DNA of 64,000 bases from Leucoraja ocellata (Eukaryota). Below, piece after piece: positions 1-64,000 of the stretch. Position 1 is the first letter of the stretch. Each line of letters opens with the position of its first letter. The stretch covers positions 4,030,001 to 4,094,000 of the forward strand of contig JAWMAR010000102.1 of NCBI GenBank assembly GCA_036785375.1. Reading direction: 5' to 3'. The notes below the pieces were generated by a model. The model did not search any database and was not told where the DNA came from. It saw nothing but the letters and a program-made list of their open reading frames with translations. A program made the position numbers and the translations under genes.

Positions 1-180
1 ACTGTTTGTTGTGAGTAATACAATGCATATTCTATTATTGATGGTCCTTCCAATATAAATGGACATAACTGATATTAATGTTGCCTTATATTAAGAAAAT
101 AGATTTTCTTACAGAAAATGAATGTATCTCCTTATTGTAGTTGATACTACTTTTTAGATGCGAGAGATGTAGAAAAATTA

Positions 181-472
181 ATGGCCTGTTCCACTGTACG
201 AGGTAATTCAAGAGGTCTCCCGAGTTTCCCCTGATTCGAATTCGGAGAATTACGGTATTAGCCGCTCGTAGGTACTCGGGCCTCTCGTGGACATTTTTAG
301 ACATGTTGAAAAAACTTCACGAGCTTACCTGCCATTAACGTTACGAGCTGCTAAGAGACGTCCCGAGCTCCGACGTACCCGCTACGTACATTCTACGTAC
401 TCACTATGAGTTTGATTTTTTTTTTAAACTCTGGAGAGCTCTTGGGTAAACTCGTATAGTAGGACAGGCCCT
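181..472. mobile_element. Non-autonomous PIF/Harbinger-like DNA transposon (MITE)
   Basis: Imperfect TIRs ATGGCCTGTTCCACTGTACGAG ... CTCGTATAGTAGGACAGGCCCT, flanked by TTA/TAA; same TIR type as 12874-13307. Confidence 0.75.
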
Positions 473-1983
473 TAACAAATGCTGGTTTTGTACAACATGT
501 AACAAATATTAGTAATTATAAATACCACATGATATAAATTGCATCACTCTGAATAATGCTTTGGAAAGAATTTACCCAAGTCAATGAAACATTGTCAATG
601 TTTTGGTTGACAAGTTTTTTTTAAATAAATCTATTGTAATTTGCAAAGCGCTTGCTTAATTTTCAGCATCTTGTCTGTCAGTGCCACATACCAACAATAG
701 CACTAACGATATCGTGCCATTGTGTAGTGTAGTTAGATGAGAATTTGTTGTTTGCCTTTTTTATCTATGCTCAAATACTTGCAAAATCTCAAGGAAGTGC
801 TTAGTTACAAAATAAACTTGGGTGCAATGAAGAGTCTGGGGAGAAAGACTTAATTATAATATATTATCTTTTATGAAGTTTCTTTCATTTGGCCAAAAGA
901 TAATTAGATTTTCTGCACTTTTAATCACAATATTAAATAACTTTGTACTCTGAATTTTTGAATCCACCATGATTAGCTGCAGTGTATTTTGATTTTTGGG
1001 ATCATTTACTGTGGTTGCCTTCAGTGTTGTGGCATCACCATTATATAACAATGATTATCTTCAGGCTGTTTGGAAGGGAATGAAACAAAATTGCTTTTGG
1101 GAGCCGAAAAAAAATCCTGTAATCAATTTATAAGACTGCCACTGGCAAAGGGCAAGAGTTGAAGTATAAACTCGTCTTGGTGTTTGTTGCACAAATTAAA
1201 TCAAAGGATTTACTTCCAGCAAACATTGTGCTGATTAAATATGTATTTATTTTCTTTTGCATTGTGTAAAAATTAAAAATATATGCTCTTTTCAATTCTG
1301 TTTCTAGTGGGATACATCATAATAATCCATGTAAGATTATTAGTTAATTTTGAGTATCTTCCTGTGTATCATTTGTATCATTTCTATTCTGCTTATTAAT
1401 TAGTTCATTAGTACTACTGCTACTCCAGTGTTTCATTCCTTCTATGTGCGTTTGAATATATGAACTTTATGCACCATATGCCTGTATTGTGAAATAACTT
1501 AAGCAATAGTTATCTACATCTATCAAGAAGTTGCTCAGATGGAGGGAGTAATTTAACAAGAGATATTTGTTAGTAAGAAGTCTATCATTATAATTGTTGG
1601 AAATATTTTGAAGCTGTGAATTGTTTTCCACAAATATAAATTTCAACATTGAGTATATATCTTCCCTTTGAGTCATTTATTTCATTCAGAAAACTCTGCT
1701 GCTTAGTTGCACTGTACTAAATAATCCCATTGACAACACTACCACCTGGACTCTTGGAAACTTTTAATGGCAGCAACAAATTTAGAGGAAGCAAACAACA
1801 TCTGGTGTCCTCATAGTTGGTATAATATCAAGAATTGCACTTGGTGAGGGAGGAGGTATAGGGAGAGGTGTTGCAAGGGTAAATACCTGGGGAGGGGGTG
1901 GTTTGGGCGAGAGGGGATGAGTGAACCAAAGAGTTCTCTATGGAGGGTGGAAGCAGTGGGGATGGGAATATGCAATTGCTGGT

Positions 1984-2712
1984 GGTCCCCAGCAGTCCTT
2001 CCAGGTGAGACAGAGTTTCACATGCACCTCTAACTTTGTCTACTGCATTTAGTTTTCTCGATGTGGCTTCCCCAAACTCGGCGAGACCGAGAATAGACTA
2101 GCCGACCCTTTCGGCGAATAGTTGCACTCGGTCCACCAAGGCCTGTTGGATCTCCTGGAGTTAACCATTTTAACTCCCAATTTCCATACTACCCTGGCTG
2201 CCCTGGGTAACCTCCATTGCTAGAGGGAGGCCACATGTAACCTAGAGAATTGGCACCTCGTATTCCGCTTGGGTAGCTTACAGCCTAATGGTATGAATAA
2301 TGATTCCTCCAATTATAGGTGACTAATCTGCAAACAACCCTACACTCAACCCCCCCCCCTTTTTTTTTTCCATCCCCCTCTTCCTTGTGCACCACCTTGA
2401 TTCGCATTCATTTATCCCCTTGTCCCCTTCCATTTATATTTTGGCCTCTCACTTCACAATTTACATGTCTATCCTTATCTCACACTTTGTTTTTTAATCT
2501 CTGGCCCTAGTCCAATCAATCAAAGACCTCCCTCACCCGTATCTACCTATCATTTGCCAGGCTTTGTCTTTCCACCACCTCATCCAGCTTTCTCCTCCCC
2601 ATTCCCGCACCCCCACCCCATCACAATCACACTGGAGAAATGTGCTGATCCAAAATGTCACCTTTCCATTTTCTCCAGAGATGCTGCTTGGCCCGCTGAG
2701 TTATTCCAGCTC
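1984..2712 (+). mobile_element. Degenerate Penelope-like element 3' fragment (GIY-YIG endonuclease remnant plus tail)
   Basis: Translates GPQQSFQVRQSFTCTSNFVYCI*FSRCG...GETENRLADPF...LGSLQPNGMN with stops; followed by a pyrimidine-rich UTR and the recurrent ...GAGATGCTGC...CCCGCTGAGTTATTCCAGC tail. Confidence 0.75.
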
Positions 2713-5700
2713 TCAGTAGTACTCTTATAGTCTTTTAGATTCAGAAAGAGCAAACCATCTTGAACAATGACAAAAGTGTTATTCTTCTGATGGATGAAAG
2801 TGGCTGGGTAAATTGAACAACTGGGCAATTTGTGACCATTTGTGTATTTCGCAAAAAGTGTTATATCTGGTACTCTTTAGAAAATATTTTGACTTGAAAA
2901 AATGAACCCTTTACATCAGTAAATTAATTTCAAAAGGGGTATTGCCTCATCACTAGTTCTAGTTTCTAAATTCTATTTTGCTGTTGTTGATCAAACTACA
3001 TAAAATCTTTCAAAAATATAGAAAAGCACGTTGATTTATTGATTTGTTGGGGCCATTGGTGTATAATCAATGTTATTGTGCTGTGGCTAGAAAGGTAATC
3101 AAACACAATGTGAGCCACACTCAATATTTACATTACCAGTTCTCTCTAAAGTCGTCTTGCAACCAAGATGCTGTGTTTATGTTGTAATGTATTTATATCA
3201 AAGGTGGTCTTGTTTATTTTTAAACATATTAAGGAGTTTATTTAACCATGGATGTAAATAGTTTTAATGACTAGTGCTATGAGCTGCTATTCAAATATTC
3301 TGCACTTAATTACTGTTGCAAATTTGATCTGTAATTCAAATTAAAGATTTGAAATTGAATTTGTAATTTCAGATTCAGATAAAGATGTGATTATAAGAAT
3401 AATGAGCTTTCAAAATGGGAAATATCTTTGTATAAGCCATTCAAGATATACAACATATACTCTTAGTTTCCTACTGCCTACATAAGCTGTAGCCAGCGAA
3501 CTGAGTACTGGGGAAATTTTGTATTCAAACTATGATATGCTGATATGTTTGGAGGGAAAAAGGACCTTGTATTGCATGTCCAGAGATCCTTGAATAAAGA
3601 AGACGGATAAATATGTTGAGGGAGCATAGCATTGTTTTCTTGGCCTGAGTTTTATAATCCAAGAGCAGGAATGCTGTGCTTGAACTGTTTAATATGTTAG
3701 CCCAGAGCTGAAATATTGTCATGCATTGGCTTTCTGCTCACTGGTTAGCACGCAACACAAGCTTTTCCCTGTACCTCGGTACATGACAATAAACGAAACT
3801 GTAATATGGCATACAGTTCCAGTGCTATAGTACTAAAGAGTGTACAGTTGAGATTTGAGGGAGTTGGGGCTGGAGAAATACAATTGTGAATAAAGATTGG
3901 GTCTATATTTTGTAAAACATATTAAGCTGAGGGAAGGAATAATTGATTATAACAGCGAGAGCTTTGGGATGAGTTAATGATGGAGGTATTTAATGCAGCA
4001 GAGACATCAGTAATTGGGGGTTAGATTTAAGGTATTTGGGAATTTAGAGTGTTGACCTTTCACTCAAAATGGGTTTGGAACTCCTGTGTTTTTCAAGATT
4101 AATATTTTAGACCTTGGCTTGAAGATCCAGAATTTATTTTTATTGTAAATCCAAACGGTACCAGTAAATTGTTTTCTTTGTTTTCAAATGATCTGGTAAT
4201 TCATGAGTGCAAATGTTAAATACAACTGCAGATGATTGAGATCTGAAATGAAAACAGACAATGCCGGAAACACTAGGACCAGGCAGCGTTTCTGGAAAGA
4301 GAGTTTATTTCAGATTGACGACAGTTTATTTCAGATGCTGCCTGCCCTGTCCCATAATCATAAATAAATTATGCCGGGGGTCTTTAAAAATGCATCATGT
4401 GCCTCCTCGTTACAAGACTACTCAAGAAACATGTTGAGCCTTGGAGACAAGAGATGATAAAAATACTGAATTACACTCATATAAATATGTGATTATTTTC
4501 TAAACTTGCAAAGCCAAAACATATATTGAACATTAACCATATTAGCAAACTTTATTGGAAGATGATTACGTTTTTGTAATGTCTAGGTCAAGTGGTTTCA
4601 TTAACTGACAGAAATCAACAAGTAATCAACGAGAAATCAACTGTATTTTTGAATTATTTTTTTAATCGATAGTCTAATCAATATTTTCTGTTCTTTATTT
4701 AAGTAAATTGTTTGATTGTCTGAAGTAAACTGGTTTCCTTCCTTTAGTCTAATGCAGCTGTTCTGGACTAACTTGCACTGATCAAAATGTACCGTACTGG
4801 ATGTTCAACAAAAATGTCAATATATTCGACGGTGTATGGTTTCTAACTCTGCCAAATTGCTGTAGGCATATCAGTGCATCAAATGAGATTGCATTTAATA
4901 CCATACAGATTTGGAAAGATTGCTATTTTAGAAGTGGCGTGTTGTGGGGAAATGAGGTACTTCGACTGAATCCATAATCATGATATAACTATATATGGTA
5001 GTAAATCTTTGCCTATCCTCAGCCTATATAACAAATGTGTCCCCGAACATTTAATAGATATTGATGCTTTTTGAATTATAAGCATGTTTATCCTGTACAG
5101 AGATTTTACTGCTGTATATCAAATAGCCAGAAACAAGTGAAAATAGTGATCTGTCTCAATGGCGGTGTGTTTTGTGAGTGCCTGTTGATTGTGCAGTTGG
5201 ATTGCCCATCTGTTCTTTTTTTGCTGCCTGATCTACCAGGAAAACTGTTAGTTTAAATCATTACTGTCCACAATCATGCACATTTTAGACACCTAAAACT
5301 GCTAATTAACACTGGTTGAATGCCTCTTTGTTAGGCGGCAGATCTGATAGGAGTTAGCATGTCAGCAGTGGGGCATTGACCAAGGAAGAAAATGACTAAA
5401 GATTACAGGTGAAAATGTATGTCAGTAGACCGGAGCTACAGTAGGGCTGTAAAGTTACATAAGTAGGTCCCGGTGTTTGTCCGTCAATGATTATGACTTA
5501 ATTTAGAACCTTTCATGTTGCTTGAAAATTGTTCCCAAAGTGTTAGTTTTTAAATGTAATATGAGCACTAAACATGGCTGTGGAAATCTGTCCCATTTCA
5601 CATTTAGAAATAATGAATCCAATGAAAGAGAGATTTTACTCTGGAACATCCCCACCCCACCCTTACTGACATTACATGGGTGGTTATTTATCATTTGACA

Positions 5701-6079
5701 TTGTGGAAAAACTTGAGGCCAGTCTTCACATGCCTACTGATGACACCCAACCTGAAGCTTGTTGCTTTGTTGGTGCACATTAAATTGTTGATGAGTCTTT
5801 TTTTTGTTGCAATTTACATTGGCAAGATCAAAGCCATCTGTTGCCTTCTGCTGGCAACTTGGTATCATAGCCAACAGCTTCATCCCCATTCATCTCTTTC
5901 CAATCTGGAAGTGCACAAACTCCATATCCCCTTTTAAATCTGAAAGCTATTTAATTTTACATCCAACCCCAGCGTGAACTTTTCAACATCTACCTCAAAA
6001 ACACCTTTTACCTCATATTTTACTTCCACTGAAAGCAAAATCCTAATTTGTGATAATTATTTATATTTGCTGCATAGCG

Positions 6080-6600
6080 AGCGGCAGCTTCGCCAGCAGC
6101 GTGTTCATCCTTTCAACTTTTCATTTTTTTGTATGTCTAAATATGTTTTAGTGGGGGGGGGGGGGGTTGGTTGGGGAGATAAGGGGAAACCGTTTCAAAC
6201 ACTTACCTCAACGGAGATGCGACTTTTCTCTTTGTCGAATCTTCGCACCCCTCGAGGCCTAACAACTGGATCCCTTGTCAGAGATCTCCAGAAGAAGTGC
6301 TCCGACCACCGGCCTGCCGACTATAACATCGTGAAGCCGCGGTCTGCAGAGCTTCTAGCGGTGAGCGCGGCGTGGACTTTCCATTGCGGAGCCTGGGATC
6401 CCTTGCCGAGGATCGCCAGAAGAAGTGCTCCGAACCGCCGGCCTGCGGCCTATAACATTGTGAAGCTGTGGTCTCCGGTAAGAAAGTGGCCGATTCAGGA
6501 ACTCCCGACGCCAGAGTTTCAATCATCCCGACGAGAGGGCTTGTACATCGGGCCGTCCACAGCAATACAGTGGGAGTGGCTTCACTGGCAGGTCAACACT
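6080..6600 (+). repeat. GC-rich interspersed repeat with an internal direct duplication of about 130-bp period
   Basis: GGATCCCTTG...CCAGAAGAAGTGCTCCGA...CCGGCCTGC...CTATAACAT.GTGAAGC..GGTCT occurs twice (about 6268 and 6396); a related copy lies on the opposite strand at about 34900-35285 (shared GGAGATGCGACTTTT). Confidence 0.65.
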
Positions 6601-7584
6601 GATTCAAGGTGTTGTCTTAAAAACTATCACCTTGAGGACAATCTGGGCCGAGCATTGGCCAATAAATTAACAAGAAGACCGTCCAAATACAAATTGTGTG
6701 ATGGAACCAAGAGAGGTGGGCAGAGCAGTTAAGTTGGATTGAAAATCCACCAAGAAGTAAAGTGTTTGGGCCAAGGAAGAATACCATCACAGAAGGACAA
6801 GAAAGTGAAATTAAGGGAAATGTGTGAGCTGTGCATTTCCTGAGTCTATAGCTAGGAATGAGGTGTGCTGAAATGTATTTTCTGTAGGGAACCATATGAT
6901 GTAATTATGTGATTGCATTGCAATTCCTTGCATGTAATTCATTGGGTTTTTTTCTAAGGTCATGCTTTAATTTGACGTTCAGACAGTTAAGAAAAAGGCC
7001 ACTATTTGCAAATAATTCATATGTCCCTAAAAGGTCTCTATACTTCAGCACTGTCAGTATTTGCTTTATGGTTACTATATTTCAAAGTACAGGTCCACCA
7101 CCAACTTTCTGGCAACTGGGGGTCTCTTGCCCCCCCCGGGAAGTCCCCCAGAAAATGTCGTGAGATGAGGCGGCCGATCTTGACCTCAACGGGACTTCAG
7201 CGCCGAAAGCCAGGTCGAATCTTTCTGGATCCTGGTTCCGTGGAGCTAGCAGATCGGTTCCCAGAGATTACTTCCCGGTCGATCAGCAGGTCACTCTCAA
7301 GCCAACAAAAGCATTGATGGCAATTTCAGCCGTAGTCAAGCTGAAGTAGAATTAAACAATGATAGCAATGTTTGGATTCCTTGCTTTGAAATCCCGTTGT
7401 CACTAGTTTTAGACAATTCATTTAATGTATTAACATGTTTTTGTCATGTAATGTTTACTTTTTCACAGCTTAATGCTGCACTTCTTTGTGCTATTGACAA
7501 ATTTTGGATATATGAGTTCCTGTTTCGTCATCTAGATCATTGAGGTCTCTAACACAACGGTCACTTGTAAGAACCTGTCAATTT

Positions 7585-8160
7585 TACTACATGATGCAAT
7601 CATAAAGAAAGCCCATCAACGCCTCAACTTCCTTAACAGATTGAGGAGATTCAATATGTTGATGAATATTCTCTTGAACAGTGCAACAGTACGGTATAGA
7701 GGATATTGACTGGTTGCGTCACGGCCTGGGTTCGGCCTTGGTCAGATTACCAAAAGTGGGTAAGACGGGTTTTTTATAACATCGTGAAGCCGCGGTCTCC
7801 ATCGACGGGATCTACAAGAGGTGCTATCTCAAAAAGGCAGCCAGCATATCAAGGACAACCCTGGCCTTGCTCTCATTTCACTCTTGCCCTTGGGAAGAAC
7901 GCATAGGAGTCTGAAAACTAACGTTCAGGTTCAGGAATAGCTTTTTCCCAACAACTGTCAGGCTATTGAACATTACAAACTAAAACTAAACTACAAACTG
8001 CACAAGGAACTTTGGGCTTTGTTTTGTTTTTGTATTATATTGGGATTTTTAATTATTTAACCTTTTTGTTTGTTCATTATGTTATTTATTGTTTAAAAAC
8101 CTGTGGTGGTGCTGCTGCAGGTAGGATTGTTCCATTTCGGAACATATCACAATAAAATAC
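7585..8160 (+). mobile_element. Degenerate Rex1/Babar-type non-LTR retrotransposon 3' fragment
   Basis: Remnant DAIIKKAHQRLNFLNRLRRF...ILTGCVTAW...RFRNSFFPT; homologous to the ORF at 28562-29590. Confidence 0.7.
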
Positions 8161-9428
8161 TTGTAACAATCGTACCTTGTCTTACCATTCAGCCACTTTG
8201 TTAAACTAATCGATGATTTGCATGAGAAAATAGAAGACTGAAATAGTGAGACTGGTTGGGGAAGGAATCTCCGCCACATATCTAACACACAGCTTCCCAC
8301 TAAAATTGGAAAATACATCAATAGCCTTCCACCCTAACTGCTCCTCTTCTCCCCCCCCCCCCCCCCATCTAAAAGCATTAAAATAAGATGAATTAAGGAA
8401 ACAGTTATAATTAAAAACAACAGATTTTCTTATTCATTTGATCTTCACAGCTTTTTTTTAAAATTAGAGATCAATTTTGTAAATGAGTTATGTTTCAATT
8501 AAACTTGTCTCTCTGTAATCTGATATTAAGCGCAATGTTAAATGTAATGTTCACTTGGTGCTTAGGGTAAATAAAGACGTTGACATGTGCCAGTTAAAAT
8601 GTTTTTTTTAATTACAGTTGTGCATGCATGCACTTCCTGTTCAGCTTCCTGCTTTCATGTTTTTCGCATAAGCACTCATGGTAATAATTTCAATAGAAAT
8701 GGAAGAATGGTTGCAAATTATTTTTAAATTCTTAATTTCCTTTATGGTTCCACTCTTGCGTGATGGGTTGTCTAGAACTTGCAATGTTACAGGCTACATT
8801 TTAAGTCAACATAATCAAGGAACATTTACAACCCCCGGTCATTCCCTCTTCCCCCCCCCCCCCCCCCCCCCCCCCACCCCCTATCCCATTAGGTAAAAGA
8901 AACAAAACATTGATAACACATATCAACAGTTTCAATGTTTCAGATCAAGTCTCTTTAGACTGAACCACCTGGCCCACTGAGTTCCTCTTGCATCTTTTTT
9001 TGTACAGTGGCTTGATTGTACTTGACTGGATAGAAAATCGTTTTTCACTGTTTTACATGTGACAATGAAAAACCAATTCCAAGTGCATTGACAGGCAGGC
9101 AGCATGAAAATTGAGAAGAAAATCTAATTTACATCAGTTCGTAAACAGCAATATTAATTGCTTGATGTTGAAGTAGATTAATTAGCACTAAAGAATAAGA
9201 AGATTTAATATTTGTAAAAGTCCCAGTTTTTGATACATTGGCTGTTTTGGGAGCATGGTGACAGCGGGCACCGAACAAGCCCTTGATTTTAATTAGAAAG
9301 CAGCAAGTTCTCTGGTTCATTGTTGATCCTTCATGCTAGTGACTACTTTATGATTTTCCCGGAATTGTGACCTGCCAAGACGGTTCCCTTTTAATGTCGG
9401 AAAGAACGGCAGATGCTGGTTTAAACTC

Positions 9429-9462
9429 GGTCTGAAGAAGGGTCTCGACCCGAAATGTCACC
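9429..9462 (+). ncRNA. Minimal hammerhead-ribozyme-like motif in a Penelope-derived repeat
   Basis: GGT-CTGAAGA-A-GGGT(CTCG)ACCC-GAAA-TG-TC-ACC fits CUGANGA/stem II/GAAA/UH with a 3-bp stem I; a similar motif lies at 27179-27212; activity unknown. Confidence 0.55.
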
Positions 9463-10177
9463 CGTTCCTTCTCTCCAGAGCTGCTGCCTGTCCCGCTGAG
9501 TTACTCCAGCATTTTGTGTCTATCTTGAGCTTGAAAGTACATCTTGCCTGCTTTTTGTATGAACTGGAGACAGATGATTGGTATTGATGCTGGGCAGTGA
9601 TCTGGCGTCTTTTGGCTCCCTTTAACAAACCAGTCTATGGTGTAAATTTGCTCAACACTTAAAGGTTTAGTAAGAGCTGCCAATGATCACGAGCGGATTC
9701 GCATCTGCTTTTGAATTAGAAAAAAAATGTTTTTGCCAAATGTGATAAAATCATAAATGTGCTATATAATGGAGTGTTAGAAAGCAATCTAACTTTGTTG
9801 CTTATTTTTGACTAAAATAAATCCTAATTTTTTTTTTTACAATGGTTGACAGAACAACTTTTGAATCATTTCATCAATTCCACAGAGTGGGTCTGGATAA
9901 TTAAAAATAAATCCCAAGTTGTGCTGTTTGTGCTATGCAATGTTGCTGGCTTTAAAATGGTCCCTAAACACAGGTTATTGCAAAAACGTTTACAATCTTT
10001 TGCAGTACTGCGCGTTAGTCTGTACATACATCATCGGGATCAAGTGAGACTGGAGTAAATGCTGCAAAAGAGATGTGCATATTTCTGCTCAACAGCTGAA
10101 ATATGGGCCCACATTTTGTGGGGAAATAATACAATTAAATACAATCCCAAAAGAACAAAAAAGATTTATTCAATTCT

Positions 10178-11314
10178 AAAATTAGGTATTGTAGGTGTCG
10201 GCGCATTTTTCCAGAATTTAAGTATAAGCTTTTTTCCCATTATTAGCCCGTAATTAAATAAATTCTTCTGAAACACGTTTAATTCAGGGTTATCTTCCGA
10301 TATTCCGAAGATAATCCATTCTGGTTTTGGTACCAGTTTTATTTTGATCAATTTTGAAAAAATATCAAATATTTCATACCAGAATTTTTGGATTTTTGTA
10401 CAAAAAACAAAAGAGTGCGCTATGGTAGCTTCTTGACATAGGCATTTATCACAGATTGGTGAAACATTAGGGAAGATTTTATTTAATTTAGTTTTTGAAT
10501 AATATAATCTATGTAATGTTTTAAATTGGATGAGCGTATGCCGTACGTTGATCGAACATTTATGCACCTGTAGTAAATGATTATCCCAGGTCTCTTTTGA
10601 GATTTTTATAGCTAATTCTTGTTCCCAATCTTTTCTAATTCCATCTGTTGTGGGTATTTCTATGTTTAAAATGATATTATATAAGTACGATATTAAATTA
10701 GCTGATTCCGCCTTGGTCTTCATTGCTTCATCCAATAAGTCGGAAGACATATTATGATAGTCTTTTGTGTGTGGATATCAAATATGTTTGAAACATTACA
10801 TCTGGAAGAGATGAGATTCCTCCTAGCAGGTAAAGCAGACCAATTTCAAAAGACGTGGTCTATGTTTCTGGACCTATTACAAGTATGAGGTGCAATAGTA
10901 ATCTAAAAAAACAAAAACAAATATATAAATAAGCGGAATCAGGACCTGGTAACGGGAGGTAAAATAACAAAAACAGACTTGGTTGGTAGTCCCCTTTCTG
11001 CGGAGTTTAATGTTATAATAGAGCGATTGTTTCTACTTTCTCTTTCTCTCTTTTCTAGGGTCTATTTTCTCACTTTACTTCCTTCTCTAACTTCTTTCCT
11101 AAGGGGCTTTCTTTTCCTTACACTCTTGCACTGCACGACTCTCTTGCACTTTCTTTACTTTCCTAACTTCTACCTTTTTCTTAAAGCTCTAAAAAAAAAA
11201 AAAATGAAGCGGTACAAAAAATGTATCAAGATATATGTGTTGTGTAGAATTGTAATTTACCGTACTTCTAATAAAAATTAAAAAAAAAAAAAAAAAAAAA
11301 AATTAAGTATTGTA
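10178..11314 (+). mobile_element. 5'-truncated, 5'-inverted L1/Tx1-like LINE with poly(A) and TSD
   Basis: Minus-strand ORF2 C-terminal segment (QFKTLHRLY...CDKC...HSFVFC zinc-binding region) joined at about 10770 to the plus-strand continuation WISNMFETLHLEEMRF...LLQV* (stop 10888), 3' UTR, AATAAA 11270, poly(A) to 11302; 16-bp flanking duplication with 1 mismatch. Confidence 0.88.
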
Positions 11315-11364
11315 ATTTAATTATAGATTTTGATGCCCAGCAGTGGGAGAAGGAACAGTGAGAA

Positions 11365-11820
11365 GATTTTTTTGTTGCGTGCTATCCAGTCAGCGGAAAG
11401 ATTATTCATGATTTTAATCAAGCCGACACGGGTACAGGATAAAGGGAATGTTTAGTGCACAGTAAAGTCCAATTAAAGATTCTCTGAGGGTCTTCAATGA
11501 GGTAGATGGTAGCTCGGGACCTCTCTCCTGATAACAGCTGGGAAGAAACTGTCCCTTAATTTGGAGGTTAGCGTTTTCACACTTCTGAACCTCTTGCCTG
11601 ATGGGAGAGGGGAGAAGAGGGGGTGTCCAGGGTGAAACTCGATGTTGATTATGCTGATGACCTTGCCGAGGCAGAGTGAAATGTAGATGGAGTCAAAGGA
11701 AGGGGGGTTGGTTTGCATGATGGTCTGGTCTGAGCTGCGTCCACAATTCTCTGCAATTTCTTGCGGTCTTTGATGGACCATGCAGTGATGCGTCCCAATA
11801 AAATGCTTTCTACACAGCAT
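11365..11820 (-). mobile_element. Degenerate Rex1/Babar-type fragment on the minus strand
   Basis: Minus ORF 11494..11889 contains HPGHPLFSPLPSGKRFRSVKTLTSKLRDSFFPAVIR, the typical C-terminus of this clade. Confidence 0.75.
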
Positions 11821-11903
11821 GCTTTTCCTTCTCAATATGCGTTGCAGATTAAGTACACTGAAAATAGTTTTAAAAAACAAAATGTGCATTTTATTTGTTC
11901 CAG

Positions 11904-12037
11904 ATCCTCGCTGGGCATCGATAAACAGGGGTGTTTTGATGTGTGATGACTGCGGCAGTGTGCACCGCAGTTTGGGGCGACATATCTCTCAGGTACGGCA
12001 CCTGACGCACACACCCTGGCCTCCTACACTGTTACAG
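11904..12037 (+). CDS. GIT2: GIT2 coding exon 2 (ArfGAP zinc finger second CxxC and arginine finger)
   Basis: cag|ATCCTCGC...TTACAG|gtaaga; translates (D)PRWASINRGVLMCDDCGSVHRSLGRHISQVRHLTHTPWPPTLLQ; 134 nt; GIT-family ArfGAP motif. Confidence 0.96.
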
Positions 12038-12873
12038 GTAAGACATACTTTGTTTGTAGTAATAACTTTTAACAAGTTCAGATATGTCGCAAGGGTTTAA
12101 AAGTTCCCGGTTAAGGGCTAGTGTCAAAGGGTCCAAGATGGAGTATTTGATGGTGTGCTGGTACTCATTAATGTCTGCCTTGGTCAGCGAGAAATGTCCC
12201 AATATTGGCACAGTTCTTTCAAATTGCACTTGTGATTATTTAGCTTGTAAAGCATGGAGAGCGTTGAGAGTTACAATTTGATTCTGCAGCATTGGGTTCA
12301 TGGACCTGCTTTCTTTAACCCCAATTGTTTTGCATGTTCATGTCATTGGAAATATAAATGTATTCCTTAATCCCCAATAAAATGTGATGTGGTTTTATCC
12401 TTCTGAAAACAATTCCTTCTTATAGTACCTAATGGATGTATTGTACGTTATTACTCCATTTTAGAAGGTTCTTTGTTGTTCAAATTAAATAGACAAAAAA
12501 ACCTGGTGAGAGATTTCTGGGTGTGCAGCCCTTTCTTGCACTGTTTTGAACAACTTGCCACTTAAGTAAAGATAAAATGTGATCACACTTATTAACTTCA
12601 CTACAGTTTGTAGGAAGGATAGCTACGGAAAAGGTGGAAGGTCGGTCAGCATTTTGTGTGAGATTATTGTCACATTCGTATTGGTTGAAACACGCCTACT
12701 TCAGGAGATAACCATTTAATTAGTAGCATTGCAAAGGCTATGGTCTGATCTATTGCCGAGTGGTCACATGCACCTTCGAGAACCTGGGAATCCCAATTCT
12801 TCATCCTATTAGTATTAATGTTTTCATTTTAACCATTTAGGAAAAAGCGGGTCTCTGGTAGATAAAACTCTTA

Positions 12874-13307
12874 AGGGCCTGTCCCACGAGCATGCGACTG
12901 CGTGCGGCAAGCGCGACCTAACGTGGTCGCTTGAACCGTACGGCCTAGCGGGTCCGGTCCCACTTCGATCGCCGGAGCCGTATGGAGTTGTGCGTAGCTG
13001 GTCCCGACATCTCGCGGGGCTCCGAAAAACTGACACTGTCCAAAAGTGCCGCGTGGTAACGGCCTGCCGGCCCGAAGCCGCATTGAGGCCGTACACAACG
13101 CCTTGACGGGTGTGCGCAGTGTCTCAACACCGTATGCAGCGTCTTGATGCCGTGTGCAACATCTTGAAGCCGTATGCCTTCGCTCGAACTTCATGTCAAC
13201 TCGTACGGGATCACTCGACCTCCACGCGGCCCCTGCTTCCGGTTTGGTCGCGCTTGCCGCATGCAGGCGCTTGCCGCATGCAGGCGCATGCTTGTGGGAC
13301 AGGCCCT
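12874..13307. mobile_element. Non-autonomous PIF/Harbinger-like DNA transposon with TTA TSD
   Basis: TTA|AGGGCCTGTCCCACGAGCATGCG ... CGCATGCTTGTGGGACAGGCCCT|TTA; long imperfect TIRs; GC-rich; no transposase. Confidence 0.88.
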
Positions 13308-14036
13308 TTAATGATTAACTTGAGGTGCATGACAACTAACTGAAACATCATGTAAACATTATATGATTCCTTGGACATCACTGTTGATATGTATAGGCTA
13401 AAGAGAAAAATTAGGTACCAATATAGACAAAAAAAAAAGGTTTCATGAAAAATAAAAAGTCAATTTGAACTGTAGTAAACTTCCTTTTGCTCCCCATCGT
13501 TTAGTGTGCTTTGATTATTTGTCACCCAAGAGTGATAAAAATAGAAATGTTTTCCAATGCCTGGCTTTCATTTCAGCTCTGGAATGACAATATTTTTACC
13601 TTGCGTGTGTGAGCACCTTTTGGAGAGTCCAAGATCACTGGTCCGCTGGACTACTTTAGACTTGCTTTATAAACAGTCACAGAGTTTGAAACCAACAACA
13701 TGCACGATTGCTGTGATTCTCGATTAAATTACTATCAACCCACATTTATACTATTATGTGAAAAGGGTTTTTTCATTTAAAAAAAATCTCTTCTGTATTT
13801 ACTTGTAAATCTTCCCATTGTTGTGCAAGTTGTACTTCTTGTATCTTGACCTTTGGATGGTGCTTAATTTAGTTGTGGCCCCTTCTTAACCGATGTGATC
13901 ATAAAACAATCTGACTAAAGTTTTAAGTCTCCAGAAAAGATGCAAATGCCCAAGGCAGGATCTATATCAGTTATCAAAGTGACAATACCAAAATACAAGT
14001 ACCGTTCTTACAGCTCAAACTTGTTTTTAATTTTAG

Positions 14037-14146
14037 ATGGTACAAATGCTTGTTGCCAATGGGGCAAATTCAATCTGGGAGCACACCCTGCTGGATCCTA
14101 CATCAGTGAGTGGAAAGCGCAAGGCCAGCCCTCAGGATAAATTACA
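14037..14146 (+). CDS. GIT2: GIT2 coding exon 3 (ArfGAP)
   Basis: ttttag|ATGGTA...TTACA|gtgagt; MVQMLVANGANSIWEHTLLDPTSVSGKRKASPQDKL(H); 110 nt; phase consistent. Confidence 0.95.
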
Positions 14147-15426
14147 GTGAGTATACCCGATTCTGGTTGGAGCATGTATTACATACAGAATCGCACCAAT
14201 GTAACAAGTAGATTTGAGACCCAAAACACCACCCATTCCTTCTCTCCAGAGATGCTGCCAGTCCCGCTGAGTTACTTCAGCATTTTGTGTCTATCTTCGG
14301 TTTAAACCAGCATTTGCAGTTCCTTCCTACACATGCTTTACTTCCTCTTTTACCCAGCCTACAATTTAAATATTTATTTTACTGCTTCCATGCTTTGTCC
14401 ACTTTTGCTTTAACCAACCGTACCCAATAACTCCCAGTTGACCTATATTCTTGACTCCCACCTTTCTGGATGGCCAGCAGGGATGGATCATCCTCTTTGT
14501 CACCCACCGGCTACTATTCCACTATGCCCGTAGCGTTTGAGGTATTTAGAGAGGCACATGAAGATACAGGCAATGGGAGGACATGAATCATATGCAGGCT
14601 GCTGGGGTTAGTTTAATTTGGCTTGGTTGTTAGCACAGGTATCACGGGTCGAAAGGCCTGTTGCTTTGTAATGCTGTTCTATTTTGTGGAACAGTTTATG
14701 TGGAGACTGATTAAGGTCTCACAGCTCCAGCAACTCTCATTCAATCCTGCCCTCAAACTGTCTGCATGGTTTTCCTGTGACCCTGTTGATTCCCCCCAAG
14801 TGTTCAGTTTCTCTCCGATGCTCCAGAGATAATTGGCTACTGCAAATCGTCCTTCGTGTGTAGGGGAATGCTGGGGGGAGTTGATAGGGATGAGGGGAGA
14901 TAAAAAGAACAGGTGCTATAATAGGATTAGTGAAAGATTTGTAAATAGGTGCCTGATGTTGGCATAGACTCTGTAGACTGAAGGGCCTACTTCTATGCTC
15001 GCTGTTCTTGCCATTGCTCTAACGTTTCTATATGGGTGCCTGACATAGGAATGTGTTCCATCTTTCCCCCACAGGTACGAGCCATCATTAACCATAATCT
15101 GCCTCTCAGTTATTTTTTGACGTTCCCAATATTTTCAAATGCAGTATAGTTTTAAAAGCACAATGTAGAAACAAAGACATACAGATGCTGGTTAATACAC
15201 AAAACGGCTTTAAGTGCTGGAGTATCTCTGAAGATCAGGCAGCATCTCTGGAGAACGTGGATAGGTGACATTTCGAGACGGGACCCTTCTGCTGACCCGA
15301 AACGTCACCTATCCAGAGATGCTTCCTGACCTGCTCAGTTACTCCAGCACTTTGTGTTGTTTAAAGTTTAAAACACATGCTTACTTCCTTGATTATATGG
15401 TTAACTTTTTCATTTTCATCATTCAG

Positions 15427-15532
15427 TCCAAATAAAGCAGAATTCATCCGAGCCAAATATTCGATGCTGGCATTTGTCCATCGTTTGCCTTGCCGTGAGG
15501 ATGACAGTGTTGCAGCCAAAGACCTGAGCAAA
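15427..15532 (+). CDS. GIT2: GIT2 coding exon 4 (end of ArfGAP)
   Basis: ttcag|TCCAAAT...AGCAAA|gtaagc; PNKAEFIRAKYSMLAFVHRLPCREDDSVAAKDLSK; PNKAEF/HRL/DSV resemble GIT2 rather than GIT1. Confidence 0.96.
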
Positions 15533-18223
15533 GTAAGCATCATTGCAGAAGACGTTAACTAATAAAAGACTGGTGCTATTCCTTTGCAGAACTATGCAAA
15601 TGTATTTTTGTTGTGATATTTTATTTAAAGTGCAGCTATTGCAACCCTTCGGTCTTGCAATGAAATCATTCATCTATTTTCAGTGCTTATGCATATGCCT
15701 CCATTTGGCAATGTTGCTTTTAATGGTATGATAATGAATTTCTATTTTTCACTGACGTTGTCAAATGTGAAAATTATAATTAAAACTATTTAAGCTAATG
15801 GACTTCGGTTCTTTCATCACAGAGTCAAAATTATCTTTAACCAGACAGTGGTTGACAATGGGGATTGGACCTTACCACGGCTATCTTGAGAGTGATAGGG
15901 ATGAGTATTAACCTCGTCCGCAATTATCTGTTTCATGACTTAAGAATTTGACTTCAGTGTGGTAGTAAATTTTATATCATGTTTAAAGTAAAGGCATAAC
16001 ATTAAGATTAAAATGGGGTAGAATATAAATGGGGATGACGTTTGGATTTTCACAATTGTGTATAATGGAGGTTAATATACATGTATTCAAGCTAGGGTGC
16101 GGGAACTACAGTACATATTCAATGGTGAATGAGAAATTGAACAATGTTTTACTATACTGCTTCTTTCATATTAGTTAGAGCTGTGGAAGAGGAGATGGCA
16201 TTGAAATTTAGAGGAATTGGCTTTATTTGGTCATTATAATGGGGAGTGGTGTAGCTGGTAGAGCTGCTGCCTCACAGCACCAGAGACCCAGATTGCTGTC
16301 TGTGTGGAGTTTGTACCTTCCCCCTGTGACCGTGTTGCTTTGTTCCCACGTCCCAAAGACGTGTGGGTTTGTAATTGTAAATTGTCTGTGGGTCAAAGTG
16401 CCTGTTTCTATGCTGCATTCCTGAACTAAATTATTATGCTTCAAAATGTGCTTTCTTGATTTGATGTTTTTTAGTGGGTTGATAGTGTTGGGAATTTATT
16501 ATATCAGCAAATGAATCAATATTTTGACCTGTCCTGACAAGCCAGTAGACAAATGTTATGCGAGAATAAAGTTCCTCTTGTGCAATGATTTTTTTTTTAA
16601 ATGAAGCTCATCATTCACTGAGTGCGTAAAAGGGAAATTGTTAGTTTATTTTCTAATAGAAATGTGTAAATTAAATACTTAGTTTTGCTACCAGAGTTCA
16701 TTAGAAATGAATGCTTTTATCACATGGCATAGAATCTCCCAATCCTCAACAATTGGGATTGGGGGGGGAAAGGGAGAAATTTAGGAACTGAACCCCCAAA
16801 TATTGTTTTTTTGAATAACAAGGATGAAAAATATGAAAATGTAATATGGTCATTTTCTTCTTGCATTCGATTTGGATTAAAATTGAATTGAGTGGCATGC
16901 TGCACACCTTCCTCTGTTGCGTCAGTCTTTGACTTTATGGTCTTCGACAATGATAGTCAATAGCATAAAAGAGAACAAGAGAGGTTATTGAGCTCCTGTG
17001 CTGTGCCTTTTTCTTTGGCAATTCCCATTTTTTTCTGCGTCATCATTTACTCTGCAGTCTGATGGCTAAGGTTCTTCAATTCATCTTTGAGAAGGTATTT
17101 TGGAGCTTTTTTTAAAATAAAAAAAAATGTTTATACCTTGTAATTCCCATGTAAATTTTCATGCAAATACAGCTTCTAAAAATGTTTCTTTTCATGTCCT
17201 GACTTAGATATTGCACAATAGATTGCAGCTGAGCTGATTTCTTAACTTGATATTTATGCGCAAGCACAGGCTTGCACACTTTCCTTTTAGTAGAGGTTAT
17301 TTGTCTAATAAATTAATTCCAAAAGGATGTTCTTTCCAAGTGAGAGAAAAGTCTAATTGATGTATTGTCAACTAAAAGGATGGAAGAAAGATCTAAGTGT
17401 GTATTGCCCTTCACAATTCATCACTTTGCAAATGCTTTGGTGCCAATGAAGTACTTTTGGCGTGTAGTCAGATATAATGTAGAAGATTATTAAAATACCC
17501 TTTTAATTGGATGATGAAAAGGAAATAAAAACTGAATGCACTAAATTTGTTGTACTAGTATGGACCTAAAAGCTCCTTATGTGGTCTGTCTGCAAAATTA
17601 AAATATATTAAATCATTTTCAAAAATGCGTCTTGCTGAGGAAATGCAGCAGGAAAAGTGTTCTTAACGTCTGTCAAATGGACAGGAGAAATTTGATTTTT
17701 TTTTTCTACTTTATTAATAGATTTGTTAAAATAAAACGGCAATTAATTATGGCAGTCTGACGCAGATTTTAATGTGGCAATAAGAAATCCTGATCTCTTG
17801 GTATTGCTTCCATTGTCTGCCCAAATCTGTGTGAGAAATTCTATTAAAGTGGGATTTAAAAAGAGCACCTGTTCTTCTTAAATCAACCCATTATGAGGAA
17901 TGTCCATAACTTTATTTTTGGCAACAGTGGATTAATGAGCTTCCACTATTGGGTATGAGGAGGTGAATATCAGATGGTCTTCTGTAATATGTAATGTAAT
18001 TCAAAATATCTTGTGACTACATTGAAAAAGCAGCTCCTCACAAAGCAGACTGGCCTTGCCCATTTGATTTCAGGGATTAAATGACTCAAATAACCAATCC
18101 AAAGATCAGCTACATATAATATACTTATCTTGAGGCTTTCTTTTTATGTGTTTATAAATGACACAGTTAATTTAGTGTTACCTGTTATATGAGTGAGTTT
18201 CTGATATTTTCTTTTTATTTCAG

Positions 18224-18310
18224 CAATTACACTCAAGTGTGCGGACAGGGAATTTGGAGACCTGCTTACGACTCCTCTCGTTAGGAGCCCAAGCAAATTT
18301 CTTTCACCCT
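18224..18310 (+). CDS. GIT2: GIT2 coding exon 5 (ankyrin repeat)
   Basis: tttcag|CAATTA...CACCCT|gtaagt; QLHSSVRTGNLETCLRLLSLGAQANFFHP; 87 nt. Confidence 0.96.
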
Positions 18311-19754
18311 GTAAGTGTTCAGTGTAACTATTCTTAGTTACCATTATTGGGTCTTTGGCCTAAATTGTTAATTCTATTTCTCTTCACAGAGATGCGGTCA
18401 GATCTGCCGTGGATGTCCAGCATTGTCTGATTTTATTATACCATTAATGGTTTTGTATATGATTTGGATTACTCAGCATTTGATATTGAAATCATAAAAT
18501 AACACAGCATGGAAACAGGCCATTTGGCCCAACTTGTCCACACTAACCAGTGGGGCCCCTTTTCACACTATAATCGTTGCCCAGCTCAGGGTCCATAGCC
18601 CACTGTGTCTAAGCGATTCAAGTGTTCATCTAGACACCTAAATGGTGTCAACAACCCAGCTTCAACCGCTCTCTGGGTGAAGAATGTCCCCTCGGATTCT
18701 CCTCTGAATCTCTTTTTCTCCCTTAAACATTTCTATCAAACTCAGCTGTGGGAAAATTCCTGACGTCTACCCTATCCATACTCAGAAATGTATATACCCA
18801 AATCATTTCTCCCCCTTAACCTCTGCTCCCCAGTGAGAAGAGAACTAGAGTTGTTGCATAACTGACCTGCTCTATCCCAGGCAACATTCTAGTGATTTTT
18901 TTTCCTGCCCCCTCTCCTTCACAGACGCACCCCTCTTAAACCTTGGTGACCAGAACTGCACAAGATACTCCAGCTGTTGTCTGACCAAGCTGAAGCATAA
19001 CCTCCCTACTTCTGTATTTACATCCCCGTCTTATGAAGAACATTATCCCATATGCTTTCCCACCTATGTTGTTTACGTTTGTTGCCATCTTCAAGGATGT
19101 AAGGTAATCCAAGATCCAATCAAGCGCTTGTGCATTATTGAATTAAAGTAACATCCTAAATTGTGATATGGTATGAGGAAGTGAATTGCAAAATACCAAA
19201 CCTACACTTAAAAGACGAACTCTCACTCGTATCTCTGAAGGGAGAAAGTTTTCCCCACACCCATTTTGAACTGAGTGGTTTATTCTTCATATCCATTGAA
19301 TTGGGTTGAGAAGCTATTCCATTGACTTTAATCTTGTGCTTACTAAGTATGTGCAATAAAAGCAGCTTTGCCAATATCACCCTCTGTATTGTATAGAAGT
19401 TATTTTTGTAGCCATGATCATATTGAATGGCGGTGCAGGCTCAAAGGGCCGAATGGCCTACTCCTGCACCTAATTTCTATGTTTCTATGTAGAAAACTAT
19501 ATCTATTGTTCGAGAAAGAACTGCAGATGCTGGATAAAATCTAAGATAGACACAAAATGCTGGAGTAACTCAGCGGATGAAGCTAAAGAAGGGTATCGAT
19601 CCGAAATGTCACCCATTTCTTCTCTCCATAGATGCTGCCTCATCACTGAGTTACTCTAGCTTTTTATGTCTACCTTATACCTTTTGTTTGACATAAACTT
19701 AATAAATAACTAAAACTGTTTCAATGCTTTTTTTAAATTCCTGTTGCATTTTAG

Positions 19755-19885
19755 GAGAAAGGAAACACTCCTCTTCATGTAGCAAGCAAAGGAGGACAGA
19801 TTCTACAGGCAGAGCTGCTAGCAGTATATGGTGCTGATCCCGGTGCCCCTGATGCCAATGGCAAGACTCCAAGCGACAATGCAAG
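19755..19885 (+). CDS. GIT2: GIT2 coding exon 6 (ankyrin repeats)
   Basis: ttttag|GAGAAA...GCAAG|gttagc; EKGNTPLHVASKGGQILQAELLAVYGADPGAPDANGKTPSDNA(R); 131 nt. Confidence 0.96.
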
Positions 19886-20304
19886 GTTAGCTAACTGAGA
19901 AAACCCTATAAGTTCCCTCTCTTTTTGGCAGAGAAAACGTTACCCAACCTCACTGTCAAATGAATTGTTTTCCGGGATGCATTGTTATGAAATATTGAAG
20001 GCCATCTTGTACAACATTGGATCCATTACCATTTAAAAAAAAATGTCGGGTTAATAATCATCTTTATGAACTTTCGAATGATTTCTAATTCAAATTCTGC
20101 AGATTTATTTGTTTCGAAGTCAGATCTTTCATGGTGAAGTAAAGCTTTTGAGTTGAAATACAAATGATTTGATTGAAGTTATTTAGAGTTTAATAGTTTA
20201 TATTTAAATATTTTTGAGTTTGATTGTTTACTGAAAAAATATTTCAGGCTCACATTGAGTGTTATCTGAAGACTTTATGACATCAAGCTGTTGTTAAATC
20301 AAGT

Positions 20305-21550
20305 ACAGCTCGGCATTCAACACCACCACCGCTAAACTCCTTATCAAGCTTGGAAAACTGGGTCTCTGCACATCCCAATGTAATTGAATCCTCGACCTCC
20401 CAATCGAAAAACCACTATTAGTACAAATTGGGAACAACAGGTCCTCCTTAATAACCATTAATGCAGGACCATCTCAAGGTTGAGTGTGCTCAGCTCCTTT
20501 CTCCAGTCTCTATGCCATTGACTGTAGCCATATTGAATAAATAATAGGCCATAGTGAGTCAGAGTACACAAGAGTGATCGATGGTCTGAATAGTGCTAGA
20601 ACAACAATCTTCCTCTCAAAGGTAGACAAAAGTGCTGGAGAAACTCAGCGGGTGCGGCAGCATCTATGGAGCGAAAGAAATAGGCAACGTTTCGCCCCGA
20701 AACGTTGCCTATTTCCTTCGCTCCATAGATGCTGCCGCACCCGCTGAGTTTCTCCAGCACTTTTGTCTACATTCGATTTTTCCAGCATCTGCAGTTCCTT
20801 CTTAAAAATCTTGCTCTCAATGTTAGCAAAATCAAGTTGCTCATTGTTTAGTTCAGGAAAGGAAAACAGAGGGTCCATAATCTATTTATTCATTCATAGA
20901 CGGGACAGCAGCGGAGAATGTCATGTGCTTCATGTTTCTGGATGTACATATTCTGAAGATCTGTTCTGGGTTCAGTGCATTTGATGCAATCACACAAAAA
21001 GCTCACCAATGCCTCTACTTCCTTAAAAGGTTGAGGAGATTTGGTATGTCGCTAAATGCTCTATCGAACTTCTGCAGATGTACACTAGAGAGTACACTGG
21101 CTGCATCATGGTCTGGTTCGGGAATGAAGGGGACTCCATGAACTGGTAGACATCCTTCCCACCATCAAAGGGATCTACAGAAAGCGCTGCCTCAAAGGCA
21201 GGCAATAACATCAAAGATCAACACCAACCATGGCCACTCTCTTATCTCGCCACTTCCATTAGGAGGAAAGCACTGGAGCCTGAAAACCGTGACCACTAAG
21301 TTCAGGAACAGTTTCTTGCCAGCAACTATCAGTCACTTAAATACTGCATCATGAAAGACTACCTCAGCAACTGATCTTCAATGGAGTTTGTTTTGGTTGC
21401 ACTAAGGATGTGGGTTTTGTACTGGTATGACTAGAATTACTGATTATTAATTTATTGAATTATAAATATATTTCTGTGTTAAATGGCCTGTTAGGATGCA
21501 GCAAATAATAATTTCAGTGTTCTGTTGCCCTTACCTATGAAAATTAAACG
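20305..21550 (+). mobile_element. Degenerate Rex1/Babar-type fragment interrupted by a nested palindromic element
   Basis: SAFNT-like remnant at about 20310 and DAITQKAHQCLYFLKRLRRFGM...KFRNSFLPA; split at 20620-20806 by an insertion. Confidence 0.72.
20620..20806. repeat. Palindromic Penelope-tail-derived short element (73-bp inverted arms)
   Basis: 20622-20694 is the reverse complement of 20698-20770 except for 1 mismatch; flanked by the direct repeat AATCTT(C/G)CTCTCAA. Confidence 0.88.
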
Positions 21551-22175
21551 CTTGACTATTGAAATGACAATAAACATTTGTGTCATAATCTTTGAAATAA
21601 TTCAAATCAAATATGTTTTTGATGACATTTATTCTGTGGAGTACAGGAAGAAAAGCAAGGATATGTAGTTCAAGTATCCAGTCCTGGTGTGAATCTTGAC
21701 AAATTATTTCTGCATTTACATTTCTAAGATAACATAAAGATGTACGGCAAAGGAGAGACTATGTTAACCAATGTGTGAGTTCTTTCAAAGACCTGTCCAC
21801 TTAGTGACAATAACATGCTCATTTGCTCAGTCCATAAAAAATAAATCCTAATCTGCTGTCATCATTTAAATCCTGGGGGAAACCATTTCACCTTGACCAC
21901 CATCTTAAAACCCCTCGTAACTTTTAACAACTGATAATTATAGGATAAAATAGGTTTTGTTAGTAATAGTCTCAGTTCACGGAAGAATGTGATTTATCTG
22001 TTTTAGCACCTGTTAATGTGGTATGCAAGTTACTGTTTTAGTAATGACAATATATAATTGCATTGATCCTGCAAATTTTGATTATATCTACCTTTTTGTG
22101 ATTGAAACATGGACATTCAAATTTAAATCGTACTCTTTCTGCTGTGACTGACAAAATGATGTCTTTATTTTGTAG

Positions 22176-22270
22176 GCAAGCAGGACACCATGAGCTCGCA
22201 GATCGTTTGGTAGAAATCCAGTACGAACTCACCGATAGACTAGCCTTCTTTCTCTGTGGAAGGAAACCAG
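22176..22270 (+). CDS. GIT2: GIT2 coding exon 7
   Basis: tgtag|GCAAGCA...AACCAG|gtaggt; QAGHHELADRLVEIQYELTDRLAFFLCGRKP; 95 nt. Confidence 0.96.
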
Positions 22271-22282
22271 GTAGGTTATAAA

Positions 22283-22462
22283 CACGAAAAGCTGGAGTAA
22301 CTCAGTGGGATAGGCAACATCTCTGGAGAGAAGGAATGGGCCTAGGTCTCAACCCAAAACGTCACCCATTCCTTCTCACCAGAGATGCTGCCTGTCCCGC
22401 TGAGTTACTCCAGCTTTTTGTGTCTACCGTTTAAATCAGCATCTGCAGTTCCTTCTTACACG
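22283..22462. repeat. Palindromic Penelope-tail-derived short element next to the exon 7 donor
   Basis: AAAAGCTGGAGTAACTCAGTGGGATAGGCAACATCTCTGGAGAGAAGGAATGGG ... CCCATTCCTTCTCACCAGAGATGCTGCCTGTCCCGCTGAGTTACTCCAGCTTTT; same family at about 9400-9525, 15170-15360, 19515-19675, 31363-31565. Confidence 0.8.
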
Positions 22463-22954
22463 GGTAGGTATAAAAGTGCTTTGGAGAATCCTGATGGATT
22501 TTCTCACAGTTTATAGAAAAATGCAATTCTAACCAATATTTGCCCAAGGGCTCCTCTGCAGAATGCAGTTTGACGTACCATGGAATGCGGGATGCAAGCC
22601 TGCACCTGTGTTTCTAGTGCATCAAACAACTAATTATATAATACAGCAGTGTTTACAAAATATAGGCCAAGCATATCCTCCACAGAAATAATTTATGATT
22701 CTAGCAAATAATTCCACCCCTTTTCTGTGTGATAAGAGCAAAGGGCGCATTAGGGGCAAGTGGGCAGAAATTAGAAGACAAATAAGATAAGGTGGGGAAG
22801 AAAATTTACATGTTGAGGAATGTTTTGAAACAAGAAGAGAAAGGACACAGTGCATTTATAGGCTGTGTTAAATTGACTGCAGCAAACGTTTTGATATGTC
22901 TTGCACTCATTTTTTCATGGTAAGATTTTTCTACTAAATAATCTATTTGGAAGT

Positions 22955-23270
22955 TCGAAGAGCAGAATTAGGCCATTCGGCCCATCAAGTCTACTCCCCC
23001 ATTCAATCATGGCTGATCTATCCTTCCCTCTCAGCCCCATTCTCCTGTCTTCTCCCATAACCCTTGACACCCATGCTAATCAAGAATCTGTCAGCCTCTG
23101 CCTTAAAATTAGCCAATGACTTGGCCTCCGCAATCGCCTGAGGCAATGAATTCCACAGATTCGCCACCCTCTGACAAAAGAAATCCATCCACATCTCCTT
23201 TTATTCTGAGGCCATGGCCTCTGGTCCTAGACCCTCTCACTAGTGGAAGCATCCTCTCCACATCCTGGTA
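22955..23270 (-). mobile_element. CR1-clade LINE 3' fragment
   Basis: AGGCCATTCGGCCCATC...CCATTCAATCATGGCTGATCT...GAATTCCACAGATTC; the reverse complement encodes a VNLWNSLP-like CR1 C-terminus; similar pieces at about 18490-19060, 25180-25690, 26330-26660, 38385-38530, 39170-39415, 45610-46030, 47870-48720. Confidence 0.75.
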
Positions 23271-23509
23271 TCCACTCCACATCCACGGGTACCATTGGTT
23301 ACAGCATAGAAACAGTGCACAACGAGGACTCTTAGCTATTTAAAGTTGCTACGTTTGCACGCACTAGCTGATTCATGCTGGTGCGATTGGCAGCTTCTGA
23401 TTTGGTTTCTTGTTGTTTATCATAATTTTGCACATGTATACAGTTTCATCATGCCCACTCTGCTTTTATTTAAAACGTAGCACTATTCAAGTATCTTGTT
23501 CCATTCCAG

Positions 23510-23555
23510 ATCACAAAAATGGACAGCACTTCATAATTCCACAGATGGCTGAGAG
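23510..23555 (+). CDS. GIT2: GIT2 coding exon 8
   Basis: ttccag|ATCACAAA...GAGAG|gtgagc; (D)HKNGQHFIIPQMAE(S); 46 nt. Confidence 0.94.
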
Positions 23556-26500
23556 GTGAGCCAAAGTGTTTTATTGTGGCAAAGTATGAATTGGTGCTTG
23601 ACTGTTATTGTGTGTGCGTGCGTGTCCACCGCTCACTACTGTCAGCTGTTGAGTTTGCAAGTGTGGTTCTGGAATCCCTGCAAGATGATCACTACCCACT
23701 GCTAATCTTGTTGAGACATGCACCTCCATTTTAAGCTGTGGCACTTGTGGTATAAGGAGTGCAGCTGCCTGGCTTTGGAATAATGTCTTGCAACAAGCAG
23801 TGAAACATGAACACAAAACACCATTGTTTTTTAAATGCTGTCTCTATGTATGTACGCTTATTTTCCTGTTTTAAATTCCTATATCCACGTTTAGGCATGA
23901 GAGGTGATGATTCAACCCAATTACTCTAATTATATTGTTCCTGGTCAATCGCAAACCATTATTTATTGTACATCACCTTTCTCATATTCTCCCACCATCT
24001 GTTTATCATTTTTAACTCCACAAGTGTCAGTTTTTGTTTTGGTGAATATTGTCATGTAAATATGATGCATTGTTCATTTTTTGTTAGGTTATAACCTAAC
24101 TTGGGATAAATATTTGGCAAACCTTATTTATCCCTTGACTTGTCATTGCTCTAATTTGTATTTAATTAACTGCTGCCCATACCCAATAACTTTTGAACCT
24201 CGCTTTTTACTAATTTAATTTCACAGTCAACACTTTTCTCAATTTTATAAAGAAACTTAATAAAGCACTGAGAAACACAAGACAATATAAGTTACCTTTT
24301 TGTTTTGTGCACTTTAGATCAACTTTTGTAACTATGGTATGACTAAATTATAATATCAAGATGATAAAATAATAACTGTGCATATTATTGCAGAAGTAGT
24401 GTTTGTATTTGCAGTGCTAGTTCCACACTACTAGGAAGTGAGATGGAGCATGGCCTGGAGCTCTCAAATGCAGCTTTTGCTTTTGCATACCTCCAAACCT
24501 GTCCTATCCATGTATCAGTCTAACTTTTTCTTAAATGTTGCGATGGTCCCTGCCTCAACTACCTCCTCTGGCAGCTTGTTCCATACACCCATCACCCTTT
24601 GTGTGGATAAAGTTACCCCTTAAAAAGTTACCTCTTAAAAATACATCATACAAAAAACATTGAAATCATACTCCTACAGTGCACTAAAACCTTAATATTT
24701 GAACATTTGTTCAGTATATCTTTTTACTTTAAATGACATGCAATATATTCCCTTTGAACATAAAGGTGCAGCCCACTTAATTACAGCAATGGCTTTTGTT
24801 CTTTGGGTGCGGCATTGATCCAATTATTTCAATGAATAAAATAGACCAAAGATAGACACAAAATGCTGGAGTAACTCAGCGGGTCAGGTAGCATCTCTGA
24901 AGAAAATGGATAGGTGGCGTTTGGGGTTGTGACCCTTCTTCTGACATAGAAATGGAATGAAATAGACCAGTTGCTGCCATCTGCTGGATCAATGAGTTTG
25001 TGCAGCTTAGTTATAAAACTGAAAAGGAAACTGCCAAATACATAACAAGGGAGTTTTGTGCTACAAATAATTAAATGTGGATTGAGAATTGAATTCAATT
25101 GAAGTTTCCACGTGAAAATCGCAGTCATCTTGGATTACAGAATTTGAGGATACAGGTGCAAGGATCTTCCCCATTTTGAATTTTATACACTGTTTTGGTC
25201 ATCTTGCACGGAAGGATATTGTTGATGTGGAGAGAAATCAATGAATATGTACTGGACTATTTAACAGGATGGGAAAGCGGAGGTTCATGGAGCGATCAGA
25301 TTGGTCAGGGTTATAATTAACAGTGTATAGAAAAATGTATACAGAATATATCATAGAAACCTATAAAATTCTAACAGCACTAAAATGACTAGTTGCAGGG
25401 AGGATGCTCCAGGTCTCTGGAGTGTCAGGATCCAGGGGTCACAGCCTAGGAAAACGGGCAAGCCATTTAGAATTATCATCGAGAGAAACCTCCACTCGGA
25501 GCGTGGTGAATCTGTGGAATTCTCTGCCACGCCAGCAACAGAGGATATTCATGAAGGAGTTGATATATTTCTTAATGTCAGAGGGATATTGGGGATAAGG
25601 TGGTGAGGAGTATTGAAGTGGATGATCAACCATGATCTTGTTGAGTGGAGGAGCAGACCCAAAGTGATTAATGGTGCTCTTATTTTCCAAGTTTCTATCC
25701 CCCGAAAAGTTGTCTTTAAAGGCATAGGTCACAGTTCACTCTGGATGTGACACAATCTCCTGGTCCTCTTTCACCTATTTCCCCCTCTTCACATTTTGCT
25801 CCCCTTCCACCTTATCTTACATTCTTCTGACAGATGGGTGGACAAAGGCCAGAGATAAAAAAGGGACAACCAAATGTCCTCCTCACCTGTATCCACATCC
25901 TATCACTTACACGGGCTTTCGCCAACACCACCTCTTATCCAGCCCACCCCAACCCCCCCGCCCCCTCCCAACTATCCATCTGAAGAAGTATTCCAACCCA
26001 AAACTTCACCAATCTATGTCCTCCAGCGATGCTGCCTGACTTGCTGAGTTACTCCAAAACTTTTTTTTATAAACCGGCATCCGCAGTTCCTTGTGTCATT
26101 ATTAAATGGACCTGTCCTCCAATTCTGTTTTATTTTGGTTATCCATGAAAAGTTCTTTGTGCAGGATGGAACTGCAGATGCTGGTTTAAACTGAAGATGG
26201 ACACAAAATGCTGGAGTAACTCAGTGGGCCAGGCAACATCTCTGGAGAGAAGGAATGGGTGACGTTTTGGGTCGGGCTAGTCTGAAGAAGTGTCTCTCTA
26301 TCCAAAACATCACCCAAACGTTCTTTGGGTTCTATGTAATTGAAACATGTAGGATTTTGAGAGGACATTACAGGGTAAACGTTGAAAGCTTTTTTCACTT
26401 CATAAGGGGAATTCGGAATTATTGGGTGTGGACAACAAGCTGCCTCCCATTCAAGCTGGCAATGATGTCATTTCCTATCATAGGAGATCATCAATATTTG

Positions 26501-28606
26501 AAATCCTCTCACCAGAAAGCAGTGGAGGTTGAGTCATTGAACATATTCAGAGCCAAGATAGAAATTGTTCTGCGCAAGGGAGTCAAGAGGTATGGGGAAA
26601 ACACAGAGAAGTAGAGCTGAGGCCAAAATCAGATTTCATGATTTTAATGAATTGCACTGTCTGCTCAATGGTTCTTGTCTCGATTTTGCTGCTTAATGGC
26701 TGTTTGACTGACTCACAATTGTTTGTGCTCTGATACGGAGATTGTCAGTGACATCCAATGCCTTAATGGAATTAATCACAGGTTTATCAGAGAAAAATAC
26801 AAACAAGAGGACCAAGCAAACACTGCTATCTCTGTCCCTGAAGTACAATAATGCTTCATTATTTTCCATTCTATCAATTGCCTTCTTCAATGATTTTTCA
26901 ATCAGCATGTGGCATCTGAATCAATTGGCTATATTTCAAGCATAGATTCAAGTGTGCCTTGTGAATGTACTTTTACATTGCGCAGAAAGGGTTGGAAGTG
27001 AAGAAAACAAAAGATCTATAGTAAGGTAGACTTCTCTGCAATGTAAAACCTGAACCATTTCTAACTGATCAGTACTAATGAAAGGTCATTAGTCAGAGAT
27101 TTAGTTCTGTTTCTCTCCATAGACATCGCTGAGAATTTTCAGTTTATAATTGTAGAATTCAAGCATCTGCAGCATTTTGGTCTGAAGAAGGGTCCTGACC
27201 TGAAACATCACCGATCCTCTTTCTCCAGCGATGCCGCCTGACCAGCTGAGTTACTCCATTATCTGTGTCTACCTTTGGTATAAACTAGCGTCTGCAGTTC
27301 TTTTTTTCTGCTGTATTCTTCATCAGTAAGTCCCGTCACTGATCTTGAGAGATGATGTGGCTGCTGAAAGCACCATGGGCAATCTTGAGCTTGCCATTGC
27401 ATGCGGCCCACCAGATTATCACTGGCTGGTAGCTGATAGCTGAATCTTTCAGAGCAATAGCAGAATTTTACCTCGATCAGATTACTGTGTATAGGTATAT
27501 GATCAAAGATTGTGGAGGAAGGAACTGCAGATGTTGATTTACACCGAAGATGGACACAAAGTGCTGGAGTAACTCAACGGGACAGGCAGCATCTCTGGAG
27601 AGAAGCCATGGATGATGTTTCGGGTCGATCATGTTTTGCTTGGGCAGCTTACAACCCAGCAGTATGAATATTGATATCTCTAACTTCAAGTAATCCTTGC
27701 TTTCTCTCGCTCTCTTTCCCTTTCTCTCTGTCTCTCCCTCACCCTAGTTCTCCGACTATTTCACTGTTCTGATTAATTACAATTATATTTTACTAATTGT
27801 ATGCCTTGTCACCTTCACCATAGCTAACAATGTATCATGTCCTTATCACCGTCTGCTTTGATCTATAGTTTTCACACCTTACCCTACCATGTCTCTAGTC
27901 TCCCCCTCCCCTGACTCTTAGTCTGAAGAAGGATCTCGACCTGGAACGTCACCCATTCTTTCTCGAGAGATGCTGCCTGTCCGGTTGAGTTGCTACAGCT
28001 TTTTATGTTTATCTATGGTCAAAGATTGTTGACCTCCTAGATCAGCGTTTCTCCTTTCCGTTAGAATGAAATGTGCGTGCATTGTATGCAGGAATTAATC
28101 AAAGTATTAATCAGTGTGCGAATTGATTTCACGCAGTTTATGCTTCTGTCATATTGTAAATGTTGGTAGTGTTATTGCATAAACTCAATAAATATCTTTC
28201 CACTTATTTCTTGAACGCAACCCTTTGGAATAAAGGCACCTGTAAGTAATACATAACTATATAATTACTAGGTCCAATAGCTGATGATGATCAGTTTAAT
28301 GTCAACAAAGATACTTGTATTAAAATCCATGTGTGTTGTGATCCTTACCTTTAATGGAAAAACATAAGTCTGTGATTCCCATCCCAGATTGTGTCTCTGA
28401 TGATCAAATTCTCGGGGGAGAGATTTGAATCAAGATAATATTATTAGTGGTGTTTCAGTGCTCGCTCTGTTTGCGTATTTTGAAATAACTTGACCATGAC
28501 CACGTTTTTTTGTATTAAGAATCAATTATGCATGCAATGCAGTAAATAGTCACTTCGTATTATGATGTGTTCAAAGTTGTTGGGTTGGGATGCACCTTCA
28601 ATTACT

Positions 28607-29805
28607 GGGATGAGCTACGTCCGGATGCTCTTTGTGGATTTTAGTTCAGCCTTTAATACAATCATTCCGGACATTCTCATAGGTAAACTGGTCACTCTCG
28701 GCCTCCCCACTGTCACATGTGCCTGGATAAAGGATTTCCTCACCAACCGGCCCCAGACTGTGAGACTCGGCCCCCACCTCTCCTCCACTCGCAGGTTGAG
28801 TACCGGTTCCCCACAGGGCTGTGTGCTAAGCCCCCTCTTATACTGTCTCTACACCTACGACTGTAGTCTGGCCCACAACAACAACCGCATCGTCAAATTT
28901 GCTGACGACACTACTGTGGTCGGACTTATTTCGAAGGGAGACGAGGCAGCCTACAGAGAGGAAGTCCTGAAGTTGACAACCTGGTGCTCAGAAAACAATC
29001 TGGCTCTGAACACCAGGAAAACAAAAGAGCTCATTGTCGACTTCAGGAGGCACAGCACCGACTTAGCCCCCCTACACATCAACGGCGAGTGTGTGGAGAG
29101 GGTCAACACCTTCCGGTTTCTCGGTGTCCATATCACTGCTGACATCTCCTGGACGGACAACACGACAGCGGTCATCAAGAAGGCTCAGCAGCGGCTGCAC
29201 TTCCTGAGGGTCCTCAGGAAGCACAACCTGGACTCTAACCTGCTGCTGACCTTCTACCGCTCGTCCATCGAGAGCCTGCTGACATACTGCATTACAGCAT
29301 GGTATGGCAGCTGCACCATGGCAGACAGGGAGAGGCTTCAGAGGGTAACCAGGACAGCGCAGAGGATCATTGGCTGCCCTCTCCCCTCCCTGATGGACAT
29401 CTACACCTCCCGCTGCCTTAGCAGGGCAAAGAAGATCATCAAAGACAGCTCCCATCCTGCGTTTGGACTGTTCGACCTGCTGCCCTCTGGAAGGCGCTAT
29501 AGGTGCATCAAATCCAGGACAAACAGACTCAGGAATAGTTGCTTTCCGAGAATTATATCTACTATAAATTCAAATTCACACATGCACTGACTACACCGCC
29601 CAACACGGACTTCCATCTGTATATATGTATATATGAATGTAGCGCCGCAGAATTTGTGCACCTATTCCCCCCCCCCCCCCCCATCTCCCTTCTGTTTTTT
29701 GTTTTTCTGTCTCTTGTTTTTTGTGCTAAATTGTATGTATGCACTGAGTAAGAGCAGCTTTCAGTTTCACTGTACATGTATAGTGACAATAAATGGCATA
29801 TCTAT
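28607..29805 (+). mobile_element. Young 5'-truncated Rex1/Babar-type non-LTR retrotransposon with an open RT C-terminal ORF
   Basis: Uninterrupted [19 protein letters not shown]...[13 protein letters not shown]...[12 protein letters not shown]...[11 protein letters not shown]...RLRNSCFPR (stop 29590); GC-rich; 3' UTR ending GTGACAATAAA. Confidence 0.92.
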
Positions 29806-30055
29806 ATATGAACTGTTACAGTAAACACAAACACAATACATCCTCCAAATGTGTTGGGTTGGTTCTTATTTGAATGAGGCTGTCTAATAATGCAACAATA
29901 CACAGTATAAGTACAAAGCCCATTCTCAGCAATGCTGCAGCCCAGAATAGGGGCTATACCAATTGGAATTAAGTATAACAGAAAAACTAAAAATAATAAA
30001 AAATAGTGTTTATCTTACTTCATTAACACTGATATTCTTTATAATTTGTCTTCAG

Positions 30056-30107
30056 TAGTTTGGACTTGTCAGAATTAGCAAAGGCAGCAAAGAAAAAACT
30101 TCAATCG
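30056..30107 (+). CDS. GIT2: GIT2 coding exon 9 (start of Spa2 homology domain)
   Basis: cttcag|TAGTTTG...CAATCG|gtaagt; SLDLSELAKAAKKKLQS; 52 nt; CAGTAG tandem acceptor. Confidence 0.94.
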
Positions 30108-31661
30108 GTAAGTTTTCTTTGATTTTGACACTGATGTGGTTTGTGGCGGAAAATGATCGTCATACAGCATTGAGCTTGAAACCAAGGCCTAGTCTTAATT
30201 TGTTCACTTTTGCACACAATCCAAGAACATTGGTTTCCTTGTCAACTCGTCAAAACCACCATCTCTTCTCAGCTTATCTTTACAGCCTGGTCATTCCTCC
30301 TCTTCCCCTCTCACATCAGGCAGAATATACAAAATCTTAAAAGCACATACCTTTCAATTCAGGAACAGCTTCTTCCCTGCTGTTAACAGACTACTGAATG
30401 GTCCTTCCATAAGCCAGTGTGTAGTCCCGATCTCCCACGCTACCTCTTTGAGGACCTTGCACTTGTTTTTATTTGCACTTTCTCTGTAACGGCAACACTA
30501 TTAAGCTGTAACACTATATTTTACCATGTGACATTTTTCTCTTTGCACTACCTGTTGTAATGTGAAAGGCATCATTGCACTTGAGTACAGTTTGATTTGA
30601 CTGGATAGCACACTAACCTTTTCACTGTATCATGATACATATGACAATATAACAATACAATTACCATTTTACAGCTGCATTTACTATTTGGCTTGCTTGG
30701 TTGGCCTTTTGATGCAGTAACCCCATTCACCAGATCATTACATAATTGCACTTTGAGGTTTGAAAGCAAGTAAGAATTGTTTTTCTAATTTGCAACCAGA
30801 GCTACAAGAAAGGAGGTGTAGCCTTTCACAAGAAGCTAAAAATGGCTATGTCTATGCATGTTGCATATGCAGAACAGAAAGTAGGCATGTTTTGCATGTA
30901 CCTTCCTTCCCACCCACCTACTTTGGTGTCATCCTCAGCTCTTGGTGACCCTTCCCTTATCCTTCCACGACAAAGCCCACCCTTCCCATCGCTTCTCCAC
31001 ACCATCCTATCTCTGCGAGCTGATTCCTCTCCCCCTCCCCCTTGCTCTCACAACCACCTTGTTCTTATGTAGACCTGTTAGCATGTTTGTGAGTGGTGAC
31101 AGATAACCTCCAGAGTATTACTATTCTGTTTGTGAGGCATTCAAACTCCTTCTTTTTCTTTGTACTGTACATAAGAAAGTGGAAGGAAGGAATTGAGGAT
31201 TTTGCCGAGTCAAGATAGATACATTTATTTTTGACTGCTAATTTTCAGAAACGGGAACTTGGTATCAAACCTGCAGTTTTTTTTTAATCTATTACATGCA
31301 ACTTATTTTTGTTTTAGTTACATTTTATACTCTATTTTTCAAACTATTCCAATTTAATTTGAAGACACAAAGGGCTAGAGTAACTCAGTGGGCCGGGCAG
31401 CAACCCTGACGAATATGGATAGGTGACGTTTCTGAAGTCCGAAGAAGGGTCCTGACCCGAAATGTCACCTATCCATGTTTGCCAGAGATGCTGCCAGATC
31501 CGCTGAGTCATTCAGCCCTTTGTGTCTTTTCTATTTAAACCAACATCAGCAGTTCCTTGCTTCTCCAATTTTATTAAATGTTATTTTTAAGTGGGTTCTC
31601 AGAGTTTATGTAGTTGCATTTTAATTTATCTCAGCAGTACAATAATTATTTTTCTTTCTAG

Positions 31662-31734
31662 TTAAGTAATCACTTATTTGAGGAGCTAGCTATGGATGTA
31701 TATGATGAAGTAGATCGTAGAGAAACCGATGCAG
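31662..31734 (+). CDS. GIT2: GIT2 coding exon 10 (SHD repeat 1)
   Basis: ttctag|TTAAGT...GCAG|gtgagg; LSNHLFEELAMDVYDEVDRRETDA; 73 nt. Confidence 0.96.
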
Positions 31735-32209
31735 GTGAGGCTTCTGCTGTAAACTTTGTCTTAATGTTGTAATGCTGCTTTTCTGAAATAATGAACATAC
31801 CTGTTAGATAACCTGTTTGGAATTCCCTATGGATTTTTTGAATTCATTTTAATATGCACAAGTTGTTCTCATTAATCTGCTTGTTTTCCCAGAACAGTTT
31901 TTCTAAATTAATGAAATTGCCCAAAAGCAGTGATTTCACTGTAGGGGTGAAAATACAAATGGTTTTGAAGAATTCATTGATCATTTTGAACAGTTTAACT
32001 TAACTTCCTGTTATACTGCAGGAGGATGAAAAGGGAAAGCATGAATTTGAAATAATTATTTTATAATAATGGAAAGGTCATAAAATGGCCCTGAAGTTAT
32101 TATTTGTCATTTCTTCGAATCATTGATCAATATAGGCTAGAATGATTGCTTTGAACTTCGATGTTTTGTCCGGTGCTGCAATAAAATTAAATGATATTTC
32201 TATGCACAG

Positions 32210-32307
32210 TTTGGCTAACGACTCAAAATCACAGCACCCTGGTCACAGAAACAACGGTCATTCCCTTCCTTCCTGTGAATCCAGAGTATTCCTCAACTAG
32301 AAATCAG
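32210..32307 (+). CDS. GIT2: GIT2 coding exon 11 (SHD)
   Basis: gcacag|TTTGGCTA...AATCAG|gtgagt; (V)WLTTQNHSTLVTETTVIPFLPVNPEYSSTRNQ; 98 nt. Confidence 0.96.
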
Positions 32308-32467
32308 GTGAGTCTTATTTATGTGTAAACTTGTTAAAAGTGAGGGACATGTCAAATGAATGATCACATTTTCAAATTGTTGTTTACATTGGTTGAAGAA
32401 TTGACAGTCAATGCCACTTGAATAAATCCACAGAAATCTCCATTAGATTTTCAGAATTGTTTGGTTA

Positions 32468-32760
32468 AGAGTTTAGAGAAACAGGCCCTTCGACCAACCG
32501 AGTCCACACCGACCATCGATCACCCGTACACTATGTTATCCCACTTTCGCACCCTACACTTTAGGGAGCATTTACAGAAGCCAATTAACTCACAACCCTG
32601 CATGGTTTTTGAATTTTGGAGGGAACCAGAGCACCCGGAGAAAATCCATATGGTCACAGGGAGAACGAACAAACTCCATAGTCAGTACCCGTAGACAGGA
32701 TTGAACCTGGGTCTCTGGCGCTGTGAGGCAGCAGCTCTACTGCTGCCACACAGTGCCACT
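32468..32760 (-). mobile_element. tRNA-derived SINE (HE1/V-SINE-like)
   Basis: Reverse complement has a tRNA-like head (GCAGCAGTAGAGCTGCTGCCTCACAGCGCCAGAGACCCAGGTTCAATCC), the GGAGTTTG..CGTTCTCCCTGTGACC core and a CTCTAAAC tail. Confidence 0.8.
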
Positions 32761-32967
32761 TTTATCTTTAATTTAGGTTTAGTTGTTTTCTGTTGCTAGA
32801 TTTCATACTTGTTACCGAGAGAAAAGAAATCTGAAGCTGATATTGCATGTCATGAAGTTCACTTATTTAATTTTTTTCTTGTTCTTTCATGAATAAGATG
32901 CTTGCTACTAAGATCGTGTACGTAATTTCGTGTATATCTCTTTTGTTTTGACTTGTTTTGATTGCAG

Positions 32968-33079
32968 GGGAGGCAGAAGCTGGCACGGTTTAATGCTCAT
33001 GAGTTTGCCACTCTCGTCATTGACATTTTAAGTGATGCTAAGCGGAGACAACTTGGAAATCCTGTCACCAGTCCAAAAG
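32968..33079 (+). CDS. GIT2: GIT2 coding exon 12 (SHD repeat 2)
   Basis: ttgcag|GGGAGG...CCAAAAG|gtgtgt; GRQKLARFNAHEFATLVIDILSDAKRRQLGNPVTSPK; 112 nt. Confidence 0.96.
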
Positions 33080-35559
33080 GTGTGTGTGGGTTAATCTGTT
33101 GCTTGTATTTAAGAATACATGAGGTTTTGTCTTTTGAATTGAGTTTAAAGAATAGAATTCCTTTAAAAAATATATTTTTGCTGTGATGTTGGGTAGTCCC
33201 TGGAGAATGGTTACCGTGTGTGAACATTGGCCGCCTAGTATATCCAAGTTACACAAAATTGCTGGAGAAACTCAGCGGATGCAGCAGCATCTATGGAGCG
33301 AAGGAAATAGGCGATGTTTTTTTCCCACTTTTCTGGCCTATATTGAAAATACTGACTTTTGACGAAGTTGGGGGTAATATAATTAGCATGGATGGACAAT
33401 TTAATATCCATTCCTTACATGATATGCAGGGAATGGAGGGATATGGATCACATGCAGGCAGAGAATATGTGTTTAACTTGGTCAAGTTTTGCATGGACAT
33501 TGTGTGCCGAAGGGCCTACTCTTGTGTTGAAATGTTTTTGTTCAAAGGCTGACAGTAGTAGGAATAAACTGGCCAATTTCAAATTGGCAAACTGCTGCTT
33601 GTCATTCGCCACAAATCATCTCCTGGCACTCATCTATTCGCAATTTATATTAAGAACAAGGATAAGCTATAAGTGAAGTTTCATCTATTTCATGATACAA
33701 GCTAGAAAACAGTGTTGAGGAGGATGCAAATGCTTTGCCATGGGCTACGAATAGGTTAAGGGAAGGGTGACAGTGTATCAGATACTATAATGAAATTTCA
33801 CTTTAGTAAAACAAGAGATATATTTTTAAAGGTAAAAAATAAATGTGGATGTAAAGCAGCATCTTCGTGTGCTGGTTCATGAAGCAAACAGGCAATGAAA
33901 CGGGTGATTAGAAAGACAAACGATGAGATCACAGAACTGAGGGAATAAAATAGAATATGTTGGAAACACAGCCGGACAGAGTTAATATTAACTTTGTCTC
34001 CGTTTCCACAGATATTCTCTGACCTAATAGATTCCAGCATTTCCTGGTTTTGTTTTCTAGCATGTAAAGAAAATAAAAAAATTACTACTAAAGTAAGGAA
34101 GTCTCACCACAGATATGCAGGGCTTTGGTGAGACACTCTTAGAGATAATGAGTGCAGATTTTCAAAGCTTCATTAGTAAAGGTTTTCGCCTGTCCTGGAA
34201 CTATTATAGCCTAAGTATACAGGATCGGTGCCAAGGTTAGGTATTTATGCCCTAAAAATACATTGGCCTGCACTTCCTGGAACTTGGAAAAATATGTGAT
34301 GATCTCATCCAATTCCAGGAAGGATTGACAAAGTAGATTTTGAGAACCTGTTTAGTCCAGTGGAACTGTCTGATGACTGATTTTCATACTGGCACTTCAT
34401 TTTACTGAACGATTCATGTAGCTGCTTATAGGCTCGATCCTGTTGGAACTTTTCTCTGTATATTTCTTACAACTTTTCGTGTTCTCGGGAAACTTTATAA
34501 GTAGTTAAAGGTGGGGCCAAATAAATCGTACGGTATTATTAGGGTAGTGTGTGAGGTGTGCAGTGAAATAGTAATTGTATGTTCTTCTGTGCAGGTTCTG
34601 TTATCCACTAATGTATTAGAGAGATCAATGGGGTGTAAAAGCAAAATATTCCATCATAGGTCAACAGGAACAATCTTGTCCCAAGTCATAATGGATGAAC
34701 TCCAATGAAAAATAATAGCCTGAAGAATGAGATTCAGGGTGGATCAGATCAAAATGTATACAAATCTGAAAAAGTTCATAGATACAAGATACAAAGAATT
34801 TATTAGCAAAGTATGTAAGAACATACAAGGTATTTGAATTGCCATACAGTCATACCAAAAAAGCAGCAAGATAGACAACAACATAAAAATCAACATAAAC
34901 ATCCACCACAGTGCACTGTGATGGAAGGCAATAATGTATTATCTTCTTCCCTCCTTTTCTCCCGCGGTCTGGGCAGTCGAACCATCCCGAGTTGGGCGAT
35001 CGACGCTCCCACGATCGGGGCGGTTGTAGCTTCCGCCGTTGTAGCTCCCGAAGTCGATCCCTAACCAAGCTCTACGATGGTAGACCACAGTGCGGACGGA
35101 GATACGATACGGGAAAAAGTCGCATCTCCGTCGAGGCAAGCGGTTTAAAAGATTTCCCTCCACCCCACCCCCCACCCCCCCCACATAATACAAAACTAAC
35201 GATGCACTAAAACATACATTAACAACAAACTAAAACCAACAAAAGAAGAAAAGGACGAGACAGACTGTTGGCAAGGCTACCATTGGTCAGTACCACCTGG
35301 AACAATAGTTTCTTGGTAGAACCAGTGCATCACAATTTATATCATTATCTTCTCAACCATGAGGATAATTATTTGCAATGGTTCACATGCTACAGTCAAG
35401 AATATTTCAAAGTGCTACTGGATTATAGACTGGTATCAATGAGGTGCTGGGGAGATGGACTTTGTTTCATACCCTTTGGTCATTCACAGCTACCATTACA
35501 ATGATGGCATCCCATGGAAAGAACTGTTGTGGGTAGTATTTTAAATAAATGTACATTTT

Positions 35560-35842
35560 AGGATGACATGATGGCACAGTAGTAGAGTTGCTGCCTTAAA
35601 CCGCCAAAGACCCGGGTTCGATCCTGACTACTGCTGCTACCTGTACAGAATTTGTACGTTCTCTCCGAGATCTTCGGGTTCCTCCCACACTTCAAAGATG
35701 TACAGGTTTGTAGGTTAATTGGCTTGGTATAAATGTAAGTTATCCTTAGCATGTGTTGGATAGTGTTGGTGTGCAGGGATCGGTGTGGACTGGGTGGGTT
35801 GAAGGGCCTGTTTCCGTACTGTATCTCAAAACCAAACTAAAT
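35560..35842 (+). mobile_element. tRNA-derived SINE (HE1/V-SINE-like)
   Basis: TGGCACAGTAGTAGAGTTGCTGCC...GGTTCGATCC (A/B-box-like), central core, AAACTAAA tail. Confidence 0.82.
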
Positions 35843-36079
35843 CGTGGACAAAGGTGATCTTAAAAAGAAAAAAAAAGAGTTTTTTTGATGCACCAAACTG
35901 CTGTTGATTTTGTTAATGTATGATAAAATAATAGGCACTTTAGAGCACATTTTTCTGACTTAAAAAATATATATATATATCCCAAACGTACTTTGTAGTT
36001 ATGTGATGACTGTTGCCATGAGTGTTTTTTCCGTGATTTTATTGACCAATTCAGTTTCTTAATTTTTACATAATTCTAA

Positions 36080-36360
36080 AGTTTTTAGTTTAGAGGTACA
36101 GCGTGGAAGCAGGCCCTATGGCCCACCGAGTCCACACCAACCAGCGAGCACCCCATACACTAGCACTATGGACAATTTTCAAAAGCCAATTAACCTACAA
36201 GCCTGTACATCATTTGAGTGTGGGAGGAAACGGGAGCACCCGGAGAAAGCCCACGTGGTCACAGTGAGAATGTACAAACTCCATGCGACTGCACCCACAG
36301 TGAGGGTCAAACCCAGGTCTTTGGCGCTGTAAGGCTGACCGCTGCGCCATTGTGCCGCCC
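36080..36360 (-). mobile_element. tRNA-derived SINE (HE1/V-SINE-like), inverted relative to the 35560 copy
   Basis: Begins TTTAGTTTAGAG (tail) and ends CCGCTGCGCCATTGTGCCGCCC (head, reverse complement). Confidence 0.82.
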
Positions 36361-36413
36361 TAGTCATCTAATCTTTTTGGAAAGTGCTCATTTTTATTTT
36401 TTGTTTACATTAG

Positions 36414-36547
36414 ATAATGTGGAGCTTGTACTGAAGAGCATTAATGATCGTCATGGATGCCATGACAATGATCAGCCTGATTATGATAGCGTTGCTTCAG
36501 ATGAAGATACGGATCAGGAACCAGCAACTAAAGCAAACAGAGCAAAG
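36414..36547 (+). CDS. GIT2: GIT2 coding exon 13 (DYDSVASDED motif)
   Basis: cattag|ATAATGTG...GCAAAG|gtatgt; (D)NVELVLKSINDRHGCHDNDQPDYDSVASDEDTDQEPATKANRAK; 134 nt. Confidence 0.95.
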
Positions 36548-37762
36548 GTATGTCTATTGTTTAATCTTAACTTAGTCAGTGCCTGATGCCAATTGTAGAA
36601 ATCTGTTCATTTTGGAAAAGGTTTTGTTCTGGTTAATTTCTATCTGTTACTGAAGTGATACATTTTGTCTACCTAACACATATTGCCATTTGTGTTCGTG
36701 AAAATTTGCCCAAAGAAAGCTGTGAAGTGCTTTAAAGTTCAGATCACTTCAGATAAAGTTCAGATGAAACCAAAGAACTCTTCCAGAATAATTTTTCAAA
36801 ATTTATCTCGTCATCCAGGGCGATTCCAAGGTTATGTATCTACCCTTGCTAGCTTCAGTTGTTGGGAATGACCCATTGCTTCTAATTGCAACTAATTTAC
36901 TGTTAGCAAAGGGGCCGTTTCCATTGTATGAGAGAGCCACTTCAAAGTCATCCAGCCGCAAGAAATTGCATTTTGATTCTACACATACCTGTTGGCCCCC
37001 CCCCCCCCCCCCCCGGTCATGACTGATCATGGATGATGCATCGTAATTGTTGGCCGCTTGCTCCAAACCTCGGTCTTAAGTTTCATGTAACTTAAGACAT
37101 TATTATTAACCTGTTTGATTATATACAAGTGCTGTAGTGCATTATTTCAAAATTGATAAATGGAATCAAAACACAAATAGCTGGAGTAACTCAGCAGGTC
37201 AGGCAGCATCTGTGGAGGGAATGGATAGATGACGTTTCTTCAGTCTGATTGTAATGGGGAGAAAAGGGGTGGGGGTGGGACAAAACTAAGTGATAGGTGA
37301 ATGCAGGTGAGGGTGTATTGATTGGCAGATGGGTGTAGTAAGTGGCAATGGTTTGACATGAAAAGAAGACAAAAGGTGTCGGATAAGGAGATAAATGGGA
37401 GGACTGGAATTTCAAAAAGATTTGCTTCTGTGGTCAAATCCTTGTCACAATTTGCCCATTCATTCCGACAGGATTGAATTGGATTGAAAACCAATTCAGG
37501 TTTTTCAGGCATTGTTTAAAAACATTCTAAATACTAACTTCTATTTGGAAATATTGGTTGAAATATAACGTGTATATAATGACCCAAATAAATGTTGATA
37601 CCTGTTTGTCTGGGCTGTGAAGAACAATGGTGAAGTATTGTTATTGTAATCACAGAGAACTTTCAGAAGAAGGCACTGTGGGCTTTGACCTCTTAAAATT
37701 TGATATTTGGAACTCTATCTGCGAAGGACGAGAGTTTTGTTCATATTTACCCCTTGTTGTAG

Positions 37763-37912
37763 AGCATGCACTCTGATCTGTCAGGTGGCCCAATTACCTT
37801 GCAGGAATACATGGAGGTGAAAAACGCCCTCAGTGCTTCCGAGGCAAAGGTGCAGCAGCTGATGAAAGTGAACAGCAACCTGAGCGATGAGCTGCGTCTG
37901 ATGCAGAAGAAA
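37763..37912 (+). CDS. GIT2: GIT2 coding exon 14 (coiled coil)
   Basis: ttgtag|AGCATG...AAGAAA|gtaaga; SMHSDLSGGPITLQEYMEVKNALSASEAKVQQLMKVNSNLSDELRLMQKK; 150 nt. Confidence 0.95.
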
Positions 37913-39726
37913 GTAAGAGACCTTTTTAGCCTCTCCTTGTAGAACTCGATAATATCCAGTTAGAACTCGGGAGTAACTTCCGTGAGTTCATATTCCTATA
38001 CGGATCATTTTAACAAAAAAAATTCCCATTATTAAATCTACATTTTGGAGAAGTCGGGAGGGCAGGATAGAAATTGGAGTGCTTTTTTCCAAGCACAGCT
38101 TCAGATATTAAGTCTGTATGTAGTATTTCACTGCCCTTCACATTTCTCACTGTTTTTCTGCTTTTTTTGGCTTGGTCCCTTGGCCTGCTACTCTTAAAAC
38201 TCTATTCCTTTTGTTTAAACTTGCTGCTTCATTGCTGCACTCCATCCTTGGCATTGCCCAATAGTTAATGTAGGTTCAAACAGATCAAAGTTTTGTGTAT
38301 GTTGTAAGATTAAATTGAAGTTGGGGCGGTTTCAATTAATTTTGAAACAATGGTACGAGTGAGTACTGGGGAATAAGGTCATAAGTGATAGGAGAAGAAT
38401 TAGGCCATTCGGCCCATCAGATCTGCTCCTCCATTCAATCATGGCTGATCTATCTCTCCATTCTTCTGCCTTCTCCCCATAACACCTGACACCCATACTA
38501 ATCAAGAATCTCTATCTCTGCCTTAAAAATAAGGGTGCTATTCTGTTGGGATGGACTCCATGGAAACCAGTTGAATGGGAAACCATGCAGTATATGGAGA
38601 TTTCAACTAAGAGAAGTGGACATGGCTCAAGTGAGGATAATGTAAACTTAAAATGATAACCCAAAGTGTAAAATAACAATTTGGGTAATAGGCAGGGTGC
38701 GGCAAGCAAGGAAGTGAGTTTCAGTCATTGTTTGGAAAGCAAAATTGCATCGAGGAACAATGGCATTGGGTTAGTGTAGGAAGGAGCTGCAGATGCTGCC
38801 ATTTGGTTAAATTGATGAGGCTTATCATAATGCATGAAGCTTTCATAGCTCGATGACTTAATGGCACAAATAGAGATTAATGACTGATTCATTAAATACC
38901 TATTATTGTGACATAGTTGAATGCTGACCAAGGTTGGCAGGCATATTTTCCAGTGTGTCTGACATTTAGAAAGGACAAATAAAATGGAAAGGCACTGGAA
39001 AGGGGTGGGGCATGTATAGCCCTGAATGTAAGGAATGATACGGTAGCAGGAGTGATGATGAATGATCATGGTTTAAAAAAAAAAGACAAGGCACAAACCA
39101 GTAGGAGTAGGGGTTCTGTATCAATAGGACATGAGCTTGTACCAAAGAGAATATACACGTACCTTTCAAAAGGTGACGAGGAGGAAATTATTTAGTCAGA
39201 GGGCGGTGAATCTGGAATTCATTGCCACAGACAGCTGTGGAGACCAAGTCGTTGGGTATCTTTAAGGCAGCGATCGACAGATTATTGATGAATAAGGGTG
39301 TCGAGGGTTATGGGGAGAAGGTAGGAGAATTGGGTTGAGAGGAATAGATAGATCAGTCGTGATTGAATGGCGGAGTAGTTTCGATGGGCCGAATGACCTA
39401 ATTCTCCTCCTGACAGAGGAACTTATGGATAGTTATTATGGGTGTCTTTCATCTGGACTAGGAAAAAAGATAACCTCGTCAAAAAGTGTTAGATGCTCAT
39501 AGAACATTCAGACTTTTTCTGGAGCAGTATGTCGTGGAAACAGCAAGGAACAGGCTATTTTAAATATTGTATCATATAAAGTAAGACAAAATTACTTAGT
39601 AAACCCATGGTAAGAGCTCCTCTTTTTTAATGATTATATTGTGGGATACCAAATTGGAAAATTACAAAGAGATATGGGTGGGAAGGAGTAAAAAAGTATT
39701 TGCCTTTTTATGATTAGAACATAGTT

Positions 39727-40040
39727 GGGCGACTTAGTGGCCCAGCGGTAGAATTGCTGCCTTGCACCTCTTGCAGCGCCGGAAACCAGGGTTCAATCCC
39801 GACTACGGGTGTTGTCTGTACGGGGTTTGCATGTTCTCCCCGTGACCTGTGTGGGTTTTCTCCAAGATCTTCAGTTTCCTCCCACACTCCAAAGATGTAC
39901 AGATTTGTAGGTTAATTGGCTTGATATAAGTATAAGTTGTCCCCAGTGTGTGTGGGTACGATAGTGTTAAAGTGCGGGGATTGTTGGTCGGTGTGGGCTG
40001 AATGGCCTGTTTCCACGCTGTATCTCTAAACTAAACTAAA
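39727..40040 (+). mobile_element. tRNA-derived SINE (HE1/V-SINE-like)
   Basis: GTGGCCCAGCGGTAGAATTGCTGCC...GGGTTCAATCCCGACTACGGGTG...CTCTAAACTAAACTAAA; further copies at about 16240-16430, 43802-44120, 54578-54880, 56472-56570. Confidence 0.85.
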
Positions 40041-41937
40041 CAACATGATGATGGGGAGAGGAATAGCTGAAGGTTTTATATTAAGTAAGATGGTTCTCCG
40101 ATGTGAAAAGATGAATCATGTGTTATGCATATTTAAATATTGATTGATCCAACTGAATTTGTTTGTAGCTCTTTGCCTGTAATTTATTTGTTGCATAGTA
40201 AAACTGCTTGAGATGTTATGGTTATTATGGAGATTCTAATCACTCAGAGAAGGCAGATCAGGAAGTGAAATCTCAGAAGTGATAATTCAGTGTGTGTTTA
40301 ATAATTAATTTTGGTCTGACCCAGATATAATCTGTTCAGTAGCCTGTAGCTCAGTAAAGGAAGTAATTCAATAACCGTTTTACAATGGCTGTCGGATAGT
40401 AGCAAGATCTTAAATTACTCCATGTGCAGTTGATGCTAGTAACGGAAGCTGTTTGCAGTCTCTCTGAAGAGTAGAGGGAAGAAACTTGATCAGTTTGGCT
40501 CAGTGATTCATGAAAATGGCAGGGTAGTTTAAAGGGAATAGAATGACATTTCCAATCTGATCTGCAGTTTAAAAAAAAAAAAAGAAATTAGCATATAACA
40601 GTTAACCTTGATGATTTCCTTTCCCTTGTTACAAATACGTTGTTGTAATTTCATTTTCAGTTGTGTCAGCAATCAAAAATTAACCCAGCAAGAATTATCA
40701 TTAAATTTAACTTTTATCTGCCTTATTTGGTCCCATTAACAAACTAATAAGGACGCAAAGTGCTGGAGTAACTTGGCGAGTCAAGCAGCATGTCTGTAGA
40801 ACATGGCAGGTGATGTTTCATGTCAGGAAGTTTTGTCTAATAAGTTGTAACTGAAAGATCTTTAGATTTTTTTTTTTAAGTGTGAAATATTTGTATAAGA
40901 GTTGAACAATCTACACAATTATTTAGAAGAGAAGTAGATCCTTCAAGGCACAAAATAATCCTTGATTATATTTATTAATTTATTATAATGTACTGGAAAA
41001 TAAAAGACCTCTAAAGTGCAAAATCATCTTTTTAATTGGACCAAGATGCCATATCCCAACACAATCTCTGCCTAAATTGAAAACAACTTTTTTTGTCATT
41101 AATTTAATCTATTAATCTGTAATCTATAATCTATTGTATCTGCAAAAGTTATTTGGGTGGCAGCTGAAATAGTTTGTATTTAAATAGTGTCTCTTATCCC
41201 CTCGCACAGTGCAAAGCACATCACTGAATTTTAAATATAAACAGTGGGTGGATTGTGTAACCTTGCCCAAATGGCCATATTCTCTACTTTTGCATAGAAA
41301 TAAACTGCAGATGCTGCTTTATATCAAAGTTAGACACAAAGTGCTGGAGTAACTCAGTGGGTCGGGCAGCATCTCTGAAGTAAAAGGATGGGTGACATTT
41401 CGGGTCGTGACCCTTCTCTTGACTGTGTGACATTTCGGGTTGGGGCCTTTCTTCAGACTACCGTGACGTTTTGGGTCGGGGCCCTTCGTGATCCCTTTTC
41501 TCCAGAGATGCTGGAACCTGTGAAACCTGTAACTTATCAATACCTAATAAACCATTATCAGCTTTGTATATTCTAGATGCCTTTTGTATCTGTATCTTTA
41601 TATATCAAGATGTAAGCAGCTCTCTACACAGCAGTAAGAAATGCTGTCATTTAATCCAGTCCCGTTGCCGTTGCATGGGCAGAGTAAAGAGCAAACCATT
41701 CCACGAATTATTGCTTTCACCAATTCAGCTTCCTTGCATAACTCGTGCTTTAAGGAGTAAAAGGGCTTAGTACAATTTATGCTACTGTAGTTAATATTCT
41801 GCACATGTTTATTATTTCAGAATGCCTCTTGTCCAAATTATTACACTATATTTGGCACTTTTAATGGAGTTTTTTTTATTGAAGGTATCCATTTATCTCA
41901 GTTCCAGTGTGTGTATATATATACTCTACATATATAC

Positions 41938-42178
41938 TCTACAGTATCTTTTTGTGACTTGCATTAAATTCTCAATACATGTAAATAGCTGTCTGCATAC
42001 ACACCTCCACAAATATATATATATATGTATAATATATATATATATTTGTTTGTTTGTTTAAATAGATCTGAATCTTGATGTATTGAGAATAAAGAAAGAT
42101 ATACTGTGGAGGTGTGTATGCAGACAGCTATTTACATGTATTGAGAATTTAATGCAAGTCACAAAAAGATACTGTAGA
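41938..42178. repeat. Perfect 74-bp inverted repeat with a 93-bp AT-rich spacer
   Basis: 41938-42011 is the exact reverse complement of 42105-42178 (checked by eye). Confidence 0.92.
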
Positions 42179-42290
42179 ATAATTAATGCTGCAGCTTCAC
42201 ATTTATTCATTTGATGACTATAAATTGCTGCTTTTAAACTGTGCTCTTTAATGTTATCTTGCTCTTTTTTAAATTGTATTGTACCTTCAG

Positions 42291-42302
42291 ACAGAATTCA
42301 TG
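42291..42302 (+). CDS. GIT2: Candidate 12-nt alternative microexon of GIT2 (TEFM)
   Basis: Pyrimidine-rich tract with TGC motifs, then cttcag|ACAGAATTCATG|gtgagt; phase 0/0 between exons 14 and 15; no transcript evidence available. Confidence 0.45.
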
Positions 42303-42497
42303 GTGAGTGTAAGCAGATCAGTCCGTGCTTTTGCTCCGCCTGCCTAATTGTGCATCTGCTCTATCTGTGTCTGACTCGGTCGGTATAGGCCCATTTCCTT
42401 TATAACATGCACAGTCCACTTTGCGGAGATCACCAAAAAATATTCCAGCTTGATTTGATGTGAGAAAGGATGATTGGTTGAAAAACATTTCTTTCAG

Positions 42498-42746
42498 CTC
42501 CAAACGTTGCAGAGTGAAAACACCACCCTCAGGCGGCAGGTCACTACGAATATCTATCAAGTTCCCACCTGTCCAGAGTACCCAGGTCCCTCCAATCCTT
42601 CATCCTTAAAACGGCGCCCGTCCGCACGTGGCAGCCGGCCTATGTCCATGTACGAAACTGGCTCTGGTCAAAAACCCTATCTCCCACTGGGGGACGTCAC
42701 CTACACAAAGGACAGTATTGCAGGACTTCAGCCCTTCCCTCAACAT
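42498..42746 (+). CDS. GIT2: GIT2 coding exon 15 (central, alternatively spliced region)
   Basis: tttcag|CTCCAA...CAACAT|gtaagt; LQTLQSENTTLRRQVTTNIYQ...KRRPSARGSRPMSMYETGSGQKPYLP...LQPFPQH; 249 nt. Confidence 0.95.
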
Positions 42747-45700
42747 GTAAGTAATTCACCATCAGCTCTGGTAAGCAACTCGTGCTTTTGTTCTTCCTTC
42801 TCCTTTTGTGCTAAGTTCTGACCTTTCCTTTGCAGCTTGCCAAATGCTGTCTTGATGTCTTCATACCTTTCTCCTACTATTTCAGTTTAGTGCAAAGCTA
42901 AGATTTTTTTTAATGAATAATGTCTGGAAGAATAAAAATGACACCTAGGTCATGTTAACCTTTTTGTCCTAAACCTTTTTCCATTTTATTATTTCAGGAC
43001 TTGTGCTAACATACTCATTGTAATTTCAAGAAATTAAAGACTGATAGACCTTCAACTAACTTGATTCGACCAGATGCTAACAGAGGGGGAAAAAAGAAAA
43101 TGTCTGCTTGAACCACTAAATGGCATACAAGTATTATAAAACCGTGTTCTTAAAACAAGCAGATTACCTACAGCAGAGTAAAGTTAAATTTTGTCATGTT
43201 TCATTTTGTGTGTACACCACGAATGGCAACATTGACCGTGTAAGACCAGGTGCATCTCGATGCCTTGCCTGGTCTATGGCAATTTATCAGCTGGATTGTT
43301 GGAATTCAACTATCCCTTGGCTGGGGGAATGTGGGGTGAGGGTTACTGTCTCATCCTGTTGAGCACTGATGCTGGAGGCTCTGTACATTGTTTTTTGGGG
43401 TTTTTTTAGGTGAGGATTGAATTGGGCTTGGCTATTCTGCTCTCTGTGATTCCAATCATTGCAGATAATCTGGCTCGCACCTTGAGTATGTTCCTGCACT
43501 ATTTCCACAGCCATAGCTTCCAAAATCAGACATGCCTCGCTGCTATGGGCAACTTTCAAAGCAAGGTGGTCTCAAGTTAGAACAAAGTGTTGGCATAACT
43601 TTTTATTTCTGTAGAGTTAGTCCAGCACTTCCTTGTCTGTTTTTTGTGGAGTTACACCAGCACTTTATCTTTTTTTTGTAAACCAGCATCTGTAGTTGAT
43701 CCGCGAGTTGCCATGTTCTGAGGCCCAGTCCCCATATGATTCTGATGGCTTTTTGAACATTTTTTTATCATTGTTTCCATCTCGGATCATATGAGACATT
43801 TGTGGCGGAACAATGGTAAAGCTGCTGTCTTACAGAGCTAGAGATCCGGGTTTGATCCTGACTACGGGTGCTGTCTGTACAGAGTTTGTACGTTCTCCCT
43901 GTGATCGCGTGGGTTTTTTCCCGGGTGCCCTGGTTTACTCCCACACTCCAAAGATGTACAGGTTTGTAGGTTAATTGACTTCGCTAACCAAAAATTGTAA
44001 ATTGTCCCTAGTGTGTAGGATAGTGTTAATGTACGGGATACTTGCTGGCCAGCGTGGACTCTGTGGGGCTGAAGAGCCCGTTTCCGTGCTGTGTCTCTAA
44101 AGTCTAAACTAAAGTCTAAAAATGTAAAAGCAGTTGAGGTATATCTTAATTTTTTTTAATGAATAAATTATAAGTTAAAATAACTTTGAAAAGCACATTT
44201 ATTTGGTGTAAATTTTAAGATATTAATTAAAATAAAGAAATGGACCAAACTATTTACTTTCATTTATCTGTTCAATGCAGGTGAGTGATCTTGTTCAAAG
44301 TGAAGTGGCTGTGCTAGATACACTGGCTACGGCTAGCATGGAGTTGAGGTGTAGGGTACGAAGTATATCTGCCCCTTAGCTTAGTGTGATCGTGGAATAG
44401 CCACTGGACTTGGCAATGTGCAGGCACTGAAGCCCAATGACCCCTAAATTCATAATCTTAAATTACGTTTTAAATTTGCAGAATCAAGTGACCTTGCCGG
44501 CAGTTCTCTTCCAAACCATTTGGAAAATGCAAGTACCTTTCAACCTCTCGGCAATAATTATTTGGGCAAGGTTCCAGAATCAGTGCTCAGGAAGGTGGGC
44601 ACAGAAATGGAGATGGCTGTAGATGTGAAAATATATTTTGCACAGCTTCAATTTTATCAATTTAAACATTTTGAAAGTAATATTGCATCTGAAACAAAAT
44701 CCATCCCTTGAATTGCCTTATTAAATCACTTAATTGGAGTTTTTTTCATTCAGTATCTCAAAAATACACAGTTATTCTTTCAATCTCAAACTTTGGAAAA
44801 TATTTCCAATTTGACCAGTTATGTAATTATACCAAAGATGTATTTGGAGGTTTAAGATCTTCTAGGTGTCAGTTTTATTGGTGCCACTGTTCATTCCATT
44901 ATGTTACAGGTTGGATTCCTTCCACACATCGGCTTTGTTAGACTCATTATATCAGTGTTTAAACAAGAAAATCAATGTGTATATATTGGTGATTTTACTC
45001 TTTTTGCATGGTCAATTTTTTTTTTTTACATTTTTAACCTGAGTTTTAGAATTTCAAAAATGGATACCATTTTGTTTGTTTTTAGATTTGCCTTTTAGAG
45101 TATAGTAGTGCAAAGGAGGAGTTGGTAGTGTGAAAGAGGTGTTTATCTTAAAATATCTTGATAATACTGCCTGCCTTTTTCGTTATCTGCTGAAAGACAT
45201 GCTCTCTCATACAACATAACTCTTGTCCTCCCTGTACAGAGTAAGAACATTGTTCCCCTAAATCTGACCCAAGCAAAATTTAGCTGTTTCAGTCATTGTT
45301 CAGATTCTAGTTTTAATTGCCAACCAGTTACAGAATTTATTTTCCACGGAAAGGTTGGAGTCTCAACAAACTTTGAATTTAAACAATTAACAACCCCTCT
45401 CCCCTCCCACATTTAGCAATGTTGGAAATTTTACTTTGCAGAATTCTGTACCAATTTCAAATAATTATGAGACCATCTGGTCTTGGGAGTGGGATGGTGA
45501 GAACATTTGGCCCATTTAGACCATGTATGATCTTTGAGTGAATTTGACGTCCCTGCATTTGCACCACAATTTTCTCTACCATATGCCAAATTGGGGTAAG
45601 GATAGAACCCTAAGAAATTGAAGCAGGAACAGGCTATTCGGCCTCTTGTGCCTGCTCTTCCATGCTGTGGGTCACAGGTGATCTTTTATCCCAGTACCAC

Positions 45701-48700
45701 AATACTGCACCAACTCCATATCCCCAAATTCCCTGATATCTAAAAATAAATGGATGTCTTGCTTAAATAGGTGGGCTGTTTGTCCCGCTTAGGGAAAGAA
45801 TTCCAGAGATTCTTTACTCTTTGGGTGTAAAACTTTCTTCTCATTGTAGTAGTGAATGGCAATTTTTCAGATTGTGGCCCTTGGTTATAGACACCCCAAC
45901 CAGGGGAACTAACAGCCCTGCATCTGTTAGGCTCAAAACAATAGTTCCTGTGCCTCTCATTCCTGCAAATGGCAGAACAATTTAGGTCCATTGAACTCAC
46001 AGGACAATTCCTCCATCCCAGGACTCAATGACGTAATCCTTTGTGTCCCCATTGCAAAAATGTCACTCCATAGATGGGAAGACTAAAACAAAACTGAGTT
46101 TTTGTATATTTAAATATTTTTTTACGTTCCTAAAATAGAAAGTTCCATTGGCATTGTTGGGTAAAATTAAGTTAGCATGGGCAATCTCTTCCAAATTGTT
46201 ACTAAAATTGAATGCTTCACTTGAACCTGTCTGAACTAGAGGTAAATATATTTAAATGACTGAATCTATCCTCCTGATTTTTACTTCGTAAAATATATTT
46301 TTGTTGGTTTATTAAATAACAATTCAATGTAAATGGCCAAATGTGTGTCTGCCTTAGTCATAAGTTTAATTTTACAAGTTGCACATAGGATTATTTTTCC
46401 ATGAAGTCTTGTTACTTTTAAATATTGACTTGTTAACTTATTTTCTGTGTAGGTATGCCAAGTAACAACCTTAAAACAAGAATTGTACTAAACATGATAT
46501 TTGAATATGAACATTGAAAAAAAATGTACCTTGTAAAGTAGAATTAGTTCTATTGGTCATTGTTCCTTTACATCTATTCATCTAATATCTATACATTAAG
46601 CTGCATATCGAATTTGCTTTTCTTGATACTTCACTAGTTCAGGATCGTCCTGCAAGTAATGAAAATCCTTAGTTCTTCTTTAACACAATCTACCTTCTTT
46701 AACCTCTGTCCTGCTTCCTGTTCTTGCATCTCCAAAAATGGACCAGTGTCTTTTGATGGGTCTGAGGCAGTTATTTCTATTAGTACCAGGACATATAGGC
46801 ATTTTTTTTTTTTTACAGGTAGCAGGTGCACTTAGGTCAGGCCTGTCTTTCAGTCGGAATCCCTTTGTTCCAACAGCGGCCTCCACTGTGATATTTGCGT
46901 TCTCCAAAGACCTCTGGGTCCTGAGATAATTTGCAGACCCTCCCATTCAGTAACTGGATCACCGAAACCCAGATTCGTACAAGAACAATTGTCTTGTGTC
47001 TGAACAAGAAGCTTGGATTTTGTTCTCTGGATTTTATTATCCAAAGAAATGACAGCAAACAAGAGGAGGTTTCTCCAGGATTAACTGAAAATGAATCAGA
47101 ATGAATTGTTGCATTGGAACAGACATAGGATGCATGATATAAATTCTTCATATTTTTAGATCCAGTCACTTTGATTTCACCACATTAAATTACTGCATTG
47201 ATTTATGCTGGAAAACCACCTTCTGAGTCAGGTGTTTAGGTTTCCCTTGCAGCACTAACCACATTCTTTGTCACTTGTAGAGTTATGGAGCAACACTGGT
47301 CCTTCCGTCCAACAATTGTCAACCACCTATTTAAAATAATCCTGCATTAATCCCATTTTTAATTCTTCCCACATTCTCATCAACTTCCCACACTATCCTA
47401 CTAAGGACAATTTACAGTAGCCAATTAGCCAACCAACAACATATCGGTTTGTAGGTTAATTGGCTTTGGTTTAAAAAATCTTAAATTGCCCCGAGTGTGT
47501 AGGATAGTGCTAGTGTACAGGTGATCACTGGTAACAGAGACTTTGGTGGGTCGAAGGACCTGTTTCCGTACTATATCTCTCAAATCTAAAGTAAAATCTA
47601 AACAGTCCTCCAGTCACAGCCATTTTTGGTTTGAATTTATCTTTTCCCGCTGGGATCCCATGGGATTAAACCTTTTGACCAGCCGACCCCATGAAATCTT
47701 GTTAAAATCCCCGTAGTCTATCTCAAACATCGTGTTCACTGACTTTCCTTGTTACTTCCTTTAAAAAGAATACAACTGTTAGTTAAATATAACCATCCAT
47801 GCCAACCTATGGAAATGAATTGCCTATCATATTTCCAAGTTTTCTGATGCAACAAGACTAGTAGAATTCTGAGTAGAGAGGGCAACGTTACAGAGGCATC
47901 GAGGGGATACAGGAATGCGATGCGGGTGGGCAAGAAAGTGACAGATGCATTACAGTGTAGAAAAATATGAGGTCATTCACTTGATCACAAAAGCAATTTT
48001 TAAATTTTTTTAATTTTTTTTAATGGTGAACGATAAGAAATGTCTAAAGTGAATCTCGGCATCCTGTATATATTCTAGGTTTCAGTAACTCGTTGGCGCA
48101 CCAAGCAATTAAGAAAGCAAATGTTGGCCTTTGTTACTAGTGGATTTGACTTCAAGAGTAAAGTGTCTTGCACCCTGCATAATTGCTTTGAAACTCCACC
48201 CAGAACTATATTGTGCAACTTTGATCTCCTTATCTACAATATATATATACTTGCCATAAGTATATAGGTAAAAGATTCACTAGGCTGGTTCCTGGGAATG
48301 CATACTTGCCACAGGAGAACAGATTGAGCAAGAGGATTCGGCTCGAAGGCCATTCGGCTCGAAGGGCTGAACGGCCTACTCCTGCACCTATTTTCTATGT
48401 TTCTAGGATGAAAAAGGATTTTATTGACTCAAACAGAATCATTCAGGGCTCGATAGATTGGATGCAAGATGGATAATCATCACAGATCAGTCTCGGGGTA
48501 AAGAGTGGGCCATTTTGTACACTCAGAAGATGATGATTTTTTTGAAATTACTGACCTGTGAAAACATTGAGTGCATTACAAACAAATAATACATTTCTGT
48601 TGAAAGGAAATGAGGGACCTGTGGATAGTTTAAGGAAATTGTGCTGAGATACAAGAGAAGCATGATCGTGCATGATTGGTAGAGCAGACAGTAGTTTTGA

Positions 48701-50172
48701 AGGACTAGATGGCCTATTCACATTAAGTACATAGTTCCCTTTATTTATGAAGATCGCTGCAAACTATCCATCAAAGAACTTTCCTGTATCCTTCATCTCT
48801 CCACATAGCTAACCTTTTGTCCTTCACAGACCTTTCCACCATTATCTTCTTACTTATTGTGTACTTGCAAAAGCATCTTTGGGGATTTCTGCGATTCACT
48901 TGTGGACATTCACGCCCTCTCTTTGCTTTTTTTAATTTGACCACTGCATTTTTCACAAACTTGGTCCTCATCATCTGAACTCGGGCTTCCTCTGGATAGC
49001 AAAATACAAGTGCAGATGCCTCTGTGGCCCTCTCCCTTGCACTCAGTACACTGCCCAAATAAAGATAATTAAGCACTTGTAATGTTCTAAAACCATTAAC
49101 GCAATAAAGTATCTACGAGGAAATGGCATTGGCTCCTAGTTCTGTTGAATGTTTGAAAGTTATTAGCGCGCCTCAGTTTTGAACGCACGAGGTACTCCCA
49201 CGATCACAAAGGTCATTCCCTACAAAAGTCACTTGAGACAAGTGGTCTGGAAACTGATTGCCATATTTATATAGACAATGATTGACTCATTGATGTGTAC
49301 ATGTATATAGATATATTTGAAAAGAATTTCAAGATTGGATCTGGGTAATCGGTGGATGAAGAGGATTGAGTGTACTGTTGTAGGCTTTTTGTAGTGTCAT
49401 TATTGCTTTTTTTGTTCATCCCAAAAGTACAAATAAACTGCAATCTAATCACTCCTGTATCAGAATTCCTGGTTTCTAATTTGTTTCATTTTATTTTTTT
49501 TTGAAATCATGTTTAATGAACATTTTATAGAATCCTTTCCTAGATATTTACCAAGACCTTCCTCATCAGTGAAATTATACTTTCAACCATGGTCATTTGG
49601 GAAAAAAAGTTGCAAGTGAAATGCTGGTTGGGAAGAGATCACCTGGGCTTGAAGGGCATTCCAAAGATGTGCAGGTTTGTAGGTGAATTGGCTTCTATAA
49701 ATTGTCCCTGGTTTGTAGGATAGAAAGAACTAGTGTACAGGTCGACACGGACTTGGGGGCCCTGAAGGGCCTGTTTCCACGCTGTATGAACTAAACTAAA
49801 GGTGCATGCTCTTTGAGTTAATTGATAAATAAGAATGTACTTCATTTTAGTGCATCTGTTGGACATAAACTTGGTCAAGATTAAATAATTTCATTTTTTT
49901 CATTCAGCGCTGTGTTCATAACTTTACAATATTACCAATTCTACTTGTTACCATACTGATATAGTTTTCTATTCAACTCTTAAGTCTTGTTGGTTGCTTT
50001 GACGTATTTTTGCACTAACTTTCTAAAGTGCACGTTTTACAGTATTAAGCAATGTCTGTGTGCAAAAACTTGGCATACCTATAAGTTTATAGTCTGTGGA
50101 CTCATTCTCTCTCATTGTGTTTATCTTGTGTTTGATTTTTTTGCCCGAGTGTTTTCTTCTTTCCCCTTTCAG

Positions 50173-50262
50173 ATTGGGAGGAGTGCCTTTGTGACCTCCT
50201 CTTCATCTTTACCCTCCTTCCCTTCCACGCTTTCATGGTCCCGGGATGAGAACACTCGAAGG
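50173..50262 (+). CDS. GIT2: GIT2 coding exon 16 (cassette-type, 90 nt)
   Basis: tttcag|ATTGGG...CGAAGG|gttaag; IGRSAFVTSSSSLPSFPSTLSWSRDENTRR, very close to the mammalian GIT2 segment as I recall it. Confidence 0.93.
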
Positions 50263-52838
50263 GTTAAGTACCTTCTCAGCAAGTCTGCACTGTGGAGGAG
50301 GCAGTGACACCGGCAGTGCCTGTTGCACCTTTTCCCTCCTTTTCCCACTTCTCTTTTTGCTTCTGCATGTATAGTCCCTTCCACCGGAGTATCTACTGCA
50401 TACCGAGTTGCATATTCCTGATTGTCTTTTCTATCTTTCACTTTTTATCTTTCAGTTTATTAATCCTGCTTGCTCCCAACCACGGGACACATGGCACACT
50501 TAACAATTAGCTCTTCAGCCATCAAAGCTTGATCCTTTGCTACAGCACAGCTTCTGCATAGCTTTCTGTTCAAAACATACACATGCTGCTCTAATCATCA
50601 GCAGGTGAATCATTGCCCAGTGCTATACTGAGCATTGTGGAGTAGGCATGTTTGCAGGTTCAATCTATGGATTAGCTGATTTCAGCCAGAATTCCCCGAC
50701 GATTTTCTCTTCACTGGTCCCGGAGACGAGGATTCATGTCATATCGCCTGAGCACAATCGGTTTTTGAGTAACTCATTTAGCCGTGATACATGTGTAAGC
50801 CACGACAACGATCACTGACAAACCATCCAACCAAGCTGGACAGCCCTTGCCCAAAGTCCATACGTCAAACGTAGATTTAGCTGACAAACAATCCAAGAAG
50901 CAAAAACATTTATAAGCACCCAGTTTCCAGAGTGCCTGAGGTTAACTAAATCATAGGCAAGAGAAAGACCTTTGGCAAAGTGTTTGTCAGCATGTCCCCG
51001 CTTGGGATTAGATTAAAACACACACATAGCCATCATGGGACCTTGGCTATAATGGTTTACTCTTGCACTGAATGACACACAAGGTGAATTGACATCAATT
51101 AATGGGTGAGAATAGTGCGTTTTAAAAATTGAGGAATAAATGTACATGCACTACTCAATTATTGAGGCATATATCTAAAACTAATGCAAGTTGTGTAATG
51201 TTTAACATTTCTTTCTGAATCCCACAATCTAACATGGAAACCAGGCATGCTTTTCACTGGATTAAAATTAGAAGAATGCTCAGAGTTCTTTAAGTGCTTT
51301 TGTAGTCTGTGTGAATATGAATTGGGATCGCCATGTAATTTGGTTGCTATACCATGAGTTGAAAGCTTTCATAAGTATGGCATTGACTTCAAAAGTTTGC
51401 TCCATCCCCTAAAAAATGCTTCAGTTGCAAATACATTTTCAGACTTTAATGGAGCTTTAAATGAAGTGTGACTGGTGCTGGCTAAACCGAGCTCCTGTAG
51501 AGCTCCCCGGTGGCATAGACCTGGAATAATGTCACAGTTTATCCACTAGAAATCTCATGATCCCATTACCAGCACTGAAGATGGGACATGTTAAATTAGA
51601 TGGATAACTATTTTTGGTGCTGGACTTAATGGGAGGAGACTGACTATACTTGATTTGGAATTGGGTATTAGGAACCATTTTAATAATCAGTCAGAACTAA
51701 TTGGCATCTTGCCTTTTATCAGATATAATCCGCATAGACAAATAATTTTTCAGCACACCATCATTACACAAGTGATACCAGCCACCATGCAGCACAGTTT
51801 AATTAGCATCTTGCTTTGTGCATGGTCTGATTTATTGCCTATTGAAGCATGTACTCGCTTTTAAGATGACTGCTTTTGAAACAAAAAATAACTCTTTTCT
51901 CCAGAGTCGGATATGTCTGATGTTATCTGAATAAAAAGCTGATTTGTGTTGAATGTGTTTCTTTGTCATGGTGCCAAATGAAAGCCAGCTAATATTGTGG
52001 AATTGCTTGACTTCCATATAAGACTTTGGTGGTATTTACAAACGTTGAGAAACATGAATATGTTGCTAGCAGTCCAAATATTAATATCTACCATTAATTA
52101 TTCATGCCCTTCAAAAAAAATGTTTAAAGGTAGTTTTAATTTGGCTAAAATGAGAAAGCCACTTCAATGTACTGAACACAGCTAATTTGTAAATATTTAT
52201 TTTTAAATGTGGTTAAAAGTTATGGTTAAAAGTGCGAGGGATCTCTAAATCTTGACAAATCGCATCCATATAAATTTAGGATTACATTTTGAGACATGGT
52301 TAGACTTTGTTCTTAAAATTGATCCATTCCTCAAGGATAATGTCCAAACTAAGACTTTTTTGTATTTGATGACTGATTGTTTCGTAACGGGCTTGCACTG
52401 TGATAACTTGTGCTTTCCAACGTATATTCTTTATCCAAATTTGAGTTAAATATCCCATGCATTAAATATTTCCGTATTGATGTACAAGAGGTAGTCCATG
52501 GAGTGCAGTGGAAAAGCAAACTCCTTTATGTAGCATCATGTCCCTTCTCCCCCACCTCAGTCTTTCCAATGTGACACTTTATAATTGATCTCAAAAGATG
52601 TACATTCTGCTGCAAATTCTTACCGTTAGCTTGAAAAATAGATACATTTCTGCATTTTATGCATTATTGCATTAGTTCAAACGTTTCATGATTTTAATTA
52701 CTACCCAAATATTTTCTGCTACCGACTCTAGTTTGCATGCATTTTTTGGTTTCTGTTTGGGTCCGGGTTGTATTTCATCTAATAATTGTGAACATACTGT
52801 ATTGTTTGCATCTTGGTGTTTGTTTTAATTTCTTTTAG

Positions 52839-52921
52839 GCATCAAAACTTGAGAAACAAAACAGCATGCCAGATAGTGACTACGATAATGCAGCAAATAA
52901 CTTGGAACTGGATGAGACAGG
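52839..52921 (+). CDS. GIT2: GIT2 coding exon 17 (SDYDN motif)
   Basis: ttttag|GCATCA...ACAGG|gtatgg; ASKLEKQNSMPDSDYDNAANNLELDET(G); 83 nt. Confidence 0.94.
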
Positions 52922-55900
52922 GTATGGATTAAATTTACCAGAATAAGGCACACAGAAGATTCACATGGTTATTTATATAAAATAGTCATCTGCCAAGAAA
53001 TAGTTTCCAAGCTAGTCTTTACTGCTTTCAAATTCACCATAAGTAACATTTATTATCCCAGTAATAGCTCTGATCCCCAATTTCTTGCTGACTGAGTGGG
53101 AACCATGCTCTTAGCTTGCAAAGTTATTATAGTAGTGATGGTATGAACTTCCTATGGTTACTACAATAAACCTGTGGTTAGACTAGTGAGGAATTACACT
53201 CTGCCATTTTTCATTTCCTTCCAATTTGTTTTAAAGATTGATTATGGATTAATAGTTTAAATAAAATATGCTGAATGCATATCCACAGGATGTTTGCAAT
53301 GATAAAATGAATGATGTTCTGGTGATGAGTGGGATGCACTGTAGAATGAGCTACAAATAGTCAAAGGAAATTATAGGAAATGATAGGGGTCCTTCTTTAA
53401 CAAACATACACATTACAATCAGTAGTATGCTACTTGGCCCCTCAAACGTTCCCCGCCATTCAATAAATTATATTCTAATAGTGACCTCAAGTCAGCAATC
53501 CCATTTAGCCTCAGTAGTTAATTTACTCTTACTCCTTCCAAGTATCTGTCTATTTGCAGTATTATGGCATTCAAGTTCACTTCTTCCGCTGATCAGTTCA
53601 AAAAATGTTCAATCCTCCAAAAGAGAATCTTTCCCTTCTTAAATGGGGAATTCTTTATTACAAAATAAGAATCATTGGTTATCCCATAGGTGGAATTACC
53701 ACTTGAAATCTCTTGTTTCAATTATTTTTCACTGAATTCTTCCGAATGCTAGCCTAGCCTGTGCAACCTTTCATCATCCATTCAGGACAAATCACCCATT
53801 CCAGATATCAACCTAATGAACATAGCACATTTAAATTGAACACTTCATTCAATTCCAGCCCCTTCCTCCACATCAACCATATAGCTATGGGAACTTGGAT
53901 AAGCCCAAGCTATGCCAGAAATGCAGCCAAAACCACAGAGTTACTCCAGTACTTCTGTGTGTTTGTTATAAGAAGGAACATGGTTCATGGGGACAAAAAG
54001 CACACAATGAAACCAAAAGAAACAGTCAAACTGAAAGGCTGAAAGGGGAAGGGAAGATGTCTCAAGATACACAACCTTGCAGTACATCTGTAACTGCCTG
54101 TTATTTTCAATTTCTATCCTGCATTATACTTCACATAATCCCTTCCCTTTCTGCTTATCTTCTGTCTCCATGTCAGAGAGAATAATATTAAGAAACATCC
54201 ATTACAAGTCAACAAAATTTCCCACCTCTCTGGTTCCTGTTTTTTTTCTCCCCCCCAGTTTACTTGCGCCAATGAATTCCACGTGTGCGCCTCCGAGATG
54301 TTTCCCTTCCTGAATTGTGACGTTGCCTACACTTCGTTGGTAACATGAGTCTTGATTGGACCTTATTTATTCCCAGCACCTTTGGCTTCACCCCCTCCCA
54401 AACCAATAGAGAATAAAACTGCTCCGGTCCTTACCTTGCACGCAATCAACCAATCATCCTTTGCAATTTCTGCCAGCTTTGACTAGATTCCACCACCAGG
54501 GACATCTTCTCTTATCCTTTAGCATTTCAGTTGAACTGTTTCTTTAGGATTCCATATTGTGCTTTTTGTCCCCATCAATGGCATGATAGCGCAATGATAG
54601 AGTTGCTGCTTTACAACTCCAGAGACCTGTGTTTGATCCTGACTACGGGTGCTGACTATATGGATTTGGTACGTTCCCCCCCCCGTGACCCGCTTGAGTT
54701 TTCCCCGGGTGCTCTGGTTTCCTCCGACACTCCCAAAGATGTACAAGTTTGTAGGTTAATTGGCTTCGGTAAAATTGTAAATTGTCCCTAGTGTGTGTAA
54801 GATAGTGTGCGGGGATCGCTGGTTGGCGCGGACTTGGTGGGCCAAAGGGTCTGTTTCTGCACTGTATCTCTAAAACTAAACCATTTATTTTGGGTTCCAC
54901 AGTGTGCTCTTTGGTCCCCATCAGCAATTCACCTTCCTATAGCATAAAGCGCAAAGTGCTGGTGTAAGTCTGCGGGACTAGCAAAACCTCTGGAGAACAT
55001 GGATAGGTGACATTTCGGATCTGGAGGCTTCTTCAGCACTTTCCCACACAACCCGTTCTTTTTAAACTCTTCCCTTTGCACCGTCCAGAGACCCAGAAAT
55101 GTCGTCTGGAATGGCAGGCGCTTGCACGTCCAACCTAGTGTACTGTATACGATGTTCACATTGTGGACTCTAGTACATTGGAGAAGCCAAATGGGGATTG
55201 GTAACCACTTTGCGAACACCAGCAGTCAATCTGCAGCGGTGGATCAAATCTCCCTTCTATCCGCCAGTTTAATTCTCTGACCAATCTGCCTCTAGCCTTC
55301 CACACTTACAATGAAGTTTTATTTCCATCTTCCACCTAAACAGGCTGCAGCCTTCTGGACTCTATATCAAATTCTACAGCTTCAGTTAACTTGCTTTCTC
55401 TGTATCAGAACTGACATTTATTCTGTGGATCATCCATCTGTGATAATGATTTTTTATTTTTTTATTTTTGCATTAGCAGAGTCCAGCCTGCTGGGCATTT
55501 CATACAGCTCTGCATTTCACAGCGTTCATGTTCCTCTTTTTGTACTCTCTCAAATTCCCCTAATTTTTGTTGTCATTTGCCTTTTTTCCCCCCTCTCTCT
55601 CCCTCCAACTATTGACCTATTGACTGGATGATCTTTACAACTTGCTTCATTCTCTCAACAATTCCCACCCAACATTACCCCGCATTTAAAATTAACTTGA
55701 TTTGTCCCTTTCTCAGTTCTAATGGAGGGTTTCTTGATGTGAAATGTTAAATGTTTCTCTCTCCACAGATGCTGTCCGACCTGAATGGTCTCAGTATTTT
55801 CTATTTCAGATCTCCAACATTTGCGGATTTTAATTTACGCTTGCATCCATCCTCAAGGAGATCAGTACTCTACACAGTACTCTAGCTGTGGTCTCACAGA

Positions 55901-56090
55901 CACTCTGTATAACGGAAGCATAACCTGCTTTTATATGCTATTCCCCCTGGCAGTTAGCAATAACATTAGCAATCAGCTTTCCTAATTATTGGCTTTGCCT
56001 TTGTTCTAGACTTTGTTGAACTTTGAGCACTAGGGATACAATTCTCACTTAAAATATTGACCTGTTTTCTTTCTTTCTGCCCAATACAAG

Positions 56091-56279
56091 CTCTTGCCGA
56101 AAGGGTAAGCCTAAGAGCATAGGGCGGCACGGGGAGAACCCTATTCTGGAAGCGGATGATCCAGATGTGGAACCAGATTCCACGCTCCCCAGTACGGAGG
56201 ATGTCATTCGGAAAACCGAGCAAATCACAAAAAATATTCAGGAGCTGTTGCGTGCTGCACAAGAAAACAAGCATGAGAG
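56091..56279 (+). CDS. GIT2: GIT2 coding exon 18 (start of paxillin-binding/FAT-like domain)
   Basis: tacaag|CTCTTGC...GAGAG|gtgaaa; SCRKGKPKS...LPSTEDVIRKTEQITKNIQELLRAAQENKHE(S); 189 nt; AAG acceptor. Confidence 0.94.
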
Positions 56280-58075
56280 GTGAAATATTTACTGTTGGGT
56301 TTTTTGACTGATGTAATCAACTACTCCAGGAGTTATAAGGTGATGAAGATGTGGAGCAGGTTGTCATTAATGCTCTTGTGGTAGCTCCCTGCAGTTCATC
56401 TTAATGTCAAAACAGAGGATGGACAAATTGTCCTCCATGTGGGCGATGGGTGATATTGGGGTATTGTGTAATAGTGGTGGCACAGCTGGTAGTGCTGCAG
56501 CCTCACAGCTCCAGAGACCCTGGTTCGATCGTGACCTCGGGTACTATCTGTGTAAGTTTGCACGTTCTTGCATAGCATTGTAAAAAATGCAAATTATTTT
56601 GATTGTGTGCACTCAGTTTCAGCTCTGTAATTTCCCATTTTACAATGTTATTTAAAAAGATCTCACCTCATTTTCCTCGTCCAATACGGCCTATGGTGGC
56701 AATTCTTTTGTATCTCCCATTTTTTTTCCCACCCATTTCAGTGAAGCTTCATCCAACATTGGCAGCCAACCAACTTTTTTCATCCTAAGCATGTTCTTCT
56801 ACTTTGCAATCTCTGTGAGTGCTCCTGACCTTTCATCTTTTATTTTTTAAATCTTTTTTTTTAACTTTGAAACCTAGATTCCAATTTGATTACGGAAGGG
56901 ACATTAAACAAATATATATGTAATTGCAGCAGACTGCTTTGATATCTGTTTGCTATTCTTTCCCGCTCTACGAAAGGGCGGTGTCTTTAAACATACAATT
57001 AGTTGGATGGTGAAAGTACACAGAGCAGTCTTGAAAGTGGGAATTGTTGGGAAATTTGGCCACTTGTGCCAACTCTGCTTACTGTTGAACTAATAAGAAA
57101 ATGAATTTCTTATTCTTGAGGATTAAACCTGGGATTTCCTTGGACTCTCTAAGTTAATATAACTCTAATATCCAGTGAACGTCCAATTCCTGCGAGCTTA
57201 TTTTCTTTTTTGCAAAAAAGGATAGCAGCAGGAAGAACTCAGCATGTCAGGCAGCATCTGTGGAGGAAGATGGATGTAAAGTCAAGACCCTTCATCTCAA
57301 CTGGGGACTTTTTTTTACTACGATTTCACAATCTGCAATCTCTAGCCTTCATTTTCTTTTCTTTTATGAATCCAGCAATTAATTTGTGGTTTTCTGAATA
57401 ATGCTCCACTAGGGATTAATGCAAAACAGATAAGCATGCAAATTGGAGATATTCCTGATCTAATTGGATTATTTCAATACCAGGCGATGGTAATGCAGTA
57501 AATCAAAGAATATTGACAATAATATCAAAGATGATGGCTTGGTAGAGTTCCTTAAGTCTGTAGTCTGCAGGAATTTGTATTGACACTGGCTTGAATCATT
57601 AAATCCAGCTGTCCACGTTGGTCCATTTTTAGAACAATACCCTTGCAAACCTCAATAGTAACAACCAAGTACTTTCTTTAAATTCATCCCTACCAGGCAA
57701 TCTAACTGGAATCATTTCAGAAAGTGTGTGGTTACATGCACTCACTGGTGAGTCTTGTGTCTTTGCAGTGTTGTCTTAACTTCCGCAAGAAGTCCACTCC
57801 TCCACAGTCATTAGATATTAAATTTGTTTCGACTTTAAATAAACAAACCAATTGTGCGATGCACGTATATCGGAATTGTTGTTCTCGTCAGCTATTTGCT
57901 GTAACCCATGCTGTTTTTATTTTGTCTTTTTTTAACTTTGATTTGATTTTCTCTTTGCAATCTGAATTCATTTGTGCAATCTCTTCTTTCTCTTCTTCCT
58001 CTCCCCTCCTCTCTCTCTTTCCCTCCCCTCCCGCACCCATTTTTGCTTCCGACCCCTGCCTTCCCTACGATCCAG

Positions 58076-58213
58076 CCGGCAGATTGAACGCGAGAGCCTG
58101 CGCAAGTTGAGGCACAGCCTTGGCTGTTTCAGTACGTTGGTTCTGCGGGCCGACAAATCTTCCCTTCAGCCTCTGACCCTGCAGCAGCAGCAGCGGCCTG
58201 ACCCTGCCACCTG
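58076..58213 (+). CDS. GIT2: Candidate extra cassette exon of GIT2 within the paxillin-binding domain (46 aa)
   Basis: Long pyrimidine tract, tccag|CCGGCAG...ACCTG|gtactc; 138 nt, phase 2/2, open in frame: (S)RQIERESLRKLRHSLGCFSTLVLRADKSSLQPLTLQQQQRPDPAT(C); GC-rich island in an AT-rich intron. Confidence 0.72.
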
Positions 58214-60332
58214 GTACTCTGACCTCTGTCTCTGCCTCCCAGGCACTCCACCTTTTCTCTTCTTCCCTGCATGATTGTCACTGTGGTTTGTTAAAAGTAT
58301 CAAACTTTGTGGAAATAATTGATTTAGTACCAAAAAAAAACTATTGCATAGAGACCAATGGCTAAATTGCAGAATAATATATCTCAATTCCACATGTAAT
58401 CTGAATTGATGTATGTTAAAAATTGTGGTGGATGTATACTTTATAATGCCTGCCAGGGTGTCCCTTTTTGCCTCCACTTTGGTCTGGTTTGCTTCATAAA
58501 TGCAGTAACTAATTTTCATGTAAGCAAAACAATTGCATATCTCTGGTGTGTGCACGCTGAACTGATTTAACCTGAAATGAATGTCTGAATTTATGCCAGA
58601 AAATAGCCAAGGAATTATTCTTAACTGTATCTAATGCCTTCGTATGGAAGATGCCTCTGTGCGGGCATGCAACGAGGACAGGATTAGAGCAAAACACAAA
58701 CTGCTGGAGGAACTCAGCAGGTTAGGCAGCATCTGGTGAGGGAATGGACAGGCAACGTTTTGGGTTGAGACCCTTCTTCAAACTCTGGACAGGGTTAGAC
58801 TCAGTTCTGATATTTGTGCCTACTGCCACCCACTGTAAAAGTATCAATGCCAACTCTATTAAGCTACAGTAATTCTGGTATATTGCTCTCTTCTAAAGAG
58901 TAGGAAAGGTCATTTTAAATCTAACAGAAAATGGTTACCGTCACTTCATACAAATGCAACTTATTTTAAATCCTTACGGATTTCTTAAAGGATGTACCAA
59001 ACATTGCAACCTGCAGGGTGAATGAACTGTTCATAACCCTCACAGGAAAAGTGGAAGTTTGCTTCCAAGACCTTCCATGATGTGACTGTCATTAACCAGG
59101 CTGTTCAAGTGAAATTAGCCCAAGACCTGGCTCCACTGGTAATTGCCTTGTATTATCCTTCAGTCTGCCTGCCAGTTTACAGCAGTTGTATATGACCTGG
59201 CACACATGAATATCTAAACTTAGAAGTGATGAAAAGTTTGTATTTATAAGATCACAATCCAGGGCAAATATTAAACAAATGCTTAGGTATTCCAAAATCC
59301 AATTTTTGTTGTGATTTATTTTGTTGCTAGAACAATAACTGTAAATTGACACTAAACCTAAATTGGCACTGATCTGCCAAATATTTATCCTGAATTTAAG
59401 TGATCAATGGGCTGAGGTCACAGTGAAAGGGTTCTGTTTTTGAAACACCTCAAAACCTCTGGTTCCCAACGTTACCAGTTCTTACTTGTAAGGAACATTT
59501 AGCAACATATTAAAAATTATTTAAATTGAAGTACATATTAAAAGATAACAGAAATGCTTAAAGTCTAAAATTGTATTCATATGCAATGTTCTTTTTTTTG
59601 CTTCCAATTCCACAACTATTGAAACTTTCTGGGAAATCTCCGCTACGTGGGCTCTGAGGCATGACTAACTAGAATCCAGCAGTGTAGCAAACTGACAGAT
59701 TTGGTGCTCCAAACCTCTCAGTAAATATAGAGATTAGTCTGGCAGGGCATGCACGGAAATCATGAGCTTCCAGCTGTTTAAATTGCTTGACAATGACAAT
59801 TCTATTCAGAGCTGCGGTACCATCTGTGCTTGATATAAAGCACTGAGCCGGAATGATCACACCTCTGGTCCAAATGGACATATTGGGTAGATACATCACG
59901 GAGCTCTCCTCCACATTTAAATCATTGTTCCCTTAGTTTAAATATACAAGTGGTTTTAGAATTTATGAACCAAGGAGACAACAAGACAACAATGTAAAAG
60001 AACAGACGTTTCTTAACTTTACACCCATATAATTCACTCAATCTAGACCAGTTAGTACAAATTATTAACACTAGTTGAGTTCTGTTACTTTGGCTTTGTG
60101 GACTTGCTTGACAGGTCCCAGAGGTCAAATTCAACACCCTTCTGTGAACTTTCATTGACATTGCATGCCCATCTCAGTCACAGGATTAATTTTCCTAACA
60201 ACCATTTTAGTGGAGACTTGCTTGAGTATTAACTTTAACTCAAATCTTGTGCTGGTGTTTGAATTGAATGACTAATGGTTTATTTTCCTCCCTCTTACCC
60301 GCCCCTTCTGTTGTACTATTGCACCCAATTAG

Positions 60333-60396
60333 CTTTATGCCCTGCTCAGAAAGGATACATGTTGCTGTAGCTGAGATGGCAGCTCTTTTCCCAAAG
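60333..60396 (+). CDS. GIT2: GIT2 coding exon 19
   Basis: aattag|CTTTATG...CCAAAG|gtgagt; FMPCSERIHVAVAEMAALFPK; 64 nt. Confidence 0.96.
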
Positions 60397-60545
60397 GTGA
60401 GTCCATTTTCAAATAATGTGAAGTTTGTTTAAAATGCTAAAACCATACACTTCTTCACTTTTCCTCCATCCTCTAAACTTTAGAGCCTAAAGCCAAACTA
60501 TTGAAAATAACTATTGCAGAAATGCAAGCTTTGCAATAACACATC

Positions 60546-60800
60546 TAGAAACATAGAAACATAGAAATTAGGTGCAGGAGTAGGCCATTCGGCCCTTTGA
60601 GCCTGCACCGCCATTCAATATGATCATGGCTGATCATCCAACTCAGTATCCCGTACCTGCCTTCTCTCCATACCCCCTGATCCCCTTAGCCACAAAGGGC
60701 CACATCTAACTCCCTCTTAAATATAGCCAATGAACTGGCCTCAACTACCCTCTGTGGCAGAGAGTTCCAGAGATTCACCACTCTCTGTGTGAAAAAAAAA
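60546..60800 (-). mobile_element. Little-diverged CR1-clade LINE 3' end with (AGAAACAT)n tail
   Basis: TAGAAACATAGAAACATAGAAA tail; minus ORF FFTQRVVNLWNSLPQRVVEASSLAIFKRELD; an opposite-orientation copy at about 60970-61175. Confidence 0.85.
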
Positions 60801-61275
60801 TCTAGTAATGGATATGCTGAACCAAGGCCACATTTTGTACCTAAAAATGTTGGTGTTTCACCAAGCCAAACGGGCTTTGTAATACTGAGAAAGGGCAGAT
60901 AAAAAAAGTGCAAGACCTCATGGCTAGGTAGATTGAGAGATCAGAAATCCGTCTTTAGCACGTTAGAAATGTCTCCAAATCTGAGGAAGGACATTATTGT
61001 CATAGAGGGAGTGCAGAGAAGGTTCACCAGACTGATTCCTGGGATGTCAGGACTTTTATGGAGAGAAGGCAGGTACGGGATACTGAGTTGGATGATCAGC
61101 CATGATCATATTGAATGGCGGTACAGGTTCGAAGGGCCGAATGGCCTACTCCTGAACCTATTTTCTATGTTTCTATTATCTGGGTGTCAGAAAAACAAAT
61201 CTGAATGCTATTTACATGAGATGTTGACTTGTATGGTGGATAGCTGATGAATAAAATCTTCTGCTTCTCATTTAG

Positions 61276-61485
61276 AAACCTCGCTCAGAGATGGTTCGGG
61301 CCTCGCTGAATCTATTAACTTCAAGTGCGTACAGACTCCAGTCGGAATGCAAGAAAGCACTGCCTGCAGAACCCAGTCCCACATCTGACATCCAGCTGGT
61401 AACACAGCAAGTGATCCAGTGTGCATATGACATTGCCAAAGCTGCCAAGCAACTCGTCACTATAATGACAAAAGAAAACAACTGA
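61276..61485 (+). CDS. GIT2: GIT2 last coding exon 20 (C-terminus and stop)
   Basis: tttag|AAACCT...AAC TGA; KPRSEMVRASLNLLTSSAYRLQSECKK...VIQCAYDIAKAAKQLVTIMTKENN*. Confidence 0.97.
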   Translation, partial: KPRSEMVRASLNLLTSSAYRLQSECKKALPAEPSPTSDIQLVTQQVIQCAYDIAKAAKQLVTIMTKENN

Positions 61486-62376
61486 TCACAATCTTCCACT
61501 TTTTATTTACAAGATTTTTTTTTTATATAGAAGAAAACTATTTTGAATATGCACCAGATGTGGTCTGGGCTTTCTGTCAGTATTATCTTTGCATGCTTTT
61601 TAATATAATTTACTTTTTTATATCAAAGTCGTTTTCGTTCTACTTCTGTTTGTGGCCATGGGGCTAAATCTGGTGCTTTTGTTGTTGATGTCACTTTCCA
61701 CTGGTTGGATGTTGCCTTCAGGGAGCTAAAGCAGGCAGGTACATTGTTAATTAGAATTGTGCATCTTAGTATTTGAAGTGTATTCATGGCAGAAATATAT
61801 AACAACGTTTCAAATGTTTCCAAATGATATCTCGTTAGGGGAAATATTGTTTGAAGTTCCTTAATTAAAGAGGGCGAGGTTGAAAAAGAACTCTGCACTC
61901 GCCATGACGATAAAAATGATTAAAGTTATTGATCAAAGGCAGGCAGGGTTCAGTACCCAGCGGGCAATAGAGTGGGAATGGGTGTGTGTGGTGGAAAATA
62001 GCAAGACAGTGCAAACTGGAGAAGAGTGATACTGAAGTTGGATTTTGGGAAACAATTTAGATTGTACAGGAAGGAGATATTTGAGAGTGGTGCTGTATTT
62101 AATGGGCTGCAGTGGTAAAACTGTGATTATGGAATTGATTAGAAATTTCAGCTGAACCCAAATGTCAATGGGGTGTTGCTGAGCACTTTCCCCTTTTTTA
62201 ATCCAGTGGCCACATTTCAGCTGCAAGTATTACCTAAAAAGGGGAGAAATTATACATCTAAGGGGAAAGAGCAAGGTGTGGGGCTGTTTGGATAGTTGAG
62301 CACAGGATACAAGAGGCCAAATAGTCTATTTCTGAGCTCTATCCTAATATATTTGTGAAACAGGTTGCCATTTATC

Positions 62377-62382
62377 AATAAA
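62377..62382 (+). terminator. Candidate polyadenylation signal AATAAA in the GIT2 3' UTR
   Basis: AATAAA about 0.9 kb after the stop, followed by T/GT-rich sequence; another AATAAA lies at 63920-63925; usage unknown. Confidence 0.35.
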
Positions 62383-64000
62383 TATTTGGATGATGTTTAA
62401 TTTTAAAGAATTTCATGTTTTCTCCAGCCTGTATTGTCAGCGGGCAGTTGTCTGTGCTCAGTTGATCATGGACACTGGGTAGCTTGCTGTGTTTTTTTTT
62501 TATATAGCCATTTCAGTGTTTTAAACAATCCTTACTATGCCTTCAACAACATGCACAAATTTTAAACCATGATCTGTAATGTTTATAGAAAATTTAGTCT
62601 GGTCAAAGCGTTGTTGAGAAAGAAGCCATACTCAATATTACTTTGTGCATATTGTACCTCACACTATCACAGCTTGTGACCTACATGACTGACAGCAAGG
62701 ATCAATGCAATCTACTGCTTGTACACCCAGCACTTAAGATTGATCAGATTTTCTTCCAGAAGATAATTTACAAATGTGTGTGTGTGTGGGTCGTACATGC
62801 AGAAGTTATTTATTGTACAGATTTGTATGTCATTTTGTTTTTCCAATCGATTCTCAAAACTGCCTATTTTAGTATGAGTTGGACAGCTTTTAATATTGCC
62901 TAAAGTAGTAATGTGGTCAGTAAATTGTAGTGAAACTTGTAGATAATGCAGCGGATCACTGTCAAAGCCAAACAAATGGCATAATGCATTACTTAACATG
63001 GAGTTCAATGGGAAAAGTGTTAGAGAAAATCGTGAGATGGAAGGTTTTATAGGAATGCAACCCCACTGAAATGTAACAGACTGCCTGTACTGAAATCTTG
63101 TAAGTAAAGATTTGATTTTTGTCTTGCAATGCATCAACAGTAAGATTCATTGCTTCAGTCCTGGCACAGGAACATTAACATTTAGACTTTAGATTAGAGC
63201 CCACAGGGAAAAAATAAGATGAGCACATCTTTCTTTGGAGTGGTAACAACCGTGGTTTTGAATTCTCCTGGAATTAGCAGGAGTATTGCAGAAGCCACTC
63301 GATTTTTATGCAAGTAATTTTTGAAACGGTAACTGGTCTGCCTGGACAACTATGAATCTACACCCAGACTAATCAGTATAAAGCACAGTGTGGATTTGAA
63401 CTGGCAGGACCAGTCCATAAGTGCACTTCCTGCCAGCAACTGAGTGATTGGCAGCAGCATATCAGGGAAACACTTCGCCCTGAGCAGTCTCCCGCGTAAA
63501 GGGAGAAACAGTAAAGAGATAAGGTAGCGGGAACAGTTAATGAAGGAGGGATTAATCAGGATCGTATCGTGTGTCTCTTTGACAAGATGATGCCACAGTG
63601 CGTTTGTGAACATTGGTTAGGTTCAACGTGGGAAACGGAGCCTTCCTAAAGTAACCAAAGTGCTGTGGATTTAGCACAAGCAAAGCTAAGAAGGGGAGAG
63701 CAGCGAATGTATGCAGGTTGTACTCGGGGGCTTTTATTTTGAGCATGGAAAACAAAGGCGAGGGTGGGTTTTGTGGTTCTGTATTGATATATGAATTGGT
63801 GACTGAACATTCATTATAAGTGGCACTTCCAGCCTGAAGCTGAATCTAGGCACGAGCCAACTGCTCATAGCTCTTGGGTGGAATTTGACAAATCATTTCT
63901 TGTCTTTTTGTTCTGTTCAAATAAATGTCACCTTTATGATGGGTGTACCTATTTTTTTTTTTCTTAGATCTCCCTCTCCAGAATGAATGAATCCTGACAT

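Follow-up and report, generated by a model that had tools for sequence, protein, structure and literature searches.

The motif at 9429-9462 on the + strand of the window, by which we mean the whole 64-kb stretch of DNA that was analysed, is by its sequence a minimal type I hammerhead of Penelope-like elements (PLEs), and the ~100-nt end-piece on which it appears to lie derives from a Neptune-type PLE, an intact parent of which is present in the same genome. Taken as a whole, we hold it highly probable that this is a PLE hammerhead on such an end-piece, likely inserted by the element's own protein and now likely an inactive passenger in intron 1 of a GIT gene. The host gene runs on the + strand, with an ArfGap domain at 11903-12037 and GIT1_C matches at 56104-56280 and 61276-61479. 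Because the window begins 2.8 kb downstream of the first GIT coding exon and the ArfGap exon (11903-12037, +) is coding exon 2, the 9429 motif is placed in the sense orientation in intron 1. The gene is likely GIT2; the terminal motifs are what we take to favour GIT2 over GIT1, the matching PDB chains being GIT1 only.

Read along the + strand, the motif consists of the 5' strand of stem I (9429-9431), CUGAAGA (9432-9438), an extra A (9439), stem II (9440-9451), GAAA (9452-9455), UG (9456-9457), UC (9458-9459), and ACC (9460-9462), with the predicted cut after 9459 and with C15.2 decayed to U. Every part of the motif that an earlier note on this DNA had described was found in its place. The CUGANGA, GAAA, and UH core elements occur in type I order at 9432-9459 and are accompanied by other features that match the PLE type, namely an extra A between positions 9 and 10.1, a 4-bp stem II, and a loopless palindromic stem III. 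The note's assignment to the PLE type is thereby supported, the extra A being a described hallmark of PLE hammerheads in the available text of PMC4209133. In the 9432 copy the core letters and stem II are perfect, and the pair at 15.2-16.2 is a U.G wobble arising from CpG decay. Its 3-bp stem I is atypical of the family: 99 of 115 sequences lack pairing at the third position of that stem.

A loose motif pattern was weakly above chance (12 seen, 5.9 expected, with 1 of 100 shuffles as high). A descriptor search of the kind that the earlier note had proposed, run with a structural descriptor on 1.444 Mb of genome, retrieved 49 motifs, all within one repeat family, and 0 matches in each of five Markov-1 controls; no other hammerhead family was found by it in that sample, and within the window the 9432 copy is the only one that passes. 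An Rfam search of the motif returned no hammerhead model at E<=10, and folding z-scores were not significant (0.25 to 0.9 for the motif and −1.7 for 9400-9530). The predicted local fold of 9400-9530 disrupts stem II. In predicted folds of this segment and of an equivalent segment in the intact parent locus (L121:5440-5585), a purine run across A9-G10 pairs with a pyrimidine run that follows the cut site and masks the core; this pyrimidine run is absent from one subfamily.

The family has 30 matches in the window. The earlier note had cited the repeat at about ten places, all of which do hold family copies, but its count fell short of the total. The sense arm at 9425-9526 (+) is an end-piece (pLTR) of the largest subfamily, starting ~7 nt before the core and ending at the proximal 3' end, and it is adjoined by an inverted arm at 9395-9426 (− strand), a ~32-nt distal tail matching that of the 14214-14335 copy at 28/32 positions. 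A search around 9395-9526 revealed no target-site duplication. An old copy at 1984-2716 (+) carries a GIY-YIG C-terminal remnant, a pyrimidine-rich UTR, a decayed hammerhead, and a tail; its remnant (1984-2316) is 49% identical to amino acids 1107-1220 of the intact parent (E 4e-18), and a second remnant is present at ~27635-27690, confirming that GIY-YIG coding sequence precedes the tail. This second remnant belongs to a head-to-head insertion at 27514-28018, which joins an antisense tailed arm to a sense arm (last GIY-YIG codons, UTR, and broken hammerhead) and is flanked by an 11-bp duplication at 27503-27513 and 28019-28029. The other sense copy that the earlier note had singled out, at 27182 (27175-27305, +), has a 5-bp stem I and intact core letters but fails the descriptor, the basal pair of stem II (10.1-11.1) being G.U and that at 15.2-16.2 a C x A mismatch. 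Likewise, the antisense copies cited at 24915 and 58755 are family copies (24829-24948 and 58683-58787, both −), but their cores are broken.

Further head-to-head pairs, each with one arm tailed, lie at 15173-15373 (cores broken or missing), 19502-19679 (sense core broken), 20599-20809 (joined inside stem II), 22277-22464, and 31358-31563 (sense core broken), and the segment 25973-26316 holds a sense copy lacking G12 (25973-26095) together with a head-to-head pair (26154-26316). In front of an antisense copy at 41290-41500 (−) the hammerhead segment is repeated directly in short units, every one of them damaged. Direct duplications of ~33-39 nt of the hammerhead segment alone occur in the genome (41290-41500, −), and they occur also in RNA reads (joints 5492 to 5459 of L121); undamaged, such duplications would amount to natural close dimers.

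Other features of the region were observed in passing. A long hairpin with an AT-repeat centre (41941-42175) matches miRNA models below threshold and is a different fold-back element. The GIT introns contain LINE remnants, a 346-aa RT frame and a C-terminal zinc-finger fragment (28550-29587, +; 10169-10777, −), the latter fragment missing from the duplicate locus L001. The window region recurs ~255 kb downstream on the same contig (~4.29-4.31 Mb; L001, L032, and L052) at 97-98% identity, and the 9429 element is identical over 330 nt between the two. The paired loci, here and in many other places, are probably uncollapsed haplotypes.

A search for RT fragments with a query from a relative gave 37,055 candidates in the genome, and 7 of the 150 that were scored have open frames of >1000 aa. 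Locus L121, a partial tandem whose unit measures 3946 bp, contains an ORF of 1221 aa spanning RT and GIY-YIG domains (Pfam RVT_1, E 1.4e-6; GIY-YIG weak, E 0.012; both scores below the curated cut-off). Between RT and endonuclease its linker reads C-x4-C-x2-C, and a CX2-5CxxC linker is read in both L121 and L011; a Cys linker marks the Neptune and Nematis clades in the available text of PMC8557442, and we assign the element to the Neptune type by this motif, which is common to Nematis, rather than by an RT tree. In L121 the hammerhead, with the same tail, stands ~120 nt past the stop codon, and the next start codon follows it by ~165 nt. Hammerheads are found at both ends of intact ORFs in L121, L123, and L125, which is the pLTR location. 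The hammerhead of the 9432 subfamily follows RT-bearing loci (L092, L105, L107, L112, and L118), and no intact ORF linked to that subfamily itself was found. We counted 736 element ends in the 1.444 Mb sampled (392 in 844 kb and 344 in 600 kb, L181-L182 being left out as duplicates of L179-L180), or ~1 per 2 kb, 48 of these ends having an intact fold, together with 63 ORF pieces, 1 of them at the N-terminus. As the assembly, by its repeats probably that of a cartilaginous fish, comprises 3.44 Gb in 5847 contigs, the sample is 0.04% of the genome; extrapolation from this mostly intronic sample of an assembly with duplicated haplotypes gives ~1.7 million ends and ~10^5 intact motifs. Partial tandems, inverted truncated copies, an optional tail, and target-site duplications were all found in the family. 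A distant PLE RT fragment (L238:717-1772), 36-39% identical to L121, represents a second family with no hammerhead seen downstream.

When 280 copies were clustered on columns located 3' of the ribozyme, six groups of at least 10 copies (255 copies) emerged, 5.8-14.4% diverged. The core is kept in all six subfamily majorities apart from CpG decay at G12, and the differences between subfamilies lie in loop 2 and position 17 and in U-A to U.G changes within stems I and II. Once CpG columns, G12 among them, are excluded, 0 of 11 core columns vary between subfamilies versus 20 of 61 downstream (p=0.028), whereas among 141 individual copies the core has decayed at 6.5% versus 7.7% for invariant flank positions (p=0.14). 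The conservation above the flanks to which the earlier note had looked was therefore seen between subfamilies, where the core is fixed, but not among copies, which decay neutrally, a pattern that fits selection acting in master elements and none in copies. Across 115 distinct sequences stem II is 90.9% paired, with G-C at 10.1-11.1 in 90 and C-G at 15.2-16.2 in 76. Stems I and II show one-sided U-A to U.G changes only (29 and 25), the subfamilies being too similar to one another to give a strong test. Covariation in these stems, on which the note had also counted, did not appear: no compensatory covariation was seen among these 115 close sequences, and two-sided changes numbered 2 versus 6.2 in shuffles.

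Neighbouring copies were arranged head to head in 130 cases and tail to tail in 11. The family has two 3' end points ~35 nt apart, and of 60 pairs that could be classified, 51 have the tail on one arm and not on the other (expected 29.8, p=1e-8), a rule that was replicated in an independent sample (32 of 43; expected 20.6, p=4e-4) and holds for 83 of 103 pairs combined, with 20 exceptions. Because many pairs are flanked by a single duplication of ~7-17 bp, each pair represents one insertion event. The arms of 64 pairs differ by 14.5% versus 24.2% between random copies, and the family includes copies that run through an uncut ribozyme. The segment at 9395-9526 is the shortest form of this inverted pattern, a tail-only inverted arm with a sense arm. 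One-tailed head-to-head pairs suggest priming from both nicks. We propose that the element's protein would nick both target strands and prime reverse transcription from each nick, with one nick priming at the distal and the other at the proximal start site of an uncleaved RNA; most cDNAs would stop at the ribozyme or a little way upstream before being joined by microhomology, an outcome that at 9395-9526 would be the tail-only inverted arm plus the sense arm. Two head-to-head pairs (L167:5067-5264 and L184:4891-5019) have in common a rare one-base insertion in the core and a 3' flank, and for these reasons are likely carried inside another repeat.

Much of this resembles what has been described for endonuclease-bearing (EN+) PLE insertions of the Neptune clade, which in the available text of PMC8557442 and PMC3846280 share with our family a single RT + GIY-YIG ORF, a Cys linker, partial tandems, head-to-head inverted ends within one target-site duplication, and a 30-40 bp tail on one end. 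There the one-ended tail is treated qualitatively and ascribed to endonuclease resolution or to self-priming on antisense RNA, whereas here it was counted (83/103) and is read as priming at two start sites. According to the available text of PMC11167929, the protein of the Anolis Poseidon element PAc nicks and extends both strands, with two start sites bounding the tail, and its ribozyme needs the element's protein and is dispensable for insertion in vitro. In PAc as in our family, reverse transcription starts at two neighbouring sites downstream of the hammerhead, and no RNA reads end at the cut site. In PAc the start sites and ribozyme overlap the ORF start, whereas here they lie in the 5' UTR; that text reports no strand preference of the start sites and does not address their pairing within one insertion.

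The point at which copies stop admits a second account. Of 300 core-spanning copies, 238 (~78%) end close upstream of the core, only 67 of 300 having native-like pyrimidine-rich upstream sequence, and 32 of 43 solo copies with a duplication have <=8 nt between it and the core. The largest step loss of copies falls just past an AGT, and the largest of the listed piles of loose 5' read ends, in RNA of a related organism, falls on the same A. So sharp a stop is not accounted for by plain random truncation; it fits either transcription that begins at an initiator-like motif or a stall ahead of the C-rich UTR. The short copies might accordingly not be aborted 3' copies but complete run-off copies of the 5' end of a master transcript, that is, solo pLTR products, transcribed from an initiator-like TCAGT just before the core and reverse transcribed from the same two 5' UTR sites. 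The figures above speak for such an origin, as does the internal TATA-less promoter of Drosophila Penelope (PMC2377424). However, the ends are spread over ~10 nt, the stopping rate climbs already inside the ribozyme, solo copies show no clear cap-derived extra G, and polymerase stalling before the C-rich UTR would look similar. We regard the run-off origin as a real possibility, somewhat short of an even chance; it would alter the origin of the short copies and not their status as passengers.

The UTR before the core (L121:5335-5453; 27690-27920) is a pyrimidine tract ending in CAG, often with a GT at the stop codon, and resembles the Drosophila Penelope intron that ends at stem I. Splicing of the 3' UTR up to this CAG, as in Drosophila Penelope, was considered and found unsupported: solo copies have no common upstream exon, and no GT-AG joint was found among the best 15 of 102 RNA read joints. 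Splicing there would not lengthen stem I.

The earlier note had taken the repeat for a separate non-autonomous, ribozyme-bearing element. Against that proposal speak the diagnostic letters that short copies have in common with RT/GIY-YIG-linked copies of their own subfamilies, and the absence from the 1.444 Mb of arrays with more than 2-3 ribozyme units. Its stronger form, a self-standing retrozyme-like family spreading via ribozyme-cut or circular RNA, strikes us as improbable. It gains from the excess of ends, >10:1 over ORF pieces and several hundred to one over N-termini, from rare variants common to both arms of a pair (23/415 vs 7.8/459), by which diverged copies could be templates, and from a preprint (10.64898/2026.07.22.740005) whose available text reports retrozymes in one chondrichthyan. 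The non-LTR retrozymes of that preprint also resemble our copies in being non-coding, in having a type I hammerhead, and in their PLE pLTR origin; they are nonetheless tandem units, each with its ribozyme, whereas copies here are solo or inverted. Ribozyme-bearing tandems in the 1.444 Mb were limited to 2-3-unit, mostly damaged direct repeats, longer arrays lacking the core, and the sole tandem derivative lacks CUGANGA. Junctions, moreover, vary from copy to copy, and the diagnostic letters are common to ORF-linked copies. Nor do 5' ends favour the cut site: 1 of 625 copy ends falls at position 1.1, and the rate around the cut site is no higher than beside it. Ribozyme-cut RNA was on this ground rejected as the insertion template, since 5' ends do not pile at 1.1.

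The tandem derivative just mentioned is a young 66-bp derivative of the tail, in 2-7 units, that begins at GAAA and has neither CUGANGA nor stem II. It occurs at L241:6179-6367, L243:4055-4357 and 5927-7602, L244:9248-9728, and L227:7307-7531 with differing flanks, and from sequence it looks mobile without a ribozyme.

The minimal hammerheads described from metazoan PLE pLTRs are the closest match to the 9432 motif. In the available text of PMC4209133 (Cervera and De la Pena 2014), they share with it the type I core, a nucleotide between 9 and 10.1, G10.1-C11.1, and a palindromic 15.2-16.2, and they are mostly single dispersed copies tied to truncated PLEs, with some opposite-strand pairs. The stems differ, being 2 bp (I) and 4 bp (II) here versus 4-5 and 7-8 bp in the Schistosoma families, with a 2-bp stem I in Drosophila. 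So does the load, an extrapolated ~10^5 here versus ~9,000 in Xenopus and 4,000 in coelacanth, figures obtained with differing descriptors and, here, from an assembly with duplicated haplotypes. Cartilaginous fish do not appear in the available text of that study, and examples may already be listed in its supplements or in those of the preprint. Single minimal hammerheads were inactive there, and dimers weak. Domesticated intronic hammerheads of the RECK type show locus-specific conservation and full tertiary contacts. By comparison, the 9432 copy has no loop-1 design and differs from its subfamily majority at ~4/100 positions. The 9432 element is, by the features tested, a minimal hammerhead of the PLE type carried on a truncated insertion of an EN+ PLE.

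The earlier note had further suggested that sense copies could cleave the GIT pre-mRNA. With introns assigned a strand from exon order, strand skew being weak, 633 intronic copies divided into 324 sense and 309 antisense, and intact ones into 22 and 20 (OR 1.05, 0.56-1.97), in a comparison that detects harm rather than cutting and that a sense deficit below ~45% could escape. A sense excess of perfect copies, noticed post hoc (14:3, or 12:3 without two duplicate loci), was abandoned when 600 kb of new introns gave 8:10. Among 13,579 reads of a related organism, aligned to the young subfamily only, the ribozyme is deeply covered with no pile of read ends at the cut site, nor any site where many molecules start or end, in libraries of a kind that reveal ribozyme ends poorly and in which the signal is drowned by passive copies; the best 15 of the 102 read joints included none at the cut site. 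Neither a sense-strand depletion nor a read-end pile therefore bears out the suggested cleavage. Some cleavage of the GIT pre-mRNA may still occur, because a slow hammerhead cut in an intron need not harm splicing (available text of PMC2995048). That sense copies cut host pre-mRNA at a meaningful rate, alone or as a 9432/27182 pair, is nevertheless very unlikely. The 9432 copy does have all core letters and a perfect stem II, but the predicted fold of its surroundings disrupts that stem and there is no orientation bias either way. As to the pair, the stem III segments of 9432 and 27182 have become fully complementary through CpG decay running in opposite directions; the cross stems I measure 5 and 3 bp, and 0.97% of 3403 pairs (83 copies) score as well. 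Against this, the criterion was post hoc, the two copies are 17.7 kb and at least one exon apart, and the double hammerhead is modelled at −12.6 kcal/mol versus −27.4 for an inactive strand-swapped duplex. Their complementarity is treated here as chance. Least credible of all is that the two have drifted into a matched double hammerhead excising the 17.7-kb stretch with its exons, and that in cartilaginous fishes such pairs add up to an unnoticed level of pre-mRNA cutting; were it true, the ~10^5 intact motifs would supply accidental hammerhead pairs across the genome.

Returning to the reading of an inactive passenger, the ribozyme would be selected only in master elements, where cutting would need a partner copy or the element's protein, and a lone copy with a stem III wobble would cut rarely or never, a rare slow cut being likely tolerated by splicing. 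The copies are likely harmless passengers rather than regulators of the GIT gene, because they are decaying and have not been purged from gene introns.

The 9429 motif is in itself an ordinary example of an already described motif. Our literature search, which covered listings and excluded subscription journals and supplements, found no paper dealing with PLE hammerheads of sharks or rays, or with paired priming. This genome is a very large natural sample for the open question of what the PLE hammerhead does: its copies show that introns tolerate intact sense copies and that the ribozyme is left uncut in the integrated template. Testable predictions on PLE insertion, for which an in vitro system exists (available text of PMC11167929), follow from the rule of one tail per head-to-head pair and from the stop just before the core.
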